Shown: piece by piece, positions 1 to 64,000 of the stretch
How positions within the stretch are numbered: the stretch's first letter is position 1
How the letters are laid out: every line of letters begins with the position of its first letter
Sequence record: EU863409
Reading direction: 5' to 3' (one strand)
DNA from: Escherichia phage JS10
Length of the DNA stretch: 64,000 bases
Notes under the pieces: model-generated
The model's input: the letters and a program-made list of their open reading frames with translations, nothing else
Databases searched by the model: none
What the model was told of the DNA's origin: nothing
Translations under genes and position numbers: made by a program

Positions 1-7
1 CTATGCT

Positions 8-706
8 TTAGAACGAGTGGCTTGAGCCTGCTTCCATAGCTAATACGTAAGAAGCTTGTGTACCTTCAAACTTAGCTGCAAATCGAGCATCCTGACCTTC
101 ACCGCGTGCCCATAACAACACATGATAATCGGCAGGCATCATTTTCATATTGGTTTTGTTAATGATGAACTTAAAGTCAGGACCATCATGGTCAGCCACG
201 ACCAGAGAATACAGTGGACGAGTTAATTCTTTATCGTCGACTTGTTTATAACCGTTGATAACAATTTTACCATCGTCTACAGTGATTGCAAATGTATCAA
301 TACTCAGACCAGAGGACACACGCATCAACTGTTGATAATCTTCGGCTTTCAGGTCGAAAATAACTTCGGCCACAGGGAACGGAATAGCTTTACTTGGGAA
401 TGCGATTGTGCTTGGGTCGGCAATAGGCCACTTAATTGTTGAACGTTGGTCTTTAATAATTAATGTTGTTTGGTCTTCACTTACCGAAACTTCAGCACTT
501 TCCGATACCAAAGACAGAATACTTAAGAAGCCATTCAAATCATAGATTGCTGCTTCGATATCGAAGGTATCACTTACAGTAGCTTCACCATAACTTGCAC
601 CGGTAACAGATCGGGTCAGAATGGTGTTACCTGGTTTAAGCATAATGCCTGGGTTAATACCGGAGAAGTTTTTAAGAATGTTCAGGGTTTCTTTAGAGAA
701 TTTCAT
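8..706 (-). CDS. 45: DNA polymerase sliding clamp (gp45)
   Basis: 232-aa ORF resembling T4 gp45 along its length; ATG preceded by AAGGAAA SD; T4 synteny 45-rpbA-45.2-46-47. Confidence 0.9.
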   Translation of the reverse strand: MKFSKETLNILKNFSGINPGIMLKPGNTILTRSVTGASYGEATVSDTFDIEAAIYDLNGFLSILSLVSESAEVSVSEDQTTLIIKDQRSTIKWPIADPSTIAFPSKAIPFPVAEVIFDLKAEDYQQLMRVSSGLSIDTFAITVDDGKIVINGYKQVDDKELTRPLYSLVVADHDGPDFKFIINKTNMKMMPADYHVLLWARGEGQDARFAAKFEGTQASYVLAMEAGSSHSF

Positions 707-731
707 AATGTTTCCTTATCAAGTCAAATTA

Positions 732-1166
732 TTAAGCAATTACGATCATTTGTTTACGGATTGATTCAGGCAGAGATTCAATATACTCTGGAATCTTGGA
801 AGCAATAATAGAACCGGCTTCAAGCAACTGCTCATCAGGGTCGACGCAATAATCATCTTCTAAACGTTCAGAACCGTCGCGGTCGATAACAAGTTTAGCA
901 CCTGCAGCCAAAGAATCTTTAAAGTGTTTACGCATGATTTCAATCCACTTATCAGATACATCATTATCGATGATACTGTACAGCATAAACTTGGTTTCTT
1001 GTGGAAGAGACTGCAATCGGCGTGCAGAGTCGGTATCAATATTCAGTACCCATGATTTACGGATACGGTTCTGATTATGTGGGTTGGAATCAGTACGGAT
1101 GGTTTTAACTTGGATATCTTTAACGGTAACGCCATTAGAAGTAGCAAACATAATATTTTCTCTCAT
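732..1166 (-). CDS. rpbA: RpbA-like RNA polymerase-binding protein (by position)
   Basis: 144-aa ORF at the rpbA position between genes 45 and 45.2; in-frame alternative ATG at 1151. Confidence 0.5.
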   Translation of the reverse strand: MRENIMFATSNGVTVKDIQVKTIRTDSNPHNQNRIRKSWVLNIDTDSARRLQSLPQETKFMLYSIIDNDVSDKWIEIMRKHFKDSLAAGAKLVIDRDGSERLEDDYCVDPDEQLLEAGSIIASKIPEYIESLPESIRKQMIVIA

Positions 1167-1207
1167 TTAGTTGGTAAATGTATTATAAATCAATATTTTA
1201 AAGCAAT

Positions 1208-1399
1208 TTAATCAAAGTACTCATAGACAAACCATGCTGGATTTCTATTTGACATGATTGTAACATATTCTGACTTAAAAGCATTTTGGAGATAATCTTC
1301 AGTAACAAGATGTTCGTCTCCAGAGAAGTTGTTAACTAAAACATATCTCTTTATTTCTGGAACGGCCAACAAATGCTGGCCTGTTATAAAATCACTCAT
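1208..1399 (-). CDS. 45.2-like small protein
   Basis: 63-aa ORF; ATGA start/stop overlap with gene 46 stop; T4 synteny. Confidence 0.5.
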   Translation of the reverse strand: MSDFITGQHLLAVPEIKRYVLVNNFSGDEHLVTEDYLQNAFKSEYVTIMSNRNPAWFVYEYFD

Positions 1400-3078
1400 T
1401 CTAACACCGTGAATCGCCCAACTTTCTTCATTTGAAGATGTTGGCCATAAGCTTGTGGGTCATGGTCTCGGTGAGAGATAATGAACACGTTCGTATCCTC
1501 AAGGCTATTCAAGATGGTTGCAATGCTCTTAACGCCTTCAGAATCCGTGGCACTATCAAAAACTTCATCAAGAATTAACGTGCTGATATTAACACCTGAT
1601 ACCTTAGAAGCAATATCACGCCATGTAAAAAGAAGTGCGATATCAATACGTGCTTTCTCACCCTGTGAAAATGAAGCATAACTAAAGTCTTCACGTCCAC
1701 GTGATTTAATCGTCTCATTGAATTCTTCGTCTAGGGTAAAGACGTAGTCCGCTTCCATAATCTTCAAATAAGAATTAATCTGCTTATTAAAGATAGGAAT
1801 GTATTTCTTAATAATGGAACCTTTAATACCAGTATCCTTCAACATTTCTGTCAGAATTCCACGATGATATTTTTCCATTACCAAGGACGATTTGGTAGAG
1901 ACGATTTTATCAAGCTCTGCTTGAAGCGCAGCAATCTCTTCGGCATTACTTACGAACTCAGCTGCTGCCTGGTCAATTAATACCTTAACCTTTTTGGCTT
2001 TCTCTACGGCAGTAATGGCTTGCTGCTTATGAGTAGCTATCTGAGATTTAATAGCCAACGCTTTATTGCGTTGTTCGGTTACTTGGTCTTTAATGAGCTT
2101 GAGCTCTTGGTATTGCTCATTAATCTTATCCAAAGATTTTTGAAGCTCAAAGTTTTTATCCTTAATTTTAGTAAGGATATTACCATGCTCTTCTAACCCT
2201 TGCATACACGTAGGGCAGTGACCACCAGTTTCGTATAACTTAACCACCTTTGTAAAGGTTGCCATATCATTTTTGATTGCAAATCCTTTATTACTCAGGT
2301 CACTCATGGAGTCGCTAGGGTCATCATCTACGATAACATTGAGTAATTCATCAGTCAGGGATTCTATGCTCGCCTTCGCAGTCCTGGCTTCTTTAACGAG
2401 CTCATCATACATTAATTGTAGGCGGGCGGCGTTCTCGCCGGATAATTTACGTTGACGTTCTTCGTTGTCATTATAAATTTTAATTTGTTGGGTAATAGAA
2501 TCTTGCTTAACGTCTATTACTTGGATTTGGCTATTAGTCTCACGAATTAAAGATTTGTTCAACTTATCCATATCCGCTAATACAGAAACCTCTAAGAGGT
2601 CTTCGACGAGTTTTCTTCTTGCAGGAGTGGATAGGCCCATAAAAGGGGTATATCCAGCTGTGCCGAGTACGACAATTTGTTTGAAGCTTGCATAGGACAT
2701 TCCGATAAGCTGTTCAAATTCCGCTTGGAAGTCTTTACTGCTGGCAGATTCATCAAGACGTTCACCGTCACAAGAGATTTCAAAAACGTTGGGTTTTTGC
2801 CCGCGTTTGATATAGTATTCTTTGCCATCATATTCCATCCACAGTTCGACCAAAAGGTCTTTCTTGTTACTTGAGTTAATCAACTGCCCTTTCTTAACAT
2901 CACGAAAAGGCTTACCGAACAGAGCAAATGTTACAGCTTCAAGGAATGTTGATTTCCCTGCACCATTTTTACCAGTGACTAAGGTCTTTTGGACCTTATC
3001 AAGTTGGATTGTAATAGGCTGCTGCCCTACCGACATAATATTTTTATACGTTACTTTTTTTAACTTAAAAGTCTTCAT
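1396..3078 (-). CDS. 46: recombination endonuclease ATPase subunit gp46 (SbcC/Rad50-like)
   Basis: Walker A GKNGAGKST near N-terminus, long coiled-coil middle, C-terminal signature/D-loop region; start set to internal ATG (MKTFKLKK) with AAGGA SD giving 560 aa. Confidence 0.9.
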   Translation of the reverse strand: MKTFKLKKVTYKNIMSVGQQPITIQLDKVQKTLVTGKNGAGKSTFLEAVTFALFGKPFRDVKKGQLINSSNKKDLLVELWMEYDGKEYYIKRGQKPNVFEISCDGERLDESASSKDFQAEFEQLIGMSYASFKQIVVLGTAGYTPFMGLSTPARRKLVEDLLEVSVLADMDKLNKSLIRETNSQIQVIDVKQDSITQQIKIYNDNEERQRKLSGENAARLQLMYDELVKEARTAKASIESLTDELLNVIVDDDPSDSMSDLSNKGFAIKNDMATFTKVVKLYETGGHCPTCMQGLEEHGNILTKIKDKNFELQKSLDKINEQYQELKLIKDQVTEQRNKALAIKSQIATHKQQAITAVEKAKKVKVLIDQAAAEFVSNAEEIAALQAELDKIVSTKSSLVMEKYHRGILTEMLKDTGIKGSIIKKYIPIFNKQINSYLKIMEADYVFTLDEEFNETIKSRGREDFSYASFSQGEKARIDIALLFTWRDIASKVSGVNISTLILDEVFDSATDSEGVKSIATILNSLEDTNVFIISHRDHDPQAYGQHLQMKKVGRFTVLE

Positions 3079-3328
3079 CGTTATAAGCATCCTTGATGCA
3101 TGATTCAGCCATATGAATTAATGTTTCTGGAGTATCATCTACCATTACATTAAAGCTAAATTCCACAGCCCAATCGGTAGCAACATAAACTTTAATAAGC
3201 TCGCCGGTATCACGAGTGCTCACGGCTTCAAACCAGAACTTAATTGTACTAGGTTGTCCATCATCATCAATAACTATACAGTCGTGTTCCAGTTCAAGTC
3301 CCGATTTTTTGAATTCATCTAAAGTCAT
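3065..3328 (-). CDS. 46.1-like hypothetical protein
   Basis: 87-aa acidic ORF between genes 47 and 46; ATGA overlap with gene 47 stop. Confidence 0.5.
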   Translation of the reverse strand: MTLDEFKKSGLELEHDCIVIDDDGQPSTIKFWFEAVSTRDTGELIKVYVATDWAVEFSFNVMVDDTPETLIHMAESCIKDAYNDEDF

Positions 3329-4347
3329 CGTGTAACCTCATTATAAAGTTGTGCGGCCATAGTCTTAAGGGCTTTAACGTCTTCTTCAGTGTGGCCATCA
3401 GGAAGGGCGTCGATATAATCATACATCATATCCAAGAGGGATTTAACTTCATCTTCCTCTTCAGAATCATCGATATCAACACTATTATCTACCTTAGACA
3501 CAATACGTAAAGAGTGAACAACCTTTTCAAGCTCTGATTCGAACTTAGTAAGACCGTCATCAATTTTATCGACTATAACACGAACTGCGATATTTGTAAA
3601 ATCTTTGTAATCGATAGTCGCGTTAGGATAATGAATCTTACGGTGCCAACAGGTTTCATTAATGATGAAATCCATTTTATGAGTTTCGGTATCGAAAATC
3701 CAGAAACCACGAGGGTCGTTCTCATCGCCTGCAGTAAGGGTCCATGGAGTACCAATGTACTTGACGTTTGCTGCATCAGAAATAGTATGGAAGTGGCCTG
3801 ACCAAACTTGCTTATACTTTTTAAGGAAATCAGGTTCTAAACCGTGAGATTTCATTCCTTTATAGAAATAGAAACCATTTAATTCCCAATGACCAATACA
3901 GAAATCTGCTGTGGTATTTTTGATATGGTCCATGATATCGGTCGTGTTTTCTTCACACATCCATGGAATCAAATCAATTTCGGTGCCATCAAAGTTAACC
4001 GTAGTAGGTTTTTCAATAACCTTGATATGGTCATATTTACCGAGAACTTCAGAAGCAGCATTAGGAGTCAAGGTATTTTTGTAGTGCATATCATGATTAC
4101 CAACAATGGTATACATGGTAATGCCATTAGCTTTAAGCAAATCAGAGATTTCGCGAGCGAATTCCATACACTTATGGGTAATTGCTTTACGAACGTCAAA
4201 GATATCACCGTATTGAATCCATACGGTAATACCATTTGCTTTAGAATAATCAATAGCGTCTTGGATACCTTGACGTTGGATATTTTGTACCCACACATCA
4301 TCGGCCTTCACTCCAAGGTGCCAGTCACCTGTGTTTAATATTTTCAT
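3325..4347 (-). CDS. 47: recombination nuclease subunit gp47 (Mre11/SbcD-like phosphoesterase)
   Basis: N-terminal MKILNTGDWHLG and GNHD metallophosphatase motifs; start at internal ATG matching T4 gp47 N-terminus. Confidence 0.9.
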   Translation of the reverse strand: MKILNTGDWHLGVKADDVWVQNIQRQGIQDAIDYSKANGITVWIQYGDIFDVRKAITHKCMEFAREISDLLKANGITMYTIVGNHDMHYKNTLTPNAASEVLGKYDHIKVIEKPTTVNFDGTEIDLIPWMCEENTTDIMDHIKNTTADFCIGHWELNGFYFYKGMKSHGLEPDFLKKYKQVWSGHFHTISDAANVKYIGTPWTLTAGDENDPRGFWIFDTETHKMDFIINETCWHRKIHYPNATIDYKDFTNIAVRVIVDKIDDGLTKFESELEKVVHSLRIVSKVDNSVDIDDSEEEDEVKSLLDMMYDYIDALPDGHTEEDVKALKTMAAQLYNEVTR

Positions 4348-4487
4348 AAGCCGAGCACCGTTATCGCAATGCAAAATAAAATTATTGAGATGAACCCATC
4401 AGGAGTAGAAAAGAATCCTATCCAACAGGCTCGTGTGAATGTGTAGAATGCCATGAATAACACGACATATCCTAAAAGTAATTCCAT
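4344..4487 (-). CDS. small hydrophobic membrane peptide (47 aa)
   Basis: ORF below track threshold found by translation: MELLLGYVVLFMAFYTF...; GAGGAG SD; stop overlaps gene 47 ATG (ATGA). Confidence 0.45.
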   Translation of the reverse strand: MELLLGYVVLFMAFYTFTRACWIGFFSTPDGFISIILFCIAITVLGL

Positions 4488-4528
4488 ATGTTCTCCTCAG
4501 TTGGTTCATTTTATCATCCGAATATAAA

Positions 4529-4553
4529 GCAAAAAAGGAGCCTAAGCTCCTTT
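4529..4553 (-). terminator. intrinsic terminator-like hairpin
   Basis: GGAGC-TTAG-GCTCC stem-loop followed by U6 on minus strand. Confidence 0.45.
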
Positions 4554-4715
4554 ACCAATTAATACCCCGTACAGAGGTTCATGAGAAGACCTGAACTTGA
4601 TAGGCTTATAGGTAATAGTACCTTCATTTTCCGCTTTAATACGAGCAGCTTCAAATTTAAGTATCATCTCATTTTTGTCAGATTTAATCTTATCAAAATC
4701 CATCGAATTCGTCAT
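4542..4715 (-). CDS. small hypothetical protein (57 aa)
   Basis: Unlisted ORF MTNSMDFDKIK...; AAGAGG SD 8 nt upstream; stop lies in loop of a terminator hairpin; weak support. Confidence 0.3.
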   Translation of the reverse strand: MTNSMDFDKIKSDKNEMILKFEAARIKAENEGTITYKPIKFRSSHEPLYGVLIGKGA

Positions 4716-4988
4716 TCATATAACCTCTTAAACTTTTTCGTATTCGTCATTCATAAGCTTAAAAATCCGGATGTTCATCTTTCATTAGCCACCTGTCCAC
4801 GTTATCATCGTTGCCACCATTTCTTAAGTTGGTGTGAATCCACCCAAACCTTGGCTACAGGCTCAATCCGAAAAATTTCATCGGAATATTGACCCACCAT
4901 TTTGTATTCGGTTTCAGTCTGCTTAATACAAATATTACCGTATGAGCGAAGTCTGAAGGCGGCTCCAATAAGAAGCCGTTTAAAGGGT

Positions 4989-5300
4989 TTATTTACTAGC
5001 GCCATTGATAATTTCCCAAATCTGTTTACGCGTAGTTTCCCACATAACTCTAACGATTTCGTCAGTAGTTGGTTGACGGTAAATACCACGTAATTTAATT
5101 ATAGCATATTTGTAAGCTTCGAAATTGTTTTCGAGAACAGCGCCCTGAGCATGTGTATTAAGACGCTTAATTTCACGGGCATTCTTTTTAAGAATTTTGG
5201 CAGCTTGGGAAGCGGCTTCTTTAGCATTATTCTCTTCTAAACGCTTCTGGGCTTCTTCAATTTGCTCTTCGGTCAATTGAGAAATGTCGGTGCTTTGCAT
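4989..5300 (-). CDS. hypothetical coiled-coil protein
   Basis: 103-aa charged helical ORF; AAGGAT SD; abuts upstream gene stop. Confidence 0.55.
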   Translation of the reverse strand: MQSTDISQLTEEQIEEAQKRLEENNAKEAASQAAKILKKNAREIKRLNTHAQGAVLENNFEAYKYAIIKLRGIYRQPTTDEIVRVMWETTRKQIWEIINGASK

Positions 5301-5301
5301 A

Positions 5302-5529
5302 TTAATCCTTGTAATTCAGTTTTATATAAAAATCTTCGTCGGTAACGTGATAGTTATAAGTTAATGTTCCTTTTTCAGCTTTAATTTCTACCGAATCAGG
5401 GTGTTTTGGGTCTATTACAATAGGAAGCTTGGCAATATCCTTAAGATACATTTTAAGAACATAAGGAATTGCCGAATACTCTCCATCTACTTCTTCTAAA
5501 AGGCCTACCAGGTTAATCTTGAGTTCCAT
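5302..5529 (-). CDS. hypothetical protein (75 aa)
   Basis: Start moved to internal ATG (MELKINL) overlapping the last codons of gene 55 in another frame. Confidence 0.45.
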
Positions 5530-6070
5530 ATAAAAAATCCAGCTCACCAACTTTAGATTCGGCGCTCTTATCAGACCCTGGCGCTTTAACTAAAGAGGTT
5601 TCATACTGAGTCATTTTGTCGTAAATATCCTGGATAAAAGTTTCATCTGCGATACCTACCATGTCGTCGTCATTGGCGTCATAAACGTTATGGACGAAGT
5701 AGCTGTATTTCTTTGCCATTTCTTTACGTTCTTTCTTGATACGCTGAACAAAGGCATTAAAACAAGCCATAGTGATATATGCATGTGGGTTGTCGTATTT
5801 TGTTTCGTCGAAGTTATGAAGACCTTTAATAGAGGCTTCGATTCCATCAGCAATCATTTCTTGCTTCCAAGATTGGGTATATCCGGAGAAGTTGAAACGC
5901 TTAGAAAGGCCTTCAGCAATGAGCATAATAGCCAAGCCGATAACGTCGTTCTGACGAACTATTTTATTAGGGTCGGTATTTTCTCGGAGTTCCGTTTTCC
6001 ACTGGGTAATGGCTTTCAGAAGCTCCTTATTATTTACATAGTTATTTTTAGTCAGTTTAATTTCGGTCAT
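5513..6070 (-). CDS. 55: late-transcription sigma factor gp55
   Basis: 185-aa ORF with T4 gp55-like sequence throughout; GAGGT SD. Confidence 0.9.
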
Positions 6071-6136
6071 TGTTACCTCAGATAACTCAAATCATAGGTC
6101 TATTATATCATAGTATTTGGAGACCCGTTTAAAGCA
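6071..6136 (-). promoter_or_regulatory. promoter-like region with PeSL-like core upstream of gene 55
   Basis: ATAGGTCTATTATATCATAGTA core; TATAAT-like -10; weak -35. Confidence 0.3.
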
Positions 6137-6400
6137 TCAACGGAGTAAGCAATAAGCCTGAAATACTGTTTCAAGGATTTGTATGAACTCGGGATAAGAA
6201 ATTGTATCAGTACATCCATGTTCGGACATATATCCGCAAAATTCTTTAAAAAGTTCCGGATAATCCCGATGGTTGTATTTGGAAATATGAGACTTCCATA
6301 CTAAAGAAGTCTCACCACAAACAAACTCAACATCCATACAGTTATCTATTAAGAAAAATCCGAGACCTTCATAAGCGAGGGTGGTGGATATGGGTTTCAT
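6137..6400 (-). CDS. hypothetical protein
   Basis: 87-aa ORF; ATGA overlap with upstream gene. Confidence 0.5.
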   Translation of the reverse strand: MKPISTTLAYEGLGFFLIDNCMDVEFVCGETSLVWKSHISKYNHRDYPELFKEFCGYMSEHGCTDTISYPEFIQILETVFQAYCLLR

Positions 6401-6663
6401 TGTAGGAATCGAGCTCCTTCTAATGCATCATCAAGATTATCAAACTCATCGACGTAATCAATACCGCCAACTTCATCTTTAGCGTATAGCCAGTACCGTT
6501 TAAATTCATATTCGATAATAAAGTGGTCACCTTCAATCTGGAGAGCCCCATCACCATTAAATTGGACTGCATAACCTGTAAAGCGGACATCATTCAGGAG
6601 TTCTTCTTTCATAGCAATCATTTCCAAGTTTTTATCGTAATTAGAGAGTTTTATTTTAATCAT
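6397..6663 (-). CDS. hypothetical acidic protein
   Basis: 88-aa ORF; ATGA overlaps on both sides. Confidence 0.5.
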   Translation of the reverse strand: MIKIKLSNYDKNLEMIAMKEELLNDVRFTGYAVQFNGDGALQIEGDHFIIEYEFKRYWLYAKDEVGGIDYVDEFDNLDDALEGARFLQ

Positions 6664-6989
6664 TTCGCAGCCTTAACAATTTTCAGGTCAACGAATTTTT
6701 TCTTACGCTGGTTCTTCATACGACGGATGGTTTTGTCTGTGATTTCACCCGGATGCCAAGCTTTAGATTCAACACCGAAGGCAGCAACATCAAACTCATC
6801 AAGAATATATTGAACCAGGATTTCACGAATACCATTCTTACCGATTTTTTGGTCTTTAGAATGCATAATTGGTAACAGTTCAGCAACCCATTGGTCAAGA
6901 ACCTGAGGAGTTACAAAGCCAGTTTTCATCAGTTCATTAACTTTATCGAAAGCGAAAGAGTTCAGTACGTTTTTAATAGCTTGTGACAT
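6660..6989 (-). CDS. hypothetical protein
   Basis: Start at internal ATG (MSQAIKN) directly downstream of a promoter cassette; shares 26 identical nt of RBS plus first codons with gene 13642..14484. Confidence 0.5.
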   Translation of the reverse strand: MSQAIKNVLNSFAFDKVNELMKTGFVTPQVLDQWVAELLPIMHSKDQKIGKNGIREILVQYILDEFDVAAFGVESKAWHPGEITDKTIRRMKNQRKKKFVDLKIVKAAK

Positions 6990-7059
6990 AATAATTTCCT
7001 CAGTTTTAAAATTTATAATCCGTAGGACCATTATACTCTGGTCCCAAGAGTTTGTAAAC
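6990..7059 (-). promoter_or_regulatory. sigma70-like early promoter with stem-loop over -10
   Basis: -35 GTTTAC (plus 7054-7059), 18-bp spacer, -10 TATAAT (7030-7035); hairpin GGACCA-N7-TGGTCC (7025-7043). Confidence 0.5.
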
Positions 7060-7259
7060 TATTTTTGTGCTAATGCACCTTTCCAACCTTCATACATCAT
7101 TGCGGCTGATATTAATATTGCTCCTGCGCATTTTGAATATTTGTTATTCCAAAACCAGTTTAGAAAAACTTCGTCATCAATACCTTGAGCTATCATATTT
7201 TCAAAGAATTGACGACGGGCTTCAGCAATTCGTTGTGATAATTTAGATTCAGGATTCAT
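7059..7259 (-). CDS. hypothetical protein
   Basis: 66-aa ORF; stop overlaps -35 element of downstream promoter. Confidence 0.45.
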   Translation of the reverse strand: MNPESKLSQRIAEARRQFFENMIAQGIDDEVFLNWFWNNKYSKCAGAILISAAMMYEGWKGALAQK

Positions 7260-7391
7260 TTAAATTTTCCAGTTGCCGTTTTCATCAATAAATTTAATCC
7301 AGTCATTTACTGACCACTTAGTCGTATCGCCTTTTGGAGCAACATTTAAGGTGTATAATCCTTGTTTAAAAAGCATACGTTTGATATTCAT
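7260..7391 (-). CDS. hypothetical small protein (43 aa)
   Basis: Internal ATG with GAGGAAAAT SD located 7 nt after stop of upstream gene. Confidence 0.35.
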   Translation of the reverse strand: MNIKRMLFKQGLYTLNVAPKGDTTKWSVNDWIKFIDENGNWKI

Positions 7392-7398
7392 ATTTTCC

Positions 7399-7692
7399 TC
7401 AGCTGTAACGATAGCACTCGTTTGATTTACGTTTTGCAACTCGATGAGAAGTATTGTAATCAGGTTCATCGTCGTTGTAAACATCTTTTTTCAGCTTTCT
7501 CACTTCTTTACGAAGTTGGCGATTCATTTCATTCTTAACTTCAGAATCAACGCCACGCATACGTTTCCACTTGTCAGAACGGAAGATATTTTCATTCAAA
7601 GTTTCTTCCGATACGCCATCAGGTGCTTTACGTCTAGCAATGCAATTAAAATCTCTAGATGGCAATTCTTTACGACGGATAGTTTTACCCAT
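7399..7692 (-). CDS. hypothetical basic protein
   Basis: 97-aa Lys/Arg-rich ORF; GAGGT SD. Confidence 0.5.
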   Translation of the reverse strand: MGKTIRRKELPSRDFNCIARRKAPDGVSEETLNENIFRSDKWKRMRGVDSEVKNEMNRQLRKEVRKLKKDVYNDDEPDYNTSHRVAKRKSNECYRYS

Positions 7693-7694
7693 AG

Positions 7695-7949
7695 TTACCT
7701 CAACAGTTTGTATCCAATAAGGTTTTTAATGTACTGGATGTCTTTGATATCCAAATCCAACTTAAGGTCTTTCAGACGGTCGGCCAGGGTCAAAAAGGTT
7801 ACATGCTTCCAATTCTTCACTGGGCAGCAATAAGTTTTCGGGCCGTTGGCGATTTCAATATTCTTATCAGTGACGGTAAGAAAAATTAGGCGCTCATCAT
7901 CCAGATTAAGGGTGATGACATTTTTCATTGAATGCAATTTCAGGCTCAT
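7695..7949 (-). CDS. hypothetical protein
   Basis: 84-aa ORF; ATGA overlap with upstream small ORF. Confidence 0.5.
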   Translation of the reverse strand: MSLKLHSMKNVITLNLDDERLIFLTVTDKNIEIANGPKTYCCPVKNWKHVTFLTLADRLKDLKLDLDIKDIQYIKNLIGYKLLR

Positions 7950-8122
7950 AATTTAATTTCCTTAGCTATCGAACAAAATACACCACGGTCACAAATCATT
8001 TTAATATTAAGGTCAATTATGGTATACCACACATCCAGGCTAGATATTTCAGTTACTAGAACAGCTTTGCCGTTGATTGAATAATACTGGTTGACTTTAA
8101 TTTCTTTATCTTGGATAGTCAT
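7946..8122 (-). CDS. hypothetical small protein (58 aa)
   Basis: Unlisted ORF MTIQDKEIKVNQYY... immediately downstream of a promoter-stem-loop cassette. Confidence 0.4.
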   Translation of the reverse strand: MTIQDKEIKVNQYYSINGKAVLVTEISSLDVWYTIIDLNIKMICDRGVFCSIAKEIKL

Positions 8123-8180
8123 AATGTTCTCCTCGTGTGTTGATAGGATAGACTATAACACGTGAGGAGAGGAAGTAAAC
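8123..8180 (-). promoter_or_regulatory. PeSL-like promoter-stem-loop cassette (variant)
   Basis: -35 GTTTAC (8175-8180), 17-bp spacer, -10 TATAGT; imperfect inverted repeat whose proximal arm carries GAGGAG SD. Confidence 0.45.
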
Positions 8181-8181
8181 A

Positions 8182-8547
8182 CTAATCTTCAATTAAATCT
8201 CGGTCATAGCCAAGCTCAATCAAAAGGGATTTGAAGGCAGGAATATTTTCTATTTTCTTATTATCAACAAAGATTACAGGATAGCGTATAGCTAAGCTCT
8301 TGAAGCCAGCACGTTTGGCCAATGATACTATAAGAGGCTTATCATATACTGCGCCTGACGGTGTCTGGTTAATCACAGGATAGAAAGTATATTGGATAGA
8401 AAGGGAATTTAGGAGCGATAGAACTGCAATGCACCCTGGACAGCGCATGACCGTCTCAGGGATACCGTAAATCTCAATTTTAGTTAACTTTTGGTCCACA
8501 GGAAATAACTCCTTGGTAGTCCCAAGTTTTGATAACTTCGTCTTCAT
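8182..8547 (-). CDS. glutaredoxin-like redoxin (CPGC motif; NrdH-like?)
   Basis: beta-strand KIEIYG followed by C-P-G-C active-site-like motif; start uncertain because reading frame overlaps the upstream ORF. Confidence 0.45.
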   Translation of the reverse strand: MKTKLSKLGTTKELFPVDQKLTKIEIYGIPETVMRCPGCIAVLSLLNSLSIQYTFYPVINQTPSGAVYDKPLIVSLAKRAGFKSLAIRYPVIFVDNKKIENIPAFKSLLIELGYDRDLIED

Positions 8548-8776
8548 TAGTTCCATATGGGATGTAAATCTGGATAAGGAACCCAGTATCATCAAAAGAG
8601 AAGTAGACGGTAGGTTTAATACCATGAATCTCTGACAGAGCATAGATATCTTTAAGGTCTTCTTCCTTATCTTTAAAGAATTCTGGGTTCAGGTCACAGT
8701 CATGGAAGTACCATTCTTGGCCAAACTTGTCCCAAGCAGCCCAATCAGTAGCTACATACTCTTCAAAACGTTTCAT
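8480..8776 (-). CDS. hypothetical acidic protein
   Basis: 98-aa ORF; ATGA overlap with upstream gene. Confidence 0.5.
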   Translation of the reverse strand: MKRFEEYVATDWAAWDKFGQEWYFHDCDLNPEFFKDKEEDLKDIYALSEIHGIKPTVYFSFDDTGFLIQIYIPYGTNEDEVIKTWDYQGVISCGPKVN

Positions 8777-9000
8777 TCTTTCACCTTCATCATTTTAGAA
8801 ATAACACTATGAACAGACTGGATTCGTTTTTCGAACTCAGAATCTTCAAGACCCTTTTCAGTACTCAGCGCACCAATCATCACAAACAGCAATCCAAATG
8901 GGATAACCAGGATTAAAAGGCACACAATAAACAGGACAAATGTAATATTGGCCAGGATATCAGAAACAGCATTACGAAATTTATTCATACGATAGTCCAT
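8773..9000 (-). CDS. small membrane protein
   Basis: 75-aa ORF with one long hydrophobic helix. Confidence 0.5.
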   Translation of the reverse strand: MDYRMNKFRNAVSDILANITFVLFIVCLLILVIPFGLLFVMIGALSTEKGLEDSEFEKRIQSVHSVISKMMKVKE

Positions 9001-9094
9001 GTATTAGTTACAACAAATAACCATTGAGCAGGATACTCAACACCCATGCGCCGGATAATATCATTCATAGATTCGGTTAAGGCATAAAAATTAA

Positions 9095-9568
9095 TCATTT
9101 AAGCGATTTCCTCAGTTGTTTTTTAAATGAATCGACCATTTGTTTCTTTGTGTCAGATTCATTATAAGTCATTCCATGTGAAAGCATTTCAGCAATCATT
9201 TCTTCCTTACCTAATCTACTGAACTCTTTGGTTTTATCAGGAACGAAATTAGGATGGATATTGTTTTCAGTATAATCAGATTTCAGATAGACCAGCAAAT
9301 TCTCTAACCATTCGAGGTAGTCAACATTTTGACCTTTAAGACCAGAACGGTTGAACTTATGCTTCATTTGTCCTTCTGCAGCATTGCACAGGTTACATAG
9401 TAAACCACGAACCTTACCAGCTTTTGGCCCGCTCAATTCATGGTCGTGGTCAAGGTGGTTACTTTGAACATCAGGGTTTAATTCACGTTTACAAATCAAA
9501 CACTTACCACATTGTGCATCATAAAGTTTTTGTTTTTCTTCTTTGTATAATTTGCCGGTCAACAACAT
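9095..9568 (-). CDS. 49: endonuclease VII (Holliday-junction resolvase, gp49)
   Basis: 157-aa ORF with zinc-binding Cys cluster and HDHE motif matching T4 endo VII. Confidence 0.88.
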   Translation of the reverse strand: MLLTGKLYKEEKQKLYDAQCGKCLICKRELNPDVQSNHLDHDHELSGPKAGKVRGLLCNLCNAAEGQMKHKFNRSGLKGQNVDYLEWLENLLVYLKSDYTENNIHPNFVPDKTKEFSRLGKEEMIAEMLSHGMTYNESDTKKQMVDSFKKQLRKSLK

Positions 9569-9603
9569 AATAAACCCTTACCATTATTAGATAAGGGTAT
9601 TTA

Positions 9604-9789
9604 TTATTTTTCAAATGTGCTATAGAACGAACGGTGCAACCGTTTAAATTGACGAATCATCTTTTTGGTAGGACGAGTATACAATCCCACACAGGTGGCC
9701 ATAAACTGGTCAGTAGGGCTTCCTTTGATAAGAAGTTTCCAGACCTTGTCACCGTTTAACTTTTCGGTATAGACTAATGCAGTTTTCAT
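9604..9789 (-). CDS. hypothetical protein
   Basis: 61-aa ORF; ATGA overlap. Confidence 0.4.
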   Translation of the reverse strand: MKTALVYTEKLNGDKVWKLLIKGSPTDQFMATCVGLYTRPTKKMIRQFKRLHRSFYSTFEK

Positions 9790-10088
9790 GCGACCTCAAA
9801 TTCATTATCATCGTTAGTCCAAAAACACCAGAATGAAGCTTTAGTATCTTCAAACATTTCTTTAGTGTATTCGTATACCTTACCATTGAATTCGATAGCA
9901 GTTACGCCAATGATTCCAGGATTGCCCCATGGAGAAATCTCCACCTTCAAGATTTTAACTTCAGCACCTTCACAGAGCTCGCCTGACTCAAAACCGCGAT
10001 TGCCGTTTAATTCAGGCCAGTCAACATAATGGTCGACATCTTCTTCAGTAATACGAACAGTTTTACCTTCAAATTCAAATAAATTCAT
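9786..10088 (-). CDS. hypothetical acidic protein
   Basis: 100-aa ORF. Confidence 0.5.
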   Translation of the reverse strand: MNLFEFEGKTVRITEEDVDHYVDWPELNGNRGFESGELCEGAEVKILKVEISPWGNPGIIGVTAIEFNGKVYEYTKEMFEDTKASFWCFWTNDDNEFEVA

Positions 10089-10261
10089 CAGAAGGCCTCA
10101 TCAGAAAAGCGGAGTTGAGCTTCAAGCCAATGAATATAATCCGCTGCGGCAAAAATTAAAGCAGATTCTTCATCGGGTAACTTACGAGAATCCGACAATT
10201 CATAAAGCGAATGTTCAATCAGACGGCCTTTATGACGGCCAACTTCAATTTTGGTACTCAT
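10088..10261 (-). CDS. hypothetical small protein (57 aa)
   Basis: Unlisted ORF MSTKIEVGRHKG...; GGAG SD; first gene after promoter at 10262..10331; stop overlaps next ATG. Confidence 0.4.
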   Translation of the reverse strand: MSTKIEVGRHKGRLIEHSLYELSDSRKLPDEESALIFAAADYIHWLEAQLRFSDEAF

Positions 10262-10331
10262 ATCCAAACTCCATATCGATTAAATCATTGTTTGAAGGTT
10301 CATTATACTCTATTTCGGAATCGTTGTAAAC
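10262..10331 (-). promoter_or_regulatory. sigma70-like early promoter
   Basis: -35 GTTTAC (10326-10331), 18-bp spacer, -10 TATAAT (10302-10307); hairpin 10343-10364 just upstream. Confidence 0.5.
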
Positions 10332-10377
10332 CGGTTCCTCTGGCTCGGTAGTTTCCCACCGAGCGACATACCACGGC

Positions 10378-10686
10378 TTAACGGTCACACCACCAACTAC
10401 TTACTTCAAAATCAGGCTCGCCGTCTTCCCAATACCAAGGGCCGATTGGATGCCAATCACCATGCTCATCTTCTTCAAATTCTTCGGATTCGAGCCCAAC
10501 GTATTGCCATTGGACTTCATAAGCAATGTCACCGATTACAACGGTGTTCTCGCCATATGGGTGAGCTACAACAAAGTCTATACCTTCTGCTTTAGCCAGC
10601 CAAACCATATATTCGTATAGTTTATATTCTAGGTCATCTTCGGTGCCATCACCTAGAAAAATGGTCTGTTCATTTAATTCAATCAT
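10378..10686 (-). CDS. hypothetical acidic Trp-rich protein
   Basis: 102-aa ORF; ATGA overlap with nrdC. Confidence 0.5.
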   Translation of the reverse strand: MIELNEQTIFLGDGTEDDLEYKLYEYMVWLAKAEGIDFVVAHPYGENTVVIGDIAYEVQWQYVGLESEEFEEDEHGDWHPIGPWYWEDGEPDFEVSSWWCDR

Positions 10687-10946
10687 TTAAAATATGCTCG
10701 CAGTTGGTCAAAGCCGCCAATAGAAGTTCCATCAGGAGCAAATACCTGAGGCATAGTCAAACCTACTTGAGATTCACGACCAAGAGCAGCCAGGAGTTCA
10801 GCAATCTTCTCATCATCAAATACGCCTTTTTCCGGCATAACGTTAATGAATTCGTAAGGTTGTTTCTTAACATCAAGTAGACGTTTGGCATTATCACAGA
10901 AAACACAACGGTGAATATTTGAATCGTAACCATAAACTTTAAACAT
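10683..10946 (-). CDS. nrdC: NrdC glutaredoxin/thioredoxin
   Basis: 87-aa ORF with CVFC redox motif, matches T4 NrdC closely along its length. Confidence 0.9.
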   Translation of the reverse strand: MFKVYGYDSNIHRCVFCDNAKRLLDVKKQPYEFINVMPEKGVFDDEKIAELLAALGRESQVGLTMPQVFAPDGTSIGGFDQLRAYFK

Positions 10947-10947
10947 T

Positions 10948-11190
10948 TTAAATTCCTAATACTTGTTTGAATGCTTCAGAACGGTCAAGTTCTGTTCCAT
11001 ATTTTTCTAGGTGTTCGTATTTTAAATCATACACATCAGATAGTATATTATTATACGAACGAGTTAAAGCAGATTTCAATACTGAATAACTGTCCGGGAA
11101 TTTACCATGCTCTTTATAATAAGCCAGAGTAAGTTCGCGGACTGCCTTATCGGCAGCCTCTACATATTCTTTACGCTTTGCCATTTTCAT
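10948..11190 (-). CDS. hypothetical protein (80 aa)
   Basis: Start placed at internal ATG beyond stop of upstream zinc-ribbon gene. Confidence 0.4.
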
Positions 11191-11392
11191 CTCGCTCAAA
11201 TCGGTGTTTACAATGGCGGCATTTATACTGAAGCGGATTATGACGCCATTGAACCAACTGGACCTGTTCAGTTCCACATTCAGGACAATTTGGAACATTC
11301 TTAGAAGCTTTTTCACGACGTTCGACAATTTTAATAATTTGATTCCAATCAGGAATAGTTTGGTCAATATCGTCAGCTAATTGGTATTTCAT
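11171..11392 (-). CDS. zinc-ribbon protein
   Basis: 73 aa with CPEC...CRHC four-Cys motif. Confidence 0.5.
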
Positions 11393-12399
11393 TTCAACAG
11401 CTCCAGAGCCTGTTCAAGACGGTCTAAACGATTGGTAGACTCTTCCCAAAGTTTCTTGGCAGCAGTATATTGTCCGGTCAGTTTTTTGTTGATAGCAAGG
11501 GCATCTTTATACGCTTTTTCTAAGGCAACGATTTCCGGTAACTTGGATTTAGTAATTGGTGTATGGGCCATGATAGGGCTGTTCAAGTCGTTAATCAAGT
11601 CTTCTAATGTAGCAGGCTCTTTATCAGTGTTCACAATTTCCTCACATTTTTCTTGGTAAATTTCAGCATCAGTTTTTGGAACAGGGCATTTGATTTCGCG
11701 AACTGTTACTAAAACTTCATATCCTTTCCATCCTAAGTGGTGTTTAACTTCTTGGGTCTCATATTTCTCTACTGTATCCATCAAAGCTAAGGCTTGTTCG
11801 ATAGTATTCAAGGTATCGTAAGCAATATCTTGATACTTTACAACTTCCGCATCATCTTTGGGTTTCCTATTTGGTGACCAGATAACAGAAATAAGCACCT
11901 TTCCTTTATAGCCGTTTGTTTTAATCATGCAATTTGCCATAGGATGAATGGTGCGGCTATCACCGGCAACTACTGTTTTAGTGGCGGCTTTGAGGATTAA
12001 TGCAGAGTTAGCCTTGAATTCAGCGGCCCAACGTTGTGGAAATAAACTACTAGGGTCCATACCTTTAATTTTGACATAACCTTTTATGGTATCACCAAAC
12101 CATTTGTAGCTAACAACATGGCTAGAACCTGGGTGTTTCTCTTTGCCAAACTCTGAAAGGATATCCTTATTAACCAACCGCGAAAGCAGTCGAGAACCTT
12201 TAAATGTATCTACGATATCAGGAATAAACAAGCGGCCCGCGATCTTTTCGATTTCAGCTTTGAAACAGCGCGATAATGCATCATCAATTTGGTCTACCCA
12301 TTTATTGATATTAGAAACTATTACCACATATGGGGTTAATGGAGGGGTATTGGCAGTGATATACGTAGTAAAGGCATTGATGTATTCAGTACGAGTCAT
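11389..12399 (-). CDS. hypothetical protein (336 aa)
   Basis: Start at internal ATG just downstream of promoter 12400..12457; C-terminal coiled coil. Confidence 0.55.
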   Translation of the reverse strand: MTRTEYINAFTTYITANTPPLTPYVVIVSNINKWVDQIDDALSRCFKAEIEKIAGRLFIPDIVDTFKGSRLLSRLVNKDILSEFGKEKHPGSSHVVSYKWFGDTIKGYVKIKGMDPSSLFPQRWAAEFKANSALILKAATKTVVAGDSRTIHPMANCMIKTNGYKGKVLISVIWSPNRKPKDDAEVVKYQDIAYDTLNTIEQALALMDTVEKYETQEVKHHLGWKGYEVLVTVREIKCPVPKTDAEIYQEKCEEIVNTDKEPATLEDLINDLNSPIMAHTPITKSKLPEIVALEKAYKDALAINKKLTGQYTAAKKLWEESTNRLDRLEQALELLK

Positions 12400-12457
12400 G
12401 ATATTCTCCTCAGTAGTTGATAAAAGGATTATACTCCATCCATCCTTGGATGTAAAC
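12400..12457 (-). promoter_or_regulatory. sigma70-like early promoter with degenerate PeSL core
   Basis: -35 GTTTAC (12452-12457), 18-bp spacer, -10 TATAAT (12428-12433); CTCCTCAGTAGTTGATA proximal block. Confidence 0.5.
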
Positions 12458-12458
12458 A

Positions 12459-13340
12459 TTATTTTAGAGCTAATAGTGCCGCACTGAGCTTGTCACGCTG
12501 GTTTTCCATATTCTTGATGCGGGTCAATACGTCTTGAATACTCTTTTTCTCATCTTCAATCTGACCATTTAAACGGTGGATTGATTCCTGAATGCTATCT
12601 GCATAATAGGTCTCAATAGGTTTCATCGTAGGGTTAGTAACAACCAAAGAATTATCAGGTTTAATTTTCCAATGATACGGTTCGGAATTGAATGGACTAG
12701 GCACAGCAGTGGTTTTGAATTTGTCATAGGCTGCATACTGGCCTACGCTGTCACATGATACTGTAGAGGTAGCGATAGATATACGACGTTCCATTTGTGG
12801 GTCCTTTTGTTGAGATTGATAAGGGGTATAAGACAAAAGATATTCACGAGTTAGTTTAACATTAAAATACACTGCATCGGCTCGCCCAGAACAATCAGCA
12901 TATTCATCGGTTGTAACCTTATATGATTCTACAGCCTTAATACGAGTCATTGCTTCTCTGAATAAGGTTTCGAATGCTTCACGAAGGGCCTTATTACCTT
13001 TTGAGGTAGGACGGAAACGAACTTGAATACCGTCAGCCAGAATATTAATGACTAGGTTACGAGCCGTAAAATTAATATTCTTGATATTAACAGGAACCGT
13101 AGAAATACGTCCTGCAGTGGCCAAGAGGTCTTTGATATTAGCTCGCAATGTTGCACCAAACAGGTGGGCTGGGCAACGGCAATAATCGTTCAAAGAACCA
13201 ATATAAGTTCCTTTACGACCTACACCATAAGTATAATTACCATTACAAATATGACCAAAGTCGGCCAGCCGATCGATAGCGATACGACGAGTCGTGTCAT
13301 GGTCGTATATAGAGTATTCTTTACGTGTTTTAATGTTCAT
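12459..13340 (-). CDS. hypothetical protein (293 aa)
   Basis: Long ORF, C-terminal coiled coil; alternative start 13364. Confidence 0.55.
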   Translation of the reverse strand: MNIKTRKEYSIYDHDTTRRIAIDRLADFGHICNGNYTYGVGRKGTYIGSLNDYCRCPAHLFGATLRANIKDLLATAGRISTVPVNIKNINFTARNLVINILADGIQVRFRPTSKGNKALREAFETLFREAMTRIKAVESYKVTTDEYADCSGRADAVYFNVKLTREYLLSYTPYQSQQKDPQMERRISIATSTVSCDSVGQYAAYDKFKTTAVPSPFNSEPYHWKIKPDNSLVVTNPTMKPIETYYADSIQESIHRLNGQIEDEKKSIQDVLTRIKNMENQRDKLSAALLALK

Positions 13341-13341
13341 A

Positions 13342-13557
13342 TTAAAGTCCAAATAATTTTTCATAAAATTTAGCGAAAGGCCATGCGATACACATTATAA
13401 TGCCCACTATCCAGAATATAGGCCATACTAGTGTAATGAATACTGCATCATAGCTTGATTCAATTTCGATTGGATTCCAATCACCCGATTTATGAATGAT
13501 AAAGGTCGTCATAAATCCTAGCACAAAGTAAAGGAGAATAAAACCTAAGATTTCCAT
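13342..13557 (-). CDS. small membrane protein
   Basis: 71 aa, two predicted transmembrane helices. Confidence 0.5.
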   Translation of the reverse strand: MEILGFILLYFVLGFMTTFIIHKSGDWNPIEIESSYDAVFITLVWPIFWIVGIIMCIAWPFAKFYEKLFGL

Positions 13558-13558
13558 A

Positions 13559-13639
13559 TTAACCTATAATGTTTGAGAAAATTAGCCACAGAATACCTGT
13601 GGCTATGATTACATAACCAAGAACAGCGAGCCATTCCAT
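13559..13639 (-). CDS. hydrophobic mini-ORF (26 aa)
   Basis: MEWLAVLGYVIIATGILWLIFSNIIG; AAGGA SD; packed between two genes with 1-2 nt spacers. Confidence 0.3.
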   Translation of the reverse strand: MEWLAVLGYVIIATGILWLIFSNIIG

Positions 13640-13641
13640 AA

Positions 13642-14484
13642 TTAATCCTTAAGAAGATTTAGGATATCGATATATTTCTGGCGTTCAGCCTTAGCTTTGG
13701 CATTCAGGCCAGAGAGTCGGAAAATCTCATCATCTTGTTGTTGGATTGTAACATTCAAGCAAGTAAGCAAATTGCTAAAATACTCGATTTGGGCTTGATG
13801 TTTCTCATTGCTGCGCACTGGCACAGGTTCTGGTTTAGGAGCTTCTGAATGCTCTTCAGCCAGGTCTTTAATTTTATAAAGTTTAATACGTTGGCCTACT
13901 CCAGTTTCAGCATCACCAAAACTAAGAACACCGTGTTGTTCTAATTCAGACAGGGCCAAGCGCAGATGGAACTTCCAGTTGTCATATTGACAACCACTAA
14001 AAGTTGAAATGGTATACTCATTTTCATTTCCAGGGTGGTTAACAATATTAAAGATAATCCAATCACCTGAACCGTTAGTCTTAAATGTCATTTGTTTATC
14101 AAGACCTTTTGCAAGGCGAGCACCAAGAGCCAGTAGACGTCGTTGGTTGGCATGAAGGTCTTGAACAACTTCGCCAAATGACATCGCCGGGATTAAACGA
14201 CCGTAGAGGTCGTAGCCTTTGTTATAATTTTTAAGAATAATTTTGGCATTAGCACGAGACAACATACCTGTTTTACGAAGAGTTTTCATGACCCGGTCTT
14301 CTAAGGTAAACAACCCTTTGGTCTTGTCAAAGATTTTAGTGAAGTCATCTTTAACAGTACAAACATTGAACTTGTCCCACATCATATATAGGACCTTTTC
14401 AACCACTTCTTTAGAACTCGGAATACGACCAAATTTAACAACTTTTTTAACTTCAGAACGAATTTGATTAATTGCTTGTGACAT
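13642..14484 (-). CDS. hypothetical protein (280 aa)
   Basis: ORF starting MSQAI with the same 26-nt 5' block as gene 6660..6989. Confidence 0.55.
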   Translation of the reverse strand: MSQAINQIRSEVKKVVKFGRIPSSKEVVEKVLYMMWDKFNVCTVKDDFTKIFDKTKGLFTLEDRVMKTLRKTGMLSRANAKIILKNYNKGYDLYGRLIPAMSFGEVVQDLHANQRRLLALGARLAKGLDKQMTFKTNGSGDWIIFNIVNHPGNENEYTISTFSGCQYDNWKFHLRLALSELEQHGVLSFGDAETGVGQRIKLYKIKDLAEEHSEAPKPEPVPVRSNEKHQAQIEYFSNLLTCLNVTIQQQDDEIFRLSGLNAKAKAERQKYIDILNLLKD

Positions 14485-14551
14485 AATAATTTCCTCAGTA
14501 AGTAATTAAGAACCTAGAACCATTATACCATCCTTGGTATAAAGCGTTTAT
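14485..14551 (-). promoter_or_regulatory. promoter-like element with stem-loop over -10
   Basis: -10 TATAAT (14522-14527) within hairpin TTATACC-N6-GGTATAA; -35 weak. Confidence 0.35.
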
Positions 14552-15072
14552 GCGAGAACCGTCTTTAAACGCTCTTCAAATTTCTGAAGCAGAGCTTGGC
14601 GTTCAGCTCGTTGTGATTTGTACTGCTCGATACGACCTGAAGTGAGGGCGTACTGTTCGTTTACTGATTCCCGCATGAATTCAGGAATCTCTTTACAAGC
14701 TTTGATTTCGTCAAACTTATCAATAACCGCTTGTTGTTCGGCAATCAAGTTATCAAAATAAGCGATATCTGATTTAACGTTTGCCAGGTCAGATTCGGTA
14801 GGCATTAAACGTTTATTACGCTCAGCTTGATAAGCTTGGTTGGTTTCACGACTCCAGTGAAGAGTACGTTTTTTGTTGGTGTTTTTATAGAGCTCTACAA
14901 TACCAACTGAATCGATGATAGCAATCCAGTTCCAACGGTTTTTGTAAATCTCTCCTCCAGATACGGTAATCTCATTACCACAAGCAACATCATTAAAGAA
15001 CTTGCTTTGTTTTTCAGATTTGAAATTACCATTGTTAAAATTAATCAGTGAAAAAATATCTTTAGCGTTCAT
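14548..15072 (-). CDS. hypothetical protein (174 aa)
   Basis: ORF immediately downstream of canonical PeSL-like cassette. Confidence 0.55.
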   Translation of the reverse strand: MNAKDIFSLINFNNGNFKSEKQSKFFNDVACGNEITVSGGEIYKNRWNWIAIIDSVGIVELYKNTNKKRTLHWSRETNQAYQAERNKRLMPTESDLANVKSDIAYFDNLIAEQQAVIDKFDEIKACKEIPEFMRESVNEQYALTSGRIEQYKSQRAERQALLQKFEERLKTVLA

Positions 15073-15127
15073 GATAACCTCCAGTAGTTGATAGGTCTAT
15101 AGTATCATGTCTAATGGAGATGTAAAC
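15073..15127 (-). promoter_or_regulatory. PeSL-like promoter-stem-loop cassette
   Basis: core TTGATAGGTCTATAGTATCA; -35 GTTTAC; 9-bp inverted repeat arms (one mismatch), proximal arm includes GGAGG SD. Confidence 0.55.
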
Positions 15128-15129
15128 AA

Positions 15130-15471
15130 CTAATAGAAACTTTTTTCACCGGCTTGCCCACTAAACCAGGCGGATTGTGTGTTCTCTTTCCGTTGGTGTT
15201 TAATACGAATAAGGTATTCGTTCCTGATGGCGCAGAGTTCATCTCTGAAGTCGCCTGCCAACTTAACCTGCTTACGGTCTAGATTTATTAAGGCTTGGGT
15301 CTTCGCGGCCAAGCGCAACCTCTTGAAGTCTCCTCCTTCACAACCGGTTTTATAAACCTTCTCAGCGAATTTGTGTTTAGATTCATTATCATAGTCTTCA
15401 ATAGACTGTTTCATGGCATTAGAGTATTTCAACTCTGCTTTTACAAGGTCATAACTAAATTGTTCGAACAT
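15130..15471 (-). CDS. hypothetical protein
   Basis: 113-aa ORF. Confidence 0.5.
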   Translation of the reverse strand: MFEQFSYDLVKAELKYSNAMKQSIEDYDNESKHKFAEKVYKTGCEGGDFKRLRLAAKTQALINLDRKQVKLAGDFRDELCAIRNEYLIRIKHQRKENTQSAWFSGQAGEKSFY

Positions 15472-15481
15472 AATTTCACCT

Positions 15482-16462
15482 TTATTTCAGAAGGGTAACT
15501 TCGGCGATTTCGCTCCAGTCATTTTTATCGGTGGCAATGAAGTCCGCCAGATAAAGAGCTGTACGTAATGATACGTTACGAAGACGAGATACATTGGCCT
15601 TCATCCATGCTAGAGCTTGATAAGTCTCGGCATCAGTCAGACCTCGGTTTTGCATCATATCGGTGGACAGGATAACGTCTTCAACACGAACCATAATCTC
15701 TTCGTTCGAGTGAACTCCGAGGTCTAAGTAAACTGAACGAGATACTAAAGCCTGGAGGTGTGGAGCAAGTTTAGTGCCACGTTCTAATTCACGGTCAATA
15801 TCAACGTTGGTGATGAATACGATGGTGCCTTCATATTCGAATTCTTTATCGATATTTTTATCATCGAGATAAGAACTTGAAGTGCTCCAGCACACCTTAC
15901 GTTTCTCACCGGTATCCAATGCGGCTTTCAGAAGGTTCAGGATATCCATGTCAGAGAATACATCAACATCATCAATAAGAAGAACACTATTAGGGCCGCG
16001 GTTATTCCAAAGTTGCTCGTAAAGACCGATTCCACTAATCTTTCCGTTGATTGATTTATATTCGATAGTTTCATTTTCGTGGGCATTTTGTAATGCTTTA
16101 TCCAAAGAGTATGTTTTACCAATACCTGCGGCACCAGAGATGATAAGGGAACGAATTTTACCATCAATGATTCCGTTAGTCATCATGTTCATTACTTTAA
16201 AACGTTTGTTGATGCGATGTTTCATTTCTTCAGCAGATTCAGTAACCATTGCAGGAGCTTCAGCACCTTCCATTTCAACGTCACATTTGAACACCCATAC
16301 ACCACGTTCAACACCATCAATCTGTACAAATACCTTGCCATCACCGAGGTGAGCTTCAGATTCATGAATTTTATTAGGGAACCAGGTTTTACCTGAACTC
16401 ATGAACGTACCAGAGATTTCATTACCGCGATAGATACCTTTGTTGATTTTGATAGTTAACAT
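15482..16462 (-). CDS. P-loop ATPase (Walker A GAAGIGKT, Walker B LLIDDVD)
   Basis: 326 aa from internal ATG with AAGGAG SD; N-terminal approx 100-aa domain followed by ATPase core. Confidence 0.6.
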   Translation of the reverse strand: MLTIKINKGIYRGNEISGTFMSSGKTWFPNKIHESEAHLGDGKVFVQIDGVERGVWVFKCDVEMEGAEAPAMVTESAEEMKHRINKRFKVMNMMTNGIIDGKIRSLIISGAAGIGKTYSLDKALQNAHENETIEYKSINGKISGIGLYEQLWNNRGPNSVLLIDDVDVFSDMDILNLLKAALDTGEKRKVCWSTSSSYLDDKNIDKEFEYEGTIVFITNVDIDRELERGTKLAPHLQALVSRSVYLDLGVHSNEEIMVRVEDVILSTDMMQNRGLTDAETYQALAWMKANVSRLRNVSLRTALYLADFIATDKNDWSEIAEVTLLK

Positions 16463-16526
16463 TTTATTCTCCTTCACTCAGTAGATTTGATAGGTCTATA
16501 ATAACATGTTTAAAGCAGATGTACAC
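16463..16526 (-). promoter_or_regulatory. PeSL-like cassette (variant, repeat copy 1)
   Basis: GATAGGTCTATAATAACATGTTTAAAGCAGATGTACAC; -35 GTGTAC, -10 TATTAT; palindrome AACATGTT. Confidence 0.5.
16489..16526 (-). repeat. 38-bp direct repeat (copy 1) of PeSL variant core
   Basis: GATAGGTCTATAATAACATGTTTAAAGCAGATGTACAC; second copy at 16801..16838. Confidence 0.7.
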
Positions 16527-16528
16527 AC

Positions 16529-16759
16529 TTATTTTGCAATAATTTCACAGAAGCCATCTTTATAGCGGGCCCATGTTTCACCATTTACTGTATAAAGAGC
16601 AGCTTTACGACCATTAGGCATAACAACTTGTTTACCTTTGTTTTTAGTTACAGCTTCAATAATTTCGTATTCTTCAGCACGATCAGCTTTAAAGGTATCT
16701 TCCAGAGCGATCAAGTTAGTAGTGTAAGAACCGTATTTGTAATTTTTGATAGCGTACAT
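16529..16759 (-). CDS. hypothetical protein (76 aa)
   Basis: Small ORF flanked on both sides by 38-bp direct repeats of the PeSL core. Confidence 0.5.
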   Translation of the reverse strand: MYAIKNYKYGSYTTNLIALEDTFKADRAEEYEIIEAVTKNKGKQVVMPNGRKAALYTVNGETWARYKDGFCEIIAK

Positions 16760-16838
16760 TTTTATATCTCCGTTTGGTTTAAGTTTTCAGCTCTTTAGCT
16801 GATAGGTCTATAATAACATGTTTAAAGCAGATGTACAC
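16760..16838 (-). promoter_or_regulatory. PeSL-like cassette (variant, repeat copy 2)
   Basis: Identical 38-bp core to copy 1 at 16801-16838. Confidence 0.5.
16801..16838 (-). repeat. 38-bp direct repeat (copy 2) of PeSL variant core
   Basis: Identical to 16489..16526; the two copies bracket ORF 16529..16759. Confidence 0.7.
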
Positions 16839-16850
16839 TACTTTTTTGCA

Positions 16851-16880
16851 CTAAACCCAAAAAAGGCCCGAAGGCCTTTT
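16851..16880 (-). terminator. intrinsic terminator
   Basis: GGCC-UUCG-GGCC hairpin with A/U-extended stem and U-rich tail after nucleotidyltransferase gene. Confidence 0.5.
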
Positions 16881-16881
16881 A

Positions 16882-17892
16882 TCATTTATAATACGAGTTA
16901 TGGTTTTCTAGGTAAACCTGCTCAACGAACTTGTCCCAGAACTTCATGTCCACCTTCGCAGGCATACCATTCTTAGCTGCCCAGATGGCATTGGTTTCGA
17001 CTTCATCAACTATAGCTTCGAGCTCAGCCTGTACATCTTTAAAAGCATGTAGCCCTTGTTTGATTTCAAGGATAAATGGTGCTGTTCGTAAAGGATATTG
17101 AAGGTCGCCGGTCATATAGATTTCCTTCAACTGATATCCAGCACGATAAGCATGGCTCAGAGCTTTCCAATCAATGCCTTCATTAGCTTCGGCCTTACGA
17201 GCACGTTCACCATATTCAGCATCAAGTTTATTCAGAGATTGCTTAAGCTCGATTAATGACAAAGTAGTTTGGTACTTACGTCCGAGGACAGTATAGAACG
17301 TTTGAGGACCTGTTTTCTCATGGTTATGAAATACCCATTCACAGAACTCGTTTTCAGGAAGTCGATGTTTGATATCTTCTACCTTAGTGCGACGTTGCTT
17401 AGTAGAACCATCTTCTTGATAATCAACCCACTGTTCAGGAATCTGGTTAACGATAGCCAGTACACCACGCAGAGCAGCCAGACGAGAACCCTTAACACCA
17501 TATTTAGAAGCTTGCTTACGGACGTACCCTAAATAGGCTTTCATGTTAGTTGTATAGAAACGCGAACGGTTATCTTGGATAAATTTCCATACATCAGGTA
17601 AATCAGATTTAACCACCATTTCGGGTGGAGTGTGGAGCATATCCAGAGCAACGGTTTCGCCATCAGCAGCCAGTTTAAAGAAATATTTCAGGCTGTAAAG
17701 CTCATGGTCAACATCATCTTTAGTGTTTTTGGAAGCAGTGTTATTCGTGTTCAGGTTGGTATGGTTCATTGCCGTACCTAACAGAATATCACGCGGATGT
17801 GGAACAAAGATTTCTTTAAAATCGACATCAGATTCCGGAGTACTTGTTCCATAAAGATGGCTACCGAAGTAGCCTTTCATAACTGTTCTCAT
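16882..17892 (-). CDS. Pol-beta-superfamily nucleotidyltransferase
   Basis: G-S-x10-D-V-D motif (GSHLYGTSTPESDVDF) near N-terminus; start at ATG forming ATGA overlap with upstream stop. Confidence 0.6.
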   Translation of the reverse strand: MRTVMKGYFGSHLYGTSTPESDVDFKEIFVPHPRDILLGTAMNHTNLNTNNTASKNTKDDVDHELYSLKYFFKLAADGETVALDMLHTPPEMVVKSDLPDVWKFIQDNRSRFYTTNMKAYLGYVRKQASKYGVKGSRLAALRGVLAIVNQIPEQWVDYQEDGSTKQRRTKVEDIKHRLPENEFCEWVFHNHEKTGPQTFYTVLGRKYQTTLSLIELKQSLNKLDAEYGERARKAEANEGIDWKALSHAYRAGYQLKEIYMTGDLQYPLRTAPFILEIKQGLHAFKDVQAELEAIVDEVETNAIWAAKNGMPAKVDMKFWDKFVEQVYLENHNSYYK

Positions 17893-18341
17893 TCTTTGTT
17901 CTCGAAGTGAATTACAGGACACATCTTAGATTTACGAGCTTTAATGTATTGGACGACGATATTTTCTTTAGTTTCTCGGCCTTCACGCTCAGCTTGAATA
18001 CGTTGCCATTCCTTTTCTTCTCTACGTGCATCATACCACGCGTGTAAATTCATCGCACCTAATGCCAAACCAATGGATAGAGCAATAATAAGAGCTATTG
18101 CAATCAACCCTAAAACAAACCCTAGACTCAACAGAACAGGAGTACTTAATACAAAGAAATGCTCTAATACACCAGCTCCTGCAACAGTTAATCCAAAAAG
18201 CGTACTACCTGCAACAACAGCACAAGCAAAACAAGCCCAAACCATTTTCCAGAAATAAGCACACAAAGAGTGTGGTCGAGAATGACGGTCATAAAAACGG
18301 TCGTGTAATTTAACGTGCCAAGAGTTTGAATTGATAATCAT
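17889..18341 (-). CDS. membrane protein
   Basis: 150 aa with several hydrophobic helices. Confidence 0.5.
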   Translation of the reverse strand: MIINSNSWHVKLHDRFYDRHSRPHSLCAYFWKMVWACFACAVVAGSTLFGLTVAGAGVLEHFFVLSTPVLLSLGFVLGLIAIALIIALSIGLALGAMNLHAWYDARREEKEWQRIQAEREGRETKENIVVQYIKARKSKMCPVIHFENKE

Positions 18342-18351
18342 AATATTTTCC

Positions 18352-18912
18352 TTAAGGGTTCATAGTTGGGATAACAGAGTTCAGATAAGAGACTAAAACT
18401 TTTAGCTCGTCTTTAGTAAATACCACTTCATTTTCACCGTCGTGTCTTTGGGTCAAGGATAGCAAATCACGACCCTGGTGTTGATACACGGATAATTCGG
18501 TATCATAATCCAGTTCTTCTTCATCACCTTCAAATGTTTCACTAGAACGAATCACCGCATCTTGACCTGGAACTTTCCATTCAACTTCAGGCTTGCATTC
18601 TTCCTGGAACAGTTTAAAAATACATTTAAAGAAATTACTAGAATTCCTAATGCTTAGACATTCAGTATCAGTTTCGATATTAAATCCGTCTTCATTTTTA
18701 TAAATTTGGGCCCATACATCGTCGTTAATATCAAACGATGCTCTATGGCGTCCATCAAGATACCCATCTTTATCCAAAACCTTTAAATCATAAAGTGGTT
18801 TAATATCTTGGATAGTTAGTACGATTTTATCGTCTTCTTGTGAAAGCACAATTGCATTATCAACTACTTCAGCGGTCAGTTCACCAAACAATTCAGTTGT
18901 TTCAATAATCAT
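18352..18912 (-). CDS. hypothetical acidic protein
   Basis: 186-aa ORF. Confidence 0.5.
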   Translation of the reverse strand: MIIETTELFGELTAEVVDNAIVLSQEDDKIVLTIQDIKPLYDLKVLDKDGYLDGRHRASFDINDDVWAQIYKNEDGFNIETDTECLSIRNSSNFFKCIFKLFQEECKPEVEWKVPGQDAVIRSSETFEGDEEELDYDTELSVYQHQGRDLLSLTQRHDGENEVVFTKDELKVLVSYLNSVIPTMNP

Positions 18913-18922
18913 TTTCTGTTCC

Positions 18923-19120
18923 TCAACGGTTATGTTTTAAAATACTATAAAGTTCTTCGACTTGGCTTGCATTCAGACAAATCATATCATTTTCTTGTTG
19001 GAGCGTGATTCCGCCTTTTTCTTCCCAATCTTTAACAAAGATGTCATCGTCAGACTCTTCAACATCTGCCAAAAGGACAATAATACCGTCTTCAGAATTA
19101 CCACTTGGGTCGTATAACAT
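18923..19120 (-). CDS. hypothetical acidic protein (65 aa)
   Basis: Start at internal ATG with GAGGAAA SD; 1-nt overlap with stop of upstream mini-ORF. Confidence 0.4.
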   Translation of the reverse strand: MLYDPSGNSEDGIIVLLADVEESDDDIFVKDWEEKGGITLQQENDMICLNASQVEELYSILKHNR

Positions 19121-19215
19121 TACAGTTTCCTCGCTAGCCATGAAAAGAATAAACCTATTAAAACTGGACCAATAAGCATTGTAAGCCAAGCCCAAGGTTC
19201 AAGATAGTAAATCAT
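19120..19215 (-). CDS. hydrophobic mini-ORF (31 aa)
   Basis: MIYYLEPWAWLTMLIGPVLIGLFFSWLARKL; ATGA overlap with upstream gene stop. Confidence 0.35.
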   Translation of the reverse strand: MIYYLEPWAWLTMLIGPVLIGLFFSWLARKL

Positions 19216-19469
19216 CTCATGCTCCTGTGCCAACAGTTACGTGGCTCACGTTTAAAAATTTCATCATGCATTGACTGACAACCTATACAATATATCACAC
19301 CTTTGATAGCTTGACGTCGTGCTTCAGGAATCTCTTCATCACAATCAAAACAATATTTAGCCGATTCACGTTCAACTGCTACTTGCTTACGGGCGTGTAC
19401 TATAGCGGCCTGAACGACCGCTTCCATTTCGAGCTGTTCAGCTCCGTCCTTAGCAAATCCAACAGCCAT
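19212..19469 (-). CDS. TraR/DksA-type C4 zinc-finger protein
   Basis: 85 aa with C-x2-C-x17-C-x2-C (CFDC...CIGC). Confidence 0.55.
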   Translation of the reverse strand: MAVGFAKDGAEQLEMEAVVQAAIVHARKQVAVERESAKYCFDCDEEIPEARRQAIKGVIYCIGCQSMHDEIFKREPRNCWHRSMR

Positions 19470-19651
19470 TATGCTTTCAACTCATTAAGATACTCAACCA
19501 ATGCTGCTTTAGAGTTAGTCAAATCTCTTTTACACTGCTCTATTCCAGAATATGAATAACCTTCGCAATATTCAACAGCTAGGTCATTGGAGGCGTTTTC
19601 AATATGCTGGGCGAGTTTAATAATTTTCTCAATCTGTTCGGTAGTTAACAT
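19469..19651 (-). CDS. hypothetical protein
   Basis: 60-aa ORF. Confidence 0.4.
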   Translation of the reverse strand: MLTTEQIEKIIKLAQHIENASNDLAVEYCEGYSYSGIEQCKRDLTNSKAALVEYLNELKA

Positions 19652-19655
19652 AATA

Positions 19656-19892
19656 TCACCAGTATTTGTTGATAGTAGAAATTAATTCTTGGGCCTGGGT
19701 AGTCTTCAGTTTACATCCACAACCCTTTAATGTGTCTTTAAGGAGCCATGGTTCCTTGAGCTCGTCCTTTTCTAGACGAATTCTGTATCCTCGATAATCG
19801 GCAAAGATACTTCGGTCGTCGAATATCTTAATCTCAAGGATACGACCGTTGATTTCATATTCTAATGAAACCGTAGTACTTGTAAGTTTCAT
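19656..19892 (-). CDS. hypothetical protein
   Basis: 78-aa ORF directly downstream of PeSL-like cassette. Confidence 0.5.
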   Translation of the reverse strand: MKLTSTTVSLEYEINGRILEIKIFDDRSIFADYRGYRIRLEKDELKEPWLLKDTLKGCGCKLKTTQAQELISTINKYW

Positions 19893-19949
19893 ACTGTTCT
19901 CCTCATTAGTTGATAGGTCTATAGTATCACGTTCCTAGAGGATGTAAAC
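19893..19949 (-). promoter_or_regulatory. PeSL-like promoter-stem-loop cassette
   Basis: core TTGATAGGTCTATAGTATCA; -35 GTTTAC (19944-19949); bulged inverted repeat. Confidence 0.55.
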
Positions 19950-19952
19950 ACT

Positions 19953-19984
19953 AAAACGAAAAAAGGTCCCACCGAAGTGGGACC
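19953..19984 (-). terminator. intrinsic terminator
   Basis: GGUCCCAC-UUCG-GUGGGACC hairpin followed by U6CGU4. Confidence 0.65.
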
Positions 19985-19989
19985 TTTGA

Positions 19990-20376
19990 TTATTCTAACG
20001 TTAACAAATACTTAGTCTGGTAAAAGACACCAGTGATGTCGTCCAAAGTCGATTGGATGGCCTTAGGAAGATTTTTGTAGATTTTATCAGACGCTTTAAT
20101 AAGTTCATCAAGAAAATCTATGGGGTCTTTAGGCAGTTCTGAAGCAGATGGTAGTGATGCTTTATATTCTTTGCCACTAAATCCTAAATACTGTTCACTG
20201 AACTGGTCTAGTGGTCCTTGAACTTCTGTATAATAGAAGTCATATGCTTTGTGTCTTGCATAGCTTTTGGTTTCCAAATGGGCTGACTTAAAATAGGCTA
20301 AAGAAACCAACAGCCAACCAATATAAGAATCTACTTCAGTCCCTCGACTAAGTACGAAATCATTGAATTTCATCAT
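19990..20376 (-). CDS. rI.-1-like protein with N-terminal hydrophobic segment (by position)
   Basis: 128 aa, located downstream of rI as in T4. Confidence 0.45.
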   Translation of the reverse strand: MMKFNDFVLSRGTEVDSYIGWLLVSLAYFKSAHLETKSYARHKAYDFYYTEVQGPLDQFSEQYLGFSGKEYKASLPSASELPKDPIDFLDELIKASDKIYKNLPKAIQSTLDDITGVFYQTKYLLTLE

Positions 20377-20653
20377 CTACCTTCATTAGTTTAGCGTATC
20401 GTTCTCCGATAGCCCGACCTTCAATCGAGCAAGACTCTATTGTATTGCAATTTGAAATTTTCCAAGAAGCAGTTACATAAGCCCAGTAGTCTTCGGAGGC
20501 CTTTACACTAGGTTTACTCATTTGCGCATAAACTGGCATCGCACTACTAGCAAAGGCGTCCATCAATTTAGGGTCGGATTTGTTTGCTAGTGAAGATGTT
20601 GGGCTTAAACATCCAATCATAAGGATACAAGCCACTGTACGGAAAATACCCAT
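20360..20653 (-). CDS. rI: lysis-inhibition regulator RI (antiholin) homolog
   Basis: 97 aa; N-terminal signal-anchor-like segment; C-terminal C-x5-C-x-IEGRAIGERYAKLM resembles T4 RI; TATAAATA late promoter upstream. Confidence 0.6.
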   Translation of the reverse strand: MGIFRTVACILMIGCLSPTSSLANKSDPKLMDAFASSAMPVYAQMSKPSVKASEDYWAYVTASWKISNCNTIESCSIEGRAIGERYAKLMKVDDEIQ

Positions 20654-20743
20654 ACAAAAGTCCTTTGTTATTTTATACGAATTTGCCTTTCGGCCTTAAC
20701 CGATAGCGATTACCAAAAGCTAAAGCTCTACGGTTAGTATTAC

Positions 20744-20751
20744 TATTTATA
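20744..20751 (-). promoter_or_regulatory. T4-type late promoter (TATAAATA) for rI
   Basis: Exact TATAAATA on minus strand overlapping stop codon of upstream gene. Confidence 0.5.
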
Positions 20752-21025
20752 GCTTTTTAAGCTTACGACAATACGAATAGAACACGTCGTTAAAATTATA
20801 TTCAACCCAATTCCTCTGTATAGGCGAGGTAATGGAAAGCATATAATGCGCTTTAATTAAATCCATCCCATTTTTATTAGGGCATTCTTTATTATTAGCA
20901 TTATACGTCGCTGCTACAACTTCTATCTCTCTTTTGTAAGCCGCATCATCCATGATGGGCGAAAGAACAATATAAGAGATGGCCACAGCGAACGCTAGAA
21001 TTAAAATCTTTGAATTTAGGTCCAT
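20747..21025 (-). CDS. small membrane/secreted protein (rI.1 position)
   Basis: 92 aa with N-terminal hydrophobic segment, between tk and rI. Confidence 0.45.
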   Translation of the reverse strand: MDLNSKILILAFAVAISYIVLSPIMDDAAYKREIEVVAATYNANNKECPNKNGMDLIKAHYMLSITSPIQRNWVEYNFNDVFYSYCRKLKKL

Positions 21026-21032
21026 AGTACCC

Positions 21033-21605
21033 TCAACTCGTTATTTCTATCCAGTGCTTCCTGCACAATGACACGTAAGAATCGTTGCCACCTATAGAAA
21101 CTTGGGCTCCGTCCTTAATTGCGACACCATCTTGGACCCTAGCAGTCATAGTAGCTTTACGGCCGCAATGGCACACACCTTTGTACTCAACGAGTTTATC
21201 TGCCGTAGCGAGTAATTCAGCAGAACCAGGAAACAGTTTACCCTGAAAATCAGTTCTTAGCCCGTAACACATAACTGGAACATTATAATTGTCTACTATC
21301 TTTGCCAGTTGTTTTATCTGTGCAGGTTCTAAGAACTGTGCTTCATCCACAAACACACAGTGGATATCTTTTTGAGATTCAGCCCAACGATAGAACTCGT
21401 ATAGGTCCATATCCGGAGTCACTGCATTAGCCTCTTGACTAATCCCTATACGAGACGAAATGGTATGGCTTGATTCTCTATTGTCTATCGCAGGCTTTAA
21501 AAGGAGCACGCCCATACCACGTTCTTTGTAGTTATGAGCTGCCGTTAGCAATGAAGCGGTCTTACCTGAGTTCATTGCCGCATAATGAAAATAAAGTTGA
21601 GCCAT
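21033..21605 (-). CDS. tk: thymidine kinase
   Basis: 190 aa; P-loop AMNSGKT, zinc-ribbon CHCG...C; matches T4 Tk. Confidence 0.9.
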   Translation of the reverse strand: MAQLYFHYAAMNSGKTASLLTAAHNYKERGMGVLLLKPAIDNRESSHTISSRIGISQEANAVTPDMDLYEFYRWAESQKDIHCVFVDEAQFLEPAQIKQLAKIVDNYNVPVMCYGLRTDFQGKLFPGSAELLATADKLVEYKGVCHCGRKATMTARVQDGVAIKDGAQVSIGGNDSYVSLCRKHWIEITS

Positions 21606-21614
21606 ATTACCTTC

Positions 21615-21800
21615 TTAAAGCGTATTCACATAAGCTATTAATTCGTTTTCTTTCTCATCAAACCGATCAGCAAATTCTTCTTGCTGTTCGGGAGATAGCG
21701 GGCCATATTCATCGTAAAAAGCGTTTGCTTCTGTATGCTCATCCAAAAGCTCATGGATAAGCTCAAACAATCTACTTTTCTGACTAATACTTAAACTCAT
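21615..21800 (-). CDS. hypothetical acidic protein
   Basis: 61-aa ORF. Confidence 0.4.
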   Translation of the reverse strand: MSLSISQKSRLFELIHELLDEHTEANAFYDEYGPLSPEQQEEFADRFDEKENELIAYVNTL

Positions 21801-22024
21801 TTAGGTTCACCATATCGCACAAATTTAGGATGTTCGCAATAACCGGAATGAAAACCTTCACCCTTATGATTAGAACATCCTTTATTAGAACAGTACCACC
21901 AGTAATCAAATTCACATTCCATTTCATCGTTGCATAAAGCTGCGATTACCGGCCATTCACATTTTTCGCATTTAGCAGTTTTAAGAATTCGGGCTTGGCT
22001 CATAACCATTGCACCTTTAAGCAA
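21797..22024 (-). CDS. Cys-rich zinc-binding-like protein
   Basis: 75 aa with multiple CxxC pairs. Confidence 0.45.
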   Translation of the reverse strand: MLKGAMVMSQARILKTAKCEKCEWPVIAALCNDEMECEFDYWWYCSNKGCSNHKGEGFHSGYCEHPKFVRYGEPK

Positions 22025-22212
22025 TATTCTTCTACATGCTGTTTACGTTTATTTTTATCTATAAAAGTATATTCAACGTATTCACCAATATACCATTTAT
22101 CGGTGTTATGCTGACTTTTTATAGGGCATTTAGTTACTCGGGTTTCGGTCCAGCGCCGAATAATTTCCGCTTTGTTTTTAGGGTCAAACGGATGCGGATA
22201 ATGGGCTTTCAT
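22000..22212 (-). CDS. hypothetical protein
   Basis: 70-aa ORF overlapping neighbours; start uncertain. Confidence 0.35.
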   Translation of the reverse strand: MKAHYPHPFDPKNKAEIIRRWTETRVTKCPIKSQHNTDKWYIGEYVEYTFIDKNKRKQHVEEYCLKVQWL

Positions 22213-22651
22213 AATCTACCACCACTAAATTAACATCAGGAGTAAACAAATTAATCAATTGATAAACCTTGTCCCAATCACCACCAGCAATACCACAACC
22301 AATGCGAGGAATATAAATTCTTGGTTTAAACAAAAGACCTTTTGCTTGTTGATTTAATTCTATCATACAGTTTACTAAAGCACCATAATCAAGATTAGGG
22401 CCTGGTTCGTATTGGGTGTATAAATTATAGCAAATTTGTCCATTATTACCTGTGGCTTGGGTATATGTTCCAAGTTTTGCTATATCACCTAAATAAGTGG
22501 TTTTATCGATAGCAAGAATAGGTGGATAAGCCTTAGCCAATTGTCCAGCTACACCTGAACCCATTGTGTGAAAGCAGTTACACCCGTGTGCAACATTATT
22601 GCCTTGAAGAAACAGGGCGACGATATCGCCCTTAATATAATCAATAATCAT
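22184..22651 (-). CDS. macro-domain protein (ADP-ribose binding/processing)
   Basis: 155 aa; N-terminal GDIV...GCNCF and GSGVAGQ glycine-rich motifs typical of macro domains. Confidence 0.65.
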   Translation of the reverse strand: MIIDYIKGDIVALFLQGNNVAHGCNCFHTMGSGVAGQLAKAYPPILAIDKTTYLGDIAKLGTYTQATGNNGQICYNLYTQYEPGPNLDYGALVNCMIELNQQAKGLLFKPRIYIPRIGCGIAGGDWDKVYQLINLFTPDVNLVVVDYESPLSASV

Positions 22652-23004
22652 TTAGAGTTTAGCCCTCGGTTGTAAGAGTCAACGAGTCTGTCTACCATAG
22701 ACGCGCACATTTCTTTGTACTTTTTATCAGATGGAACACATTCAGTAACGTTTAGACGTTGCTCGTATCTTTTAGAAAGAGTTTTCTCTTTCATTCGGCG
22801 ATGCTCGACGTCGTTCTGTCCATCTTTAAAAGCAGCTGTTATTTTTGAACTGAATTCAATAACACATTCAGTATTACTCGGATGACAATAATCTTTTGCT
22901 GTACGGGTGGCATACTCGACAATTGAATTATTTGTATCATCAACCTGTGATGCTAATACTCCCGGAGCAATCAACATAAGCGCTATAGTCATCTGTTTAA
23001 TCAT
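22648..23004 (-). CDS. secreted protein with signal peptide (vs position)
   Basis: 118 aa; N-terminal signal peptide ending ...GVLASQ; paired Cys. Confidence 0.5.
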   Translation of the reverse strand: MIKQMTIALMLIAPGVLASQVDDTNNSIVEYATRTAKDYCHPSNTECVIEFSSKITAAFKDGQNDVEHRRMKEKTLSKRYEQRLNVTECVPSDKKYKEMCASMVDRLVDSYNRGLNSK

Positions 23005-23544
23005 TTAATATACCGCCTCAAACATCTTTTTAGATTTTAGGTAATTGGCCTTTTCTAGAACTTCGGAAGCATATTTACTGCCTGCTTTGACATTCCAGCC
23101 CGCATTATAAGAAGCAATCGCTTTTCTCAGGTCACCTTTGTGAACATCAATCCAATAAGACAGTTCAATGTAGGCCCAAGAGGCACTGTTCTGTCGTTTT
23201 TGGACCATACGGATTATTTCTTTGTCTGTCATCTTCCAACCTACCTGTTTAACACGACTTCTTAACGTAGGCAAGTAATTTTGGAACATGCCATAAGCAT
23301 GGTGCTTATCTTTATTTAAACCCTGATTAATTCCGGCGGATGATTCTTGCCATAGTAATCCGGCCATGATATATCCTAATCCTTTTTGATTAGGGTTTTC
23401 TTTGAACTTTCCCGACTTTTGGTATTGTTCACCGAAAGCATACGCATAATGTAAATTATCGAGTTGTTCATTACTGAAAGTAGGCTCTACGCTATAGGCA
23501 GACATACTAACTGTCAATAGTAAAGTGGCTAATACTTTTTTCAT
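23005..23544 (-). CDS. periplasmic lytic-transglycosylase-like protein
   Basis: 179 aa; signal peptide; LLWQESS...AYGMFQ resembles SLT catalytic region. Confidence 0.55.
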   Translation of the reverse strand: MKKVLATLLLTVSMSAYSVEPTFSNEQLDNLHYAYAFGEQYQKSGKFKENPNQKGLGYIMAGLLWQESSAGINQGLNKDKHHAYGMFQNYLPTLRSRVKQVGWKMTDKEIIRMVQKRQNSASWAYIELSYWIDVHKGDLRKAIASYNAGWNVKAGSKYASEVLEKANYLKSKKMFEAVY

Positions 23545-23556
23545 GAGACCTCATTA

Positions 23557-24015
23557 TTAAAGATAGATTACTTTCGTGCTGGTTTTACCTTCTAAACGTT
23601 TAGAGTTAACAAATGCCATACGACATTTTAATGAATACCCTTTATCAGGATGTTTACGATCTACGGTCATACCCAACCATAAGGTTTTATCGGTAATCTC
23701 GAGACGCAGTGGACGATACACTTTACCTGGGACAATTTCAGATTCTACGTCAGGAAGAGGCTCCTGGATTAAAAATTCATGGATTTCTTTAACATGATTG
23801 TGGAGCTTCTTGAACAAAGAGAAAACATATTTTTCGTCAATTTCACGTTGGATAGCACGGTCCAACAAGTGATTAGAGTACTTAATAAAGAAAGCTGGGA
23901 CACCGCTCTTAATGGCGGCTTTTTTGATGGACGCGTTAAGTTCACGAAATTCGGTTTCGAACTGACGACGTAATTTGTTGCGGCGGATGAATACTTCTGA
24001 ATTAATTTCTGACAT
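23557..24015 (-). CDS. regB: RegB site-specific endoribonuclease
   Basis: 152 aa resembling T4 RegB (FIRRNKLRR, LLDRAIQREIDE); downstream of canonical PeSL-like cassette. Confidence 0.8.
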   Translation of the reverse strand: MSEINSEVFIRRNKLRRQFETEFRELNASIKKAAIKSGVPAFFIKYSNHLLDRAIQREIDEKYVFSLFKKLHNHVKEIHEFLIQEPLPDVESEIVPGKVYRPLRLEITDKTLWLGMTVDRKHPDKGYSLKCRMAFVNSKRLEGKTSTKVIYL

Positions 24016-24072
24016 TTTGTAATCTCCTGTAGTTGATAGGTCTATAGTACCACGTCTACAGGAGATGTAAAC
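24016..24072 (-). promoter_or_regulatory. PeSL-like promoter-stem-loop cassette (upstream of regB)
   Basis: -35 GTTTAC, 17-bp spacer, -10 TACTAT; perfect 9-bp arms CTCCTGTAG / CTACAGGAG (24024-24032 / 24056-24064). Confidence 0.6.
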
Positions 24073-24077
24073 TGCTT

Positions 24078-24356
24078 TTAGTATTTTTCTTCAGGTTGGA
24101 AAACGGAACGACAGGCCCACATGGATGCTTCTTTCAAGCGTTCGATTGCCGTACGAATCTGGGCGAGACGTTCATGAGTGAGGTCGAATTCTTCATCACT
24201 CATTTTATCAACACCCGAGCATGTAAAGGCTTCAACATATTCTTCTTCTAGTGCTTTAAAGATTAAGCCTAATCGAACTTCAGCATCTTTAATGGCATTC
24301 ACTTTACTGATTTTATCGTCGGTATGTGGCTTGTAACCTTTGATATCTTCAATCAT
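24078..24356 (-). CDS. hypothetical protein (vs.3-vs.8 region)
   Basis: 92-aa ORF; ATGA-coupled chain. Confidence 0.45.
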   Translation of the reverse strand: MIEDIKGYKPHTDDKISKVNAIKDAEVRLGLIFKALEEEYVEAFTCSGVDKMSDEEFDLTHERLAQIRTAIERLKEASMWACRSVFQPEEKY

Positions 24357-24571
24357 TTCACTTCCTCATCAGATGCAATATCATATTCTACAAAACGAAG
24401 GCCGTCATATCCACCACTAACAGAGATATACGTAGTCGGGTAAACAGTTTCTTTACCATTCCATTGGCCACCGTCCCAACATTCCATAAAGCCTTGTTCG
24501 CCCTGTTCGTGGAACCAGTCAACAAACATCTTCAGAGCTTCATCAGAGCCTTCAATTGTCAATTTAGACAT
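24353..24571 (-). CDS. hypothetical protein
   Basis: 72-aa ORF. Confidence 0.45.
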   Translation of the reverse strand: MSKLTIEGSDEALKMFVDWFHEQGEQGFMECWDGGQWNGKETVYPTTYISVSGGYDGLRFVEYDIASDEEVK

Positions 24572-24860
24572 ATTTTTTCCAGTCAGAAATCATATGAATC
24601 TCTTGGTCATACGTCAAGAGACTACGAGTTATAATACCCTTACAAGGCCCTGAGATGAACTCGAGGGTGAAGTAAGGAACCTGTTTCATTAATCGGATAC
24701 TAGGAGCGTGGCATCTAAAACGAGAGCCCTTAAAGGGCCCTGACATGAATACATATTCTAATGGATAGAAATAAGCATGCTCAAAGTTTGTAGTAAGGTC
24801 CTCTCTTCGAACCTTACGTGAGAAATAACAGAACTCAAAAAGTTCTTCATCGGTCATCAT
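24564..24860 (-). CDS. hypothetical protein
   Basis: 98-aa ORF with internal duplicated SGP(F/C)KG segment. Confidence 0.45.
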   Translation of the reverse strand: MMTDEELFEFCYFSRKVRREDLTTNFEHAYFYPLEYVFMSGPFKGSRFRCHAPSIRLMKQVPYFTLEFISGPCKGIITRSLLTYDQEIHMISDWKKYV

Positions 24861-25384
24861 TGCATTCCTATCACAAAGAACAGTGGCAGAGGTTTAGAAC
24901 CCTGGCACATAAATTTGTTAATCATTACCTGGTAAGCTTCATAGAACTTATCCATCGATGGAAGGCGCATTGGCTCTTCGATAATAATCAATAATCGAGT
25001 AACTGATAGACCACGATACTTATGGAAGTTATCTTCGTCTAAAAATGAACGCACGGTATCATATACAACAAATCCAGGACCTTCTACTTGAAGGTGTGGT
25101 TGGGCCTTAGAAACCCTTTTTATTATATTACAGATTTCTCGTGAGCGATGCGAAGAACTTGACATAACAATCACATCATTACCCTTGGAAACCCAATCAG
25201 CTGCGAACTGAGCAAGGGCACTTGTTTTACCTGTTTGACGCCCGCCGTCAAGTCGAAGAGTACCAAATTCTTGCATTCTTGAAGTGGGTTCGTACCAGGT
25301 ATATTGGTCTGAGTCTAAACGTTCAATGGCGCGTTCAGCGAAGGCGTGCATTAAGGTTAGATAAATGGGAGTTAAAAATTTCAT
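24857..25384 (-). CDS. small P-loop NTPase-like protein
   Basis: 175 aa; GGRQTGKTSA Walker A and LLIIIEEP Walker B-like. Confidence 0.5.
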   Translation of the reverse strand: MKFLTPIYLTLMHAFAERAIERLDSDQYTWYEPTSRMQEFGTLRLDGGRQTGKTSALAQFAADWVSKGNDVIVMSSSSHRSREICNIIKRVSKAQPHLQVEGPGFVVYDTVRSFLDEDNFHKYRGLSVTRLLIIIEEPMRLPSMDKFYEAYQVMINKFMCQGSKPLPLFFVIGMQ

Positions 25385-25544
25385 AATGGTCTCTTAGTTG
25401 TGGGGCCGTTCCTTGGCACATAATTCATCCATGTATCCGTATGTAAACCCTTTACCGCACTTGGGCTCGACCTTATTACAGGTAGGGAAAGGTCCATCAC
25501 TCAGAGGACGCGACGTTCATGAGGAGAGGGCCGGCTTGCCTTTA

Positions 25545-25844
25545 TTAGAAAGAACCAGAACCTTTAATTGTATTCTGGCGACCTTTATTTTCTAATTCAG
25601 AGTGGTCGATTTCGTATGCTTGGGCTACACCAAAGGCCTTTTTAACTTTAGCTAAAGAGCCTTTAGATGTAACAATATTAAAAGTATTACCTTTAGTAAA
25701 ATCAACCAAATCCACTTGTACGCCCTGTTTACCGAGGCTTGCTACAATAGCATCAACATATTCTTGGTCTAAGGTGCCTTGGACACCTATTTGGAATGCT
25801 TTAGGAGCTTTGGCTTCTGTAATAAATTCTTGATAGGTTTTCAT
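25545..25844 (-). CDS. internal-protein-like capsid-targeted protein
   Basis: N-terminus MKTYQEFITE (capsid targeting sequence with I-x-E protease site); 99 aa. Confidence 0.6.
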   Translation of the reverse strand: MKTYQEFITEAKAPKAFQIGVQGTLDQEYVDAIVASLGKQGVQVDLVDFTKGNTFNIVTSKGSLAKVKKAFGVAQAYEIDHSELENKGRQNTIKGSGSF

Positions 25845-25898
25845 ATTATTCCTTAAGTTGATAGAAGTATTCTATCACGGATTTAATTAAGCGTAAAT
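25845..25898 (-). promoter_or_regulatory. promoter with stem-loop over -10 (PeSL-related)
   Basis: -35 TTTACG, 17-bp spacer, -10 TAGAAT inside hairpin GATAGAA-N3-TTCTATC. Confidence 0.4.
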
Positions 25899-26303
25899 AG
25901 CCTTGCCATAGTGTTTGTACCAGGTAGGGCGTTGTGCAATTTTTTCGTCCAAACGGGCTTGTGAAATAGCGATAGAAGCTTCGTGAGGAACATAATCACC
26001 ACGGAATTCCTGAGGAATATCACTAATGTCCTGGACTGTAGTATCCTTGATATTAAAGCCACGTTTTAAACATTCGGCTATAAGCTCGATTTGACGCTTA
26101 CGTAAAAATTCAAGCTTATCATAAAAGAATGTAACGTGGCCTGTACCAAGGATAAAAGTAGGGCTGATTTTAAAATCACGAACACGTTTACCGTTAGCAA
26201 CATGCTTACGAACTGCACCGAAAACACGTGGTAATTCACGATATTCAGCCATTAAGTGTTGGTCAGCCAATTCAGATACTAAGGTAAGGTTGATACGAGT
26301 CAT
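25887..26303 (-). CDS. denV: endonuclease V (pyrimidine-dimer DNA glycosylase DenV)
   Basis: 138 aa, near-identical to T4 DenV along its length. Confidence 0.92.
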
Positions 26304-26359
26304 TTTTAATCTCCTGTAGTTGATAGGTCTATAGTATCATGCCTACAGGAGAAGTAAAC
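26304..26359 (-). promoter_or_regulatory. PeSL-like promoter-stem-loop cassette (upstream of denV)
   Basis: Same architecture and arms as regB cassette; -35 GTTTAC 26354-26359. Confidence 0.6.
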
Positions 26360-26758
26360 TTATTTGTAAGTTTTCATCCAATTCTTGAACAGAGCTGCAA
26401 CGTCTTTCTCTTTAACGTTCAATTTAACGTCCAGCATTTTGCCACCAGCGGCACGTGTCTGACGAATCTTAGCCGTACCGGTTTCGCCATTCCACTCAAC
26501 ATAATACTGCCCGGTGTTCATAGCGATACCATCGCCATAGTCTTCGTTCTTAGAAGTAGTGAATGCCAACTTCATGGTCTTAGAGACACGGGCCTGCATG
26601 CCTGTCTGCAGAGCGTTACGAACGCGAATAACCTGAGGAGTGGCCTGGGTCAGGTTCTCGTTCAGTTCTTCGGTGAACTCTTCTGATTCAAACATTGCCA
26701 AAAGTTCAGCGGGCGCCGGGATTACAGCTTCGGCGATAAATTCATTGTAAGTTTTCAT
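26360..26758 (-). CDS. internal-protein-like capsid-targeted protein (ipII position)
   Basis: N-terminus MKTYNEFIAE; 132 aa; C-terminus ends WMKTYK-stop, a remnant CTS start. Confidence 0.6.
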   Translation of the reverse strand: MKTYNEFIAEAVIPAPAELLAMFESEEFTEELNENLTQATPQVIRVRNALQTGMQARVSKTMKLAFTTSKNEDYGDGIAMNTGQYYVEWNGETGTAKIRQTRAAGGKMLDVKLNVKEKDVAALFKNWMKTYK

Positions 26759-26799
26759 ATAGGTCCTTTAAAGGTAAATGTGTTTAAGTATAGGCTTTA

Positions 26800-27396
26800 T
26801 TAATTACCACGGGCTGCATTAGCAACGGCGTAAGCGTACTGAATATTAGCGTCTTTAAACGTACCTTTAGAGGTATCTAGCTCTGCCTTAAAGCCGGCTT
26901 TAGTCATAACATCGGCAAATTCTTTACGGAAAGCCATTGTATCAAGACCTTTCCATGCTGATTTATGCTTGGCAAATTCAAGACCAGCGAAGTTGACTGC
27001 TTTAGCCAATTTATTATCAATAGTCCATTTACCTGCTTTAGGCACAAATATCGGACCTTTCTGTTTAGAGAATAGTTTTAAATTCCAGCGACGAAGGTCG
27101 CCGTCGGCTTTAACAAAAGCTGCGTCCAAGTTACTAGCAACAACATCTTGAATATGGCCAAATTTAAGCCCATCAGCTTCAATATTTAGGTCGTTACGCC
27201 AGCGAAGTCCTTCCCAGGCGAAAGCTTTAAAGTCGGAAGCTTTTGTAGCTAAATACCGTTCAATAGGAGCTGTTTTAGCGTCAAAGCCGTTTCCTGGGTT
27301 GTCAACGCCGTTTCCTCGGTAGGTCCACTCATCTTTATTAATGCCTTTGACCTTTCCTGCAGTAGCTTCGGTGATAAATTCTTTATACGTTTTCAT
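26800..27396 (-). CDS. internal-protein-like capsid-targeted protein (ipIII position)
   Basis: N-terminus MKTYKEFITE; 198 aa Lys/Ala-rich. Confidence 0.6.
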   Translation of the reverse strand: MKTYKEFITEATAGKVKGINKDEWTYRGNGVDNPGNGFDAKTAPIERYLATKASDFKAFAWEGLRWRNDLNIEADGLKFGHIQDVVASNLDAAFVKADGDLRRWNLKLFSKQKGPIFVPKAGKWTIDNKLAKAVNFAGLEFAKHKSAWKGLDTMAFRKEFADVMTKAGFKAELDTSKGTFKDANIQYAYAVANAARGN

Positions 27397-27475
27397 ACGG
27401 GTCCTTCAAATGTAAATTTAATTAGTCTGTTCAAGTAACTGTAGATATACTATCACAATTCTAGGAGATGTAAAC
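27397..27475 (-). promoter_or_regulatory. PeSL-like cassette (variant) upstream of internal-protein operon
   Basis: -35 GTTTAC (27470-27475), 17-bp spacer, -10 TAGTAT. Confidence 0.45.
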
Positions 27476-27480
27476 TGCTT

Positions 27481-27969
27481 TTATCTATAAGCAGCCCAAG
27501 TACCTGTTTTAAAGGTGGCGATAACACGCTTGGCACGATTCGGGGTTTGCTTGTACCAACGAGACTGCGCCAGGTTAACTGCCGCATCGTCCCAACGTTT
27601 CTGTTGGAGCATACGTAAAGAGTTAGTGAACCCTGCCACACCTGCTTCACCCATTTGGAAGACCATATTAATCAATGCGCAACGACGAACTTCGTCCAAC
27701 ACATCATAAACCGGTTTCAATTTAGGATTGCGCATTATAGCTCTACGAGCATTTTCCACTGAACGATTAAAGAGTTGTTCAGCTTCAGCCATAGTAATAC
27801 GACCATTACAAACTCGACCCATAAGCTTATCAAGTTCAGCGCGAGCAACATCTTTAGATGGGTTCTTGGTAACTAACTGGCCAATACCAATAGTCCAATA
27901 ACCTTCGGTGTCTTTATAAAGGTTTAAATCAAGACCTTCGTCTTGACGTAACATATCAAAAATATCCAT
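27481..27969 (-). CDS. e: endolysin (T4 lysozyme, gene e)
   Basis: 162 aa; catalytic E11/D20-containing N-terminus [21 protein letters not shown]; matches T4 lysozyme. Confidence 0.92.
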
Positions 27970-27973
27970 AATT

Positions 27974-27993
27974 ACCTCCTGATTATAGGAGGT
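27974..27993 (-). promoter_or_regulatory. Shine-Dalgarno-sequestering hairpin of gene e
   Basis: Inverted repeat ACCTCCT-GATTAT-AGGAGGT; proximal arm is the AGGAGG SD. Confidence 0.55.
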
Positions 27994-28000
27994 ATTTATA
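27993..28000 (-). promoter_or_regulatory. T4-type late promoter (TATAAATA) for gene e
   Basis: Exact TATAAATA immediately 5' of a CCTCCT-N6-AGGAGG hairpin and the e start codon. Confidence 0.6.
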
Positions 28001-28450
28001 TCAAAAGAGTGAATCTAAAACCTTAAACATCGACGGGCCCATGACATATTCCCATTGCGGACGTTTAATCAAAGCGAAAGCGTCGAATTCCGGAATCGTA
28101 CGACCATCAGGGAACGTATGGTAAGCTGTACATTTGCAATTCTTGAACTGCTCGTGTTCGACAGGCACAGTATATAAGAACAGGTGTAGATTCTTATTGC
28201 TTGAATATTTGAACTCACCTAGGTCTTTCAGGAACGCAGGGTCATATGCTGTGAATCCAATCTCTTCTTCGGTTTCACGCATTGCCGCTTGAATAGGCTC
28301 TTCACCCGGTTCGACATGACCTTTAGGGATGTCCCATTTATGACGCATGTTCTCTGGATTACGAGAGCCTGTTACACGACCCATAACCAATTCTTTATCG
28401 GCGGTCATGAACAAAATACCAGCGGATAATTCTTTCGCTTTCTTACTCAT
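28001..28450 (-). CDS. nudE: Nudix hydrolase NudE
   Basis: Nudix box [22 protein letters not shown]; start at internal ATG 2 nt after upstream stop. Confidence 0.75.
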
Positions 28451-28679
28451 CGTCTCGTTCCCATGATTGTTTAAAGATATCTCGTATAATAATTTCAACA
28501 CACGTTTCTGTTGACGGACTTTCACTATCAGACACTTGAATCATATAATCAGAAATAGGTCGGAACATATCCAAGTCGCTTTCTAAATCTTCTTTGATTT
28601 TCTCTTCTGATGTTCCTGTGTCATAGGAATACAGATAAGAATCGCATGACTCGGATTTAATATAAATCGCAATACTCAT
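28443..28679 (-). CDS. hypothetical acidic protein
   Basis: 78-aa ORF; ATGA overlap. Confidence 0.45.
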   Translation of the reverse strand: MSIAIYIKSESCDSYLYSYDTGTSEEKIKEDLESDLDMFRPISDYMIQVSDSESPSTETCVEIIIRDIFKQSWERDDE

Positions 28680-29263
28680 TTACGGCATTCCTCAATAAAA
28701 GAATTTAATGTATTTTTCTTAGTGATATCGTCATACACCTTTTTAACTTTAGAAATACGAAAAGGTACTTCAATAACTGCAGTCCATAAAAATGATGCGA
28801 TAAGTCCTAAGATGGCCGCAGACATCGCTGAAGCGAATACACTAATGGGTAAGTCATTATCTGTTGTCAGGAAAAACCCTAGGAGTGGGAAAAATAATAT
28901 CCCCATCCAAACATAGAACCTAGAACTCACTAATTTGTCGTATTCATCACTCCATGTACGGAAGCCGTATTTTTTACTATAACAAATCAATGGGTCTGGT
29001 GTCTGTTCTTTATGGGGTTCTGGTTGCCAACCATTTACGATATAGCCCATTTTATATTCCTCAATTAAAAGTTGTTTCATTTCAGCAGTACAACCCGACC
29101 AATCTATTGTACTGGCTGAAATTCCTTCATCACCATCATCAATATTTCGCCAGGACTTTTTAATAATCATATTCTCACCACTTGGGATAATGATTCCGGC
29201 ATTTTCTGACCGACGGATGAAGTTTACATCAACACCCATGCAACCAGGTTCATAAAGGGCCAT
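28676..29263 (-). CDS. membrane protein with C-terminal FIEEC module
   Basis: 195 aa, two hydrophobic helices, ends NTLNSFIEECRK. Confidence 0.5.
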   Translation of the reverse strand: MALYEPGCMGVDVNFIRRSENAGIIIPSGENMIIKKSWRNIDDGDEGISASTIDWSGCTAEMKQLLIEEYKMGYIVNGWQPEPHKEQTPDPLICYSKKYGFRTWSDEYDKLVSSRFYVWMGILFFPLLGFFLTTDNDLPISVFASAMSAAILGLIASFLWTAVIEVPFRISKVKKVYDDITKKNTLNSFIEECRK

Positions 29264-29949
29264 TACCAGCCCTCCATAGGAAATTCCAGATATACTTGAG
29301 CATTAACACGGATTTCATTAGTAATCTTTTTAACACGGTCAGTATTACGAGAGACACGACCAAACCAGCGCCAACCGTTACTTACCGCACGAGAACCCGT
29401 ATGCCATGTCTGCCAATCAAACTGGAGCAATGTGCGGTCAGGAGCATCCCACTTGGTTAATTCATTGGACTCAATTTTTTCCAGAACTTCTTTATGCCAC
29501 TGGCGATAGATAAGTTCGCCTTCAGGAATCTGACTAAATTGCGCAGTTCCGGTTGCAAAATAAGTAGGACACACATCAGCGTTAACAAGACCAAGAATAT
29601 GTTCAGAATGGTATCGAGGATTATCATAATCAGGTTGGCCTGCGGTAATAAAGTGTTGACCCACCGGAATATCCGGACGTGGTACATCATCATGGTGATA
29701 ACCTGGGATAGCAGGATACCAACCAGGCATAAGCATATGAACTCGGGAATCAAATACAACCTGGTCGGTGTTCCACTCATCTGGCAGGTTCATAATGAAG
29801 CTGCGAGTAATAGGGCCACCATTATCAAAAGCGAAAGCCAATGAGCTGTTGAAGAACATAGTTTCGTTTTTGATTTTATCGTTAGAAATTTTACCGGCAA
29901 AACTACCCACTGCACGAGCTTGAGAATTAAAAGTTTTCGGGCTGTTCAT
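29263..29949 (-). CDS. hypothetical protein (228 aa)
   Basis: His/Trp-rich ORF, function not recognisable. Confidence 0.55.
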   Translation of the reverse strand: MNSPKTFNSQARAVGSFAGKISNDKIKNETMFFNSSLAFAFDNGGPITRSFIMNLPDEWNTDQVVFDSRVHMLMPGWYPAIPGYHHDDVPRPDIPVGQHFITAGQPDYDNPRYHSEHILGLVNADVCPTYFATGTAQFSQIPEGELIYRQWHKEVLEKIESNELTKWDAPDRTLLQFDWQTWHTGSRAVSNGWRWFGRVSRNTDRVKKITNEIRVNAQVYLEFPMEGW

Positions 29950-29963
29950 AATATTTTCCTCAA

Positions 29964-30176
29964 TTACTTTTTGTTGAAAAAGTACATTTTACCTTTAGGG
30001 GATAAGGATACACGAAGTGCGTTACCGATACCAACTGAACATTTAACCAGGTCAGCAGATTTCAATTCACCAAATGCTTGACGAAGGTCACCGTCACGAG
30101 TGTTAACCATCAGACATTTAGCACCAGCTGCACGAACTTCATTTAACATGTTGATTGCTTGGTTAGAAAGTTTCAT
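29964..30176 (-). CDS. hypothetical protein (70 aa)
   Basis: Start at ATG with GGAGAATAAA SD directly after PeSL-like cassette. Confidence 0.45.
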   Translation of the reverse strand: MKLSNQAINMLNEVRAAGAKCLMVNTRDGDLRQAFGELKSADLVKCSVGIGNALRVSLSPKGKMYFFNKK

Positions 30177-30242
30177 TTTATTCTCCATTTCACTCTGTTG
30201 TTTTGATAGGTCTATAGTATCACACCTATAGACCTTGTATAC
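30177..30242 (-). promoter_or_regulatory. PeSL-like promoter-stem-loop cassette (type with core-derived stem)
   Basis: -35 GTATAC, -10 TACTAT; perfect 10-bp stem AGGTCTATAG / CTATAGACCT (30208-30217 / 30226-30235). Confidence 0.55.
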
Positions 30243-30254
30243 TGTTTTATGCAA

Positions 30255-31214
30255 TTATTTTTCGAAAGGACGAATTAAATGTTGGTTAGCCTTGAAACGA
30301 TTAACATAGTCTTCGCGACCCAGGGTGTTATACATATTAACCACAGCTTGGTAGTTTTCCCAGGCATACTCACGGAACCATCCAGAAGTAATGGAGGTAC
30401 AGACTTTTTCCAGAGCAACATGGAAGCTCACGGATGGAGAGATATTGAACTCATTAGGAACCTGCGAACGCTCTAGAGCAAGTACACATGCTTCTTCATA
30501 TACGCCAGCCAGTTTAATAGCTTCAGGCAAAGCTTCAAACTTCTCACGTGAGGTCATGACTTCAGAACCATCTTTCATATAAAAGGTATACGCTGGGCGT
30601 CCAGCCAATGCCACAGCTTCATGGATAGAGTCATGGTCTAATGTATAAATGGTATCATTAAAGAACGATGATTTGTTTACATCCAATTTAGGATGAGAAT
30701 AGCTCAACGTTTCTTTCTGGCGTTGCAGCATGATTTCTTGGAGCTCTTCATTCAAGGTTACACCTTTATTACGAAGATATTTGATGTGGGACATCGTCTT
30801 CAAAAAGAACGGGTTGTTCTTCAAATAACGATGGCTCATTTTGATAGCCAGACAGATATCAGGCGTGGCCCAATAGAAACCAGTAAGACGATCCTTTTTA
30901 ATATGATTTTCAGCATATTTCAGGAGACGATAACTTGAGGTGAAATCTTCGTCCTGAAGCTCACCGGTAATTTCTCGTACGTTAGTCAGAGCACGGACAA
31001 TATAAGCTTCAAAATAGGTTTCTTTACCATTGTACATACATTTAAAGGCCTGGACATCTGGATTATCCACAGGGACATGGGCGCCGAACATCCGGGCTTT
31101 AAATTGATTCCATGAGCCTTGGTCGGCAATAAAATCCCAATCAGAATTTTCAATATACTTACTTTCAATCAGACCAGCGTGGTGCAGTGCACGAGAACCA
31201 ATAACTAGCATCAT
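30255..31214 (-). CDS. hypothetical protein (319 aa), possible nucleotidyltransferase-like N-terminus
   Basis: N-terminal IGSRAL...SDWDF weakly resembles a G-S...D-x-D fold motif; otherwise unassigned. Confidence 0.5.
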   Translation of the reverse strand: MMLVIGSRALHHAGLIESKYIENSDWDFIADQGSWNQFKARMFGAHVPVDNPDVQAFKCMYNGKETYFEAYIVRALTNVREITGELQDEDFTSSYRLLKYAENHIKKDRLTGFYWATPDICLAIKMSHRYLKNNPFFLKTMSHIKYLRNKGVTLNEELQEIMLQRQKETLSYSHPKLDVNKSSFFNDTIYTLDHDSIHEAVALAGRPAYTFYMKDGSEVMTSREKFEALPEAIKLAGVYEEACVLALERSQVPNEFNISPSVSFHVALEKVCTSITSGWFREYAWENYQAVVNMYNTLGREDYVNRFKANQHLIRPFEK

Positions 31215-31241
31215 AATATTTTCCTCATTAATAAAGACGAG

Positions 31242-31394
31242 TTACTTCATATTTACCCAGTTCAGATTTTTTGCTTCAATACGCGTTGCGGCTAGATTAG
31301 CAGCCTCTAGTGAAGAAAATTGAACCACTTGGGAAGTATTCTGCCTTACGCCACCTTGTGGGTGAGTAACAAAAACAATAAGAACATTATACAT
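31242..31394 (-). CDS. hypothetical small protein (50 aa)
   Basis: Unlisted ORF MYNVLIVFVTHPQGG...; GAGGAAAA SD; shares 16-nt initiation region with gene 30255..31214. Confidence 0.35.
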   Translation of the reverse strand: MYNVLIVFVTHPQGGVRQNTSQVVQFSSLEAANLAATRIEAKNLNWVNMK

Positions 31395-31415
31395 AATATT
31401 TTCCTCAGAGTAAAC

Positions 31416-31664
31416 TTAAATTTCAGCAACGTAATCGTTATGCAATTCCCACATATTATCAGAATTATTCTTAACGATAGGAATTATCTCATTAGAGATT
31501 TCTTCTGCATAAGGGTCATTGATACAGTGAGCATCTTCAAAACGAACACCGTAATCAGACTTCTTATAGGCAAAGCCATAAATCTTTTTAAACTTAGCAC
31601 GACTAATTCGTACCGGCTCATCAGACTTATCAGACTTATCAGACAGCGGAGAGTAATACCACAT
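31416..31664 (-). CDS. hypothetical protein
   Basis: 82 aa with SDKSDKSD from a 9-bp tandem repeat; GAGGAG SD. Confidence 0.45.
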   Translation of the reverse strand: MWYYSPLSDKSDKSDEPVRISRAKFKKIYGFAYKKSDYGVRFEDAHCINDPYAEEISNEIIPIVKNNSDNMWELHNDYVAEI

Positions 31665-31708
31665 AATGTTCTCCTCATGTTGGTGTACGGTAATAGTAAC
31701 ACGGTTTT

Positions 31709-32038
31709 CTAGAGTTGTACATCACTTCTACAATATTCTAAAAATAATTTATCGTTGTCTACTGTATCCCAACGTCGCCAAGATGGATTCCAGACCAAAG
31801 CGTTGTCACCACAATCATTGAGCTTAAAATGGTCATAGTACATGGCTATGTGTCTAGTCTCGTCACCAGAGAACCCTAGTATAGGCTCGCCGTGGGTATG
31901 ATACATATGGTGATGCATTGAGAGGTCGCATTTATAAAACATCTCACGTTTACCACGAATGAACAAGAAAGCTTGTCCATTCATATAGAATTCTTTATCC
32001 GTTTTCAAAAGGTATTTGAATACTGAATCTTTATGCAT
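31709..32038 (-). CDS. hypothetical His-rich protein
   Basis: Start at ATG with AGGAGG SD; HHHMYHTHGE metal-binding-like stretch. Confidence 0.5.
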   Translation of the reverse strand: MHKDSVFKYLLKTDKEFYMNGQAFLFIRGKREMFYKCDLSMHHHMYHTHGEPILGFSGDETRHIAMYYDHFKLNDCGDNALVWNPSWRRWDTVDNDKLFLEYCRSDVQL

Positions 32039-32068
32039 AAGTCCTCCTACCACATCCGTGTGGTTAAA

Positions 32069-32296
32069 TTATTTTCCTAACGAAATACGAGTAGGTTTTT
32101 TGCCAAAGTATTCTTCATAAGAACCATCTAAACGACCTGCTTTAGACCGACAATATGAATCATACTTTTTGTAATAGGTCATCTCAGTATTATAACGTGG
32201 ATGTCTATCAGCCATAATAATACTTAATGGCCAACCTTTGGCATACTCGCGAAGACCGTTTATTTTACGAATGTATCTTTTCTTTAATTTTAGCAT
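32069..32296 (-). CDS. hypothetical basic protein
   Basis: 75-aa Arg/Lys/Tyr-rich ORF. Confidence 0.45.
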   Translation of the reverse strand: MLKLKKRYIRKINGLREYAKGWPLSIIMADRHPRYNTEMTYYKKYDSYCRSKAGRLDGSYEEYFGKKPTRISLGK

Positions 32297-32514
32297 GAGC
32301 TCGGGTACCAGATTTTACCATCGGAACGAGCAACGAAGGTGCGACCAGCTTCTTCGCCGTAACAAGAGCTATTCAGCCAATCTTCAAGACGAACTTCACC
32401 ATCGTAATCGTCTAACTCAACACCAAAACTTTGAGCAGAAGCCATATCTTTTACTTTCTTATACAATGCAGCCAGTTCAAGAGCAGCTTTTTCTAATTCA
32501 TTAATATCAGTCAT
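32290..32514 (-). CDS. small acidic protein, W-x-S-S-C C-terminal family (copy 5)
   Basis: 74 aa ending WYPSSC; last of five tandem paralogs. Confidence 0.5.
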   Translation of the reverse strand: MTDINELEKAALELAALYKKVKDMASAQSFGVELDDYDGEVRLEDWLNSSCYGEEAGRTFVARSDGKIWYPSSC

Positions 32515-32526
32515 TTTTTTTATTCC

Positions 32527-32736
32527 TTAGCAAGACATAGAGGAGCTAAACCAGAAACCTTCACCATCTGGGATACCGTAATCATCACGGACCCATTCGT
32601 AATCATCATATTCCGGACTAGAAGCCGGAATATATTCTTCGCCACCAGCGTGGAAGTGCTGACCTGTTTCGTCAGCCACGGACTGGCCTTTACGTACTAA
32701 TTCACGGATTTGTTTTTCAATTTCATCAATAGTCAT
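32527..32736 (-). CDS. small acidic protein, W-x-S-S-S-x-x-C family (copy 4)
   Basis: 69 aa ending WFSSSMSC. Confidence 0.5.
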   Translation of the reverse strand: MTIDEIEKQIRELVRKGQSVADETGQHFHAGGEEYIPASSPEYDDYEWVRDDYGIPDGEGFWFSSSMSC

Positions 32737-32745
32737 TTTATTACC

Positions 32746-32943
32746 TTAGCATTCGTAAGAGGAGGACACCCAAGAGGTACCACTAATAGTAATACAACCG
32801 TTATAAAGCGTGATATGTCGTTCTAGGTCACGGACACCATCAATATAGATATCAGCTTCTTCGCGTTCTTCTTTACAAATTTGAATAACGTTTTCAATTG
32901 CTGCAGCGGCAGTTCGGATTGCACAATCTAATTCACGAGACAT
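32746..32943 (-). CDS. small acidic protein, W-x-S-S-S-x-x-C family (copy 3)
   Basis: 65 aa ending WVSSSYEC. Confidence 0.5.
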   Translation of the reverse strand: MSRELDCAIRTAAAAIENVIQICKEEREEADIYIDGVRDLERHITLYNGCITISGTSWVSSSYEC

Positions 32944-32952
32944 AATATTTCC

Positions 32953-33234
32953 TTAACATTCAGAAGAAGAGGACACCCAACCACCATTTTCCAGGTCAGT
33001 TGTATAGTCATGAGTATTAACAATAGCCCATTCAGGATGACCATCTTCTTCCCAATGGGCAAGGTCAGCTTTCAAGGCACCAGGAGAATAATAGTCACCG
33101 CCCATACCGCGAGCAGGGTATATATTAAAATGAGTCTCATATTTGTCTGCAATTTCCTCGGCACGACGAATAGCTTCATGAATTTCTTTTACTGCGGCCA
33201 GAAGCTCTGGGTTGTTATGATTATCATTCATCAT
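32953..33234 (-). CDS. small acidic protein, W-x-S-S-S-x-x-C family (copy 2)
   Basis: 93 aa ending WVSSSSEC; shares IADKY...GGDYY block with copy 1. Confidence 0.5.
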   Translation of the reverse strand: MMNDNHNNPELLAAVKEIHEAIRRAEEIADKYETHFNIYPARGMGGDYYSPGALKADLAHWEEDGHPEWAIVNTHDYTTDLENGGWVSSSSEC

Positions 33235-33243
33235 AGCTTTTCC

Positions 33244-33534
33244 TTAGCACATTGCCGAAGAGGAGACCCAGGCACCAACTGTAACGACACCGTTTTCAAC
33301 TTCACCGCCATTGTTTTCAATTTCATCTTTAAACCACTGGGAGCATTCATAACCAACAGGGTAGTATGTACGTCCTGAGCCATAATCACCTGTTCCGAAT
33401 TGAATACCATACTTATCGGCAATAGCTTCACATTTGTGTTCGATGGTATCCACTTTATTCAGAAGAGCATAGATAGCCTTTTCTGCAGATTTCTCGTCGT
33501 TGTATTCAGGGATTTCAATTTCAATTTTATTCAT
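33244..33534 (-). CDS. small acidic protein, W-x-S-S-S-x-x-C family (copy 1)
   Basis: 96 aa ending WVSSSAMC; ATGA overlap with upstream membrane protein gene. Confidence 0.5.
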   Translation of the reverse strand: MNKIEIEIPEYNDEKSAEKAIYALLNKVDTIEHKCEAIADKYGIQFGTGDYGSGRTYYPVGYECSQWFKDEIENNGGEVENGVVTVGAWVSSSAMC

Positions 33535-33884
33535 GATTTACATTCCTTAATAAAGGTTTCAAGGTCATTACGGTTGGTTTGTTTTACATACTCATTATAA
33601 TTAGCCATCTCTAAAGCATATCTCTTACGGATGGGGGCATTCAAAGCATTTGTATGGCAAATATCATACACGAGAGGGATAAAATAAGCCACGACAGCCG
33701 GAGCGATTATCATATAGAAACCCATCTCAATAGGCATGACTCCTTCGATTGCAGCCATAACTGTGGTCATTACCAGACCAACCAGACCGCCGAGCATACC
33801 GGTGACAATTCCCATAAATAAGGAAATAGCAATATCATATTCAGCCAATTGATAAACATGTGATGAAAGACTAGGCCGCTCCAT
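33531..33884 (-). CDS. membrane protein with C-terminal FIKEC module
   Basis: 117 aa from internal ATG with AAGAGG SD; two hydrophobic helices; ends NDLETFIKECKS. Confidence 0.5.
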   Translation of the reverse strand: MERPSLSSHVYQLAEYDIAISLFMGIVTGMLGGLVGLVMTTVMAAIEGVMPIEMGFYMIIAPAVVAYFIPLVYDICHTNALNAPIRKRYALEMANYNEYVKQTNRNDLETFIKECKS

Positions 33885-34413
33885 TTTGAACCTCTTTAGC
33901 GTATTCACGGCATTCTTTAATAAAACGATTAAGTTTACGTTGCTGTTTACGACTCTCTGATGTGTATTCGTTGGCTAAAATAATAAGCTCATCTTTATCG
34001 TAGTTTTTGATATCCGAATAACTCGGACGGCGGTCGACCATACCAAATACATCCCCATTTTCTAGTGCCACATAACATACTAAATGATAATCATCATCTG
34101 CAACATTAATATGTACACAGTCAGTACTCTCGTTTAAAGAATATACTGAATATCTCACTCCAGCGAATTTAGCACTCTGTATACCCAATCCAAGGTCAAT
34201 AATTTCTAAAGCTTCTGCAAAAGAAAGGTCTTCAGCTAAAGCAAAGATAAAGGGTAATTTGGTAGTATATCCACGTCTACTTGTTCGACTTAAGAAATCA
34301 TTGGAATAACCTAGGTCTTGGCGAATTCTATAAAGAACAGTATTAGTTTCATGGGAAAGACCACTATGTTTAAACCAGTCTACATTTGATATAAGGTCGG
34401 TATATAAGCTCAT
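33871..34413 (-). CDS. hypothetical protein with FIKEC module
   Basis: 180 aa; ...RKLNRFIKECREYAKEVQNGAA at C-terminus. Confidence 0.5.
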   Translation of the reverse strand: MSLYTDLISNVDWFKHSGLSHETNTVLYRIRQDLGYSNDFLSRTSRRGYTTKLPFIFALAEDLSFAEALEIIDLGLGIQSAKFAGVRYSVYSLNESTDCVHINVADDDYHLVCYVALENGDVFGMVDRRPSYSDIKNYDKDELIILANEYTSESRKQQRKLNRFIKECREYAKEVQNGAA

Positions 34414-34461
34414 AATATTCTCCTCTCCTCCAAATAGGGAGACCGAAGTCTCCCGGTAACA

Positions 34462-35055
34462 TTACTTAAGTGAATTAATGTAGTCGTCGATATCGGCAGA
34501 AGTCGTATCCATTCCAACTTGTGGGCCTTTAAACGTTTCTACACGTAGCAGGGTATCTTCAATATCAATCTTAGTCAGTGCAGCGATTTCAACCACATCA
34601 TCGGCAGTAGCAATACCAAGGGCAGCCATATTACGAGTTTCACGGATGTACTCGAGCTTAACAGCCAGTTCCTGACGAGAGTCATCAAGTTCCTTGACCT
34701 TCAGTTTAATTTCATTACGCATTTCGATATAATCGTCAGCTTTCTTACGAAGTTGAGTGGCTGTACGACGATAAAGGAGGCCGAGTTTAGCATGTACCTG
34801 AACATCGGCGCCTTCGGCAATCAGTTTACGAATTTCGCGTTCTTTAGAAGCAGCCAGTTGGTCTTTTTCATTTGCCAATGCACGAATGCGTTTTTCTTCA
34901 TTCACAGACTTAACATGAGCAGTCTGGAGTTCGGTAATTTTATCAATCAGGGTAGAAGCAGCTTTAGTATACTGGTCTTCGATTGACAGGTTCTGAGTCA
35001 TTGCGGTACCCAGTTTAGAACGGATGAACTCAACAATTTTCTTTAAAGTATTCAT
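34462..35055 (-). CDS. coiled-coil protein, possibly PspA/IM30-like
   Basis: 197 aa almost entirely heptad-like helices; start at ATG with AAGGAAA SD after a GTTTAC-N18-TATAAT promoter; homology assignment tentative. Confidence 0.5.
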
Positions 35056-35128
35056 AGTATTTCCTTCAGTCGGTTGGTATTTTGTAATCCATGAGGACAT
35101 TATACCCTGTCCTCTGAGGGTTGTAAAC
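35056..35128 (-). promoter_or_regulatory. sigma70-like early promoter with stem-loop over -10
   Basis: -35 GTTTAC (35123-35128), 18-bp spacer, -10 TATAAT (35099-35104) inside hairpin GAGGACA-N7-TGTCCTC. Confidence 0.5.
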
Positions 35129-35132
35129 ATTT

Positions 35133-35531
35133 TTATTTCATTTTGGCGAGGCAGATTTCATTGGCTTCCCATTGAGCTTGCTTAATAATAGCTTTGGATA
35201 CAGGAACCTTTTGACCATAAGTTTTTGACGTTGAGAGAACAATATATTTGTTTGCCTCATTATGCCAACCTAGTGATTTTTCACCATGACTACCTTTAAC
35301 CACAGCTGACACCTCAACAGAGCAACCACCATCAGAAATCTTGGTTTCTACAATCCATTCATTTCTCTCGGCAGCTTCAATTTCCGATCTCCTTTTTTCT
35401 TCATACATGGCGGCCCAATCAGTTTTTGCCAAGCTGAAAGTAAGAGCTTTCTCTAATTCTTTGGCAGCTTTTTGTTGTTCAGGCGTTAATGAATTGTACA
35501 ACTCTTGCATTTCTTTATCTTCGATATTCAT
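35133..35531 (-). CDS. hypothetical protein (132 aa)
   Basis: Start at ATG with GTGAAGGAG SD after PeSL-like cassette. Confidence 0.5.
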
Positions 35532-35595
35532 TATGCTCTCCTTCACTCCGTTGTTTTGATAGGTCTATAGTATCATATTCTACGAAAGAGTAAAC
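35532..35595 (-). promoter_or_regulatory. PeSL-like promoter cassette
   Basis: core TTGATAGGTCTATAGTATCA; -35 GTTTAC (35590-35595); hairpin degenerate. Confidence 0.5.
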
Positions 35596-35618
35596 ATCTT
35601 TTTTAAACTTTTAGAAAC

Positions 35619-35646
35619 AAAAAAGGCCCAACCTTTCGGAAGGGCC
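35619..35646 (-). terminator. intrinsic terminator
   Basis: GGCCC...GAAA...GGGCC hairpin plus U6; identical sequence repeated at 36242..36270. Confidence 0.55.
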
Positions 35647-35651
35647 TCGAA

Positions 35652-36206
35652 TCAGTTCTTGTAGAACCGGAATGGGTTCACGTGGAAGGCTAACATAGCT
35701 TTAGGGATTTTACGAGACAAAAGGCTCTTAAGCTTCCAGCCACAGTAAACGCGAAGGTAAAATGTGATTCCGCCGACCTTAAGATAAGGAACTGAAGCAA
35801 ATACACCCCAGGCATCATCATTCCACATCCACAACCAACCATGGTGGGCTTTATCAGGAGAACCTGATTCTACGTCAGGATTACCACGATAATGGAATTC
35901 CGAGCTACAATCACGGCCTAGTTTATGATAAGCAAAGTTATAAGCTTTATTTCGCCATAGCCAAGCTACTCTCTGGAGATAAACACCGCCAGGCATTTTC
36001 CTGATTTTAGCCCAACGTTTAATATGACCTTTATCGCCGTCAATTGGATTATCGTATGTCATCATCCAATCAAAACCATATGGCAATTTACCAGTCTTTT
36101 TATTATGAAAAGGAACCACAAAAGGCGCAAGGATAACGGCTAGAACCATAGAGATAAAATCTAGTGGGACCAACAGAATCCAACTCAAATATTTTAAAAG
36201 TTTCAT
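35652..36206 (-). CDS. membrane-anchored protein (184 aa), late-promoter driven
   Basis: N-terminal signal-anchor helix; TATAAATA 27 nt upstream; flanked by identical terminator hairpins. Confidence 0.5.
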   Translation of the reverse strand: MKLLKYLSWILLVPLDFISMVLAVILAPFVVPFHNKKTGKLPYGFDWMMTYDNPIDGDKGHIKRWAKIRKMPGGVYLQRVAWLWRNKAYNFAYHKLGRDCSSEFHYRGNPDVESGSPDKAHHGWLWMWNDDAWGVFASVPYLKVGGITFYLRVYCGWKLKSLLSRKIPKAMLAFHVNPFRFYKN

Positions 36207-36232
36207 ATTATTTCCTAAGTTAGTTTACTGTA

Positions 36233-36240
36233 TATTTATA
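36233..36240 (-). promoter_or_regulatory. T4-type late promoter (TATAAATA)
   Basis: Exact TATAAATA 27 nt upstream of gene 35652..36206, just downstream of a terminator. Confidence 0.5.
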
Positions 36241-36241
36241 C

Positions 36242-36270
36242 AAAAAAGGCCCAACCTTTCGGAAGGGCCT
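36242..36270 (-). terminator. intrinsic terminator after tRNA/sRNA cluster
   Basis: Same 29-bp hairpin plus U6 as at 35619..35646. Confidence 0.55.
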
Positions 36271-36279
36271 TTAACCTAG

Positions 36280-36439
36280 GGTAGCCTTGTCGGGGTTCCA
36301 CCTGCTAGGCAAGTGTTCTGTGCGCCGTTTCAGCTGTGAGATAAGGGACTTTAAGAGGAACTCATGTACTCCTTAAAGTCGGGTCTTATTCAGGGAACTT
36401 CAGTCCGACGACTTACCGGTAGCGACCCGGTTTCTTGTT
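36280..36439 (-). ncRNA. candidate structured small RNA adjacent to tRNA cluster
   Basis: About 160 nt non-coding, GC-rich inverted repeats (e.g. CTTTAAG...CTTAAAG), between tRNA-Arg and a terminator; no tRNA cloverleaf found; analogous position to T4 species 1/2 RNAs. Confidence 0.25.
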
Positions 36440-36515
36440 TGGTCGAGACAGTAGGGATCGAACCTACGACCTACGGTTTAGAAGACCGTTGCTCTTCCTT
36501 CTGAGCTATGCCTCG
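36440..36515 (-). tRNA. tRNA-Arg (anticodon UCU)
   Basis: 76-nt cloverleaf: anticodon stem ACGGT/ACCGT with loop CTTCTAA, T-arm GTAGG-TTCGATC-CCTAC, encoded CCA; unusual C1-G72 acceptor start. Confidence 0.65.
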
Positions 36516-36519
36516 TATT

Positions 36520-36594
36520 TGGCGGACATGCATGGATTCGAACCATGGACCAATTGATTAACAGTCAACTGCTCTACCACTGAGCTACACATCC
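36520..36594 (-). tRNA. tRNA-Asn (anticodon GUU)
   Basis: 75-nt cloverleaf: D-arm TAGCTCAGTGGTAGAGC, anticodon loop CTGTTAA, T-arm CATGG-TTCGAAT-CCATG, encoded CCA. Confidence 0.75.
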
Positions 36595-36598
36595 AAAT

Positions 36599-36672
36599 TG
36601 GTGGCCCTGGGTGGAATCGAACCACCATCCAGCGATTATGAGTCGCTCGCTTGACCGTCCAGCTACAGGGCC
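36599..36672 (-). tRNA. tRNA-Met/Ile2 (anticodon CAU)
   Basis: 74-nt cloverleaf: acceptor GGCCCTG/CAGGGCC, anticodon stem AGCGA/TCGCT with loop CTCATAA, T-arm GGTGG-TTCGATT-CCACC, encoded CCA. Confidence 0.75.
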
Positions 36673-36677
36673 TTAAT

Positions 36678-36944
36678 TTAAATTACAAATCCAGCAGGAG
36701 CATTATCATCTTTAGCCATGTGCTGAATTGTATGATAAGTCATTTCTTCAGGAGCAACCAGATAAGCCGCAGCATTAACTAGTGGAATTATTTTTGGTTT
36801 AGCGAATGTGCTATCGGCAATTGCCATAAAGGGCTCGCCGTCGGTCTCAACTTCGCCAAATTGACATTCATATGAAATAGAACAACGTTTAGTAGTTGTT
36901 GTCTTGGTTTCTGGGTCATAAAAAGCTAATTTTAATACTAACAT
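36678..36944 (-). CDS. hypothetical protein (88 aa)
   Basis: Start at ATG with GAGG SD; first gene upstream of tRNA cluster. Confidence 0.4.
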   Translation of the reverse strand: MLVLKLAFYDPETKTTTTKRCSISYECQFGEVETDGEPFMAIADSTFAKPKIIPLVNAAAYLVAPEEMTYHTIQHMAKDDNAPAGFVI

Positions 36945-37073
36945 AAACACCTCAAATAAAATTAAGTAAAGTAAGTTTGATTAATAGACCTTGTCTATTA
37001 TGAAAGGCTCTTTGAGGGAAGAACCTTTGGTAATAGAGGGTATTAATGATAGAGTAATAATATCACATAATTC

Positions 37074-37559
37074 TTAAAGCATATCAAGTGCTTTCACATC
37101 AGGGATTTTAATTTCTTCTTCAATAATATACAGCTTAACGTAAGAAATTACACGGATGAAATCACCATCATATTCACAAGCCATACCAAGGAGCTCAGTA
37201 AGGGCTTCATTCAAGTAGTATTCTTCCTCGTCGTCATTCAGCAAGGCTTCTAAGTCTTGGATACCGAGGGCCTTATCTAAAAATTCAGGGGTCAACTGGC
37301 CTGATTTTACACCCGATTCAATGTAGGCTATAACCAGATGCTTAACTACGTCCCATTCCGAATTACCACATTTATCCGGGTTGTTGCAATGCGAACCATG
37401 GAAAAGTTCTAGGATATATTTGTACTGTTGGATTTCATGTTCTTCTACGCCAAATACAGTCTGGGTTTTATAGTTATCGCCATCATTTTCCCAGGTTTCA
37501 ATTTCAATCACATAACCTTTAGGGATAGTTTGTCCGAATTTAATATTCATTGTGGCCAC
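37074..37559 (-). CDS. hypothetical acidic protein
   Basis: 161-aa ORF. Confidence 0.5.
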   Translation of the reverse strand: MATMNIKFGQTIPKGYVIEIETWENDGDNYKTQTVFGVEEHEIQQYKYILELFHGSHCNNPDKCGNSEWDVVKHLVIAYIESGVKSGQLTPEFLDKALGIQDLEALLNDDEEEYYLNEALTELLGMACEYDGDFIRVISYVKLYIIEEEIKIPDVKALDML

Positions 37560-37837
37560 ATATTAATATAATCAAGTTTAATAGAAGCAATCTTCAAAGG
37601 ATTTTTAAAGATGTCGTATTCGACCAATCCATTTTCAGTTGCAGTATAAAAAGTAAAGTTGACAGAATTATAGCGTTGGCTGTTAACTTTGAGTTTAACA
37701 TCGCTTGAACTACGGCCAATATTAACCTGTTGAACATCAAGCACAGCATCTTTGCCGTAATTTCGAATCAACAACTCGGCTGCAACCTGATCGGATTTAT
37801 AGCCATTCTCTGGATTAGTAACCTTAACGTATAACAT
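37547..37837 (-). CDS. hypothetical protein
   Basis: 96-aa ORF overlapping neighbours. Confidence 0.5.
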   Translation of the reverse strand: MLYVKVTNPENGYKSDQVAAELLIRNYGKDAVLDVQQVNIGRSSSDVKLKVNSQRYNSVNFTFYTATENGLVEYDIFKNPLKIASIKLDYINMWPQ

Positions 37838-38239
37838 TTAACCCTCGTCTACAATAGTGTGGGTATTGGCATTAACAATCTGCCACCAGCCAAAACGATT
37901 GGAACCGTAAAGAGGTTTATTCTCGTTTTCTTTAATGATATCGCGCAGTTCATCTTCAGAGAAGGCTTTAGCGATTAAATCAGTATACCCACCACGTGGA
38001 TAATAATTATCACCCGCAAACAAAAGGAAATTTACCTTTCCGGAAGGAACATATGCTTCCTTAGGATACTTGTTTCCTGCGTGGTCGACAACTTCAATAT
38101 AACGGTAAGGAATATCAGTTCTTTCAACCCATTGCCATGCTGCTGCAGGGGATTCAAAAGCATCTACACCTAAACGGTTATCTTCATCTTTAGACGGATT
38201 ATTTTCGTAATCCGCATATACATAATATTCAACGTTCAT
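37838..38239 (-). CDS. hypothetical protein
   Basis: 133-aa ORF. Confidence 0.5.
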   Translation of the reverse strand: MNVEYYVYADYENNPSKDEDNRLGVDAFESPAAAWQWVERTDIPYRYIEVVDHAGNKYPKEAYVPSGKVNFLLFAGDNYYPRGGYTDLIAKAFSEDELRDIIKENENKPLYGSNRFGWWQIVNANTHTIVDEG

Positions 38240-38424
38240 TATTCACCTTTAGAGATTTTATCCATAACAAAAGAGATTGAACCAATTAAGAATGCCACTA
38301 CTAAAGAGATTGTATTCTCGGAAGTTGTAAGCAAATCCAACATGAATCCTGCAAACATACTAAAGCCAAAAGCAGTAACGGCGGCCAGTGCAGTAACATT
38401 TCTAATTAATTCACAACGTTTCAT
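38239..38424 (-). CDS. small membrane protein (61 aa)
   Basis: Start at ATG with GGAGAATAAA SD after PeSL-like cassette; two hydrophobic helices. Confidence 0.45.
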   Translation of the reverse strand: MKRCELIRNVTALAAVTAFGFSMFAGFMLDLLTTSENTISLVVAFLIGSISFVMDKISKGE

Positions 38425-38490
38425 TTTATTCTCCAATCACTCATTTGTTTTGATAGGGCTATAGTATCATCACTAAAGCCCGTTGTAAAC
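38425..38490 (-). promoter_or_regulatory. PeSL-like promoter-stem-loop cassette (covarying stem)
   Basis: core GATAGGGCTATAGTATCA with stem GGGCTATAG / CTAAAGCCC; -35 GTTTAC. Confidence 0.55.
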
Positions 38491-38492
38491 AC

Positions 38493-38786
38493 TTATTTTG
38501 TAATTTCTTTGATTTTAGAAACTACTTTATCTTTGGTAAGACCGGAAAAAGTCTTATATTTTGTAAAGTGGATATCATCACCAAGATTAATATAATATTT
38601 CTTTTTAACCGTATTGAATGCTATACTAACAGGTTTACCATTTACTGTAATAGTAATTTGCTGAGCCTTATCAACATCACCTGAGCCAAAGGCTCTTTTA
38701 ATATCGCTACTAATATCGGCCATAGCCGCTTTGTTAATGGAATACAAATCTGTCGATTCTTTGATAAATTCTTGATAAGTTTTCAT
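38493..38786 (-). CDS. internal-protein-like capsid-targeted protein
   Basis: N-terminus MKTYQEFIKE; 97 aa; downstream of canonical PeSL-like cassette. Confidence 0.6.
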   Translation of the reverse strand: MKTYQEFIKESTDLYSINKAAMADISSDIKRAFGSGDVDKAQQITITVNGKPVSIAFNTVKKKYYINLGDDIHFTKYKTFSGLTKDKVVSKIKEITK

Positions 38787-38855
38787 TTTTTTGTTTCCGT
38801 TAGGTTGGGTTTGTTTTGATAGGTCTATAGTATCATGCCTATAGACCTTGTAAAC
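38787..38855 (-). promoter_or_regulatory. PeSL-like promoter-stem-loop cassette
   Basis: -35 GTTTAC (38850-38855), 17-bp spacer, -10 TACTAT; perfect 10-bp stem 38821-38830 / 38839-38848. Confidence 0.6.
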
Positions 38856-38866
38856 ATCTTTTTAAA

Positions 38867-39780
<914 letters not shown>

Positions 39781-39788
<8 letters not shown>

Positions 39789-40542
39789 TTTTATTTCCTA
39801 ATAATTTATCAATAGTGGTGTATAGTTCAGAAAGAGTGCCGTTATTTTCAACAACAACGTCACCAGGTAAAATTGGTAGACCCGCTTCAGTGATGTGCGA
39901 GTCTTGTACTTGACCGGTTTCAGCGCGAACTACATGAATAATCGTAGCACCCATCGCTCTGAGCGAATCAATTTCATGTGTTTGACGAACATCAGGTACG
40001 ACATAGTATTTCGCATCAGAGTATATTTTATCAAAATAGTCTAAAGCGAACAACTTAACCCAATACATCTTATCAAATTGGTTAACAATAATATCAGTCC
40101 CAAGGGTCTGCATGAGACGACGTACTGACCAATTGTTATTTTTATTTATTACTTCAAATAGCCGGTCTTTTGTTTCTTCAGACAGATACTGGACCGGGGT
40201 AAGACCATAATGATATGCGGTAAGAACGTCAATTCCTGGAATAGGAAGGATATTATTCAGTTTAACAATAGCATGTTCAAAAATATCAACCACATCATAT
40301 GGTTTTAAAGGAAGGATTTCTTCACGGTCGTAACCGATACCTTCAAAACAGTTAAAATCAAGTTTAGGCATATAGATACGGTCGAATACAGGGTCATCAG
40401 ATATGTATTCATAAGCTTCAGCCAGATACTTTTTAATAGGACCAGCGAGTTGGAATTTTACGGAATCCATATTCTCAATTACATAGTTAGCAACGGTATC
40501 CTTACCGCTACGTTTGATTCCTACAATTGATATTAGTTTCAT
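39781..40542 (-). CDS. 1: deoxynucleoside monophosphate kinase (gp1)
   Basis: 253 aa; P-loop GIKRSGKDT; T4 synteny. Confidence 0.85.
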
Positions 40543-41132
40543 TATTTTCTCATAGATGGATGCATAGACATACGAGCCACACGTTGTTCGGCATACGAAT
40601 CAATTTGTGGACGACCTGTAACTATTGTACCATCTATTTCTACAGCAAACGATTTGAAGTTGAATGTTGCTGTAGCGATTATCGCAGGGTCGGAATCTTC
40701 TTTATAAGAGTACTGAATCTCGGAAAGGTCTGATGGCCAACCACCGTAGTAATGAATGCTCATTACGATTTTCTGTTTGTTGTTATCAAGAATGTGGAGG
40801 GTGATAGCCTCAGGCTGGCCTTTAGGATGCCAGGCTTCAGATTCATGTGTTACATAGTTGTTTAATGATAGCATCCATTTATAAACGTCCAGCCATGATT
40901 TCAATTCGCGGTCTACAAGAAAGTTCACAATCAAAGGGTCGAATTCTACAGTAGAACCTGGCAGTTTAGCACGGTTTATACCTTGGGTCGATCCTGGGAC
41001 GTCTGAGACCGGAATATGGATACCTGGTAGTGTTACATCTTGTACGTTCAATTTGAATGACTGCGTCATTCCTGAGTCACTAACCTCTAAGATAAAGTTG
41101 GTAGTGTTAGTTTGGTTAAATAAACCGTTCAT
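40542..41132 (-). CDS. 3: tail completion / sheath stabiliser (gp3) by position
   Basis: 196 aa from internal ATG with AGGA SD; T4 order 1-3-2-4. Confidence 0.6.
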   Translation of the reverse strand: MNGLFNQTNTTNFILEVSDSGMTQSFKLNVQDVTLPGIHIPVSDVPGSTQGINRAKLPGSTVEFDPLIVNFLVDRELKSWLDVYKWMLSLNNYVTHESEAWHPKGQPEAITLHILDNNKQKIVMSIHYYGGWPSDLSEIQYSYKEDSDPAIIATATFNFKSFAVEIDGTIVTGRPQIDSYAEQRVARMSMHPSMRK

Positions 41133-41217
41133 AGGATTCCTATATTGCTTAAGTCCTAGCCAGTGTATAATGGTCCTAGGTCTGTTCCATTCAATAACTG
41201 GCTGGGATAATAGATTA

Positions 41218-42045
41218 TTATGCGTTCTTCCATACTTTCTGAGCTGAGTAACGCTTACCTTTAGATACAAATTGCTGAAGCGGAAGCATGACCACATTAG
41301 CCCAATCAGAAGGTTTTATCTCTACTAAAGGACCCTTGATATTTCCAGGGATATAAGCCTTAATCATCACGTCAGCGCCAGCGAATCCTTTTACCTTACT
41401 CCAATCGATTTTTAATTTAGTCGAGTTCGTAATGGTAGGCGTACTCGCGTATTGCTTCAGCAATTCTTCTAGAAATTGCTGGCGTGCTTTAGGCGGAATA
41501 TAGTGTAAGTTCAACCCGTACATCAGATTATGCTTACCAAGCCCAAGATAAATGATTAAAGGATATTTGTCCCAGTAGGGTAATGTGTCCTTGTGTTTAG
41601 CATCATAGATATAAGCATAAAGCTTGCCAGGAGATGGTTTAGATACCTGGTGTCCACGAATTCCTTTCTTTAATGTTTCTGTAAACCATTTAGCTGATTT
41701 ATTGTTTACAGCAGCACCTTCGTTAGCAATCTTATCACGAATACTCTTTCTAAAACTATTCACCAAAATTAATTGACGTTCGGCTTTGGTCAATTTATTG
41801 CCAGGTTTCTTCTGGAGTTTTTCGACCTGTACAGCAGTTTTAATTCGACTCGAGTATCGAGACATCGCAGATGTAAAGCTAGAATACTTAATGCCTTTAT
41901 CTTCAGCGAATTTCTTAGCCGAGACACCTTTGGCCTTAGCTTTGGCATATTCAACACCTAAAGCTATCCATTGTTGCTCTGAACGAGTGGGCTTAGAACC
42001 TTTTGTGGTTTCAGTGGCCTCATTGATGTAGGAAAATATACTCAT
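41218..42045 (-). CDS. 2: DNA end-protector protein (gp2) by position
   Basis: 275 aa; ATGA overlap with gene 4 stop. Confidence 0.65.
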
Positions 42046-42491
42046 CCTTTCCATCCTAATTTTTTCAGTGAGTTTTCAGTTATCAATCTAAAATTGATTC
42101 CCATTTTATCTGCTGTAGCTTTAGCAGCTTTCCATTTATCTTTATTTACACTCCATGTATAATGTTCGTTGATATATCTCTTTTTAGCGGCTGTAGTCAT
42201 TTTAGCAGGAGCCGCTGGAGGATGGGTTTCTTTAAAAGGTTTGACTTCAAAAAAGAATTGTTGGCCGTTATCAAACTTAACCCAGAAGTCCATAAAATAT
42301 CGACGTTTCTTTCCATCAGCATTACTAAAATACGGAATAACTACCTCTTCAGAGTTCCATTGGACTACGTTAGGATGATTGTCAAGCCAACGCATGAGCC
42401 ATGCTTCCCATGAGGAACGATATTGGATTTTCTTCCAGTCACCTTTATATTTTTGTAAGTTGGTAGGTTTAAATTTCCCTGAGTAAGCCAT
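42042..42491 (-). CDS. 4: head completion protein (gp4)
   Basis: 149 aa resembling T4 gp4 (MAYSGK..., KKRRYFMD); TATAAATA late promoter upstream. Confidence 0.85.
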
Positions 42492-42502
42492 AGTTGCCTC
42501 CT

Positions 42503-42510
42503 TATAAATA
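42503..42510 (+). promoter_or_regulatory. T4-type late promoter (TATAAATA) for gene 53 operon
   Basis: Exact TATAAATA 28 nt upstream of gene 53 ATG. Confidence 0.6.
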
Positions 42511-42517
42511 TTAATAT

Positions 42518-42525
42518 TATTTATA
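42518..42525 (-). promoter_or_regulatory. T4-type late promoter (TATAAATA) for genes 4-2-3
   Basis: Exact TATAAATA on minus strand 27 nt upstream of gene 4 ATG; divergent from the gene 53 promoter. Confidence 0.6.
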
Positions 42526-42537
42526 CTCGGAGGCCCT

Positions 42538-43140
42538 ATGCTCTTCTCATTTTTCGATCCTATCGATTACGAATCAAAAACAGTCAAGCCAGATTCCGGC
42601 TCATTAACAAATGCCGATGTATTGAGCGTGCCGATGACTGATATATTTAGAAATTATAAAGAATACTTTGATAGAGTGGCTAAAAATTATACACTAAAAA
42701 CTTATTATATCAATGGAGCCCCGCGTCCGGAAGAATTAGCCCATCTTCTTTATGGCAATGTCCAATTATATTGGGTTCTACTGATGTGTAATAATATATA
42801 CGACCCGTATTATGGATGGATTACCGGCCAAGAAGCCGCCTACCAAGCAGCCATCCAAAGATATTCTACTGCTGGTGGAAACCAGGTCCTTTACCATGTA
42901 AACGAAAAAGGCGAGAAATTCTGGAATCTTGTCAACACACCAGAAAATCCGTATACTTGGTATGATAAAGGCGATACAGAAAAACGTTATCCTCAATACG
43001 AAGGCCCGTTGGCTGCAGTAGATATTTACGAGGATGCTATTCGCAAAAATGAATATAAGCGTGAAATAAAAATTATAGACCCTAATGATATTGAGTCTTT
43101 TATTTCTGCCCTTATTCGTGAAATGGAGAAAGCCCTCTAA
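42538..43140 (+). CDS. 53: baseplate wedge protein gp53
   Basis: 200 aa resembling T4 gp53 (MLF.FFDPI, TYYI.G.PRPEELA); GGAGG SD; TATAAATA upstream. Confidence 0.85.
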   Translation: MLFSFFDPIDYESKTVKPDSGSLTNADVLSVPMTDIFRNYKEYFDRVAKNYTLKTYYINGAPRPEELAHLLYGNVQLYWVLLMCNNIYDPYYGWITGQEAAYQAAIQRYSTAGGNQVLYHVNEKGEKFWNLVNTPENPYTWYDKGDTEKRYPQYEGPLAAVDIYEDAIRKNEYKREIKIIDPNDIESFISALIREMEKAL

Positions 43141-44882
43141 TGATTAACATGTCTGATAATTTAAGTTGGTTCGTCGGTGTAGTTGAAGACCGAATGGACC
43201 CACTCAAACAGGGCCGAGTACGCGTACGCGTCTGGGGTATGCATCCATATGAAAAAGTACAAGGTCCTGTAAAAGGCCTTCGTACAGAAGATTTACCATG
43301 GATGTCGGTATTAATGCCTACATCTTCTGCCTCTGTTTCAGGTATCCAAACCGCTATGACTGGTATGGTCCCTGGTACACAAGTTTACGGACACTTTCTT
43401 GATAAGTGGAAATTAAACGGGCTTGTCCTCGGCACATATGGTTCAGCTTCAAAACAAAAGGCGAATCCAAACGAAGGTTTTAGTGACCCAACAGGACAGT
43501 ATCCGCTTTATTTAGGTAATGATGCCGCTGCACTAAACCGAGGTGGTGAAGTTGGGTATGATGCCACTTCTAACGTAATACAAGATGCAAACACTGATGT
43601 AGGTATTAATCCGGATGGATTAGATTTAAGCCAAGTTAAGCCTGATGATAATCCTAATTTCACAATAGAAAACATGCTTCATCGTGATGAAGGGCTTAGA
43701 CTGAAGGTATATTGGGATACCGAAGGATACCCTACTATTGGTATAGGTCACCTTATTACACCACAACCTATTAGAGATATGAATCAGATAAACAAAATAT
43801 TATCTAATCAAATAGGCCGAGAAGTTAAAGGTAACCCTGGTGCAATATCAATGGACGAGGCTTCCAAGTTATTCCAAGAAGACCTTAAAAAAGTTCAAAA
43901 CGATATAGGCAGGCATAGTGTTGTAGGTCCGGTTTACAATAAAGAAAACCGTTCAAGACAAATGGCTCTTGAAAACATGGCTTTCCAAATGGGTTTAGGT
44001 GGACTTGCCAAATTTAAAACGATGCTTGGCGCAATGCTAGTCGGAGATTATAAGAAAGCATTTGATGCCGCTCGTGATTCAGTATGGTTCAACCAAACTA
44101 AAGGCCGAGCATCAAGGGTATCAATGATTATCCTTACGGGTAATATGGAATCATACGGTATTATGGCCCCTAAAGAAAGAGAATTTAAAGGACGTTCGTA
44201 TAGGATGATTCAAACCTTTGCGGCTCCTGCAAATTCTGACCCAGCCGACCCATGGACTCCGGAAGATACAAGGATTCTTTTTAAAGAACCTGATTCTAGT
44301 TATAAAGGCGAATACCCATATGTCCAAACCATGCAAACTGAAGGTGGGCATATCCAAGAATTCGATAACACCCCAGGGCAAGAACGTTACCGATTAATCC
44401 ACCCTACAGGTAGTTACGAAGAAGTCGCTCCTGACGGACGTAAAACTTCTAAGACAGTAGCCGACGGGTATTATATGACCCAAGGCGATTCCAATACTTA
44501 TGTTGGCGGTAATAATAAAGTCAATATAGGTGGCGATGAAACCTATTATAATATGGCAAACGTTCGACGTCAAACTGACGGTTCTGAAAGCATCCATATT
44601 CGTGGTAATGAAACCAAAACAGTAGAAGGCGACGGGACCCTTATTGTTAAAGGAAATGTTACGGTTATTGTTGAAGGCAATGCCGATATAACTGTTAAAG
44701 GTGATGCAAAAACCTTAGTCGAAGGCAATCATGATTATACAGTAAATGGAAATGTTAAGTGGTCGGTAAACGGAAACGTCGATATGACTGTTGCCGGTAA
44801 TTGGTCTGAAACTATGTCGACTATGAGTTCTATTGCGTCCGGTCAATATACTATTGATGGTTCGAGGATTGACATTGGCTAA
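43140..44882 (+). CDS. 5: baseplate hub and tail lysozyme gp5
   Basis: 580 aa; central lysozyme domain (YWDTEGYPTIGIGHLI); C-terminal beta-helix repeats. Confidence 0.9.
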   Translation: MINMSDNLSWFVGVVEDRMDPLKQGRVRVRVWGMHPYEKVQGPVKGLRTEDLPWMSVLMPTSSASVSGIQTAMTGMVPGTQVYGHFLDKWKLNGLVLGTYGSASKQKANPNEGFSDPTGQYPLYLGNDAAALNRGGEVGYDATSNVIQDANTDVGINPDGLDLSQVKPDDNPNFTIENMLHRDEGLRLKVYWDTEGYPTIGIGHLITPQPIRDMNQINKILSNQIGREVKGNPGAISMDEASKLFQEDLKKVQNDIGRHSVVGPVYNKENRSRQMALENMAFQMGLGGLAKFKTMLGAMLVGDYKKAFDAARDSVWFNQTKGRASRVSMIILTGNMESYGIMAPKEREFKGRSYRMIQTFAAPANSDPADPWTPEDTRILFKEPDSSYKGEYPYVQTMQTEGGHIQEFDNTPGQERYRLIHPTGSYEEVAPDGRKTSKTVADGYYMTQGDSNTYVGGNNKVNIGGDETYYNMANVRRQTDGSESIHIRGNETKTVEGDGTLIVKGNVTVIVEGNADITVKGDAKTLVEGNHDYTVNGNVKWSVNGNVDMTVAGNWSETMSTMSSIASGQYTIDGSRIDIG

Positions 44883-44916
44883 TATTTTACCTATGAGCAC
44901 TGATTTAGGAGATTCC

Positions 44917-45414
44917 ATGGAAGGAGCCTCAATCGATGTTACGTTTACCGCTCAATTAGAAACAAACGAAACATTAGTTGAAATAAATATAACAGAATAT
45001 GAGCCAACAGAAGGCATTATTGTCGATGGGGCTCGTTTATACGGAACCTATGAATCGGTATTCGGATTTTCTGAAGATGCTTTAAAATATCGATTAGGTG
45101 ATGAATTTAAAACAGCAGGTTCATGGAAAGATTTACCAGAGGACAAGAGCACTCAATTATACCTCTGGAAAGCCCCTGGTAATCTTCAGAAGACTTTTTC
45201 CTATACCGTCACATTAATCTATGACTTTCAGGAAGAGTCATCAGGAGGTGATACAGGGAGCTCAGGAGGAAGTAATTCTAGAGCCGGTAACGAAACAGAC
45301 CCTCCTCCAGCACCGGTAAGAAAAACTCTTACTAAGGTTTATACCAAGGTTATAGTGGGTAATTGGAGTCGCTGGGGAGACCAATTAAGAGAATATGTAT
45401 ATGCAAGACCATAG
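44917..45414 (+). CDS. 5.1-like hypothetical protein
   Basis: Start at ATG with AGGAG SD; 165 aa. Confidence 0.5.
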   Translation: MEGASIDVTFTAQLETNETLVEINITEYEPTEGIIVDGARLYGTYESVFGFSEDALKYRLGDEFKTAGSWKDLPEDKSTQLYLWKAPGNLQKTFSYTVTLIYDFQEESSGGDTGSSGGSNSRAGNETDPPPAPVRKTLTKVYTKVIVGNWSRWGDQLREYVYARP

Positions 45415-46015
45415 ATACTTTTACCTATATTGCATAACCAATAAATTAAATGGTATGATTTATGTGGGTGTTCATCAAACAGATAATTTAGAAGATGGAT
45501 ATATGGGGTCTGGTAAGGCCCTTAAAGAAGCCCAAGCCGAACTAGGGATGGATAATTTCGACAAACATATTATTAAATTCTTTGGAACCCAGGATGAGTG
45601 TTATTTAGCTGAAAGAGAAATAGTTAACAAATCCTTCGCAAAGTCTTCTTTAACATATAATATAAAGAAAGGAGGCATGGGTGGTTGGATTGTAAGGAAT
45701 GGATATAAACATACCGAAGCTACTAAAGATAAAATGAGAATTTCCGGTAGTGGATGTAATAATGGATTTTATGGAAAGAAACATTCTGAAGAAACTATAA
45801 AAGCTATTGCCGAAGCCAACTCTAAATGGGAAAGAAAGCCAAATCAAAGGGAAAAAATGTCTAAAAAGCATTCAGGCAAAAACAATCCTATGTTTGGTAC
45901 TGTGGCTCCTAATGCAATAACAGTTAAATACAACGGGGAAGAATATACAAGCATTTCTTCTGCGGCAAAAGCAGCAGGATTATCCACTTCAACATTTAGA
46001 AGAAGGTATCTATAA
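45395..46015 (+). CDS. GIY-YIG homing endonuclease (Seg-like)
   Basis: N-terminal [25 protein letters not shown] motif followed by repeated NUMOD-like G(Y/K)KHSEET modules. Confidence 0.75.
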
Positions 46016-46308
46016 TGTCGGGCTTAAGTTATAATCAATGCGTAACAGCAGGTCATGAAGCATGGCCTCCTACAGTAATAAATGCCACCCAGGGTAAAGT
46101 ATTTACAGGCGGCATTCCTGTATTAGTCGATGGGGACCCAATAACTCCTCATACAGAAATTAAAAAACCATATGAAACCCACGGTGGGGTAACCCAACCT
46201 AGAACATCAAAGGTATATGTTACAGGCAAAAAGGCTGTCCAAATGGCAGACCCTATTTCGTGCGGAGATACAGTCGCACAAGCCTCATCTAAAGTATTCA
46301 TAAAATAG
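46015..46308 (+). CDS. 5.4: baseplate spike tip PAAR-like protein gp5.4
   Basis: 97 aa, size and position match T4 gp5.4. Confidence 0.8.
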
Positions 46309-46316
46309 GAATTAAA

Positions 46317-48275
46317 ATGGCTACTCCTACGAATTACCAATTAACAAGAACCGTTAACGCTATCCCAAAAGTATTTGTGGGAGCTACGTTTGAAGAAATT
46401 AAAAAGAATATTATCGATTGGCTTTCCAGCCAGGAAGAATTTAAGGATTACGATTTCGTTGGTTCTCGAATGAATATCCTTATTGATATGCTTGCTTATA
46501 ATACTCTTTATATACAGCAATTTGCTAACACAGCTTTATACGAGTCTTTTATAGGAACAGCAAACCTTCGTTCTTCGGTTGTCCAAGCTGCACAAGATAA
46601 CGGATACCTTCCTAGTTCTAAATCCGCGGCAAAAACAAGTATTATGTTGACCTGTACTCAGGCCCTGAATGAAAAGAATATTCGTATCCCACGTGGTACT
46701 AAATTCTTGGCCTATGCTCGTGATACTTCAGCAGACCCGTATGCTTTTGTTACCACGGAAAACGTTATTGCCGTACGTGATGTTAATAACCAATATCTCC
46801 CTATTGTATCTTTAGCACAAGGTCGTATTATTCGTACTGAACTTAAGTATGACCCTAAAACCCCTATTCTTATTCGTGACCCAGATATCGATAGACAAGA
46901 AGTCAAACTTTATGTCGATGGTGCAGAATGGACTAACTGGACTAATAAATCCATGGTTCATGCTGGTAGTACATCAACCATTTACTATATGCGTGAAACC
47001 GTAGATGGTAATACCGAATTCTTCTTTGGTGAAGGCGTTGCCGAAAAATCAGTTGCGGGCGGTGTATTAGAAGCTAACTATATTGGTGGTTTAAAACCTG
47101 TTAAAGATGCTACCATTGTTATAGAATATCTTCGTACCGATGGTGAAGTTGCTAACGGCGCAGTGGACTTTAGTTATGCGGATTCTTTGGCATATATTAC
47201 GGTTGAAAAAATTACAGAAAACTATGATGGGAATCCGGATTATGTAGGTGCTGATGGTGGTGGTGACCCTGAAGATATCGAACGTATTCGTGAACTGGCT
47301 GTAGTTAAACGCGAAGCCCAGATGCGTGCCGTAACTGGTACGGATTATGATACATTCGTTTCAGAGCGATTTGGTTCTATTGTACAAGCAGTACAAACCT
47401 TTACGGACCCAAATAAACCAGGTTACGCCTTTGTTACTATTAAACCTAAATCAGGATTGTATTTGACTGCGGTTCAACGTGAAGATATCCAAAATTATCT
47501 TTCAGAATTTAACTTGGCGCCTATTACTCCTTCGGTTATTTCTCCAGACTACTTGTTCTTAAAGCATAAAATTAAGGTTTCATATGCACTGAACAAATTA
47601 CAGGAATCCGAACAATGGCTAACGGCTCAAATCCTTTCTCAAATAGACCGTTATTATATTAACGAAGTTGAAATATTCAACCACGGATTTGCCAAGTCTA
47701 AAATGCTGACTTATATTGATAATGCAGACCACAGTATCCTTGGCTCTTCGGCTACGGTAACAATGGTTCGCGAGGTATTAAACTTCTTCAAAACACCTGA
47801 AGCGGGTATTAAATACTATAATCAATACACCAACCGTTCTGTAACTTCTAGTGAATTTGAGTTCGTCCCAACAAACGTATCGGATGATATTAAATCTTAT
47901 AACGTACGTATTGTTGCCACAGATAAAGACGAACGAGGCGATGGTAAAATGGTTATAGGTCCTTTCCGTCCAGGTGATGTAATTGAAAACCAATACATCC
48001 AACCTTATACCGGAGATGACTTCGATAAAATGGCAGCTCCTGCAGACCAATCAGTCTACTATGTTATTGGCGAAATTGATTATTACTCAGACTTTATTTT
48101 CTGGGATATCGCCGCAATAGGCCTTACTTCTGACCGTTTTGAAGTCCAGTCTATTGAACTTTATGCAGGGCCAGACCAAGACAACATCTTTACCAAAGAC
48201 GGTTCTCTAATCGTATTTGAAGATGACCTTCGTCCTCAGTACACAACTATAGAGTTGGAACCAATTACAATATAA
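46317..48275 (+). CDS. 6: baseplate wedge protein gp6
   Basis: 652 aa; T4 order. Confidence 0.85.
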   Translation: MATPTNYQLTRTVNAIPKVFVGATFEEIKKNIIDWLSSQEEFKDYDFVGSRMNILIDMLAYNTLYIQQFANTALYESFIGTANLRSSVVQAAQDNGYLPSSKSAAKTSIMLTCTQALNEKNIRIPRGTKFLAYARDTSADPYAFVTTENVIAVRDVNNQYLPIVSLAQGRIIRTELKYDPKTPILIRDPDIDRQEVKLYVDGAEWTNWTNKSMVHAGSTSTIYYMRETVDGNTEFFFGEGVAEKSVAGGVLEANYIGGLKPVKDATIVIEYLRTDGEVANGAVDFSYADSLAYITVEKITENYDGNPDYVGADGGGDPEDIERIRELAVVKREAQMRAVTGTDYDTFVSERFGSIVQAVQTFTDPNKPGYAFVTIKPKSGLYLTAVQREDIQNYLSEFNLAPITPSVISPDYLFLKHKIKVSYALNKLQESEQWLTAQILSQIDRYYINEVEIFNHGFAKSKMLTYIDNADHSILGSSATVTMVREVLNFFKTPEAGIKYYNQYTNRSVTSSEFEFVPTNVSDDIKSYNVRIVATDKDERGDGKMVIGPFRPGDVIENQYIQPYTGDDFDKMAAPADQSVYYVIGEIDYYSDFIFWDIAAIGLTSDRFEVQSIELYAGPDQDNIFTKDGSLIVFEDDLRPQYTTIELEPITI

Positions 48276-48302
48276 GCCTCTTCGGAGGTTTAAGGAGATT
48301 TA

Positions 48303-51300
48303 ATGTCTGTACAAGCGCCTTATGTTACTAGTCTGAGAATTGATAAGCTCTCGGCTAACCATGTGAGCATTCTTTGGGATGACGTAGGCGCCAACTTCTA
48401 TTATTTCGTAGAACTGGCCCAAACGAAGGATGCGGGTGTAGAAATTCCCGACGATAGATTATTTTGGAGAAATTTAGGTTACACCCCTAATAACGAATGG
48501 TTTGAAGAGGCATTCATTTCTCCTAATTCATTTTATAAAATGCGAGTTGCGGTCGCTGCTCAGGGGTTTGAGCAGTCTGAGTGGGTTTACACTGAAGAAT
48601 TTGAAACTTTCTCTACCAACGCATATACATTTGAGCATATGCGTGAATTCACATTGTCTAATAAATTTATTGAAGAAAAATTCACAAAAAATAATCAGAA
48701 TTATGTGAACTTTAATACCGATGCCATTATGGCTTCCTTAATGACGGAAGATTTTAACTTTACGCCGGCGTATTCGCATTTGTCATCTATATCAAATTAT
48801 GTTTTAAAAGCCGACCGATTCCATGAAATCCAAGGAAGCATTCAAGCAGTTTGTAAAGACCCTAGACGTTCTATTTTAATGGAACTTGGTGGAGTTCTGT
48901 ATCTTTTAGAAAGATTCCAAAGCACAGCTAAAGTTTCTAATGATAAAGGACAAAACTGGCACTATATTAGATTGTTTAACGATAGAGTGGGTAATCCGGT
49001 ATCTAGAACGGCTCATTACCAAACAGAAACTACTACATACGTACTAGGTTATGACCAAATATTTTACGGGCGTAAATCAAGTGATATTAGATGGTCTGCT
49101 GATGACGTTCGCTTTAGTTCTCAGGACGTAACATTTGCTAAAATCGGTAGTGATATAGACCTTCCGTTTGAAATAGAAATATTTGGGTCATACGCAAAAC
49201 TCCCATTGCCTATTTCCACTATCGCCGAAGCTATGTGTGCTTCTGACGATTTCATTTATGTTGCGGGTAGAGACAGAGTTTATAAAGCAAAAACATCCGA
49301 GGCCCCTATAGACACCGACCCTAGCTCACCAACTTACGGCGAGAAGATATTTGAAAGCGGATATTCAACTATCACAGGGAACCCTAAAGCTGTTTGTTAT
49401 AAATTAGATTCTATTCAAGGGCATACGTTTGCTTTAATTACAGGTGAAGTTAAAGAAGAAAAAATGGACCCTACAGTAGAGGCTAACGTAATTGATTCTG
49501 AATCTAAAGGTGTCTATTGGTTGGATGTAGAAACAGATACTTGGACTCGTGTATTCGGAAATACTGAAGAAGAACGTCGTCGTATAGAGCATGGATATAC
49601 TAGCATGTCTACAGATGGTGAAGAATTATTTTTCAGTTCAAGCAACTTTAGATACGAAGTAGAGGTTGATTCTGAACTTCCTTGGAAATATCCTGAAATT
49701 GTTACTTCGGCCGTTAAATACGTTAAAGACGAACAGTGGATTCATAATAAGCATTATTTGATGATGAGCTTTAGGTCTAACTCTAAATCAGATTTTAAAG
49801 AATTTAAACCAGGTCGTATGGCTTATTATGCTGAACCATTCTTCAGTTGGTCACGTCGTGATGGAACCCGTTCTTGGATTACTACAGGTGACCATGCGAT
49901 GGTTGTTTATAACGATGCTTTGTATCAGAAAATAATCGACCTTAATAGTGGTTCATCGCCGGAACGTATTGTTCACGAGATTTGGAATAAAGGATTTTGC
50001 AAAGTTACATCCCCTAATATCGAATTTAATGGCTTTAAAAAATATTCCTCTGGTATGATGATTCACAAATCTACCGGTGAATTAGTTGGTTATTTTGAAT
50101 TCGACTATCGTGTGCGTGATGAAGTCCGTGTTATTTGGAAGCCTAAAGAAATTATGTTTACGGCAGAGCTCCAAAACCAAGAGCATGAAATTCCATGGGC
50201 CCCTAAAGAAGAGACCGGCGAACAAGACCCTGATTTGAAACCGTTATTGGTCAAAATGGTTCCGGATAGTTATTTACTCCAAGATTCCAATTTTGAAAAA
50301 TTCTGCGAATATTATCTACAGTTTATTAGTGATGGTTCCGGCACTCATTATAATAATTTGTTAAACCTTATTCGTAATCAGTATCCTCGTGAAGAAGACT
50401 CATGGGAATACCTATGGTCTGAAATTTATAAACGTAATATCTATTTGTCAAAAGAAAAACGCGACGAAGTTGTTAGATTTTTCCAAGCTCGTCAGTCTGA
50501 TTTTTGGTCAACTAAAGGTACTGAAGCTTCATATAAATTCCTGTTTAAATTGCTTTATAATGAAGATGTCGAAATTGATATCGAGTCCAAGAACTCTATC
50601 GAATATGATATCATCGTAGAATCCGACAATATCAGTGAAGATATCGTAGGCCAAACGATTTATACTCCTACAGGAAGAAGTAATGTTACTTATATAGAAC
50701 GAAATTACAAAGATGGTAAATTGCAATGGCGTTTAACCATTCATAATCTTTTGGGTCGTTTTATAGTCGGTCAGGAAATCAAATCTGAACGTACTTCATT
50801 TAAGGGTATGATTGTTCAAGGTGTTCGCGGCAAAGAGCTTTTGAGTAACAATATCGATTATATCAACCGTAACCGTTCTTACTATGTGATGACTATTAAG
50901 TCTAATCTCCCGACCTCTCGTTATCGCAATGACGTTTTGAGATTTGTTCACCCGGTAGGTTTCGGCTTTATAGGTATAACTTTGCTTTCTATGTTTGTTA
51001 ACGTTGGTTTAACACTAAAACATACAGAAACCATTATTAATATCCTTAAGAACTATAAATGGGACTCAGGTTTGCCATCTGAATGGTATGATAGAGTTGC
51101 TGTAATAGGTTTTGATGGTAATATAGAACGAGACCCTCGTACAGGTGCTCCGATGTACAACGTTGGACCTAAAGCAGGTGAGCCATTTGATATTCCTGCC
51201 GATTATGATGCAGAAAATGATTTCTCTGTATTCCAAGGTCAATTACCACACGAACGTATTAAAAAGCATAGTCCATTGTTTGACCAAAGTGCTGTGACTT

Positions 51301-51398
51301 TTGCCAATTGGCGTGCACTGGTTGATAAGCGTCTTAAAGACGATATTGGAAATCCTAGAGACCCTAAAGTTCCAACTCAGGTAAAAATTAATGATTAA
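48303..51398 (+). CDS. 7: baseplate wedge protein gp7
   Basis: 1031 aa; T4 order and size. Confidence 0.85.
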   Translation: MSVQAPYVTSLRIDKLSANHVSILWDDVGANFYYFVELAQTKDAGVEIPDDRLFWRNLGYTPNNEWFEEAFISPNSFYKMRVAVAAQGFEQSEWVYTEEFETFSTNAYTFEHMREFTLSNKFIEEKFTKNNQNYVNFNTDAIMASLMTEDFNFTPAYSHLSSISNYVLKADRFHEIQGSIQAVCKDPRRSILMELGGVLYLLERFQSTAKVSNDKGQNWHYIRLFNDRVGNPVSRTAHYQTETTTYVLGYDQIFYGRKSSDIRWSADDVRFSSQDVTFAKIGSDIDLPFEIEIFGSYAKLPLPISTIAEAMCASDDFIYVAGRDRVYKAKTSEAPIDTDPSSPTYGEKIFESGYSTITGNPKAVCYKLDSIQGHTFALITGEVKEEKMDPTVEANVIDSESKGVYWLDVETDTWTRVFGNTEEERRRIEHGYTSMSTDGEELFFSSSNFRYEVEVDSELPWKYPEIVTSAVKYVKDEQWIHNKHYLMMSFRSNSKSDFKEFKPGRMAYYAEPFFSWSRRDGTRSWITTGDHAMVVYNDALYQKIIDLNSGSSPERIVHEIWNKGFCKVTSPNIEFNGFKKYSSGMMIHKSTGELVGYFEFDYRVRDEVRVIWKPKEIMFTAELQNQEHEIPWAPKEETGEQDPDLKPLLVKMVPDSYLLQDSNFEKFCEYYLQFISDGSGTHYNNLLNLIRNQYPREEDSWEYLWSEIYKRNIYLSKEKRDEVVRFFQARQSDFWSTKGTEASYKFLFKLLYNEDVEIDIESKNSIEYDIIVESDNISEDIVGQTIYTPTGRSNVTYIERNYKDGKLQWRLTIHNLLGRFIVGQEIKSERTSFKGMIVQGVRGKELLSNNIDYINRNRSYYVMTIKSNLPTSRYRNDVLRFVHPVGFGFIGITLLSMFVNVGLTLKHTETIINILKNYKWDSGLPSEWYDRVAVIGFDGNIERDPRTGAPMYNVGPKAGEPFDIPADYDAENDFSVFQGQLPHERIKKHSPLFDQSAVTFANWRALVDKRLKDDIGNPRDPKVPTQVKIND

Positions 51399-52395
51399 TT
51401 CTACAGTAGTTTATCGTTCTATTGTTACTTCAAAATTTAGAACGGAAAAAATGTATAACTTTTACAGAACAATAGGTGACGGTGAAGACCAGAACACTAT
51501 GTATGTATCTTTCGGAAGGGCCCGACCGTGGGCCGATAACGAAAATGACCCTGGTTTTGCGCCACCCTATCCTGTAGATGATTCTGAAGGCGTAGAAGAC
51601 GTCTGGACCAACATGATGGGTTGTGTTAAGGTTTATAAGAGTATGCTGGATTGTGTTGTCCCACGCAAAGACTGGGGTGACACAACTTATCCTAACCCAT
51701 TTACTTTCCAGATCGGTGAAATTGTAGTAGCGAATAGCCAGCCACAAAACCGTACTGATGTAGGTGCTGGGTGGATGGTTTATCGTTGTGTAGATATTCC
51801 TGAATCAGGTACATGTTCTATTTTGTCCCTTGATAATAAAACCGAGTGTATTAAACTTGGTGGCAAATGGACTTCAAATGTGCAATCAGTTAAAGCCCCG
51901 GCAGGACAGGGTGATACGGAAGGTATGGTGGATACCGGTGATGGATATCTCTGGGAATATTTGTATGAGATTCCACCTGATGTAAGTATTAACCGATGCA
52001 CTAATGAATATATTGTAGTTCCATGGCCAGAAGAAATTGCTGAGGACCCAGAACGTTGGGGATACGAGAATAACCTCACTTGGCAACAAGACGATTATGG
52101 ATTAATTTACCGTATTAAAGCCAATACTATTCGCTTTAAAGCATTCTTAGATTCGGTTTATTTCCCTGAATTTAGTTTGCCAGGCAACAAAGGTTTTAGA
52201 CAGCTTTCGATAATTTCTAACCCGTTAGAAGCTAAAGCTCACCCATCCGATCCGATCATTAAAGCCGAAAAAGAGTACTATGATGTTATAGACCTCTCCC
52301 GCCACTCCGGTGAAATGATTTATATGGAAAACCGTCCTCCGGTTATTCGTTCCATGGACCAAACAGAAGAAATTAACATTGTCTTCGAATTCTAA
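51391..52395 (+). CDS. 8: baseplate wedge protein gp8
   Basis: 334 aa resembling T4 gp8 throughout. Confidence 0.9.
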   Translation: MINSTVVYRSIVTSKFRTEKMYNFYRTIGDGEDQNTMYVSFGRARPWADNENDPGFAPPYPVDDSEGVEDVWTNMMGCVKVYKSMLDCVVPRKDWGDTTYPNPFTFQIGEIVVANSQPQNRTDVGAGWMVYRCVDIPESGTCSILSLDNKTECIKLGGKWTSNVQSVKAPAGQGDTEGMVDTGDGYLWEYLYEIPPDVSINRCTNEYIVVPWPEEIAEDPERWGYENNLTWQQDDYGLIYRIKANTIRFKAFLDSVYFPEFSLPGNKGFRQLSIISNPLEAKAHPSDPIIKAEKEYYDVIDLSRHSGEMIYMENRPPVIRSMDQTEEINIVFEF

Positions 52396-52398
52396 TAA

Positions 52399-52420
52399 GG
52401 GCCGCAAGGCCCTTTCGGGG
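52399..52420 (+). terminator. weak terminator/attenuator-like hairpin after gene 8
   Basis: GGGCC-GCAA-GGCCC then TTTC; short U tract. Confidence 0.3.
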
Positions 52421-52489
52421 GTATCATTATCCTTTAAGCGGGAGACTTTGGAGCATCTATTTATAATAGTGCAAAGGTGTTATTACTAT

Positions 52490-52497
52490 TATAAATA
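52490..52497 (+). promoter_or_regulatory. T4-type late promoter (TATAAATA) for gene 9
   Basis: Exact TATAAATA in the gp8-gp9 intergenic region. Confidence 0.55.
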
Positions 52498-52523
52498 CAC
52501 TATATCAATAATGAGGCATACCT

Positions 52524-53384
52524 ATGATTAAGCAAACTGGTAAAGAACTAATTGACGTCGGTGAAATTGGTAATGCCAGCACCGGCGACATTCTTTATGA
52601 CGGCGGTGTTAAACTGAACACTGACTTAAACAACATCTATAATACTTTCGGCGACCAACGTAAAACCGCTTTAACCGGCGAATTGACCGGCCAGAAATTA
52701 CACGCTACAGGCTATTATCAAAAATTTGGTGATATGGACCAAGCAAGCTCGGTTGATTTAGGCTCTTTGGTGGATATTGATGCTTCTAGCGGTTCTATCG
52801 TATTAACCACTGTAAAGGGTGCAGTTGGTGAAGGAATTGAGATTATCAACTCTAACGGAAGTATTTCATCTACCAACTATCTTGAAATCCGTATATTAGA
52901 TACTTTTGCAAGCCATCCTACTTCGACCCTGCGTATTGTAACACCTTATACCAGAGTTCTTTTATGGTGTGTATCGGATACAAACGGTGTTGCGGTATGG
53001 GATTATTCAATTGAAAGCATGTTTGGTGATAAACGAGTTCCATTAAATAAGACATATAATATATCTTCTGTCGCTCGTGATATCCCGGTGGTTTATTCAG
53101 GTCAATATTCATTGGTCAAACTTTTAGTTACTGCAGTGAATGCCAACGAAACCATTTACAAAGCTTCAGAATATCTTGTGTTTATCGACAACCAAGCTAA
53201 AAAGATTTATTCCACTGAATACGCAGTTATTAAACGTGGACAAACTTCAGATGATGACGAAATTTATTCTCTAGATTTTAAATTCGATACATCAAACTAT
53301 ATTATCGCGACCGCTTCTTCTGTCAATCCTATGAGGCTTGCAATTAAGGTCGTAGAAACCCAAACTATTGGAGTTCCAGTATAA
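52524..53384 (+). CDS. 9: baseplate wedge / long-tail-fibre attachment protein gp9
   Basis: 286 aa; TATAAATA late promoter upstream; T4 order. Confidence 0.8.
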   Translation: MIKQTGKELIDVGEIGNASTGDILYDGGVKLNTDLNNIYNTFGDQRKTALTGELTGQKLHATGYYQKFGDMDQASSVDLGSLVDIDASSGSIVLTTVKGAVGEGIEIINSNGSISSTNYLEIRILDTFASHPTSTLRIVTPYTRVLLWCVSDTNGVAVWDYSIESMFGDKRVPLNKTYNISSVARDIPVVYSGQYSLVKLLVTAVNANETIYKASEYLVFIDNQAKKIYSTEYAVIKRGQTSDDDEIYSLDFKFDTSNYIIATASSVNPMRLAIKVVETQTIGVPV

Positions 53385-55195
53385 TGAAACAAGACTTAAA
53401 AGTAGGTTCCGCTGTTGATGACGGGTCCGGTGATTACCTGCGCGCAGGTGGTCTTAAAATTAATAACAACTTCAATGAGCTTTATTACCAATTAGGCGAC
53501 GGCAATAACCCACATGCCGCAGGCGCTTGGAAACAACATTCTACTGAAGACGGTGCTTTGTTGAATGCCGTAATGGGTCATAGCTATACCCTTAATACCC
53601 AGGGTGGGCGTATTAACGTCCAGCTTCCTAAAGGCTCTCCTGAAGAATATAACTTTGTTATCCGTGTACGTGACGTGTATTCTTCATGGCAAGCTAACCC
53701 AGTAACCTTAATCCCTGCCACAGGTGATACCATTAAGGGTTCAGCTACTCAAGTTGAAATTGCTCGCAACTTCTCTGACCTTGAATTGGTTTATTGTGCA
53801 CCTGGTCGTTGGGAATATGTTGAAAATAAGCAAGTAAACCGTATTCCAAATAACGACCTTGCTACCGTAGCAACTAAGCAGTTTATTGCTACTGAAGGTC
53901 AAACAGATTTTCTAGATGTTTTCCCTGGCCTTTCTTACAACGTAGCAAGTTTAAGCGTTTCACAACGTGGTAACAATTTGTTCTATGGTGTTGATGATAT
54001 TTTTGATGCTGCTACCGCAGAGTTTGGTTCTCCGGGTGCTCAACCAGGTGAATTGGTTGCCTTGAATGGTAAGGACATCCGTTTAAAATATCCATGCGAA
54101 GCAGGTGATACTGTTATTATCAAATCGTATAATGACGGACTTGCCCAATGGCGCAGTTCTTATAACCGCCGTGATATAACAATCAAAAGTTCAGAATTGA
54201 CTAAAGACGTTTCTGTTCCTGGTTCTTCTTTCGTGGGTGATTTGAGTACTTCACATGTTATATCAGCAGCTGATTTGAATATTTCCGTTAACAGTCCTAT
54301 CAACCCAAATGCTTGCCAAGTCATGCTTAATAGCACATTACTTCATCAAGCTGGTACTGCAGGCCTTCCTTCGTTTTATTGTGAAGGTGCCGACGGACGT
54401 ACTGCTACCGAGTGTTTTAATGCAGGCGGGCAATGGACTCAATCTAAATCAGACTATATTTTTAATTTGACCCCTGAAGATAAGATTGAATCCATCGAAT
54501 TTGGACGTGACTTTGAACATGGCGATATTCTTACGGTAATTTGGTACAATAACGATATCGGCACTACCATGGAAATTGATGAGATTTTGGATTATACCAA
54601 TAACATCTATATTTCTAAAGGCCCTTCTATTGATATATCAGGCCAGGTTCGTATCACTGATGTAGATAATCCTTTTGCACCTAACGTTGAACCTGTCGCC
54701 CCATCTAATATTACAATAGATACGGCATCGACATTTTTTGATTTAATTTACCCTGTAGGAACCATCTATGAGAACACGGTGAATCCTAATAACCCTAAAA
54801 CTTATATGGGCTTTGGTTCATGGAAGCGTTTATCTGATGTGTTCTTGGTAGGTTGGTCTCCTGACGCTAGTTCTTTGTTTAATGCAAATAATAACGACCT
54901 GGATTCAGCGGGTGTTCCACAATCAACTGCAGGCGGGACTGGTGGTGCTCATGTGGCTAATTTGAAATATGAGAATATCCCAGAACTTAATACAGATGAT
55001 AAAGTCCTTATTGCTGATAACGATGGCCCTATTTTTGTAGGTGGATGTTTAGTTGACCCTGATTCACAAGGACCGGCTTATACAAAATATCGTGAAGATA
55101 AAGCCAGTATTAATAAGGCCCAAGGGACCACTCCTATCCCGGTTAATACTCTACCACCATACTTAACTGTTCATCGCTGGATGAGGATTGCATAA
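53384..55195 (+). CDS. 10: baseplate wedge and tail pin protein gp10
   Basis: 603 aa; T4 order and size. Confidence 0.85.
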   Translation: MKQDLKVGSAVDDGSGDYLRAGGLKINNNFNELYYQLGDGNNPHAAGAWKQHSTEDGALLNAVMGHSYTLNTQGGRINVQLPKGSPEEYNFVIRVRDVYSSWQANPVTLIPATGDTIKGSATQVEIARNFSDLELVYCAPGRWEYVENKQVNRIPNNDLATVATKQFIATEGQTDFLDVFPGLSYNVASLSVSQRGNNLFYGVDDIFDAATAEFGSPGAQPGELVALNGKDIRLKYPCEAGDTVIIKSYNDGLAQWRSSYNRRDITIKSSELTKDVSVPGSSFVGDLSTSHVISAADLNISVNSPINPNACQVMLNSTLLHQAGTAGLPSFYCEGADGRTATECFNAGGQWTQSKSDYIFNLTPEDKIESIEFGRDFEHGDILTVIWYNNDIGTTMEIDEILDYTNNIYISKGPSIDISGQVRITDVDNPFAPNVEPVAPSNITIDTASTFFDLIYPVGTIYENTVNPNNPKTYMGFGSWKRLSDVFLVGWSPDASSLFNANNNDLDSAGVPQSTAGGTGGAHVANLKYENIPELNTDDKVLIADNDGPIFVGGCLVDPDSQGPAYTKYREDKASINKAQGTTPIPVNTLPPYLTVHRWMRIA

Positions 55196-55860
55196 TGACT
55201 TTAACTGAAATGAAAAGCGGGTTAAAATCCCGCTTAGCTGACTATTTGGAATTATCTTACACCAGTGACAAGCCTACTGCTGTTGCTGACCAACGACCTA
55301 TCGGTGGCCCTTCTGCAAACCAAACCCAGAAGGGTGTTTATTTTCCTACAGTCCAAAGTGCAATAGATGATATTGCATTTAGAACAGAGCTTCCTGTGAA
55401 CTCTGTTATTATTACCACAGAAAACAGAGCACCTGGATTTATCCAACAATCTGATAAAATTACATTTACCGGTTCTATTTCTTCAGGCGGCGAACTTGGC
55501 GACCCTGTTATTATTAAAGTGTTTGGACTTCCTGTAGAGGTCTTAGTTGGTGATTCATCTGTATTGGTTGCATCTAAAGTAAATGATGTATTTTTAGACG
55601 CCATTGCTAATAGCTATATTTTAGCCGAAACGTCTATTGACGCCTTAGACCAATCTACCTTGAATATTAAATACAATGACTATCAGAATCATATTTTTTC
55701 ACCATATAAACAATCGGGTTGTACAATTTCCCATACTATAGTCCAGCAGCCAAGGGCTGGATATGGTAAGTGGGAATACTTAGGTAACTCTACCCAATCG
55801 TTAGCAGGTGGTACAGTTAACGGCACGATTCCTTTATATTACTATAAGAGATTATATTAA
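55195..55860 (+). CDS. 11: baseplate wedge and tail pin protein gp11
   Basis: 221 aa; T4 order and size. Confidence 0.8.
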   Translation: MTLTEMKSGLKSRLADYLELSYTSDKPTAVADQRPIGGPSANQTQKGVYFPTVQSAIDDIAFRTELPVNSVIITTENRAPGFIQQSDKITFTGSISSGGELGDPVIIKVFGLPVEVLVGDSSVLVASKVNDVFLDAIANSYILAETSIDALDQSTLNIKYNDYQNHIFSPYKQSGCTISHTIVQQPRAGYGKWEYLGNSTQSLAGGTVNGTIPLYYYKRLY

Positions 55861-57386
55861 TGTCAACAAACACACTAAAACACATTAGTGATAAATCGGA
55901 ATTCAAATCATTCGACCCTACTGGGTCGAATTTCCCGCCTGATATTACTAATGTTCAAGAAGCATTGGCAACTATTTCATTAATCGGCGTCACAGGTAAT
56001 GTTCCTTCAGCCACAGAAACGTCCCAAGGCATTATTCGTCTTGCCACCACACAAGAAGTAATGGATGGATTGGATGCTTATAGTGCAGTGACTCCGGCAA
56101 CTTTAAAAGCTCGTTTAGATATTCCTACTCAGGCAACAGAAACTTATGTAGGTATCACCCGTTATGCTACTAACGCTGAAGCCATAGCAGGCACAGAGCC
56201 CCAGGCTGCAATCGTAGCAACCTCTTTGAAAGCGGTAATGGATTATACATTTGAGAACCGTTTATCAACAGAGAACGCCACAGGCGTTATCAAGATTTCA
56301 ACTACACCTGCTGCATTAGCTGGTACCGATGATACCACAGCAATGTCCCCACTTAAAGTATCGCAAGCAATTGGTGCGGCCACAGCAGCGTTACCGGTTT
56401 ATTCTACGGCAACGACCACAAATGAAGGTTTGGTTCGTTTAGCTACTAATGCTGAAGTTGGCAATGGAAGTCTTTCGGTAGGTATTGCTATTTCTCCAGC
56501 CGGATTAGCCACATTAACTTCCACCGAAGCCAGAAGTGGTATTATTAAACTCGCAGGTTGGGATATGGTATCTAATGGTACTGACCATACTGCCGCTGTT
56601 ACTCCGGCATCTTTGCTAGCTCGTACAGGTAATACAGGACGAATTGGCTTGGTTCGTTTATCTACTACAGTTGGACAAGGCGATGGTAATACGGCCCTGG
56701 CTTATAATGCTAACGTTATTTCTACTTCAGGTGGTGAAATATGGGGTACTTTAAACGTTAATGGCACATTACGTCGTAATGGTGTTGATGTTGTTACCCA
56801 CGACCAATTATCAGATAGCGTTCCGGTAGGTACTATTTGTATGTGGGGTGGACATGAAGGTAATATCCCAGGCAAATGGCGAGCTTGTGTAGGTGGGACT
56901 TATACTGGCGGTGCATATTTAAATGCTGTTGGCGGACGTTGGGGATGGTGGGGTGCTATTCCAGATTTCCGTGGATTATATCCTCGCGGTGCTAACATGG
57001 TCGGTGGATATTCTGAAGGTGAAGTTAACCCACATATTGCCGGTAACCGAGGAGAAGACGGTAAAGGTAAAGCCCGTTTAGGTAACGGTGTAGGTTCGTT
57101 CCCACAATCTTCTGTTCAAGCCCAAGCATTACGTTATCATAAACACGCCGGTGGTTTTGGTGAACATGATAACTATGGTGCTTTTGGTAACACCGCTAAC
57201 TCTGGGTATGTTGGTACTCGTAAAGGACTTGACTGGGATAACCGTAGTTATTATACTAACGAAGGGTTTGAGACCACTGAACCTTGGAACCGTGATGGCC
57301 ATACCACACTGAATAGTGAAGGACTTATTGCAAATGAAACACGTCCTTGGACAATGTCCGTTCTTTTTATTATTAAAGTAGAATAA
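55860..57386 (+). CDS. 12: short tail fibre gp12
   Basis: 508 aa; N-terminal G-x-x-R-L-A-T repeat motifs typical of gp12. Confidence 0.85.
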   Translation: MSTNTLKHISDKSEFKSFDPTGSNFPPDITNVQEALATISLIGVTGNVPSATETSQGIIRLATTQEVMDGLDAYSAVTPATLKARLDIPTQATETYVGITRYATNAEAIAGTEPQAAIVATSLKAVMDYTFENRLSTENATGVIKISTTPAALAGTDDTTAMSPLKVSQAIGAATAALPVYSTATTTNEGLVRLATNAEVGNGSLSVGIAISPAGLATLTSTEARSGIIKLAGWDMVSNGTDHTAAVTPASLLARTGNTGRIGLVRLSTTVGQGDGNTALAYNANVISTSGGEIWGTLNVNGTLRRNGVDVVTHDQLSDSVPVGTICMWGGHEGNIPGKWRACVGGTYTGGAYLNAVGGRWGWWGAIPDFRGLYPRGANMVGGYSEGEVNPHIAGNRGEDGKGKARLGNGVGSFPQSSVQAQALRYHKHAGGFGEHDNYGAFGNTANSGYVGTRKGLDWDNRSYYTNEGFETTEPWNRDGHTTLNSEGLIANETRPWTMSVLFIIKVE

Positions 57387-57395
57387 GGGTAAAAA

Positions 57396-59795
57396 ATGAT
57401 TAACAAATTGGAACTTAGTGAGTTACCATTTGTTGACGGCGTACCTGATGCTCCTCAAAAGCGTATCCAATGGATACGCGAGGGTGATTGTATGTCTGCG
57501 GCAAAAACAAAATACGGCAATGAAGGTAATTTGAACGCTGCTGCTTTAGGAGTTCAGAAAAACGTAGAAGCTCTTGATGCCAACGATTTAAAAACTGCTG
57601 ATAAAGTTAATGAGCTTATAGAAAACGTTAATAATATCAATGACGCTTTAGAAATGTCAACAGATATTTCTATCATTCAACAAATAGAGAAAAACCGTGT
57701 TGATATTGTAGACCTTAAAAAAGTCACCGAAGATACAACAGAAAAATTGGACACCTTAACAACCAATTTTGATTTCTTGCGTGAAGATGTTGGTTATCAT
57801 GACCCTTTACAAGACGGCCCATATTTAACTGTACGTGAAAATATTGTTCTTCTTAAAACTGAAATAGGTCATTATGAAAACCAGGATATAAACGGCAATC
57901 CACTGCCTCCTGGCGAAACTAATGAAGCCACTGGTATAAAACGCCGCATCATGGATAATACCACTGAATTGGTGGACCATCGTCTCCGCCTTGATACCCT
58001 TGAAAGAAACTATGAAGATTCTGATGTTGGACAATTGGGTATTAAATTAAATGAAATTCGCGCCGAATTAGGACCACATTCTGATACGGTAGGTAAACAA
58101 CCTGCATATACCCGAATTTCAGTATTAGAAACGGCTGCAGTTAATTTTAATACAGCTATTGACGAAATTAAGGATAATATTGATTTCTCTGGTATGCCTA
58201 TAAAGGACCGAGTAACTACTTTAGAAAGCAAAACCTTTACCTTAGAAAATTCGGTTAATGTTGATTTAAAACCTAGAGTAACTTCTATAGAAACTCAAAT
58301 CGGATCCGAGTCTGCACCGGCATCTATTAATGGTCGTTTAAGCGGACTTCGTACTGATGTAAATGATTTAAAAACCGTAGTAGGTGTTAGTTCAAGTGAT
58401 GGCCTACGTTTCCAAGTTACTGATATCAACCGCCGTTTAGGTAGTGAAGTATCTCCGGCTGCAGGAACCATTAATAAGCGTTTAAATGATGTTATTATTC
58501 AAGCAAACCAATCCACCTCGTCTATCCAGGATATTCAGGTAAAAATTGGTAACAACCAATCCGGTATTAAGGGTACTTTACTTAAACTCACCGATAAGGT
58601 TGACGGGACGAACCCTAACGGAGCTACCGTAGAAGAACGTGGTCTTATTAATGCGGTTACTTCTTTAGAAACCCAGATGCAAGGTAAATTAGGTGATGCA
58701 CCTTCTGATGGTAAACTCTATGCACGTCGAAATGCGGCATGGGCTGAAGTTGTTAATAATTCCACAGAAATAGAAACCGTTAAAGCCGATTTAGTTGTTA
58801 CCGACGGTAAAGTGACCGCGTTAACTTCCAGAGTAGATGGTAATGATACCTCAATTTCTTCTCTTGATACTCGTACCGGTGCATTAAACACTTCGGTTGG
58901 CGAGATTAAAGCTGATATAGTTTCTATAAAGGCTAAAGATGATGAACAGGATGGTCGTTTAACAGCACTTGAATCTAGTGATGTGACCATTAACGGTAAA
59001 ATTGCTGCTCTTGAAACTAAGACAGATACCACTGATGATGATGTCACAGCACTGGCTTTAGACGTTTCTTCTTTAGAGAACCAATTGACTCCTATAAAAG
59101 CCGATATTACCAAAAACAAAGGTGATATTGTTGCCTTAACTGGTCGAGTGGCTTCTACTGAAGGCGAAATTAATGCAATTAAAGTTGATACAGCCAAAAT
59201 TGCTCCTTTAACAACTAGAGTTACTACGGCAGAAGGTAAAATCACTACTTTAGAAACAGGGCTTGCCGCTGTTAAAGTCGAATCCGATAAGGTAGCAGGT
59301 ATTAATACCCGCCTTAGCACTGCAGAAGGTGACATCGGAACACTTAAAACAGGGTTGGCTGAAGTTAAGGGTGAATCCGATAAAGTAGCAGCTATAGATA
59401 CCCGTTTAGGTGTTGTTGAAGTTGAATCAGGTAAAGTAGCAGGAATCGATGCTCGTTTGGGTGATGTTGAAGGCGAAGTTAGTACTCTTGAAACGGGTTT
59501 AGCTGCCGTTAAAGTCGAATCCGATAAGGTAGCAGGTATTAATACCCGTTTAGGTACGGTCGAAGGTAAAGTTGGTACTCTTGAAACAGGTTTGGCTGCT
59601 GTTAAAGTTGAATCTGATAAAGTTGCTGACTTAGGAACCCGTTTAACCGCCGCCGAAGGTAAAATTACGGCCTTAGAAACAGAATTATCTAAACGTCCAC
59701 CGGTGGCTCCTGCCGCAGACGGACTTCCGTATGTTCTGGTTGATAACGCATGGGTATTATTGTCTGATTTTGTGACTTTAAACTCAGCGCCATAA
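57396..59795 (+). CDS. wac: fibritin (whisker antigen control, wac), expanded
   Basis: 799-aa coiled-coil protein with C-terminal foldon-like YVLVDNAWVLLSDF; internal tandem repeats; followed by terminator. Confidence 0.8.
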   Translation: MINKLELSELPFVDGVPDAPQKRIQWIREGDCMSAAKTKYGNEGNLNAAALGVQKNVEALDANDLKTADKVNELIENVNNINDALEMSTDISIIQQIEKNRVDIVDLKKVTEDTTEKLDTLTTNFDFLREDVGYHDPLQDGPYLTVRENIVLLKTEIGHYENQDINGNPLPPGETNEATGIKRRIMDNTTELVDHRLRLDTLERNYEDSDVGQLGIKLNEIRAELGPHSDTVGKQPAYTRISVLETAAVNFNTAIDEIKDNIDFSGMPIKDRVTTLESKTFTLENSVNVDLKPRVTSIETQIGSESAPASINGRLSGLRTDVNDLKTVVGVSSSDGLRFQVTDINRRLGSEVSPAAGTINKRLNDVIIQANQSTSSIQDIQVKIGNNQSGIKGTLLKLTDKVDGTNPNGATVEERGLINAVTSLETQMQGKLGDAPSDGKLYARRNAAWAEVVNNSTEIETVKADLVVTDGKVTALTSRVDGNDTSISSLDTRTGALNTSVGEIKADIVSIKAKDDEQDGRLTALESSDVTINGKIAALETKTDTTDDDVTALALDVSSLENQLTPIKADITKNKGDIVALTGRVASTEGEINAIKVDTAKIAPLTTRVTTAEGKITTLETGLAAVKVESDKVAGINTRLSTAEGDIGTLKTGLAEVKGESDKVAAIDTRLGVVEVESGKVAGIDARLGDVEGEVSTLETGLAAVKVESDKVAGINTRLGTVEGKVGTLETGLAAVKVESDKVADLGTRLTAAEGKITALETELSKRPPVAPAADGLPYVLVDNAWVLLSDFVTLNSAP
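59223..59675 (+). repeat. tandem coiled-coil repeat region inside wac
   Basis: At least three copies of an approx 30-aa unit TLETGLAAVKVESDKVAGINTRL; two copies share a long identical nucleotide block. Confidence 0.6.
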
Positions 59796-59796
59796 T

Positions 59797-59818
59797 AAAA
59801 GGGCTTCGGCCCTTTTTT
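59797..59818 (+). terminator. intrinsic terminator after wac
   Basis: AAAAGGGC-TTCG-GCCC followed by T6. Confidence 0.7.
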
Positions 59819-59820
59819 GC

Positions 59821-59828
59821 TATAAATA
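59821..59828 (+). promoter_or_regulatory. T4-type late promoter (TATAAATA) for gene 13
   Basis: Exact TATAAATA directly after the wac terminator. Confidence 0.6.
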
Positions 59829-59849
59829 CGGTTATTAGAGGAATAAAAC

Positions 59850-60785
59850 ATGGCAAGTGAATCATATAACCCTAAGCAACTCAAGGACGCTATTCTGCGC
59901 CGCCTGGGTGCACCGATTACAAATATTGAAGTAACTACTGACCAAGTATATGATTGCATCCAGCGCGCCCTGGAGCTCTACGGCGAATACCATTATAACG
60001 GGTATAACAAAGGTTATCAGGCTTTTTATATTGGCCATGACGATGAAGAAAAATTCCGTAATGGCGTATTCGACCTTAAAGGACGTAATATATTTGCAGT
60101 AACACAAATTTTGAGAACTAACGTTGGCTCTTTAACATCTATGGACGGGCAAGCAACTTATCCATGGTTTACAGATTTTGTACTAGGTTTGGCAGGTATT
60201 AATGGTGGTCTTGGGTCTTCATGTAATAGTTTTGGGCCTAATGCCTTCGGCGCCGACCTTGGCTATTTTACACAATTAATGCAATATCGTTCTATGATGC
60301 AGGACCTTTTGGTTCCGCTGCCTGATTATTGGTATAATGATGCCACTGAACAATTGAAGGTAATGGGCAACTTTGTTAAAGGCGACTTTATTGTAATTGA
60401 AGTTTATACCCGTTCATTTAATGGCGTTGATTCCATGGTTGGGAATACAGCAGGATATGGATATGCTTCTGGTGGCTGTGACGAAAATGAATGGAGCCCT
60501 GGGGCTATTTGGGACAATCCTGCACGTCGAATTTCAGGAATGAGAGCTGGCGAGGACCTTGGACTACAAGATGGCGCGTATAATAACCGTTGGGTCAAAG
60601 ATTACGCTACGGCATTAGTTAAAGAGGTCAATGGTAATATTTTAGCCAAACACCAAGGTATGCAATTAGCCGGCGGAACCACTGTAGATGGCATTCGATT
60701 GATTGAAGAAGCTCGTTTAGAAAAAGAACGTCTTCGCGAAGAATTAGATTTGCTCGACCCACCAACACCTATTTTAATTGGATAA
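59850..60785 (+). CDS. 13: neck protein gp13
   Basis: 311 aa resembling T4 gp13; TATAAATA upstream. Confidence 0.85.
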
Positions 60786-60787
60786 TT

Positions 60788-61561
60788 ATGGCTACTTTTG
60801 ATTCGAGTTTATTTGCTAAGCTGGAAAATAACACCGGCTATGCTAACACGAACGAAACTGAAATAATGAACCCTTTCGTCAACTTTTATCGCCATGAGAA
60901 CACTCAAACATTGGCTGATGCTTTAGTTGCTGAGTCTATTCAAATGCGTGGTATCGAGCTTTATTATATACCACGCGAATACGTTAATCCTGACCAGCTA
61001 TTTGGCGAAGACCTTCAGAACAAATTTACTAAAGCCTGGAAGTTTGCGGGTTATTTGGATTCCTTTGAAGGTTATTCTGGTGACAATACTTATTTCAGTA
61101 AGTTCGGTATGATGGTTAATGATGAAGTAACAATCACAATTAACCCTAACCTTTTTAAACATCAATGCAACGGCACTGAACCTGTTTCAGGTGACTTGAT
61201 TTATTTCCCAATGGATAACAGCCTATTTGAAATTAATTGGGTTCAACCTTACGACCCATTCTATCAAGTTGGTACAAACGTCCAGCGTCGCATTACTGCT
61301 ACCAAGTTCATTTATAATGGTGAAGAACTTCGTCCTGAATTACAGAGAAATGAAGGCATTAATATTCCTGAATTCAGTGAGCTTGATTTAATGCCTGTTA
61401 AGAATATTGATGGGTTGGCTGATATCTCTGATATCCAATATGAAGAGGTTAATGAGATTAATGCTGAAGCAGCGGAATTCGTACACCCTTATGTAGTGCT
61501 TAATGGTAGAGGAGAAGATGCTCCTCCTACAGCATTTGATGATGCTTTTTTAGATGATTAA
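60788..61561 (+). CDS. 14: neck protein gp14
   Basis: 257 aa; T4 order. Confidence 0.8.
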
Positions 61562-61567
61562 ATAATA

Positions 61568-61590
61568 CATGGCGCATCCCGCGCCATTTT
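61568..61590 (+). terminator. weak terminator/attenuator-like hairpin after gene 14
   Basis: ATGGCGC-ATCCC-GCGCCAT then TTT. Confidence 0.3.
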
Positions 61591-61600
61591 AGGAGGTTTG

Positions 61601-62463
61601 ATGTTTGGACATTGGTATAATAGTTCGCTACGTCGCTATATTGTTTTGATGGGTGATTTATTTTCCCATGTTCAAGTAGCACGTCAAAGAGAAGATACAG
61701 GGCTTAAATTTATTAAGGTTCCTATTACGTACGCTTCTAAAGAAAGATTTATGGCTAACTTAGGTAAATGGACGGCAGTACAGAATATCCCAAATCCTAA
61801 TATGACGCCAAAAGAAAGGGCTGAACAAAAAGCTAAGGTGGAAACTGTTCTTCCACGTATGAACCTCCAAATGGTTGACATGCTTTATAACTCACAATAC
61901 AAAACAGCTCTTCAAAATAGAACACAAATTCAATTTGAGAATGGAGACCCTCGTAAACGAGTCAGCCAATATTCTCCTACTCCAGTAAAAATGATTTTCG
62001 AACTGGGCATTTACACTAGAACCCAAGATGATATGTTCCAAATTGTGGAACAGATTATGCCTTATTTCCAACCTCATTTCAATACCACCATTACGGAACT
62101 CTATACAAACGAAATTAAATTTGACCGTGATATTCGTATTGTATTCCAGTCTATTGCAATGGACGAACAATTAGAAGGTGATACCACTTCTCGTCGACGT
62201 TTAGAATGGTCTATGATGTTTGAGGTTAACGGATGGTTATATCCTCCAGTTAAAGAAATGGAAGGCGAAATTAAAACCATTTATCTTGATTTCTTTGCTA
62301 ACTCAAAGGAACTCGCTCCTGAAGGTAATTTTGAATCTGTTGATAGCGAAGTGGTTCCAAGAGATGTAGAACAAGCAGAATGGGATGGAAGTTCCGTTCA
62401 AACATATTCACAAGATATTCCAGTGCCTGTCGAGCCAGCGCCTCCAGCACCAAGGAGAAACCC

Positions 62464-62467
<4 letters not shown>
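61601..62467 (+). CDS. 15: tail sheath stabiliser / terminator gp15
   Basis: Start at ATG after AGGAGG SD (track start is a TTG one codon upstream). Confidence 0.8.

Positions 62468-64000
<1,533 letters not shown>

Follow-up and report, generated by a model that had tools for sequence, protein, structure and literature searches.

The stretch of phage DNA analysed here, referred to below as the window (64 kb), contains exactly three tRNA genes according to ARAGORN, each encoded by the minus strand. Next come a gene whose sequence identifies it as an ortholog of T4 rnaD (species 2 RNA), a conserved trailer and a terminator; all these elements lie on one strand and the spacers between them are nearly nil. 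In the order of transcription the features are:

37057..37087, minus strand: candidate promoter of the unit (consensus scan and sequence)
36950-36678, minus strand: ORF of 90 aa that ends 5 nt ahead of the first tRNA, with the candidate promoter upstream
36599..36672, minus strand: tRNA-CAU of the Ile2 (lysidine) type with encoded CCA, predicted reader of AUA (ARAGORN; Rfam, 62.6 bits)
36520..36594, minus strand: tRNA-Asn(GUU) with encoded CCA and a G73 discriminator, annotated in JS98 (ARAGORN; Rfam, 72.6 bits)
36440..36515, minus strand: tRNA-Arg(UCU) with encoded CCA and a C1-G72 start (ARAGORN; Rfam, 69.2 bits)
36318..36438, minus strand: ortholog of rnaD (T4 species 2 RNA), about 121 nt, with ends placed by homology to T4 and RB3
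36299..36315, minus strand: trailer hairpin of 7 bp, CACUUGC-CUA-GCAGGUG (RNAalifold on 17 distinct trailers)
36285..36298, minus strand: nearly invariant trailer block GAACCCCGACAAGG (alignments)
36242..36270, minus strand: intrinsic terminator of the tRNA/rnaD unit, AGGCCC..GGGCCU stem with U6 (fold)

The tRNA trio and its operon

The three tRNAs with CAU, GUU and UCU anticodons, first proposed from the sequence without database searches, were accepted by both ARAGORN and the Rfam family RF00005 (E-values of 3e-11 to 6e-14; gathering score 29). Reading of the minus strand confirmed the encoded CCA at the 3' end of all three and the 4-nt spacers between them (ATTT at 36595-36598 and AATA at 36516-36519). 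The next 160 nt (36439-36280), which the original prediction had described as GC-rich and structured, have a G+C content of 51% compared with 39% for the window and fold into conserved helices; the terminator expected past them is present as a hairpin with a U6 run at 36270-36242. The structured region is thus real, but it is not one single element, as it comprises the rnaD homolog of 121 nt, a hairpin of 17 nt and a block of 14 nt.

A segment of 701 nt spanning the cluster showed 99.6% identity to Escherichia phage JS98 (Dhakavirus, Tevenvirinae). The GenBank record of JS98 annotates the tRNA trio and carries no annotation over the next ~200 nt; three tRNA genes are also given for JS98 in Table 2 of a review (PMC2993671). 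The gene order CAU-(Tyr)-Asn-Arg-rnaD is the one with which the 10-tRNA RB3-type cluster ends, and all three tRNA genes (CAU, Asn and Arg) are of RB3 type. In contrast to the T4/RB3 cluster, only three tRNAs are left here, and those for Gln, Leu, Gly, Pro, Ser, Thr and Tyr are gone. Wherever related loci provided sufficient upstream sequence, a CAU tRNA, tRNA-Arg(UCU) and rnaD co-occurred; rnaD was present in every locus examined, and the other tRNAs were variable, with 2 to 11 genes per cluster. The interval very probably represents the 3' end of the T4-type tRNA operon of a JS98-like Dhakavirus, made up of the tRNA trio, the rnaD ortholog and the trailer.

For the CAU tRNA the choice between Met and Ile2 had been left open, and comparison of sequences assigns its body to tRNA-Ile2 rather than to tRNA-Met. 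A search of 5,426 complete E. coli genomes revealed as best full-length matches genes that PGAP annotates as tRNA-Ile with a CAU anticodon, the best of them with 80.5% identity over the full length. The acceptor stem GGCCCUG/CAGGGCC contains the pairs C4-G69 and C5-G68, which Ikeuchi et al. in 2005 are said to have identified as determinants for TilS. E. coli tRNA-Ile2 (ileX/ileY type), represented in the stem alignment by what we take to be the E. coli K-12 reference sequences, has the same CAU anticodon, GGCCC acceptor start and GCGAC/UCGC anticodon stem, whereas the D and T arms of the phage tRNA diverge. The gene is almost identical to the CAU tRNA of RB3, and it has only the acceptor in common with the body of T4 tRNA-Ile. 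The T4 CAU tRNA is an experimentally known AUA-reading tRNA-Ile; decoding of AUA by the CAU tRNA described here would need lysidine modification by host TilS.

The tRNA-Arg has the acceptor CGAGGCA/UGUCUCG followed by A73-CCA, and its Rfam match flags zero non-canonical pairs. Its C1-G72 start had been singled out as unusual; the pair is real but not unusual, as it was found in 19 of 21 distinct T4-like tRNA-Arg(UCU) sequences and is a typical trait of this phage tRNA-Arg lineage. The anticodon stem is of Gaprivervirus type and the body of RB3 type.

Codon usage of the window was compared with that of a single 50-kb region of E. coli K-12, based in both cases on ORFs of 100 aa or more. Per 1000 codons, the window had 8.9 ATA, 6.8 AGA and 32.7 AAT, and the E. 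coli region had 3.3, 2.9 and 14.7, respectively. All three codons are 2.2-2.7x commoner in the window ORFs and belong to the top seven enriched codons. The codon supplementation suggested earlier is plausible on this crude ORF-based test, in which the enrichment is 2-3 fold only, and the trio would add decoding capacity for AUA, AAU/AAC and AGA in an AT-rich phage.

Identity, fold and conservation of rnaD

The sequence directly 3' of tRNA-Arg aligns with the annotated rnaD of T4 (MT984581) and RB3 (KM606994). A blastn comparison of T4 rnaD with the window gave 77.8% identity over 117 nt (E 2.9e-19), and our rnaD covariance model, R1, found a single match in the window (128 bits, E 7e-30). The synteny is the same, with rnaD placed 3' of tRNA-Arg(UCU) on the same strand and 5' of the conserved trailer and terminator. 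T4 rnaD agrees with the window RNA in its position after tRNA-Arg(UCU), strand and predicted fold, with 78-80% identity over ~120 nt; the 3' core (~19 nt) is identical and the 5' core (~45 nt) differs at one covarying position. The two RNAs differ in the apical hairpin, which is unrelated in sequence here (JS98 type), in the 3' end, which reads CACCA in T4 and RB3 and CACAG in the window, and in what follows: an AAUUAU spacer and rnaC in T4, whereas the window rnaD runs straight into the trailer. These comparisons make the window RNA an ortholog, left without annotation, of a known T4 gene at its known place in the operon. The suggestion of a small stable RNA like the T4 species 1 or 2 RNAs was therefore right as to species 2 (rnaD), to which the region is homologous, but not as to species 1 (rnaC), which is missing from the window. 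In T4-infected cells, rnaD is known as a discrete stable RNA of ~120 nt (PMC9697503, PMC3014915). RNAC and RNAD are described as late-accumulating RNAs, with a northern blot done for RNAC (PMC9697503), and their roles are listed as unknown (PMC3014915).

Databases contain roughly 735 rnaD homologs. A consensus fold was derived from an alignment (A2) of 31 distinct ones, representing 40 loci of GenBank phages, IMG/VR and metagenomes. The fold consists of a hairpin, P1, and one long arm with the following parts:

36415..36431, minus strand: P1, 5-bp hairpin ACCGG/CCGGU with the near-invariant 7-nt loop GUCGCUA (RNAalifold and pair counts)
36320..36412, minus strand: long arm with P2, P3 and P4 (RNAalifold and pair counts)
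36412-36406 with 36327-36320, minus strand: P2
36405-36400 (GACUGA) and 36331-36328 (GAAA), minus strand: invariant internal loop enclosed by P2
36399-36396 with 36335-36332, minus strand: P3
36392-36386 with 36344-36337, minus strand: P4
36345..36385, minus strand: hypervariable apical hairpin, here of JS98 type (alignment A2)

Pair counts showed double changes at five pairs, namely the closing pair of P1, one pair of P3 (UA in 22 and AU in 4 sequences) and three pairs of P4. The P1 closing pair is AU in 20, GC in 8 and GU in 3 sequences, and the remaining four pairs of this hairpin are invariant; the compensatory changes in P3 and P4 are UA/AU, GC/AU, UA/GC and AU/UA. Over the 22 pairs of the fold, 98.1% of cells were paired, compared with 28-51% when the partners were slid by 1-3 columns. 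The covariation score was 0.135 versus 0.051 for shuffled alignments, and none of 500 shuffles reached 0.135. Independent compensatory events are few, two of the P4 changes stemming from one hairpin type, and covariation is uninformative on P2 because this helix never varies. The single-sequence folding energy of rnaD alone is unexceptional (z = -1.4). Invariant G-U pairs in P2 and P3 mean that only the minus-strand RNA fits the fold. A plus-strand terminator formed by the complement of P1 and a T-rich run was considered and rejected: its stem is weak and its T run broken, and the invariant G-U pairs favour the minus strand.

The two cores of rnaD (5' core, columns 6-50; 3' core, columns 108-126) have a mean pairwise identity of 97%, a value inflated by the fact that some homologs were gathered by patterns demanding the core, whereas the mean is 63% for the apical region and 76% for the linked tRNA-Arg. 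Essentially invariant among the unpaired core nucleotides are the GUCGCUA loop, the GACUGA/GAAA internal loop and CCC/CAC. For the apical hairpin, by comparison, at least four types without sequence relationship are found among the phages, each of them spread over Tequatrovirus, Mosigvirus, Gaprivervirus and Dhakavirus; a hairpin was predicted in all five variants folded, weakly for one type.

The GACUGA/GAAA loop was compared with known motifs at the level of sequence only. It has the tandem GA/GA and the covarying stem on the non-canonical side of a kink-turn, but differs from a canonical K-turn by two extra A before the closing helix on the non-bulged strand. For a loop E, too, the layout is not a clean fit. 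A hammerhead, to which CUGAUG...GAAAC in T4 might point, was discarded: covariation between the N of CUGANG and the base preceding GAAA is at odds with a hammerhead core, and Rfam is silent. We also rejected a CsrA sponge, as the GGA motifs in rnaD are without positional conservation.

Searches with R1 accepted three further T4-like contigs and rejected ~700 kb of unrelated viral sequence. With filters off, R1 was run on the 3 kb flanking tRNA-Arg(UCU) on each side in four more distant phages, Gelderlandvirus STML-198, Jiaodavirus UTI-K4, Tegunavirus TG1 and KVP40, and found no rnaD. A 14-base core motif search of IMG/VR yielded ~90 chance loci, none of which R1 accepted. For rnaD itself Rfam gave no match, either in the window (E<=10) or in T4 (E<=1), and no Rfam family besides tRNA reached its gathering score in the rnaD/trailer region. 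As for a host origin, rnaD and the trailer were without a match at E<=1 in the 5,426 E. coli genomes. The RtT RNA of the E. coli tyrT operon (Rfam RF00391), a stable RNA that a tRNA transcript yields from its 3' trailer, is a functional analogy only; RtT and rnaD are not homologous, since neither sequence nor structure match.

Loss of rnaC and the end of the transcript

The operon tail of T4, of RB3 and of over 90% of relatives also contains rnaC (~139 nt), which is absent here. A search with T4 rnaC revealed no significant match anywhere in the 64-kb window, and the alignment with RB3 and T4 shows a gap of ~145 nt between rnaD and the trailer, where rnaC would lie. This direct junction of rnaD and trailer was found in ~30 of ~620 phage records, mostly Dhakavirus. 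The Dhakavirus-related phages MN04 and VR25 have kept the rnaC segment, and rnaC was therefore lost in the JS98 clade while rnaD was retained. The clade is a natural demonstration that rnaC is dispensable and rnaD is kept. In Rfam, T4 rnaC itself gave a weak tRNA-Sec-like match alone (17.5 bits versus a gathering score of 47).

The trailer hairpin, which in T4 sits just 3' of rnaC, shows one GC-to-AU compensatory change. The adjoining GAACCCCGACAAGG block is mostly unpaired in the consensus fold, with two weak pairs predicted. A short linker precedes the terminator, whose stem shows one CG/GC compensatory change. An exact second copy of 31 nt of the terminator lies at 35617-35647.

The whole unit would be transcribed as one minus-strand RNA, probably from the candidate promoter near 37060-37085 through the 90-aa ORF to the terminator at 36270-36242, with the order tRNA-Ile2(CAU), tRNA-Asn(GUU), tRNA-Arg(UCU), rnaD ortholog and conserved trailer. 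In the candidate promoter a sigma-70-like TTGATA-17-GATATT overlaps a MotA-box-like ATGCTTTA-N12-TATTAT; the T4 middle-promoter consensus is reportedly that of Miller et al. in 2003, and promoter-consensus matches were no commoner than in shuffled sequence. T4 tRNA precursors are processed by host RNase P, RNase E and exonucleases. By analogy with T4 and E. coli, the host RNase P would cut the tRNA 5' ends here, and RNase E together with exonucleases would free the 3' ends and hence rnaD. Past rnaD most relatives have CG-AAUUAU, and AAUUAU matches the preference of RNase E; this phage reads CACAGAACACUU there. As the AAUUAU spacer has gone together with rnaC, the JS98 RNA may end near 36318 or run on to the terminator, and the mature RNA may accordingly have ~121 nt, or ~197 nt if it ends at the terminator.

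Possible functions of rnaD

The unpaired core nucleotides of rnaD are invariant, its scaffold covaries and its apical hairpin is free, a pattern that would suit a docking site better than a simple antisense seed. We tentatively propose, with low confidence, that the invariant core may be a docking site for a protein or a tertiary motif and the apical hairpin a variable module. A more specific version, to which we attach a low probability, is that rnaD may act as a host-range or counter-defence RNA, in which the scaffold would dock a conserved partner and the apical hairpin would be an exchanged specificity module under diversifying selection. This reading fits the presence of at least four apical types on one scaffold, spread across genera, and a result of experimental evolution: when the T4-like phage BW-1 was evolved on E. 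coli ECOR34, the same single rnaD SNP arose in all lines, alongside a rise in virulence on this host from 0.17 to 0.98 on the authors' scale (PMC12685909). The SNP lies at genome position 164264 of BW-1 and is reported at 'position 41'; counting from the 3' end would place it in the apical hairpin, and counting from the 5' end in P3.

The 160 nt could instead be a mere trailer or spacer of the tRNA operon that serves processing and termination at most, any stable fragment being a functionless by-product. T4 stays viable on laboratory hosts when the tRNA region is deleted, which counts for a by-product, and so do the loss of the sister RNA rnaC in this phage, the harm of which is not obvious, and the decades during which no function was found for the T4 species 1 or 2 RNAs (PMC3014915). 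We nevertheless consider it unlikely, as the rnaD core shows 97% conservation next to a tRNA-Arg that was exchanged between types of only 39-76% identity, and as rnaD was kept both where a ~345-nt ORF splits it from tRNA-Arg and where rnaC was deleted. Covariation of the helices and the convergent BW-1 SNP with the rise in virulence on ECOR34 (PMC12685909) argue in the same direction. A role of rnaD and the trailer in cis, as an attenuator or riboswitch leader governing read-through of the terminator into the DUF7338 gene, would account for a structured RNA immediately 5' of a terminator and a gene, and for the conserved unpaired block GAACCCCGACAAGG, which is otherwise unexplained. Such a leader is very improbable, since most phages have the 139-nt rnaC between rnaD and the terminator, the downstream gene varies (DUF7338 here, e.8 in T4), the DUF7338 gene has its own late-promoter motif TATAAATA past the terminator, and Rfam riboswitches gave no match.

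Two further readings concern the nature of the product. The P1 hairpin CCGG-GUCGCUA-CCGG resembles the T-arm of T4 rnaC (CCGGG-UUCGAAU-CCCGG), so that both RNAs have a T-arm-like hairpin motif in common; R1 weakly matches tRNA T-arms in other phages, and rnaD of T4 and RB3 ends in CACCA. That rnaD is on these grounds a degenerate or unusual tRNA, be it a pseudo-tRNA or a tRNA-like RNA, is nonetheless highly unlikely: ARAGORN and the Rfam tRNA model are silent over rnaD, even at E<=10, the covarying fold is a hairpin with one long arm and no cloverleaf, and the position of P1, 5' of the closing helix, is topologically wrong for a T-arm. Nor is there conservation of the 3' CCA, most relatives having CACCG or, like the window, CACAG. 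Short CDSs have been annotated over rnaD or rnaC in several deposited genomes, and the opposite strand here has an ORF of 46 aa (36364-36504); a small protein encoded by this stretch is, however, extremely improbable. The rnaD homologs have lengths of 122, 123, 125, 127 and 129, and differences of 1, 2, 4 and 6 nt, most of which would break a reading frame, speak against coding. The centre has been replaced by unrelated sequences that keep only the potential to form a hairpin, changes in the helices are compensatory, the 46-aa plus-strand ORF overlaps tRNA-Arg, and the T4 product is a known RNA.

The annotation of the tRNA trio and the existence of the rnaD family were already known; new are the covariation-supported fold with its covariance model, the loss of rnaC with rnaD kept, and the combination of an invariant core with a hypervariable tip, all of them in line with what a T4 specialist would expect. 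JS98-type and many T4-like records leave rnaD blank or under spurious 'hypothetical protein' CDSs, which R1 would fix, and the alignment could seed an Rfam family, as Rfam has none. The function of the T4 species 1 and 2 RNAs is a question that dates from the 1970s. Experimental handles on it are a clean natural deletion of rnaC in one clade, an rnaD core more conserved than the neighbouring tRNA, the hypervariable apical hairpin of rnaD and its lack of an E. coli counterpart.

Bodies of the CAU and arginine tRNAs

Two distinct bodies of the CAU tRNA are found in T4-like phages (related-phage loci L002 643-716 and L017 188-261, set against the CAU tRNA of the window at 36599-36672). Apart from the GGCCCUG acceptor strand and the anticodon loop, the two bodies have nothing in common. 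An encoded CCA is present in the RB3/JS98-type CAU tRNA and missing from the T4/Mosigvirus type.

For tRNA-Arg(UCU), at least four unrelated bodies circulate among related phages. Judged from its sequence, the tRNA-Arg(UCU) of the window (36440-36515, minus strand) looks chimeric. Comparison with loci L001, L004 and L007 showed an RB3-type body, and the anticodon stem ACGGU/ACCGU is the stem of the Gaprivervirus-type tRNA-Arg. Relative to the RB3 stem AGGAC/GUCCU, the changes in the window stem are fully compensated.

The stable RNAs rnaC and rnaD

The species 1 RNA of T4, rnaC, may be a long-arm tRNA-like RNA, since ARAGORN called the rnaC segment of one relative as a 94-nt 'tRNA-Stop' with anticodon UUA (compared segments: L011 980-1073; L015 867-959, T4 rnaC), T4 rnaC gave a weak tRNA-Sec-like match in Rfam (17.5 bits) with good alignment in the acceptor and T-arm, and some GenBank records label the rnaC position tRNA-OTHER or tRNA-Lys. 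The window is without rnaC.

In Mosigvirus, phage F2 and PinkRuby, an ORF of about 345 nt encoding a hypothetical protein separates tRNA-Arg from rnaD, the T4 species 2 RNA (L017, L018, L020 and L038; locus positions about 352-706); therefore, fusion of rnaD to a tRNA is not obligatory. Two further features lie within the rnaD of the window:

36415-36431, plus strand: terminator-like site from a consensus scan, formed by the complement of the 5' hairpin (P1) of rnaD followed by TTCTTGTTTG
36346-36372, minus strand: UAAGGAG, 3 nt, AUG and a 4-codon ORF (MSSS-stop) in the JS98-type apical hairpin of rnaD

The plus-strand site may terminate antisense transcripts or may simply be a coincidence. 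The MSSS-stop ORF is probably due to chance, because it is specific to the JS98-type apical hairpin and buried in the stem.

The DUF7338 gene and its terminator copies

Downstream of rnaD, the following features were located:

36240-36270: first terminator copy, 31 nt
36233-36240, minus strand: T4 late-promoter motif TATAAATA, directly after the first terminator copy
35652-36206, minus strand: 184-aa ORF encoding a full-length DUF7338 protein (Pfam E 4.6e-63)
35617-35647: second terminator copy, 31 nt, 100% identical to the first
about 35570-35600, minus strand: early-promoter-like GTTTAC-N17-TACTAT, after the second terminator copy

The identical terminator copies flank the DUF7338 ORF on both sides, and its start codon lies 26 nt past the late-promoter motif. 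By its sequence arrangement, the ORF resembles a cassette that has been inserted between two copies of a duplicated terminator. The GenBank record of RB32 annotates a '34 bp imperfect direct repeat' around an ORF at the equivalent position. The terminator-plus-promoter modules at DUF7338 recall the 'PeSL' shuffling cassettes of T4-type phages.

Follow-up and report, generated by a model that had tools for sequence, protein, structure and literature searches.

Three predicted early promoters of Escherichia phage JS10 carry, between their -35 and -10 elements, a spacer that is complementary to their own -10 region and discriminator. They lie in a 64,000-nucleotide stretch of sequence record EU863409 (hereafter, the window), and a larger set of cassettes from T4-like phages strongly supports the view that the pairing itself is maintained by selection. 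The folding molecule appears to be a single sense strand, most likely RNA reading through from the upstream gene, and we lean towards a reading in which the stem acts as a boundary hairpin in that RNA.

Stem-bearing early promoters in the JS10 window

The segment at 36000-40000 matches Escherichia phage JS98 (Dhakavirus, a T4-like myovirus) over its full length with 97.9% identity, and hundreds of other T4-like phages more distantly. The counterpart region of JS98, in which every gene lies on the minus strand, encodes small early genes, three tRNAs, trna.2-4, 57B, 57A and 1. The repeated cassettes are predicted strong T4-type sigma-70 early promoters, read on the minus strand. On the gene strand their order is an A-rich stretch, GTTTACA, a spacer of 13-14 nt, TGATACTAT, AGACCTATCAA, a short leader, a GGAG-type Shine-Dalgarno (SD) and ATG. 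T4 early promoters have been described as combining an A-rich element upstream, a -35 and a TG-extended -10 with additional conserved positions (PMC2988021), and this is the layout seen here. A promoter consensus scan identifies TTTACA-16/17-TACTAT with TG at 38854-38827 and 38489-38461, and a total of 14 early promoters of the TTTACA/TG-TACTAT type are predicted on the minus strand of the window. The 20-nt core is present in 10 copies, against 0.02 expected, and a stem involving the -10/start region is found in just 3 of the approximately 14 promoters.

The positions of the three stem-bearing copies are collected in Table 1. The 21 nt upstream of these cassettes are 76-86% A+T, and the distance from -35 to ATG is 66-69 nt. 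Each cassette occupies the whole intergenic gap of 65-80 nt. The stop codon of the upstream gene (at 38867, 38493 and 30255) falls 4-13 nt before the -35, and the stem lies 12-20 nt past it. The flanking ORFs, both upstream and downstream, belong to PHROGs families of unknown function. It is clear from the sequence that cassettes have been copied and recombined; a chimeric cassette was noted at 15064-15126. This anatomy, and the complementarity of the arms described below, are read directly from the DNA.

Table 1. Elements of the three predicted early-promoter cassettes with a spacer-core stem (window coordinates)
Feature	Position	Strand	Description
Cassette A	38787..38855	minus	Complete early promoter with stem-loop, upstream of 97-aa ORF 38493-38786
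Cassette A, layout		minus	A-rich upstream region, TTTACA, 16 nt, TG-extended TACTAT, then AGACCTATCAAAAC
Cassette A, -35 hexamer	38849..38854	minus	TTTACA
Cassette A, 5' arm	38839..38848	minus	AGGTCTATAG; in promoter spacer, adjoining -35
Cassette A, -10	38827-38832	minus	TACTAT
Cassette A, 3' arm	38821..38830	minus	CTATAGACCT; last four bases of -10 plus discriminator
Cassette B	38425..38490	minus	Early promoter with interrupted stem, upstream of 61-aa trna.4-like ORF (38239-38424)
Cassette B, -35	38484-38489	minus	TTTACA
Cassette B, 5' arm	38473..38481	minus	GGGCTTTAG; within 14-nt spacer
Cassette B, -10	38461-38466	minus	TACTAT
Cassette B, 3' arm	38456..38464	minus	CTATAGCCC; overlaps -10; discriminator AGCCCT
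Cassette C	30177..30242	minus	Early promoter with perfect 10-bp stem, upstream of 70-aa ORF 29964-30176
Cassette C, -35	30236-30241	minus	TATACA
Cassette C, 5' arm	30226-30235	minus	Same as in cassette A
Cassette C, -10	30214-30219	minus	
Cassette C, 3' arm	30208-30217	minus	Same as in cassette A; 8-nt loop

All three copies were located exactly where a preliminary description of this DNA had put them, and the perfect 10-bp stem that it claimed for cassettes A and C was confirmed in both. In cassette A the ten perfect pairs enclose an 8-nt loop, and the plus strand reads AGGTCTATAG at 38821-38830 and CTATAGACCT at 38839-38848. The putative +1, placed 7 nt past the -10, is at 38820, so the whole hairpin would lie upstream of the cassette's own transcript.

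Cassette B had been described as preserving the stem through a matching change on the other arm. The compensated change is indeed present (T>G at 38458 matched by A>C at 38479), but it accounts for one pair, and what remains is 8 of 9 pairs and not a preserved 10-bp stem. The arms, which read GGGCTATAG at 38456-38464 and CTAAAGCCC at 38473-38481 on the plus strand, pair as GGGCTtTAG with CTAtAGCCC. The internal mismatch is A.A at 38461/38476 (T.T on the gene strand), and the tenth, outer pair is lost, with C opposite T on the gene strand. These two uncompensated differences, both pair-breaking, were absent from the preliminary description. Since they affect the same arm, the one compensated pair is by itself weak evidence for selection. 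The minimum-energy fold of this copy combines GGGCU/AGCCC with an inner UAGUG/UACUA helix.

The predicted RNA folds of the three copies have energies of -17.2, -15.4 and -14.6 kcal/mol, the last being that of the interrupted stem, and z scores against dinucleotide shuffles of -5.4, -3.8 and -2.5, respectively. Perfect hairpins of at least 9 bp with a loop of 4-10 nt give 13 register counts in the window (8 distinct sites), the two canonical stems among them, compared with 2.4 ± 1.7 in Markov simulations. This count of perfect hairpins was used, the general inverted-repeat listing being dominated by long imperfect pairs. A candidate promoter on the opposite strand, TTGATA-18-TATAGA (plus), was rejected as the mirror image of the palindrome, with no gene in that direction. 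Rfam 15 at the gathering threshold returned no match for the cassettes; its matches in the window are the three tRNAs at 36443-36672.

Pairing between spacer and core across T4-like phages

An exact-pattern scan of IMG/VR returned 83 stretches from about 20 T4-like genomes, which together with the window provide 143 cassettes, 105 of them unique in spacer plus core. Looser scans of viral collections, with TGATACTATNNNNNNATCAA and with GTTTACA-N13-TGATACTAT, gave mostly chance matches to unrelated contigs among the matches listed, and these were not used.

The covariation between spacer and discriminator is directly visible in this set. With the discriminator GACCT, AGGTC is found upstream in 6 of 53 unique cassettes and AGGGC never; with GCCCT, AGGGC is found upstream in 6 of 18, and the single AGGTC exception is JS98. 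ACCCT is accompanied by AGGGT in 5 of 5 cassettes and GTCCT by AGGAC in 2 of 2. The off-diagonal cells of the discriminator/spacer table are thus almost empty, and none of 5000 permutations reaches the observed count. For 45 cluster representatives, the pairing of spacers with their own core has a mean of 6.09, against 4.75 ± 0.16 when permuted (0 of 2000).

The register proposed in the preliminary description was evaluated on 100 unique cassettes of all kinds, aligned without gaps. In that register 51.4% of cells pair, compared with 47.5 ± 0.7 for shuffled sets, and the covariation score is 0.140 against 0.107 ± 0.008; the shuffles on these 100 cassettes ignore relatedness, so that the significance of both comparisons is overstated. 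This weakness does not extend to the slid-register control, in which displacement by 1-3 columns leaves 33-40% of cells paired in the same 100 cassettes, or to the diversity of the arms. The pair in question is U-A in 29 and G-C in 16 of the 100.

Unrelated arm sequences form helices of the same type; these occupy four or more registers and have loops of 4-8 nt. The arm types number at least six and include GGTC/GACC, GGGC/GCCC, AAGGC/GCCTT and GGGTGTATA/TATACACCC; GGGTAAT/ATTACCC, GGACTA/TAGTCC and AGAAAG/CTTTCT are further types, and the arm pairs CAGGGTAAT/ATTACCCTG and GATAGGACTA/TAGTCCTATC also form the helix. In a promoter set defined by generic features, a helix of at least 7 pairs to the cassette's own -10/discriminator is present in 19 of 86 clusters, whereas permutation of the same set yields 6.4 ± 2.1 and never more than 14. 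In about 38% of promoter clusters the spacer has its complement in either the discriminator or the ribosome-binding site downstream. Such stems occur in T4 as well, an example being GACAAGACTA/TAGTCTTGTC in the promoter upstream of dmd; the T4 GenBank record is without promoter features, and T4 promoters were therefore found by pattern in the first 50 kb.

The larger cassette set strongly supports the view that the pairing itself is maintained by selection. The same suggestion had been made from the single compensated case; it is upheld by the larger alignment, in which spacer-discriminator pairing exceeds that of permutations, and not by that case. Independent variation of paired positions, the outcome named beforehand as speaking against selection, is seen for one base among close orthologues of the 38816 promoter (below).

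The diversity of the arms also bears on the proposal that the stem is a dyad operator, AGGTCTATAG..CTATAGACCT, bound by a dimeric sequence-specific protein of the phage or the host that would repress these early promoters. A perfect 10-bp dyad over the -10 occupies the classic operator position. However, arms of the GGTC/GACC and GGGC/GCCC types coexist in one genome and in the window, and the unrelated arms, loops of 4-8 nt and shifted registers of relatives would be unreadable by one protein. The 18 bp between the half-site centres do not match the helical repeat, and a tolerance for G.T but not A.C mismatches (see below) has no meaning for duplex recognition. The shared half-site sequence and spacing expected of an operator were found neither within nor between genomes. 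We regard an operator as the least probable of the explanations considered here. Of the options put forward in the preliminary description, a single-strand structure of RNA or DNA is thus favoured and a sequence-specific dyad site disfavoured.

Hairpins of orthologous promoters

Orthologues of the promoter at 38450, upstream of the trna.4-like gene, were compared from 20 genomes representing at least six phage groups. In 19 of the 20 the spacer still takes part in a hairpin, with different sequences and registers. The Dhakavirus orthologues have GGGCT/AGCCC plus the inner helix, and the copy described here always carries the internal mismatch. Karamvirus-like phages (near Pet-CM3-4 and KMB19) have AGGGCTAT/ATAGCCCT with the register displaced by six columns, and Salmonella phage CGG4-1 has AGGGTTAT/ATAACCCT, with an extra compensated pair (C-G to T-A). 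The hairpin is ATGGGATA/TATCCCAT in VR26-like phages and GATAGGGTAGTG/TATTACCCTATC in G8-like phages, and another, GATAGGGTA/TACCCTATC, is found among the orthologues of other phage groups. The partner of the spacer is instead the ribosome-binding site (ATCTCCATTTG/CAAATGGAGAT) in Serratia CHI14-like phages and others.

For the promoter at 30203, the 10-nt arm is invariant among orthologues and the -35 varies (TTTACA, TATACA, TGTACA). Orthologues of the 38816 promoter differ at one discriminator base opposite an unchanged spacer: the base is A and paired in the window, G and wobble-paired in the relative L013, and C and mismatched in JS98 (T.C). In a further orthologue, L084, the spacer is wholly replaced and the arm is lost. 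Uncompensated change and arm loss in close relatives indicate that the stem is favoured and not indispensable.

These comparisons can be set against the idea that the stem is a by-product, in which cassettes with an accidental palindrome were spread by duplication and recombination and template switching corrected the arms, with no selection on pairing. The self-complementary hexamer CTATAG supplies 6 of the 10 pairs, and both the evident copying and recombination of cassettes and the uncompensated changes in close orthologues would fit; moreover, quasi-palindrome-templated mutation is well documented in T4. On the other hand, at least six unrelated arm sequences are found in several registers, the same orthologous promoter has different hairpins in at least six phage groups, and orthologues show stronger conservation of the arm than of the -35 hexamer. 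Template switching copies perfectly, and the wobble pattern of 11 to 0 reported in the following section is not expected from it. An origin as by-product appears decidedly unlikely.

Strand bias of mismatches and the folding molecule

Mismatches were counted in 26 distinct stems with 7 or more Watson-Crick pairs and no more than one internal mismatch each. These internal mismatches comprise 11 of the G.T or T.G type, none of the A.C or C.A type and 4 of other types; after collapsing probably homologous sites, about 7-8 G.T remain against 0 A.C. A transition in a duplex that produces G.T on one strand leaves A.C on its complement, and the observed bias to G.T alone thus indicates that it is the sense (gene) strand that folds, in single-stranded form. 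Strand bias alone is insufficient to identify RNA, as single-stranded DNA also tolerates G.T. RNA is preferred over DNA because, in a sister class of cassettes, the partner of this spacer position is the SD, across 23-36 nt: the SD as a pairing target is meaningful solely in RNA, and a geometry of 23-36 nt is implausible for DNA extrusion. The analysis thus points to a single sense strand as the folding molecule, most likely RNA that reads through from the upstream gene.

In this second class the spacer is complementary to the Shine-Dalgarno of the downstream gene, with 23-36 nt between the arms. Cassettes of this kind in the window are found at 24071, 26358 and other positions, with spacers of the type TCTCC... 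The predicted unpaired probability of the SD in the class is 0.20-0.35 for RNA arriving from upstream versus 0.45-0.80 for RNA started locally. A corresponding role for the three -10/discriminator stems, in which they would hide the ribosome-binding site in read-through RNA, was rejected, the predicted accessibility of the SD being unchanged (unpaired probabilities of 0.81/0.84, 0.66/0.71 and 0.45/0.47 by RNA fold prediction). In silico, sequestration of the SD by a promoter lying in a hairpin is predicted for the second class alone.

The alternative that the structure forms at the DNA level, as a hairpin or cruciform, is unlikely, though several points speak for it. Such a structure, extruded or folded while the DNA is transiently single-stranded, could modulate or shut its own promoter by sequestering the -10 or provide a structure-specific target for recombination between cassettes. 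The stem contains the -10 and discriminator, so extrusion would necessarily inactivate the promoter, and the arms still fold as single-stranded DNA, with predicted energies of -7.9, -7.9 and -6.4 kcal/mol (z = -3.9 to -5). G.T is tolerated in single-stranded DNA, and the bias is compatible with the non-template strand. Chimeric cassettes occur, as noted above. Arbiol et al. speculate that the stem of related elements may be a target of a recombination protein, and point to the GGGC/GCCC repeats found where T4 deletions end (PMC2839356); the mechanism by which T4 early promoters are shut off is still unexplained (PMC2988021). Against these points, a 9-10 bp stem with a loop of 4-8 nt makes a poor cruciform, and a symmetric cruciform should not accept G.T yet avoid A.C. 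The sister class, with 23-36 nt between its arms and the SD as its target, is implausible for extrusion and natural for RNA.

A promoter lock-off was considered separately. Here the spacer would fold onto the -10/discriminator once the non-template strand is single-stranded, locking the promoter off; the single-strandedness may come from the open complex, from passing polymerases or from the onset of replication or recombination. The non-template DNA strand would account for the sense-strand wobble bias no less well than RNA. We consider a lock-off improbable. If it is true, T4-type early promoters would contribute by themselves, without any added factor, to their own shut-off a few minutes after infection.

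Comparison with promoter-early stem-loops and other hairpins

Promoter-early stem-loops (PeSLs) were described in the phages RB49 and phi1 by Arbiol et al. 2010 (PMC2839356) as intergenic cassettes of about 100 bp comprising an AT-rich region, a sigma-70 promoter, a stem-loop, an SD and an ATG. About 50 are present per genome, mostly preceding orphan genes in hyperplastic regions. One RB49 PeSL stem-loop cut the expression of a downstream lacZ about as much as the rrnB T1 terminator did, mini-circles were produced by recombination between PeSL cassettes, and PeSL-like sequences were mentioned for JS98 (PMC2839356). The family was extended to the T4/PST and KVP40/nt-1 groups, with group-specific stem sequences, by Comeau et al. 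2014 (PMC4122927).

Judged by its sequence, the JS10 element is a group-specific PeSL, as every sequence-level characteristic of the family is present. The components and their order are the same, with the stem-loop between -35 and -10 or overlapping the -10; G-T pairs are also drawn in published PeSL stems; and the elements share many copies, an association with small genes of unknown function and signs of cassette exchange. The stems themselves differ, being AGGTCTATAG/CTATAGACCT and variants here, G(n)-loop-C(n) in RB49 and AGNA-loop-TCNT in T4/PST, and the conserved -10/discriminator core invariably provides the 3' arm in the present cassettes. Only a single RB49 stem has been shown to act as a terminator, whereas the stems here are without a U-run and attenuation by them is predicted by analogy. 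Neither PMC2839356 nor PMC4122927 contains a covariation or strand-bias analysis or describes an SD-pairing class.

PeSL stems have been named terminators or attenuators, and the lacZ result for the RB49 stem (PMC2839356), together with the location of the JS10 stems 12-20 nt past the upstream stop codon, would agree with a canonical intrinsic (Rho-independent) terminator of the upstream gene that overlaps the next promoter. The JS10 stems, however, have just 3-4 G-C pairs and no U-run, being followed by ATCAAAAC (gene strand AUCAAAACAA). A terminator scan of the window did not call any cassette stem; elsewhere, at 19965-19984, lies a textbook terminator followed by T6. In view of the missing T-run and the negative scan the reading as canonical terminator was dropped, and we hold it to be very improbable. 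Intrinsic terminators and REP-type 3'-stabiliser hairpins likewise place a stable hairpin shortly past a stop codon between co-transcribed genes. The stem described here differs in being without a U-run, in being much shorter than REP and in consisting of promoter sequence.

Promoters lying inside an inhibitory hairpin are known for the T4 genes e, soc, 49 and I-TevI (review PMC3014915). As in JS10, the promoter is within or adjoins the 5' arm, such that upstream transcripts carry the hairpin and local ones do not. In these T4 genes, however, the promoters are late (or middle), the 3' arm is the SD or AUG and the effect is translational repression, whereas the JS10 -10/discriminator stems leave the SD untouched. 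The second class of cassettes (24071, 26358 and others) is similar to the T4 genes, but with an early promoter. At sigma-54 promoters, CT-rich insulator motifs pair with a downstream SD (Levy et al., bioRxiv 10.1101/086108). There too a base-pairing element embedded in the promoter silences read-through expression, in a manner analogous to the anti-SD spacers (TCTCC...), although the promoter type and organism are different and the pairing is with an SD and does not form a -10/discriminator stem.

Proposed role and implications

We infer that read-through RNA is the molecule that folds, and choose a boundary function for it, as follows. The spacer, the sole freely variable stretch of the promoter, would have evolved as the reverse complement of the -10/discriminator. 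With a presumed start 7 nt past the -10, the 3' arm would end at -1, and the hairpin would form only in RNA reading through from the upstream gene, never in the cassette's own transcript. In this sense-strand RNA, whose production by read-through is assumed by analogy with T4, the hairpin would mark the boundary between neighbouring small genes, where it could pause or attenuate read-through, or shield the 3' end of the upstream message and stop nuclease scanning. As an outcome, each shuffled cassette would owe its expression chiefly to its own promoter and would stay autonomous. On balance we think it probable, if only slightly so, that the element is a PeSL-type stem acting as such a boundary hairpin. 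A search of the literature returned no usable RNA 3'-end maps for T4-like phages.

In the current view, PeSL cassettes enable T4-like phages to reshuffle small accessory genes, each together with its own promoter and 'terminator'. Evidence that the stem is important came until now chiefly from its repeated occurrence and from a single reporter assay. What the present analysis adds is comparative evidence that the pairing is maintained, that a single sense strand is involved and that the spacer is put to use in two classes of cassette. For annotation, such stems should not be labelled terminators or operators, and in phage engineering, swaps of spacers or leaders will disrupt these pairings. 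The promoter spacer, which is usually deemed free sequence, appears in these phages to carry a second layer of information.

Spacer pairing with the ribosome-binding region

A second class of early-promoter cassette was identified in which the spacer between the -35 and -10 elements is an anti-Shine-Dalgarno (anti-SD) sequence, complementary to the ribosome-binding region of the downstream gene. The -10 element and the start site sit in the loop between the paired arms. Karamvirus-like cassettes have both helices, one nested inside the other, in the order TCTCC..AGGGCTAT..ATAGCCCT..GGAGA. The positions of the cassettes and the arm pairs are summarized in the table.

Cassettes and associated features (window positions unless a T4 position is indicated)
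Feature	Position	Strand	Detail
Anti-SD cassette	24022-24066	-	
Anti-SD cassette	26310-26352	-	
Anti-SD cassette	8128-8170	-	
Anti-SD cassette	15077-15121	-	
Anti-SD arm pair			ATCTCCTGTAG/CTACAGGAGAT, 11 bp
Anti-SD arm pair			TCTCCTGTAG/CTACAGGAGA, 10 bp
Anti-SD arm pair			TCTCCTC/GAGGAGA
Apparently chimeric cassette	15064-15126	-	
Cassette with conserved leader	30177-30207	-	
Cassette with conserved leader	35530-35556	-	
Cassette with conserved leader	38425-38455	-	
Cassette with conserved leader	16460-16487	-	
Canonical intrinsic terminator	19962-19987	-	GGTCCCAC cgaa GTGGGACC, then TTTTTT
T4 early-promoter-like site	L195, about 20583-20611	-	sequence pattern only
T4 early-promoter-like site	L195, about 6601-6629	-	sequence pattern only

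The anti-SD arms covary between phages, as seen in the pairs TCTCCATTAG/CTAATGGAGA, TCTCCTCATG/CATGAGGAGA, TTCCTCCAAG/CTTGGAGGAA and ATCTCCATTTG/CAAATGGAGAT. Anti-SD pairing of at least 7 pairs was found in 16 clusters in a first permutation test (4.9 ± 1.9 when permuted) and in 15 clusters in a second (5.6 ± 2.1). The predicted accessibility of the SD is 0.20–0.35 in read-through RNA arriving from the upstream gene, versus 0.45–0.80 in the cassette's own transcript. The class resembles both the T4 genes e, soc, 49 and I-TevI and the insulators of sigma-54 promoters, but differs from each in that early promoters are involved.

Early-promoter-like sites of the same design are returned by a pattern scan of the first 50 kb of phage T4 (record L195). 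Upstream of dmd, the match GACAAGACTA/TAGTCTTGTC would pair the spacer with the -10/discriminator, and at another site the 13-bp ATCAGTAGTTGAT/ATCAACTACTGAT would pair the spacer with the leader.

An early promoter at 19948-19921 is adjoined on its upstream side by the canonical intrinsic terminator. This shows that terminators of the ordinary kind are employed by the phage where needed, unlike the U-less promoter stems.

Shared leaders and probable exchange between cassettes

The leader ATCAAAACAA(A/C)(A/T)GAGTGA..GGAGAATAAAATG is conserved along with the promoter in several cassettes (the table gives the positions of their leaders), and the copied unit thus extends from the A-rich upstream region through the ATG; the leader of the anti-SD class differs (ATCAACTAC...). 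Three adjacent tRNA genes (36443-36672, - strand; Arg, Asn and Met by the annotation of the near-identical coliphage JS98) are located between the cassettes under study.

Two paralogous small genes (38493-38786 and about 25800-25897, - strand), with products that both start MKTYQEF..., are preceded by cassettes of different types. The cassette of one carries the 10-bp stem. In front of the second gene the spacer is CTTAATTAAATCCG, which pairs with its leader through CTTAA/TTAAG only. Relatives carry these paralogues annotated as internal head/virion proteins, and the gene at 38493-38786 is without annotation in JS98. Elsewhere, coding sequence close to the junction of 57A and 57B contains a perfect palindrome, AGAATATTCT tcgtc AGAATATTCT (39540-39564), adjoined by further imperfect, overlapping palindromes at 39529-39580.

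In the apparently chimeric cassette, the spacer TCTCCATTAGACA, which goes with the leader CTAATGGAGATG in related phages, is instead joined to CTACTGGAGG, both here and in JS98. The perfect partner of the latter leader is TCTCCAGTAG, present in other relatives. The cassette looks like the product of a crossover within the conserved promoter core, with one base pair broken, and fits the recombination between cassettes that was proposed for the promoter-early stem-loops (PeSLs) of T4-like phages.

Follow-up and report, generated by a model that had tools for sequence, protein, structure and literature searches.

The gene lying between genes 5.1 and 5.4 of Escherichia phage JS10, a JS98-like Dhakavirus coliphage, was analysed within a 64-kb stretch of DNA (the window, 64,000 nucleotides in full), and is very probably a free-standing GIY-YIG homing endonuclease gene (HEG) that entered precisely where the stop and start of the two genes overlap and has spread by homing. 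Its product was 100% identical to the GenBank entry 'segC homing endonuclease [Escherichia phage JS10]' and carries the name segC in UniRef. A public annotation of the gene already exists for JS10, and experiments have been done on the segC gene that T4 carries at this junction; it is therefore known and ordinary. The coordinates of the gene, its domains and its surroundings are collected in Table 1.

Table 1. Features in and around segC of phage JS10, given as positions in the window.
Feature	Position	Strand	Basis and remarks
Nearest upstream T4-type late-promoter motif (TATAAATA), before gene 53	42503-42510	+	Motif search
Gene 5.1	44917-45414	+	Probable ATG start (MEGAS...); mechanical ORF list reaches TTG at 44833
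Candidate co-conversion patch, 19 bp, 3' end of gene 5.1	45369-45387		Possible extent about 45327-45404
segC-type free-standing homing endonuclease ORF	45395-46015	+	206 aa, ATG start (ORF listing)
HEG-linked substitutions in the 5.1/HEG overlap	45405-45414		GCAAGACCATAG here; empty Dhakavirus alleles have GCGAGGCCATAA
601-bp insertion relative to the empty JS98 5.1/5.4 junction	45411-46011		Pairwise alignment; boundary ambiguous by ATA microhomology
GIY-YIG catalytic domain (~aa 9-95; Y12, Y23, H27, E73, N89)	45419-45679	+	Pfam, profile, fold
First NUMOD3 module (aa 103-139; core GCNNGFYG, aa 120-127)	45701-45811	+	Pfam best stretch 103-139
Second NUMOD3 module core (GKNNPMFG, aa 161-168)	45875-45898	+	Second Pfam stretch, motif located
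C-terminal helix-turn-helix-like DNA-binding tail (aa 174-206), predicted	45914-46012	+	AF2, Foldseek
Gene 5.4, PAAR spike-tip protein	46015-46308	+	Pfam PAAR_motif; directly downstream of segC

An earlier note, made from the letters of the window alone, had placed a 206-aa ORF between gene 5.1 and the PAAR gene 5.4, with its start overlapping the preceding gene and its stop abutting gene 5.4. The coordinates proved exact in the ORF listing and both contacts were found as described. The TAG stop of gene 5.1 (45412-45414) gives a 20-nt overlap with the start of the ORF, and the segC start codons are carried in these last 20 nt of gene 5.1; they include a second in-frame ATG at 45401, which yields the 204-aa product recorded in GenBank for JS10. 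At the other end, the last A of the segC TAA (46013-46015) is the one base common to the ATG of gene 5.4, forming TAATG. This stop/start overlap at gene 5.4 has been kept, with the stop now coming from segC and not from gene 5.1. The flanking products were close to those of JS98, with 98.2% amino acid identity for gp5.1 (phrog_1168 in PHROGs) and 100% for gp5.4. By Pfam and PHROGs, the upstream neighbour of gp5.1 is gp5 (OB, lysozyme, C-terminal repeats), and downstream of segC lie the PAAR protein gp5.4 and gp6. No further Seg-like paralogs were found within the whole 64-kb window.

The same note had taken the ORF for a free-standing Seg-type endonuclease with a GIY-YIG N-terminal motif and repeated NUMOD-like modules, and profile searches supported this on every point. 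Both GIY-YIG (PF01541, 27.3 bits against a Pfam cutoff of 22.6) and SegE_GIY-YIG (PF19835, 29.5 bits against 25) scored above cutoff, NUMOD3 (PF07460) reached 62 bits over two stretches against a cutoff of 20.4, and phrog_314 'homing endonuclease' matched residues 1-204 with E=6.8e-49 in PHROGs. As sequence matches, these scores are far above what chance would give for an ORF of this length. A phmmer search of the PDB with the single segC sequence gave no match, and a family profile was required to reach I-TevI, matching its catalytic domain (1LN0/1MK0) with E=5e-5 and its DNA-binding domain (1I3J) with E=6e-4. The AF2 model of the protein had a pLDDT of 87.5, rising to 95-98 over residues 11-90 of the GIY-YIG domain, and the best four Foldseek matches to it were I-TevI domains (prob 0.99-1.0). 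Against 1MK0/1LN0 the TM-to-target was 0.63-0.65, with an rmsd of 3.3-4.8 A over 95 columns and E-values of only 0.02-0.06, modest because the GIY-YIG domain is small; the match to 1I3J had a prob of 0.99. In the AF2 model the C-terminal tail forms a pair of short strands and a pair of helices at 177-205. It is homologous to 'gp5.3' of reference T4, corresponds on visual alignment to T4 '5.3' and to the C-terminus of T4T SegC, and is covered by the tblastn match of the segC protein to T4 genomes, which extends to aa 204.

Comparison with related genomes revealed the gene as a discrete insert. At 98% identity to the 64-kb window, JS98 and MN04 nevertheless lack exactly 601 bp, and the junction they carry is a seamless TAATG overlap of the same form as in six other genera. 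The conserved empty-junction sequence reads TATGTATATGCGAGGCCATA followed by ATGTC. An endonuclease-free allele of the 5.1/5.4 junction thus exists among relatives, and the gene is not universal at this site, for the junction was uninterrupted in 703 phage records, JS98 and MN04 included. The insert itself was found in none of the 122 phage records matching the region, in a collection evidently without JS10, and its GC content was 34.6%, whereas the flanking genes had 39-43%. A filled junction, with a segC-like gene in the same arrangement, was found in T4, T4T, Moon and EnC15. Phage CUA3 was rejected as a carrier of a same-sized insert, since its reference-scaffolded partial genome has 643 Ns across the region and is uninformative.

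Judged by position and sequence together, the JS10 ORF is the counterpart of T4 segC, beyond being merely Seg-like. Identity to T4/T4T SegC was about 50-54% over the full length, and tblastn against T4-group segC gave 97-99% query coverage at about 50-51% identity. Global identity was 53.7% to T4T SegC against 31.8% to the Seg-like protein of CLB_P2, which represented the other Seg proteins in this comparison. The two genes share the 5.1/5.4 junction, the 20-nt overlap with gene 5.1 and, presumably, a promoter-less place in the late baseplate operon, and their products share the domain order GIY-YIG, NUMOD3, helix-turn-helix and the conserved N-terminus M-x-MQDH-x-YFYLY. They differ in that only about half of the residues are identical, in that T4 SegC has Lys where JS10 has Glu49, in length (198 aa for T4T SegC, 206 aa with two NUMOD3 modules for JS10) and in the overlap of the stop with the start of gene 5.4 (13 nt in T4T, 1 nt in JS10). 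T4 segC has been described as an active GIY-YIG endonuclease gene inserted at 5.1/5.3, with a 20-bp overlap with 5.1, as a promoter-less cassette (PMC2988022). The table entry for its target in that review is garbled and reads 'of 5.1 and 5.3'. A description of the T4 SegC cleavage site was not found by literature text searches. The primary paper on T4 SegC is reportedly Shcherbakov et al. 2002, Genetics 162:543.

The closest sequences found to the JS10 gene were the segC-like genes of Moon (a Citrobacter phage, Moonvirus) and EnC15 (an Enterobacter phage, Karamvirus), at 57-59% amino acid identity across the whole protein and about 66% nucleotide identity. The junction architecture is the same in all three, including TAATG with gene 5.4, and the 3' end of the gene is near-identical between JS10 (TTTAGAAGAAGGTATCTATA) and Moon (TTTAAAAGAAGGTATCTATA). 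However, these phages belong to other genera and their flanks are more divergent (gp5.4 76-77%, gp5.1 57%), and their segC-like genes are too distant to be the donor. Searches of the insert by megablast and blastn against 50,697 phage records, a collection evidently without JS10 itself, gave nothing above about 67% nucleotide identity, and an IMG/VR scan for segC relatives gave no confirmed locus. As no donor or relative above 58% identity was found in the 50,697 phage records, IMG/VR and 5.8 billion proteins, the donor is unsampled.

The catalytic residues were compared with those of I-TevI, the endonuclease of the T4 td intron. The two proteins share a two-domain design, the catalytic and NUMOD3/helix-turn-helix domains being recovered by profile and by fold. 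I-TevI, however, is intron-encoded whereas JS10 segC is free-standing, identity between them is only about 21-22%, and the JS10 protein has no zinc-finger linker. Y6, Y17, E75 and N90 of I-TevI correspond to Y12, Y23, E73 and N89 of the segC protein (HMMER alignment to 1LN0/1MK0), so that the Tyr, Tyr, Glu and Asn are all retained; in family alignments of 34-36 sequences, Y12 is nearly invariant and the other three are invariant. The I-TevI segment that holds R27, the canonical GIY-YIG Arg, is an insertion relative to the SegC family profile, and in its place the family has the motif G-x-H-x6-D-x-Y-x-GSG. A counterpart of R27 was absent by alignment across the whole SegC family. Between residues 26 and 57 the JS10 protein has no Arg, like T4 SegC over the corresponding stretch. 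The missing aligned Arg, lacking in the active T4 SegC too, would on these alignments be a trait of the family and not a lesion particular to JS10.

Loss of catalytic residues, which the earlier note had named as a possible sign of a pseudo-endonuclease, was not seen: 10 of 10 invariant and eight of the nine nearly invariant columns of the family alignment were kept. The sole deviation was at position 49, where Glu stands in place of the consensus Lys, a residue that in I-TevI is matched by the Lys of 'NKHG'. This replacement could be taken as a mark of an inactive relic, an intact ORF whose enzyme no longer cleaves or whose target has been lost, and which would merely be carried along with the late baseplate operon while awaiting decay. 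Models of the HEG life cycle predict such a decay phase after fixation, and the gene is a singleton, with no second Dhakavirus carrier among about 120 matching records, unlike an efficient spreader. We nevertheless consider a relic unlikely, as segC has no frameshifts and no premature stops, its AF2 model is confidently folded, and the early decay exemplified by reference T4, where a 1-nt deletion splits segC, has nothing comparable in JS10.

The late-promoter motif before gene 53 is the presumed source of a polycistronic transcript that would include the promoter-less HEG. No terminator-like site was found on the '+' strand in 42400-48400, and in a scan for sigma-70 promoters and terminators sites were no commoner than in shuffled sequence. 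The mechanism proposed for homing by JS10 segC is transferred wholly, by analogy, from T4 SegC, to which the protein is only 50-54% identical, and would run as follows. Having no promoter of its own, segC would be transcribed late, within a 53-5-5.1-segC-5.4-6 message, and ribosomes re-initiating near the stop codon of gene 5.1 would yield a small amount of the protein. In a mixed infection with a relative that lacks segC, the C-terminal modules would bind the uninterrupted 5.1/5.4 junction of that relative, and the GIY-YIG domain would cut nearby. The break would be repaired by the recombination-dependent replication of the phage with the segC-bearing genome as template, and the repair would copy segC and a flanking stretch into the recipient; marker exclusion and localised gene conversion would result. 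Two features would shield the carrier genome itself, namely the splitting of its junction by the insert and the change of GCGAGG to GCAAGA in the overlap. For gene conversion and marker exclusion by JS10 segC we infer from the T4 literature (PMC2988022), where HEG-driven marker exclusion in T2 x T4 crosses favours the alleles of the carrier.

That advantage in the T2 x T4 crosses (PMC2988022), together with a stop/start coupling that the insert leaves intact at the PAAR gene 5.4, could also suggest that segC is a domesticated factor and not purely selfish, retained for a benefit to its carrier in cutting co-infecting relatives or for modulating the expression of genes 5.4 and 6. This seems quite improbable, as there is no evidence of a benefit and nearly all relatives do well without the gene; moreover, the molecular mechanism would be the same as in spread by homing, and only the selective rationale would differ.

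Sequence flanking the insert offered some indication of how segC may have arrived. A 19-bp patch, located 22 bp upstream of the insert, has 10 differences from JS98 and MN04 and is identical to IME540 and MX01, Dhakaviruses that are HEG-less at this junction. Only five patches, this one included, have at least 10 mismatches per 20 bp across the 62 kb that aligned with JS98, and no other dense-mismatch patch lies from 39.6 to 57.9 kb (about 18 kb within the baseplate module); from the patch counts, the probability of its lying beside the insert by chance was estimated at roughly 0.006-0.04. The patch looks like a candidate for a short co-conversion tract from the donor. As it is also present in HEG-less phages, however, it could instead reflect ordinary mosaicism, or be an allele that confers resistance. 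The idea that all 12 clustered upstream mismatches were specific to the HEG-carrying genome was dropped, since 10 of them form this allele, shared with IME540 and MX01. The only HEG-linked substitutions are at 45405, 45408 and 45414. Those in the overlap leave the gp5.1 protein unchanged and, read in the HEG frame, specify the Gln-Asp of its N-terminal MQD, and the resulting GCAAGA was present in all four filled alleles (JS10, T4T, Moon and EnC15) and absent from all eight empty alleles, drawn from six genera.

By the homing mechanism, the JS10 lineage would most likely have gained segC from an unsampled Dhakavirus donor with a 5.1 allele of the IME540/MX01 type. JS10 and JS98 may then represent, though we put this forward tentatively, a natural 'after/before' pair of one recent homing event, in which segC entered a JS98-type genome from a Dhakavirus donor with a very short, one-sided co-conversion tract of about 19-78 bp, and with a target specificity that may be unlike that of T4 SegC. 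If this were true, the 5.1 patch of IME540 and MX01 would represent the allele of the donor type or else one that resists cleavage and was favoured by selection under exposure to segC. It is highly improbable, on the other hand, that segC was ancestral at the T-even junction and was repeatedly and precisely lost, from all other Dhakaviruses among others, with no gain in JS10: segC-like genes do occur at the identical junction in four genera, and they have diverged pairwise to a similar degree (52-67% identity) as the flanking gp5, gp5.1 and gp6 (57-73%), a pattern compatible with long vertical residence, but the seamless TAATG of the 98% identical JS98 and MN04, shared with six other genera, would require many independent base-perfect deletions, the insert lies 5-8 points below its flanks in GC, a foreign patch lies 22 bp upstream of it, and the identities of the HEG (nearest EnC15 and Moon) do not track those of gp5.4 and gp5.1 (nearest T4).

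With its family, position and spread all textbook T4 biology, JS10 segC, as an annotated gene, matters little beyond bookkeeping. Phages of the JS10/JS98 type come from isolations aimed at phage therapy of E. coli diarrhoea, and when the phages of a cocktail co-infect, marker inheritance can be biased by a homing endonuclease; the practical value of JS10 segC, as a source of marker bias in phage-therapy cocktails, is modest. The JS10/JS98 pair, together with IME540 and MX01 for the flanking patch, forms a clean natural set of substrates that could be used for mapping the recognition site of a SegC-type enzyme and for measuring the length of co-conversion tracts. Within the same genus, Seg-like HEGs were also found in CLB_P2, between genes 5.4 and 6, and in IME540, between genes 53 and 5. 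These resemble JS10 segC in being free-standing GIY-YIG genes squeezed in where two late baseplate genes overlap, but occupy other insertion sites and belong to other lineages, the CLB_P2 protein being only 32% identical to that of JS10.

The earlier note had placed a 206-aa reading frame between genes 5.1 and 5.4, overlapping the former and abutting the latter, and the ORF listing gave the same coordinates and length, on the + strand. The presence of a homing endonuclease gene (HEG) at this junction is confirmed, well above chance. Its start lies 20 nt inside gene 5.1, which ends at 45414, and the last base of its stop is the first of the gene 5.4 ATG (TAATG), a coupling to 5.4 that the HEG recreates with its own stop. 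The overlap sequences at filled and empty junctions show that the HEG start codons are borrowed from codons for the conserved gp5.1 C-terminus (…YVYARP-stop). Pfam and PHROGs assigned the surrounding genes to gp53, gp5 (OB, lysozyme and beta-helix repeats), gp5.1 (phrog_1168), the PAAR protein gp5.4, gp6 and gp7.

Features of the segC locus in the window
Feature	Position	Strand	Source
segC-type HEG ORF, 206 aa, ATG start	45395..46015	+	ORF listing
Second in-frame ATG of the HEG	45401		
TAA stop of the HEG	46013-46015		
Codon for Glu49	45539-45541		
601-bp gap	45411-46011		JS98 alignment
19-bp patch	45369-45387		
Late-promoter motif before gene 53	42503	+	motif search

The reading of the gene as a free-standing Seg-type endonuclease was correct, and the name segC already stands on it in GenBank and UniRef; a search of 5.8 billion proteins returned a 100% identical protein of 204 aa titled 'segC homing endonuclease [Escherichia phage JS10]'. 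The gene has been annotated before, its family is well characterised, and its T4 counterpart was studied at this very site. A published homing-endonuclease tree included JS10 endonuclease sequences (PMC3468402), while the HEG table of a 2010 review of T4-related genomes entered JS10 without homing endonuclease genes (PMC2993671) and appears to have missed segC despite its GenBank/UniRef name.

Matches over the curated Pfam cutoffs were obtained for PF01541 GIY-YIG (27.3 bits), PF19835 SegE_GIY-YIG (29.5 bits) and, in two stretches, PF07460 NUMOD3 (62 bits), bearing out the GIY-YIG N-terminus and repeated NUMOD-like modules previously proposed, and phrog_314 'homing endonuclease' matched residues 1-204 (E=6.8e-49). 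The AlphaFold2 model (mean pLDDT 87.5; nuclease domain 95-98) had the two halves of I-TevI, the GIY-YIG endonuclease of the T4 td intron, as its top four Foldseek PDB matches (probability 0.99-1.0), with a TM-to-target of 0.63-0.65 for the catalytic domain. The profile of a 36-sequence family alignment likewise matched the catalytic (1LN0, E=5e-5; 1MK0) and DNA-binding (1I3J, E=6e-4) domains of I-TevI. Aligned in this way, as the earlier note had suggested, Y12, Y23, E73 and N89 pair with I-TevI Y6, Y17, E75 and N90; the catalytic Tyr, Tyr, Glu and Asn are kept and catalytic-residue loss was not found. Y23, G25, Y36, G38, G40, G51, E73, N89, G93 and G94 were invariant in the alignment and Y12, N16, H27, D34, S39, K49, N54, F55 and Y88 nearly so, and the JS10 protein retains all of them except K49, a Glu here and a Lys in >90% of relatives and in the aligned I-TevI 'NKHG'. 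The I-TevI R27 segment is an insertion relative to the profile, and the SegC family, active T4 SegC included, has G-x-H-x6-D-x-Y-x-GSG in this region with no Arg, so that its absence is a family trait and no lesion peculiar to JS10. Sequence and model give no sign of a pseudo-endonuclease, with K49E as the sole caveat, and an inactive relic is unlikely.

Around the cluster, the only TATAAATA late-promoter motif on the '+' strand precedes gene 53, and a terminator scan there found no '+'-strand terminator-like site through 48400, a motif layout consistent with co-transcription of the HEG. The architecture, position, sporadic distribution, compositional contrast and flank patch of the gene are directly observed; by analogy with T4 Seg biology (PMC2988022), it would be expressed late and polycistronically and translated weakly by re-initiation near the 5.1 stop. 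When a phage lacking segC co-infects, the NUMOD3/HTH region would recognise its intact 5.1/5.4 junction and the GIY-YIG domain would cleave there; the segC-bearing genome would serve as repair template, flanking markers being co-converted, and the carrier would protect itself since its own junction is disrupted by the insert. Domestication for a competition or regulatory role would be compatible with this homing explanation, and we regard it as quite improbable.

Megablast of region 44400-47000 matched 122 T-even records, the best (98% identity) being JS98, MN04 and other Dhakavirus genomes, and the insert was found in 0 of the 122. The JS98 alignment shows a single gap with ATA microhomology at its bounds. 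Queried with 201 bp centred on the 5.1/5.4 junction of JS98, 703 phage records (Dhaka-, Tequatro-, Mosig-, Gapriver-, Karamvirus and other genera) matched without interruption; the proposed check for endonuclease-free alleles thus found that the gene is not universally present, and JS10 segC is the only one in Dhakavirus among available genomes, which is mildly new. Empty alleles in six genera share, with minor variants, the junction TATGTATATGCGAGGCCATA followed by ATGTC. GCAAGA replaces GCGAGG in all four filled alleles (JS10, T4T, Moon and EnC15), changes that are synonymous in 5.1 and, in the HEG frame, specify Gln-Asp/Glu within its conserved MQD/MQE N-terminus.

In a tblastn search the closest counterparts occupied this junction in phages of other genera: Enterobacter phage EnC15 (Karamvirus), Citrobacter phage Moon (Moonvirus) and T4. 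Global amino acid identities are 58.6% for EnC15, 56.9% for Moon and 53.7% for T4T SegC. These are out of step with the flanks: gp5.4 and gp5.1 are nearest T4 and the HEG nearest EnC15 and Moon, a mismatch that argues against simple vertical descent. An ancestral HEG with repeated precise loss elsewhere is highly improbable.

T4 segC is a free-standing, active GIY-YIG gene inserted at 5.1/5.3, a promoter-less cassette with a 20-bp overlap with the upstream ORF (PMC2988022), the same geometry as in JS10. The T4 reference (NC_000866, L003:2501-3096) has a 140-aa segC and a separate 56-aa 'gene 5.3', while T4T (HM137666, L006:575-1171) and many other T4-group records have a single continuous 198-aa segC. 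The two versions differ only by one C, which the reference lacks within the direct repeat AGAGGGCCTAGAGGGCCTAGAGG; what is annotated in T4 as 'gp5.3' is therefore the helix-turn-helix end of SegC.

The insert has a GC content of 34.6%, against 39-43% in gp5, 5.1, 5.4 and 6. The adjoining 100-bp bin holds 10-11 mismatches to JS98 and MN04 (background ~1.7 per 100), 10 of them within a 19-bp patch that recurs unchanged in IME540 and MX01, HEG-less Dhakaviruses that outside it share only 90-93% identity with the window here. Separated from the insert by 22 bp, the patch is one of five with >=10 mismatches per 20 bp in the 62 kb aligned to JS98, the sole one between 39.6 and 57.9 kb; from patch counts we estimate the chance of this adjacency at ~0.006-0.04. 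The simplest reading would be a short co-conversion tract from a Dhakavirus donor with an IME540/MX01-type 5.1 allele, although the patch may come from ordinary mosaicism or may be a resistance allele. The other four (12755-12786, 39527-39577, 58959-58983 and 59448-59481) are probably mosaic recombination tracts. The donor of the HEG was not found in phage records, IMG/VR or the 5.8 billion proteins, the next-best protein anywhere being 58% identical; that its lineage is otherwise unsampled is mildly new.

An apparent insert-bearing exception, vB_EcoM_CUA3 (PP410321.1), was ruled out as a reference-scaffolded assembly with Ns over the site. This public 'partial genome' has a 643-N run (L017:1470-2112) exactly over the JS10-specific patch and segC, which suggests read mapping onto JS10 of a genome really without the insert.

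Different Seg-like HEGs lie between 53 and 5 in IME540 (L007:1-244; known by annotation only) and between 5.4 and 6 in CLB_P2 (L002:2805-3482), the latter encoding a different Seg-like protein 31.8% (about 32%) identical to that of JS10. As the JS10, IME540 and CLB_P2 insertions differ in site, HEGs have entered the short late baseplate operon of one genus at three or more separate places. The JS10/JS98/IME540 allele set would lend itself well to mapping the target site of a SegC-type enzyme.

Elsewhere, the gene 8/gene 9 intergenic region (52419-52491) has ~67 bp extra relative to JS98, with TATAAATA late-promoter motifs on both strands (52458, -; 52490, +). Across its 64 kb, the window also departs from JS98 at ~3075, ~10680, 22436-22524, 24883-25371, 35542-35620 and ~59420, with divergent replacement patches at 22.4-22.5 kb and 24.9-25.4 kb and a ~150 bp difference in fibritin (wac). 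JS98 is longer by ~205 bp at its gene 46.1, ~330 bp at orf81 and ~1 kb covering orf135/orf136.

Follow-up and report, generated by a model that had tools for sequence, protein, structure and literature searches.

The closest described system is the JS98-type fibritin, reported by Latypov et al. 2007 and by Letarov & Krisch 2013 (PMC3797505), in which a coiled-coil spacer that varies in length lies between two T4-like foldon motifs. Self-trimerisation was reported for JS98 fibritin, and assembly as a parallel trimer with binding to gp13 and to the knee of the tail fibre is established for T4 fibritin only (PMC3797505). A JS98-type whisker with a variable spacer is therefore already known, and what is added here is some mechanistic detail.

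The window analyzed was a 64,000-nucleotide stretch of Escherichia phage JS10 (EU863409). In its ORF list, wac, encoding the neck whisker/collar protein, occupies 57396-59795 on the plus strand, and its product has 799 aa. The initial annotation had noted a product well above T4 length, which is correct, as T4 Wac has 487 aa. We consider it highly probable that this is a two-foldon fibritin of the JS98 type with an old 31-aa repeat array, in which the unit number has been varied by unequal recombination and the spacer is length-tolerant.

The wac locus and its two foldon-like motifs

The JS10 gene shared 93-96% nucleotide identity with the annotated wac genes of the Dhakavirus phages JS98, NC-G, and EcWhh-1, and its product matched the T4 fibritin PDB chains 3j2o and 2bsg in a phmmer search (E about 2e-72). 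It sits between homologues of gene 12 (short tail fibre) and gene 13 (neck protein), the same order as in T4. The flanking ORFs at 55860-57386 and 59850-60785 correspond to the annotated gp12 and gp13 of JS98, VR5, IME08, and others. The 54-nt gap between wac and gene 13 contains a terminator-like hairpin and a late promoter, and no further ORF. A 413-aa ORF on the minus strand (58718-59959) was rejected as a gene: it is antisense to the 3' half of wac, where repeats abound and stops are scarce, crosses the intergenic terminator and promoter, and is annotated in no relative.

The T4-colinear part of the protein (aa 5-429; 57408-58682, plus strand) comprises the N-terminal neck-binding domain and the segmented coiled-coil shaft, and was aligned by phmmer to T4 fibritin residues 4-431 without large gaps. 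Residues 6-68 matched the T4 N-terminal domain structures 1ox3 and 2ibl (E 1.8e-13). The Pfam family Fibritin_C covered aa 371-454 (profile positions 2-92 of 93, E 3e-28) with 98 bits against a cut-off of 21. The excess length had first been read as an expansion inside a T4-type shaft. This reading was abandoned, since residues 1-429 are colinear with T4 residues 4-431 and the excess consists of the spacer and a second foldon.

When JS10 Wac was scored against the T4 foldon, its two top-scoring places were two foldon-like motifs. Motif 1 (GKLGDAPSDGKLYARRNAAWAEV, aa ~429-452; 58680-58751, plus strand) was internal and obtained a local alignment score of 53, reached by 0 of 2000 shuffles. It is located where the T4 whisker ends, the Fibritin_C match stops at it (aa 454), and in comparison with the T4 foldon it has no VLLSTFL-like terminal strand. 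This internal motif was overlooked in the initial annotation. Foldon 2 (RPPVAPAADGLPYVLVDNAWVLLSDFVTLNSAP, aa 767-799; 59694-59792, plus strand) is C-terminal, and its motif PVAPAADGLPYVLVDNAWVLLSDFV (aa 768-793) scored 54, equaled by none of 2000 shuffles, in agreement with the normal-looking C-terminal foldon described at first. The JS10 Wac C-terminus thus carries a foldon-like motif with a putative hairpin fold. Both motifs were found in all 20+ relatives that were read, and foldon 2 showed zero amino-acid changes against IME08 despite a pS of 0.44.

The spacer and its 31-aa repeat array

The region between the foldons is a coiled-coil spacer of 312 aa (about aa 455-766). By heptad analysis, its 5' part (58770-59213, plus strand) runs through 21 heptads without a change of register (aa 459-605). 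The a positions of the spacer heptads are mainly I/V/L/T and the d positions mainly L/I. The best heptad frame was unchanged over aa 456-592 and afterwards advanced by +3 per unit.

The array itself (59214-59693) has four units of 31 aa, one of 17 aa, and a terminal partial unit of 19 aa, with the foldon after it. Unit parsing on the plus strand placed the 31-aa units U1 (TRVTTAEGKITTLETGLAAVKVESDKVAGIN), U2, U4, and U5 at 59214-59306, 59307-59399, 59451-59543, and 59544-59636, respectively. The short unit U3s (TRLGVVEVESGKVAGID; 59400-59450, plus strand) has 17 aa, that is, 31 minus 14, and was defined by unit parsing and a TRF period of 51. The terminal partial unit (TRLTAAEGKITALETELSK; 59637-59693, plus strand) is the last coiled-coil segment ahead of foldon 2. 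Residues 741-793 of Wac were weakly aligned by phmmer to T4 fibritin 427-483, the last T4 coiled-coil segment and foldon.

Tandem copies of about 30 residues had been proposed at this place, and they were confirmed as the 31-aa units. Self-identity of the array was 0.64 at a lag of 93 nt and 0.65 at a lag of 237, compared to a maximum of 0.43 across all lags in the codon-shuffle control (2000 shuffles); lag-93 identity in the rest of wac, outside the array, was 0.35 or less. TRF reported a period of 93 nt at 59404-59667 (scores 272 and 228) as well as the period of 51, and a repeat search found four copies at spacings of 93/144/93 nt.

Two of the copies had also been called near-identical at the nucleotide level, which is not the case in either register. 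Compared over 93 nt in our register, full units show 67-73% identity; in the register used originally, the most similar pair has 84% identity across 69 nt and 77% across 93 nt. No exact in-register run between units exceeds 36 nt, the run formed by the 3' ends of U1 and U4, and the other pairs share runs of 8-13 nt. At the protein level TLETGLAAVKVESDKVAGIN is the same in U1 and U4, with about 10 of 31 codons differing synonymously. With 67-73% identity and a longest run of 36 nt, the units are not the near-identical nucleotide copies, prone to frequent slippage, that would be expected of a fast-evolving VNTR or contingency locus. The attribution of the extra length to repeats stands in part: of the 312 residues by which JS10 Wac exceeds T4 fibritin, the array supplies only 160.

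With four heptads and three additional residues, each 31-aa unit moves the heptad frame forward by +3. The short unit U3s, at 17 aa (14+3), also gives the +3 shift. Either a stammer or a short loop could underlie the shift. The rule of n x 7 + 3 residues per unit (17, 24, 31 aa) makes a modest structural prediction that could be tested in trimeric coiled coils.

An AF2 run on aa 420-799 as a monomer from a single sequence gave a pLDDT of 67 and a nearly all-helical model, in which the 5' part of the spacer was helical at low confidence and both foldons appeared as helix or coil. Because neither foldon was recovered as a hairpin, the model is uninformative for both foldons, and it was discarded as evidence beyond helical propensity. 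Pfam detected no globular or known binding domain in the extension, just generic coiled-coil matches under the cut-off. These matches and those to PDB entries of P22 gp26, lamin, and sigma-1 were set aside as generic coiled-coil similarity, not homology. The gp26 match (4lin, E 2.5e-6, Wac aa 501-663) most likely reflects coiled-coil composition and is no evidence of common ancestry.

Length variation and age of the array

Wac was compared among about 25 Dhakavirus and Gaprivervirus phages. Its length ranged from 514 to 827 aa (514, 515, 525, 529, 689, 720, 734, 737, 751, 768, 772, 799, and 827 aa), and the spacer ran from about 27 aa, in AnYang with a 514-aa Wac, to about 340 aa, in Ec2-ASingh with an 827-aa Wac. 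Further alleles are those of MX01 (720 aa), VR5 (768 aa), IME08 (799 aa), and Esco_phi_B-01 (827 aa). An IMG/VR scan returned essentially isolate genomes already in the set, one of which contributed a 722-aa allele whose 24-aa repeat is a different one. A single repeat number in all relatives had been named beforehand as the refuting outcome, and it did not occur, since unit numbers vary among the relatives. Length differences between the phages are repeat-driven: the steps are whole 31-aa units or 7, 14, or 21 aa, these three being the indels other than whole units, which give unit sizes of 24, 17, 45, and 52.

The closest wac relative is EcWhh-1, with 768 aa. Wac length does not follow the genome backbone: the nearest backbone relative, MN04 (96.9%), has a 529-aa Wac. 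Same-species pairs also differ, with 751 aa in JS98 versus 529 aa in MN04, and 529 aa in WG01 versus 689 aa in PSD2002. A Wac of 799 aa is normal for the Dhakavirus group and no peculiarity of JS10, which corrects an annotation-level impression.

Orthologous units across phages are 88-100% identical and paralogous units 61-80%. U1 is 96-99% identical to the first unit of JS98, NC-G, EcWhh-1, and EcoM_005. The second unit of JS98 and EcWhh-1 matches U2 at 99-100% identity, whereas U2 and its own paralogues agree at only 67-70%. U3s is kept at 90-98% identity in EcWhh-1, VR5, IME08, and EcoM_005, and in every array-bearing relative the last full unit shows 92-100% identity to U5. Within JS10, paralogous units show 67-77% nucleotide identity and a pS of 0.46-0.69, and synonymous sites between the copies appear close to saturation.

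Several alleles carry crossover scars. Unit 4 of EcWhh-1 joins the 5' 43 nt of JS10 U4 to the 3' 50 nt of U5, unit 2 of NC-G joins a U2 head to a U4 tail, and unit 3 of JS98 joins a U3s/U4 head to a U5 tail. JS98 and NC-G both reached 751 aa via different 144-nt deletions. Deletion scars are present in most shorter alleles, and the Bp7-type 529-aa allele retains a U1-head remnant, an indication of two deletions from a long form. The hybrid units, judged from their composition, mark independent unequal crossovers. Homologous recombination between diverged units, across exact runs of 11-36 nt, would produce in-frame deletions and occasional duplications, and such unequal exchange would explain why the unit number varies among phages. 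Because these events add or remove whole units or multiples of 7 aa, the coiled-coil phase is preserved.

Compared with IME08, dN/dS was 0.059 in the array, 0.185 in the T4-like body, and 0 in foldon 2, with a dS of 0.90 across the array. These ratios indicate that the array is under strong purifying selection and selectively maintained.

The initial annotation had presented the repeats as an expansion, and a recent, lineage-specific tandem expansion lengthening the JS10 whiskers could account for the one 31-aa unit by which JS10 exceeds EcWhh-1 (799 vs 768 aa) and for the 36-nt exact run common to U1 and U4. Such an event is very unlikely. The paralogous units are just 67-73% identical with a pS of 0.46-0.69, and the units are positional orthologues across phages. 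The extra unit relative to EcWhh-1 is explained by the hybrid of U4 and U5, a scar left by deletion in EcWhh-1 rather than by duplication in JS10. The distant phage IME08, whose wac is just 71% identical over the first 1830 nt, has the same 31-31-17-31-31-19 layout with a distinct orthologue for each of U4 and U5, and the dS of 0.90 argues against a recent transfer of the array into IME08/IME341 from a JS10-like phage. A repeat number created by short-read assembly was also considered, since repeat arrays are a classic source of collapse and expansion and the related record CUA3 is full of N. This explanation is extremely improbable and was ruled out: the units differ at 23-33% of positions, so that reads place uniquely and the copies are too divergent to be collapsed; the reading frame is intact; and the layout recurs independently in IME08, with an IME341 wac of the same gene length. 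The divergence between units indicates that the array is old and that the JS10 fibritin was not recently expanded.

Spacer function and comparison with known fibres

In the proposed arrangement, the N-terminal domain would dock on gp13 at the neck, with the segmented coiled-coil shaft behind it. Where T4 fibritin would end, a first foldon-like motif of beta-hairpin type would follow, with the chain continuing as the spacer to the second foldon. Judging from T4 biochemistry and from Letarov & Krisch 2013, the C-terminal foldon would nucleate trimerisation and set the chain register, and the internal foldon may re-register the T4-like body. JS10 Wac is presumed to be trimeric. At ~1.5 A per residue each unit would add about 4.6 nm, and the spacer would add roughly 46 nm of rod past the T4-equivalent whisker tip.

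The initial annotation had suggested that whisker length might affect tail-fibre retraction. One possible role is adaptive length tuning, in which the unit number sets whisker reach and thereby the conditions of fibre retraction, and copy number is selected by niche. The C-terminal part of T4 fibritin contacts the fibre near the knee and controls retraction (PMC3797505). Independent recurrence, such as the different deletions behind the 751-aa Wac of JS98 and NC-G, the variation of Wac length inside species-level groups, the heptad phase preserved by indels, and the strong purifying selection on the array all fit this role. We nevertheless regard it as unlikely. The lengths of gp34, gp35, and gp36 did not co-vary with Wac length across a 285-aa Wac range (four phages, gene lengths only), the extra rod of roughly 4 to 50 nm is too wide a range for one fixed binding geometry, and phase-preserving indels are expected equally from the purging of misfolded variants. 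In its broader form, the array would be a modular whisker-length adjuster in which unit gains and losses (514-827 aa on near-identical backbones) are selected, because whisker reach or the number of unit surfaces tunes tail-fibre hold and release or because the distal rod has a second function; the dN/dS of 0.06 would then reflect a specific binding surface repeated along the rod rather than simple upkeep of the coiled coil. This form is judged improbable as well. Alternatively, foldon 1 and the T4-like body would serve the tail fibres, while the spacer and foldon 2 would form an extra distal fibre with a separate job, e.g., weak adhesion to cell surfaces or mucus, or virion spacing. This idea, which we consider quite unlikely, agrees with the position of the internal foldon at the T4 whisker end, with the higher protein conservation of the array and foldon 2 than of the T4-like body (dN/dS 0.06 and 0 vs 0.185), and with the statement of Letarov & Krisch that other variants of fibritin may function differently or have further functions (PMC3797505). 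Against it stand the Pfam result for the extension and the many natural alleles of 514-529 aa, which are nearly without spacer and so make the extension dispensable.

Our preferred reading is that of an old array in a length-tolerant spacer. Since spacers from about 27 up to about 340 aa are evidently compatible with fibritin function, the spacer most likely serves as an extension that tolerates changes in length, and not as a ruler calibrated to the binding of tail fibres. The dN/dS of 0.06 fits poorly with a merely tolerated spacer and suggests that the units do something specific. The natural allelic series on closely related backbones, with mapped crossover junctions, is of modest value as a ready-made experiment relating whisker length or the second foldon to retraction, adsorption, and virion stability. 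Such functional questions are described as open for non-T4 fibritin variants by Letarov & Krisch (PMC3797505).

Among known fibres, trimeric or dimeric coiled-coil surface fibres such as trimeric autotransporter stalks and streptococcal M proteins offer an analogy only, as does the P22 tail needle gp26. In the stalks and M proteins, recombination gains or loses coiled-coil units in frame and fibre length changes. The RB43-type fibritins, with 1 or 3 Ig-like domains (PMC3797505), share with JS10 a C-terminal module whose copy number varies between related phages within one fibritin type, but their repeated module is a globular Ig-like domain and that of JS10 is a coiled-coil unit. T4 fibritin (gpwac, NP_049771.1; PDB 1aa0, 2bsg, 3j2o, 1ox3) has a homologous N-terminal domain, shaft, and foldon; it ends in one terminal foldon, whereas JS10 Wac has an internal foldon-like motif and a terminal foldon and adds 312 aa of coiled coil with the second foldon.

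The JS98-type fibritins (JS98 Wac, AAU29287.1; JS98-C3 Wac, ABW89019.1) belong to the same genus-level group and occupy the same gene position as that of JS10. The accessible literature mentions their variable spacer length, and the 31-aa unit structure, the +3 frame shift, and the crossover scars are absent from it. JS10 wac is 93% identical to JS98 wac at the nucleotide level, and both products have two foldons with a spacer. The JS10 protein has 799 aa, compared to 751 aa in JS98 and 515 aa in JS98-C3, and relative to JS98 it keeps the 17-aa unit and one further 31-aa unit.

The wac gene and its surroundings

The wac ORF (57396..59795, plus strand) encodes a 799-aa product; the ORFs on either side resemble gene 12 (55860..57386) and gene 13 (59850..60785). 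Megablast identified it as the wac of Dhakavirus phages, where it is annotated as fibritin or neck whisker protein and sited between gp12 and gp13. Over the first 1830 nt, identity was 96.4% to EcWhh-1, 94.5% to NC-G, and 93.8% to JS98. The baseplate region of the window (30000-50000) matched MN04 best (96.9%), a phage with a 529-aa Wac, and its wac was nearest to that of EcWhh-1. The window phage is a mosaic relative to the database genomes, and no record in the phage collection reached at least 99% identity over 30000-50000 and 57396-59795.

Between wac and gene 13 are 54 nt (59796-59849) that contain a terminator-like hairpin, GGGC-TTCG-GCCC, with TTTTTT after it (59801-59818). Directly after it come a T4 late-promoter consensus, TATAAATA (59821-59828), and a GAGG ribosome-binding site upstream of the gene 13 ATG at 59850. 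On the minus strand, a 413-aa ATG ORF (58718-59959), antisense to the wac 3' half, spans this terminator and promoter. As a gene it is most likely spurious, arising from the repeat-rich, stop-poor composition, and no gene is annotated at its position in the relatives' genomes. Inside gene 12, TRF reported a 27-nt tandem repeat (57150-57205, 2.1 copies, 80% matches) in the C-terminal region of the short tail fibre, within a GGFGEHDNYGAFGNT... stretch.

Two foldons and a tandem array

A phmmer search against PDB sequences showed aa 5-429 to be colinear with residues 4-431 of T4 fibritin (E about 2e-72), and Pfam Fibritin_C matched aa 371-454 with 98 bits, up to profile position 92 of 93. The T4 foldon sequence was also run along Wac, with significance taken from 2000 shuffles. 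The two top places were aa ~429-449 (GKLGDAPSDGKLYARRNAAW, score 53; foldon 1) and aa ~768-793 (PVAPAADGLPYVLVDNAWVLLSDFV, score 54; foldon 2), and 0 of 2000 shuffles scored as high as either. Together, these matches indicate a nearly complete T4-like fibritin whose internal foldon-like motif is succeeded by about 312 extra aa and a second, complete foldon. The initial annotation had correctly called Wac longer than T4 fibritin, since T4 Wac has 487 aa, and the C-terminal foldon it described was recovered here. Its attribution of the extra length to repeats did not hold, because the 160-aa array accounts for about half of the excess and the whole excess is the known JS98-type addition.

The array starts at aa 607 (nt 59214). 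It consists of U1 (31 aa, TRVTTAEGKITTLETGLAAVKVESDKVAGIN), U2 (31 aa, TRLSTAEGDIGTLKTGLAEVKGESDKVAAID), U3s (17 aa, TRLGVVEVESGKVAGID), U4 (31 aa, ARLGDVEGEVSTLETGLAAVKVESDKVAGIN), U5 (31 aa, TRLGTVEGKVGTLETGLAAVKVESDKVADLG), and a terminal partial unit (19 aa, TRLTAAEGKITALETELSK), which precedes RPP and the C-terminal foldon. TRF found two periods, 93 nt (59404-59667; scores 272 and 228) and 51 (59372-59472), and a repeat search returned four 177-nt copies spaced by 93, 144, and 93 nt. At lags of 93 and 237, self-identity of the 480-nt array was 0.64 and 0.65, respectively, compared to a maximum of 0.43 over all lags in codon shuffles (n=2000) and at most 0.35 at lag 93 in the rest of wac, which confirms both the array and its noted position. 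Full units shared 62-68 of 93 nt pairwise (67-73%) and 19-24 of 31 aa, with about 10 synonymous codon differences per unit pair. In the register used by the initial annotation, identity of the best pair was 84% across 69 nt and 77% across 93 nt. U1 and U4 share the longest exact run between units, 36 nt at their 3' ends. Thus, the original observation was borne out except for its two copies near-identical in nucleotides.

Length variation and history of the array

Wac lengths were taken from genomes, with match span alone used for IME540, LHE83, ABTNLS3, and IME341. The product has 514 aa in AnYang, 515 in JS98-C3, 525 and 528 in VR20 and another Gaprivervirus-like contig, and 529 in Bp7, MN04, QL01, WG01, KIT01, IME281, E33, FB, LQ5, PSD9, UGJNEcP3, and UGJNEcP4. 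Longer forms have 689 aa (PSD2002, dhaeg), 720 (MX01, ABTNLsp5, dhabil, and by match span IME540, LHE83, ABTNLS3), 722 (L035), 734 (UP19), 737 (EcoM_005), 751 (JS98, NC-G), 768 (VR5, EcWhh-1), 772 (CLB_P2), 799 (window, IME08, and by match span IME341), and 827 (Ec2-ASingh, Esco_phi_B-01). Both foldons were found in every relative's Wac that was translated. The array varied by whole 31-aa units or by steps of 7, 14 or 21 aa (unit sizes 24, 17, 45, and 52), so the suspected repeat-driven length polymorphism does exist between phages (514-827 aa). Species Dhakavirus JS98 holds both JS98 (751) and MN04 (529), and Dhakavirus wg01 holds both WG01 (529) and PSD2002 (689); Wac length does not track the genome backbone. 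CUA3 (PP410321.1, vB_EcoM_CUA3) was unusable for unit counting: gene 12 and wac (record 1-3325) are mostly N runs with short sequence islands, and the surviving wac 3' end carries no gene annotation. In IME08 (HM071924.1, 232-2700), the annotated wac (2469 nt) begins upstream and overlaps the gene 12 end, which is probably a start-site error; from the start homologous to other phages, the gene has 2400 nt and encodes 799 aa.

Window U1 and U2 were 96-99% and 88-100% identical to the first and second units, respectively, of JS98, NC-G, EcWhh-1, and EcoM_005, and U5 matched the last full unit in all array-bearing relatives at 92-100%, compared to 61-80% for full units compared non-orthologously. 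By sequence, the units are positional orthologues between phages. Although identity to the wac of IME08 falls to 71% over the first 1830 nt, the 31-31-17-31-31-19 layout is the same in both. Nei-Gojobori dN/dS between the window and IME08 (799 gap-free codons) was 0.185 in the T4-like body, 0.119 in foldon 1 plus the 5' spacer, 0.059 in the array (dS 0.90), and 0 in foldon 2 (dN = 0), and pS between paralogous units was 0.46-0.69. These values indicate an ancient array under strong purifying selection. A recent expansion in the window's phage is contradicted by this paralogue pS and by the layout shared with the distant IME08.

Shorter alleles carry recombination junctions. EcWhh-1 unit 4 equals window U4 in its first 43 nt and U5 in its last 50 nt, the product of a 93-nt unequal crossover in the shared GTACTCTTGAAAC run. 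In NC-G unit 2, a 144-nt deletion joins a U2 head to a U4 tail, and in JS98 unit 3, another 144-nt deletion joins a U3s/U4 head to a U5 tail. As these deletions differ, 751 aa was reached independently. In the Bp7/MN04 allele, three successive blocks correspond to window gene positions 1301-1439, 1811-1862 (U1 head), and 2257-2400, implying two deletions from a long form. The most economical reading is an ancestral long array trimmed again and again by homologous recombination between diverged units and occasionally extended by the same process (e.g., the 827-aa alleles), with only phase-preserving products surviving.

Heptad phase and possible function of the spacer

Between aa 459 and 605, the spacer contains 21 heptads in one frame, with I/V/L/T at a, L/I/T/V at d, and a few polar heptads (e.g., DDEQDGR, TDTTDDD). 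In the array, the best heptad frame advanced by +3 at every unit (3, 6, 2, 5, 1, 4, 0), the 17-aa unit included, so that 31 = 28 + 3 and 17 = 14 + 3. The 722-aa two-foldon Wac of L035, a Gaprivervirus-like phage (IMGVR_UViG_2706795394_000001, 1501-3669), contains three tandem copies of another unit, EGEITAIKLDTAKIAPLTTRVTTA, of 24 aa (21 + 3); the window has one copy, and Ec2-ASingh and Esco_phi_B-01 have two each. Separate lineages amplify separate n x 7 + 3 units within the same spacer. Either a short loop or, if the coiled coil is continuous, a stammer could account for the +3. An AF2 monomer model of aa 420-799 was of low confidence (pLDDT 67), nearly all helix, and did not recover the foldons.

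The rise of a coiled coil is about 1.5 A per residue. At this value, the window spacer would lengthen Wac by about 46 nm, at about 4.6 nm per unit, and the natural range across alleles would be about 4 to 50 nm. Gene lengths of gp34, gp35, gp36, and gp37 were compared to Wac in four phages: JS98 (Wac 751; 1349, 373, 215, 1080), QL01 (529; 1350, 373, 215, 1107), IME08 (799; 1299, 378, 221, 1289), and AnYang (514; 1292, 374, 215, 1323). Wac length showed no relation to fibre length among them, which argues against the spacer as a calibrated ruler for fibre contact. A flexible extension would fit, as would contact through the T4-like part, which is constant. The strong protein-level conservation of the units would not be accounted for by a purely passive spacer.

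T4 fibritin helps long tail fibre attachment, and its C-terminal region grips the fibres close to their knee, keeping them retracted in adverse conditions (PMC3797505). Of the twelve fibritin trimers bound to gp13, six form the collar and six the whiskers (PMC12929629). For the JS98 type, the accessible literature reports no function besides self-trimerisation. This type, also described by Latypov et al. 2007 (JS98-C3), was defined by its two T4-like foldon motifs, with a coiled-coil spacer between them that differs in length among phages (Letarov & Krisch 2013, PMC3797505), and JS98 fibritin trimerises via these small motifs alone, without a chaperone (PMC3797505). Therefore, the two-foldon architecture of the window's Wac is already published and its type known, and the unit-level rules and crossover junctions are small additions to it.
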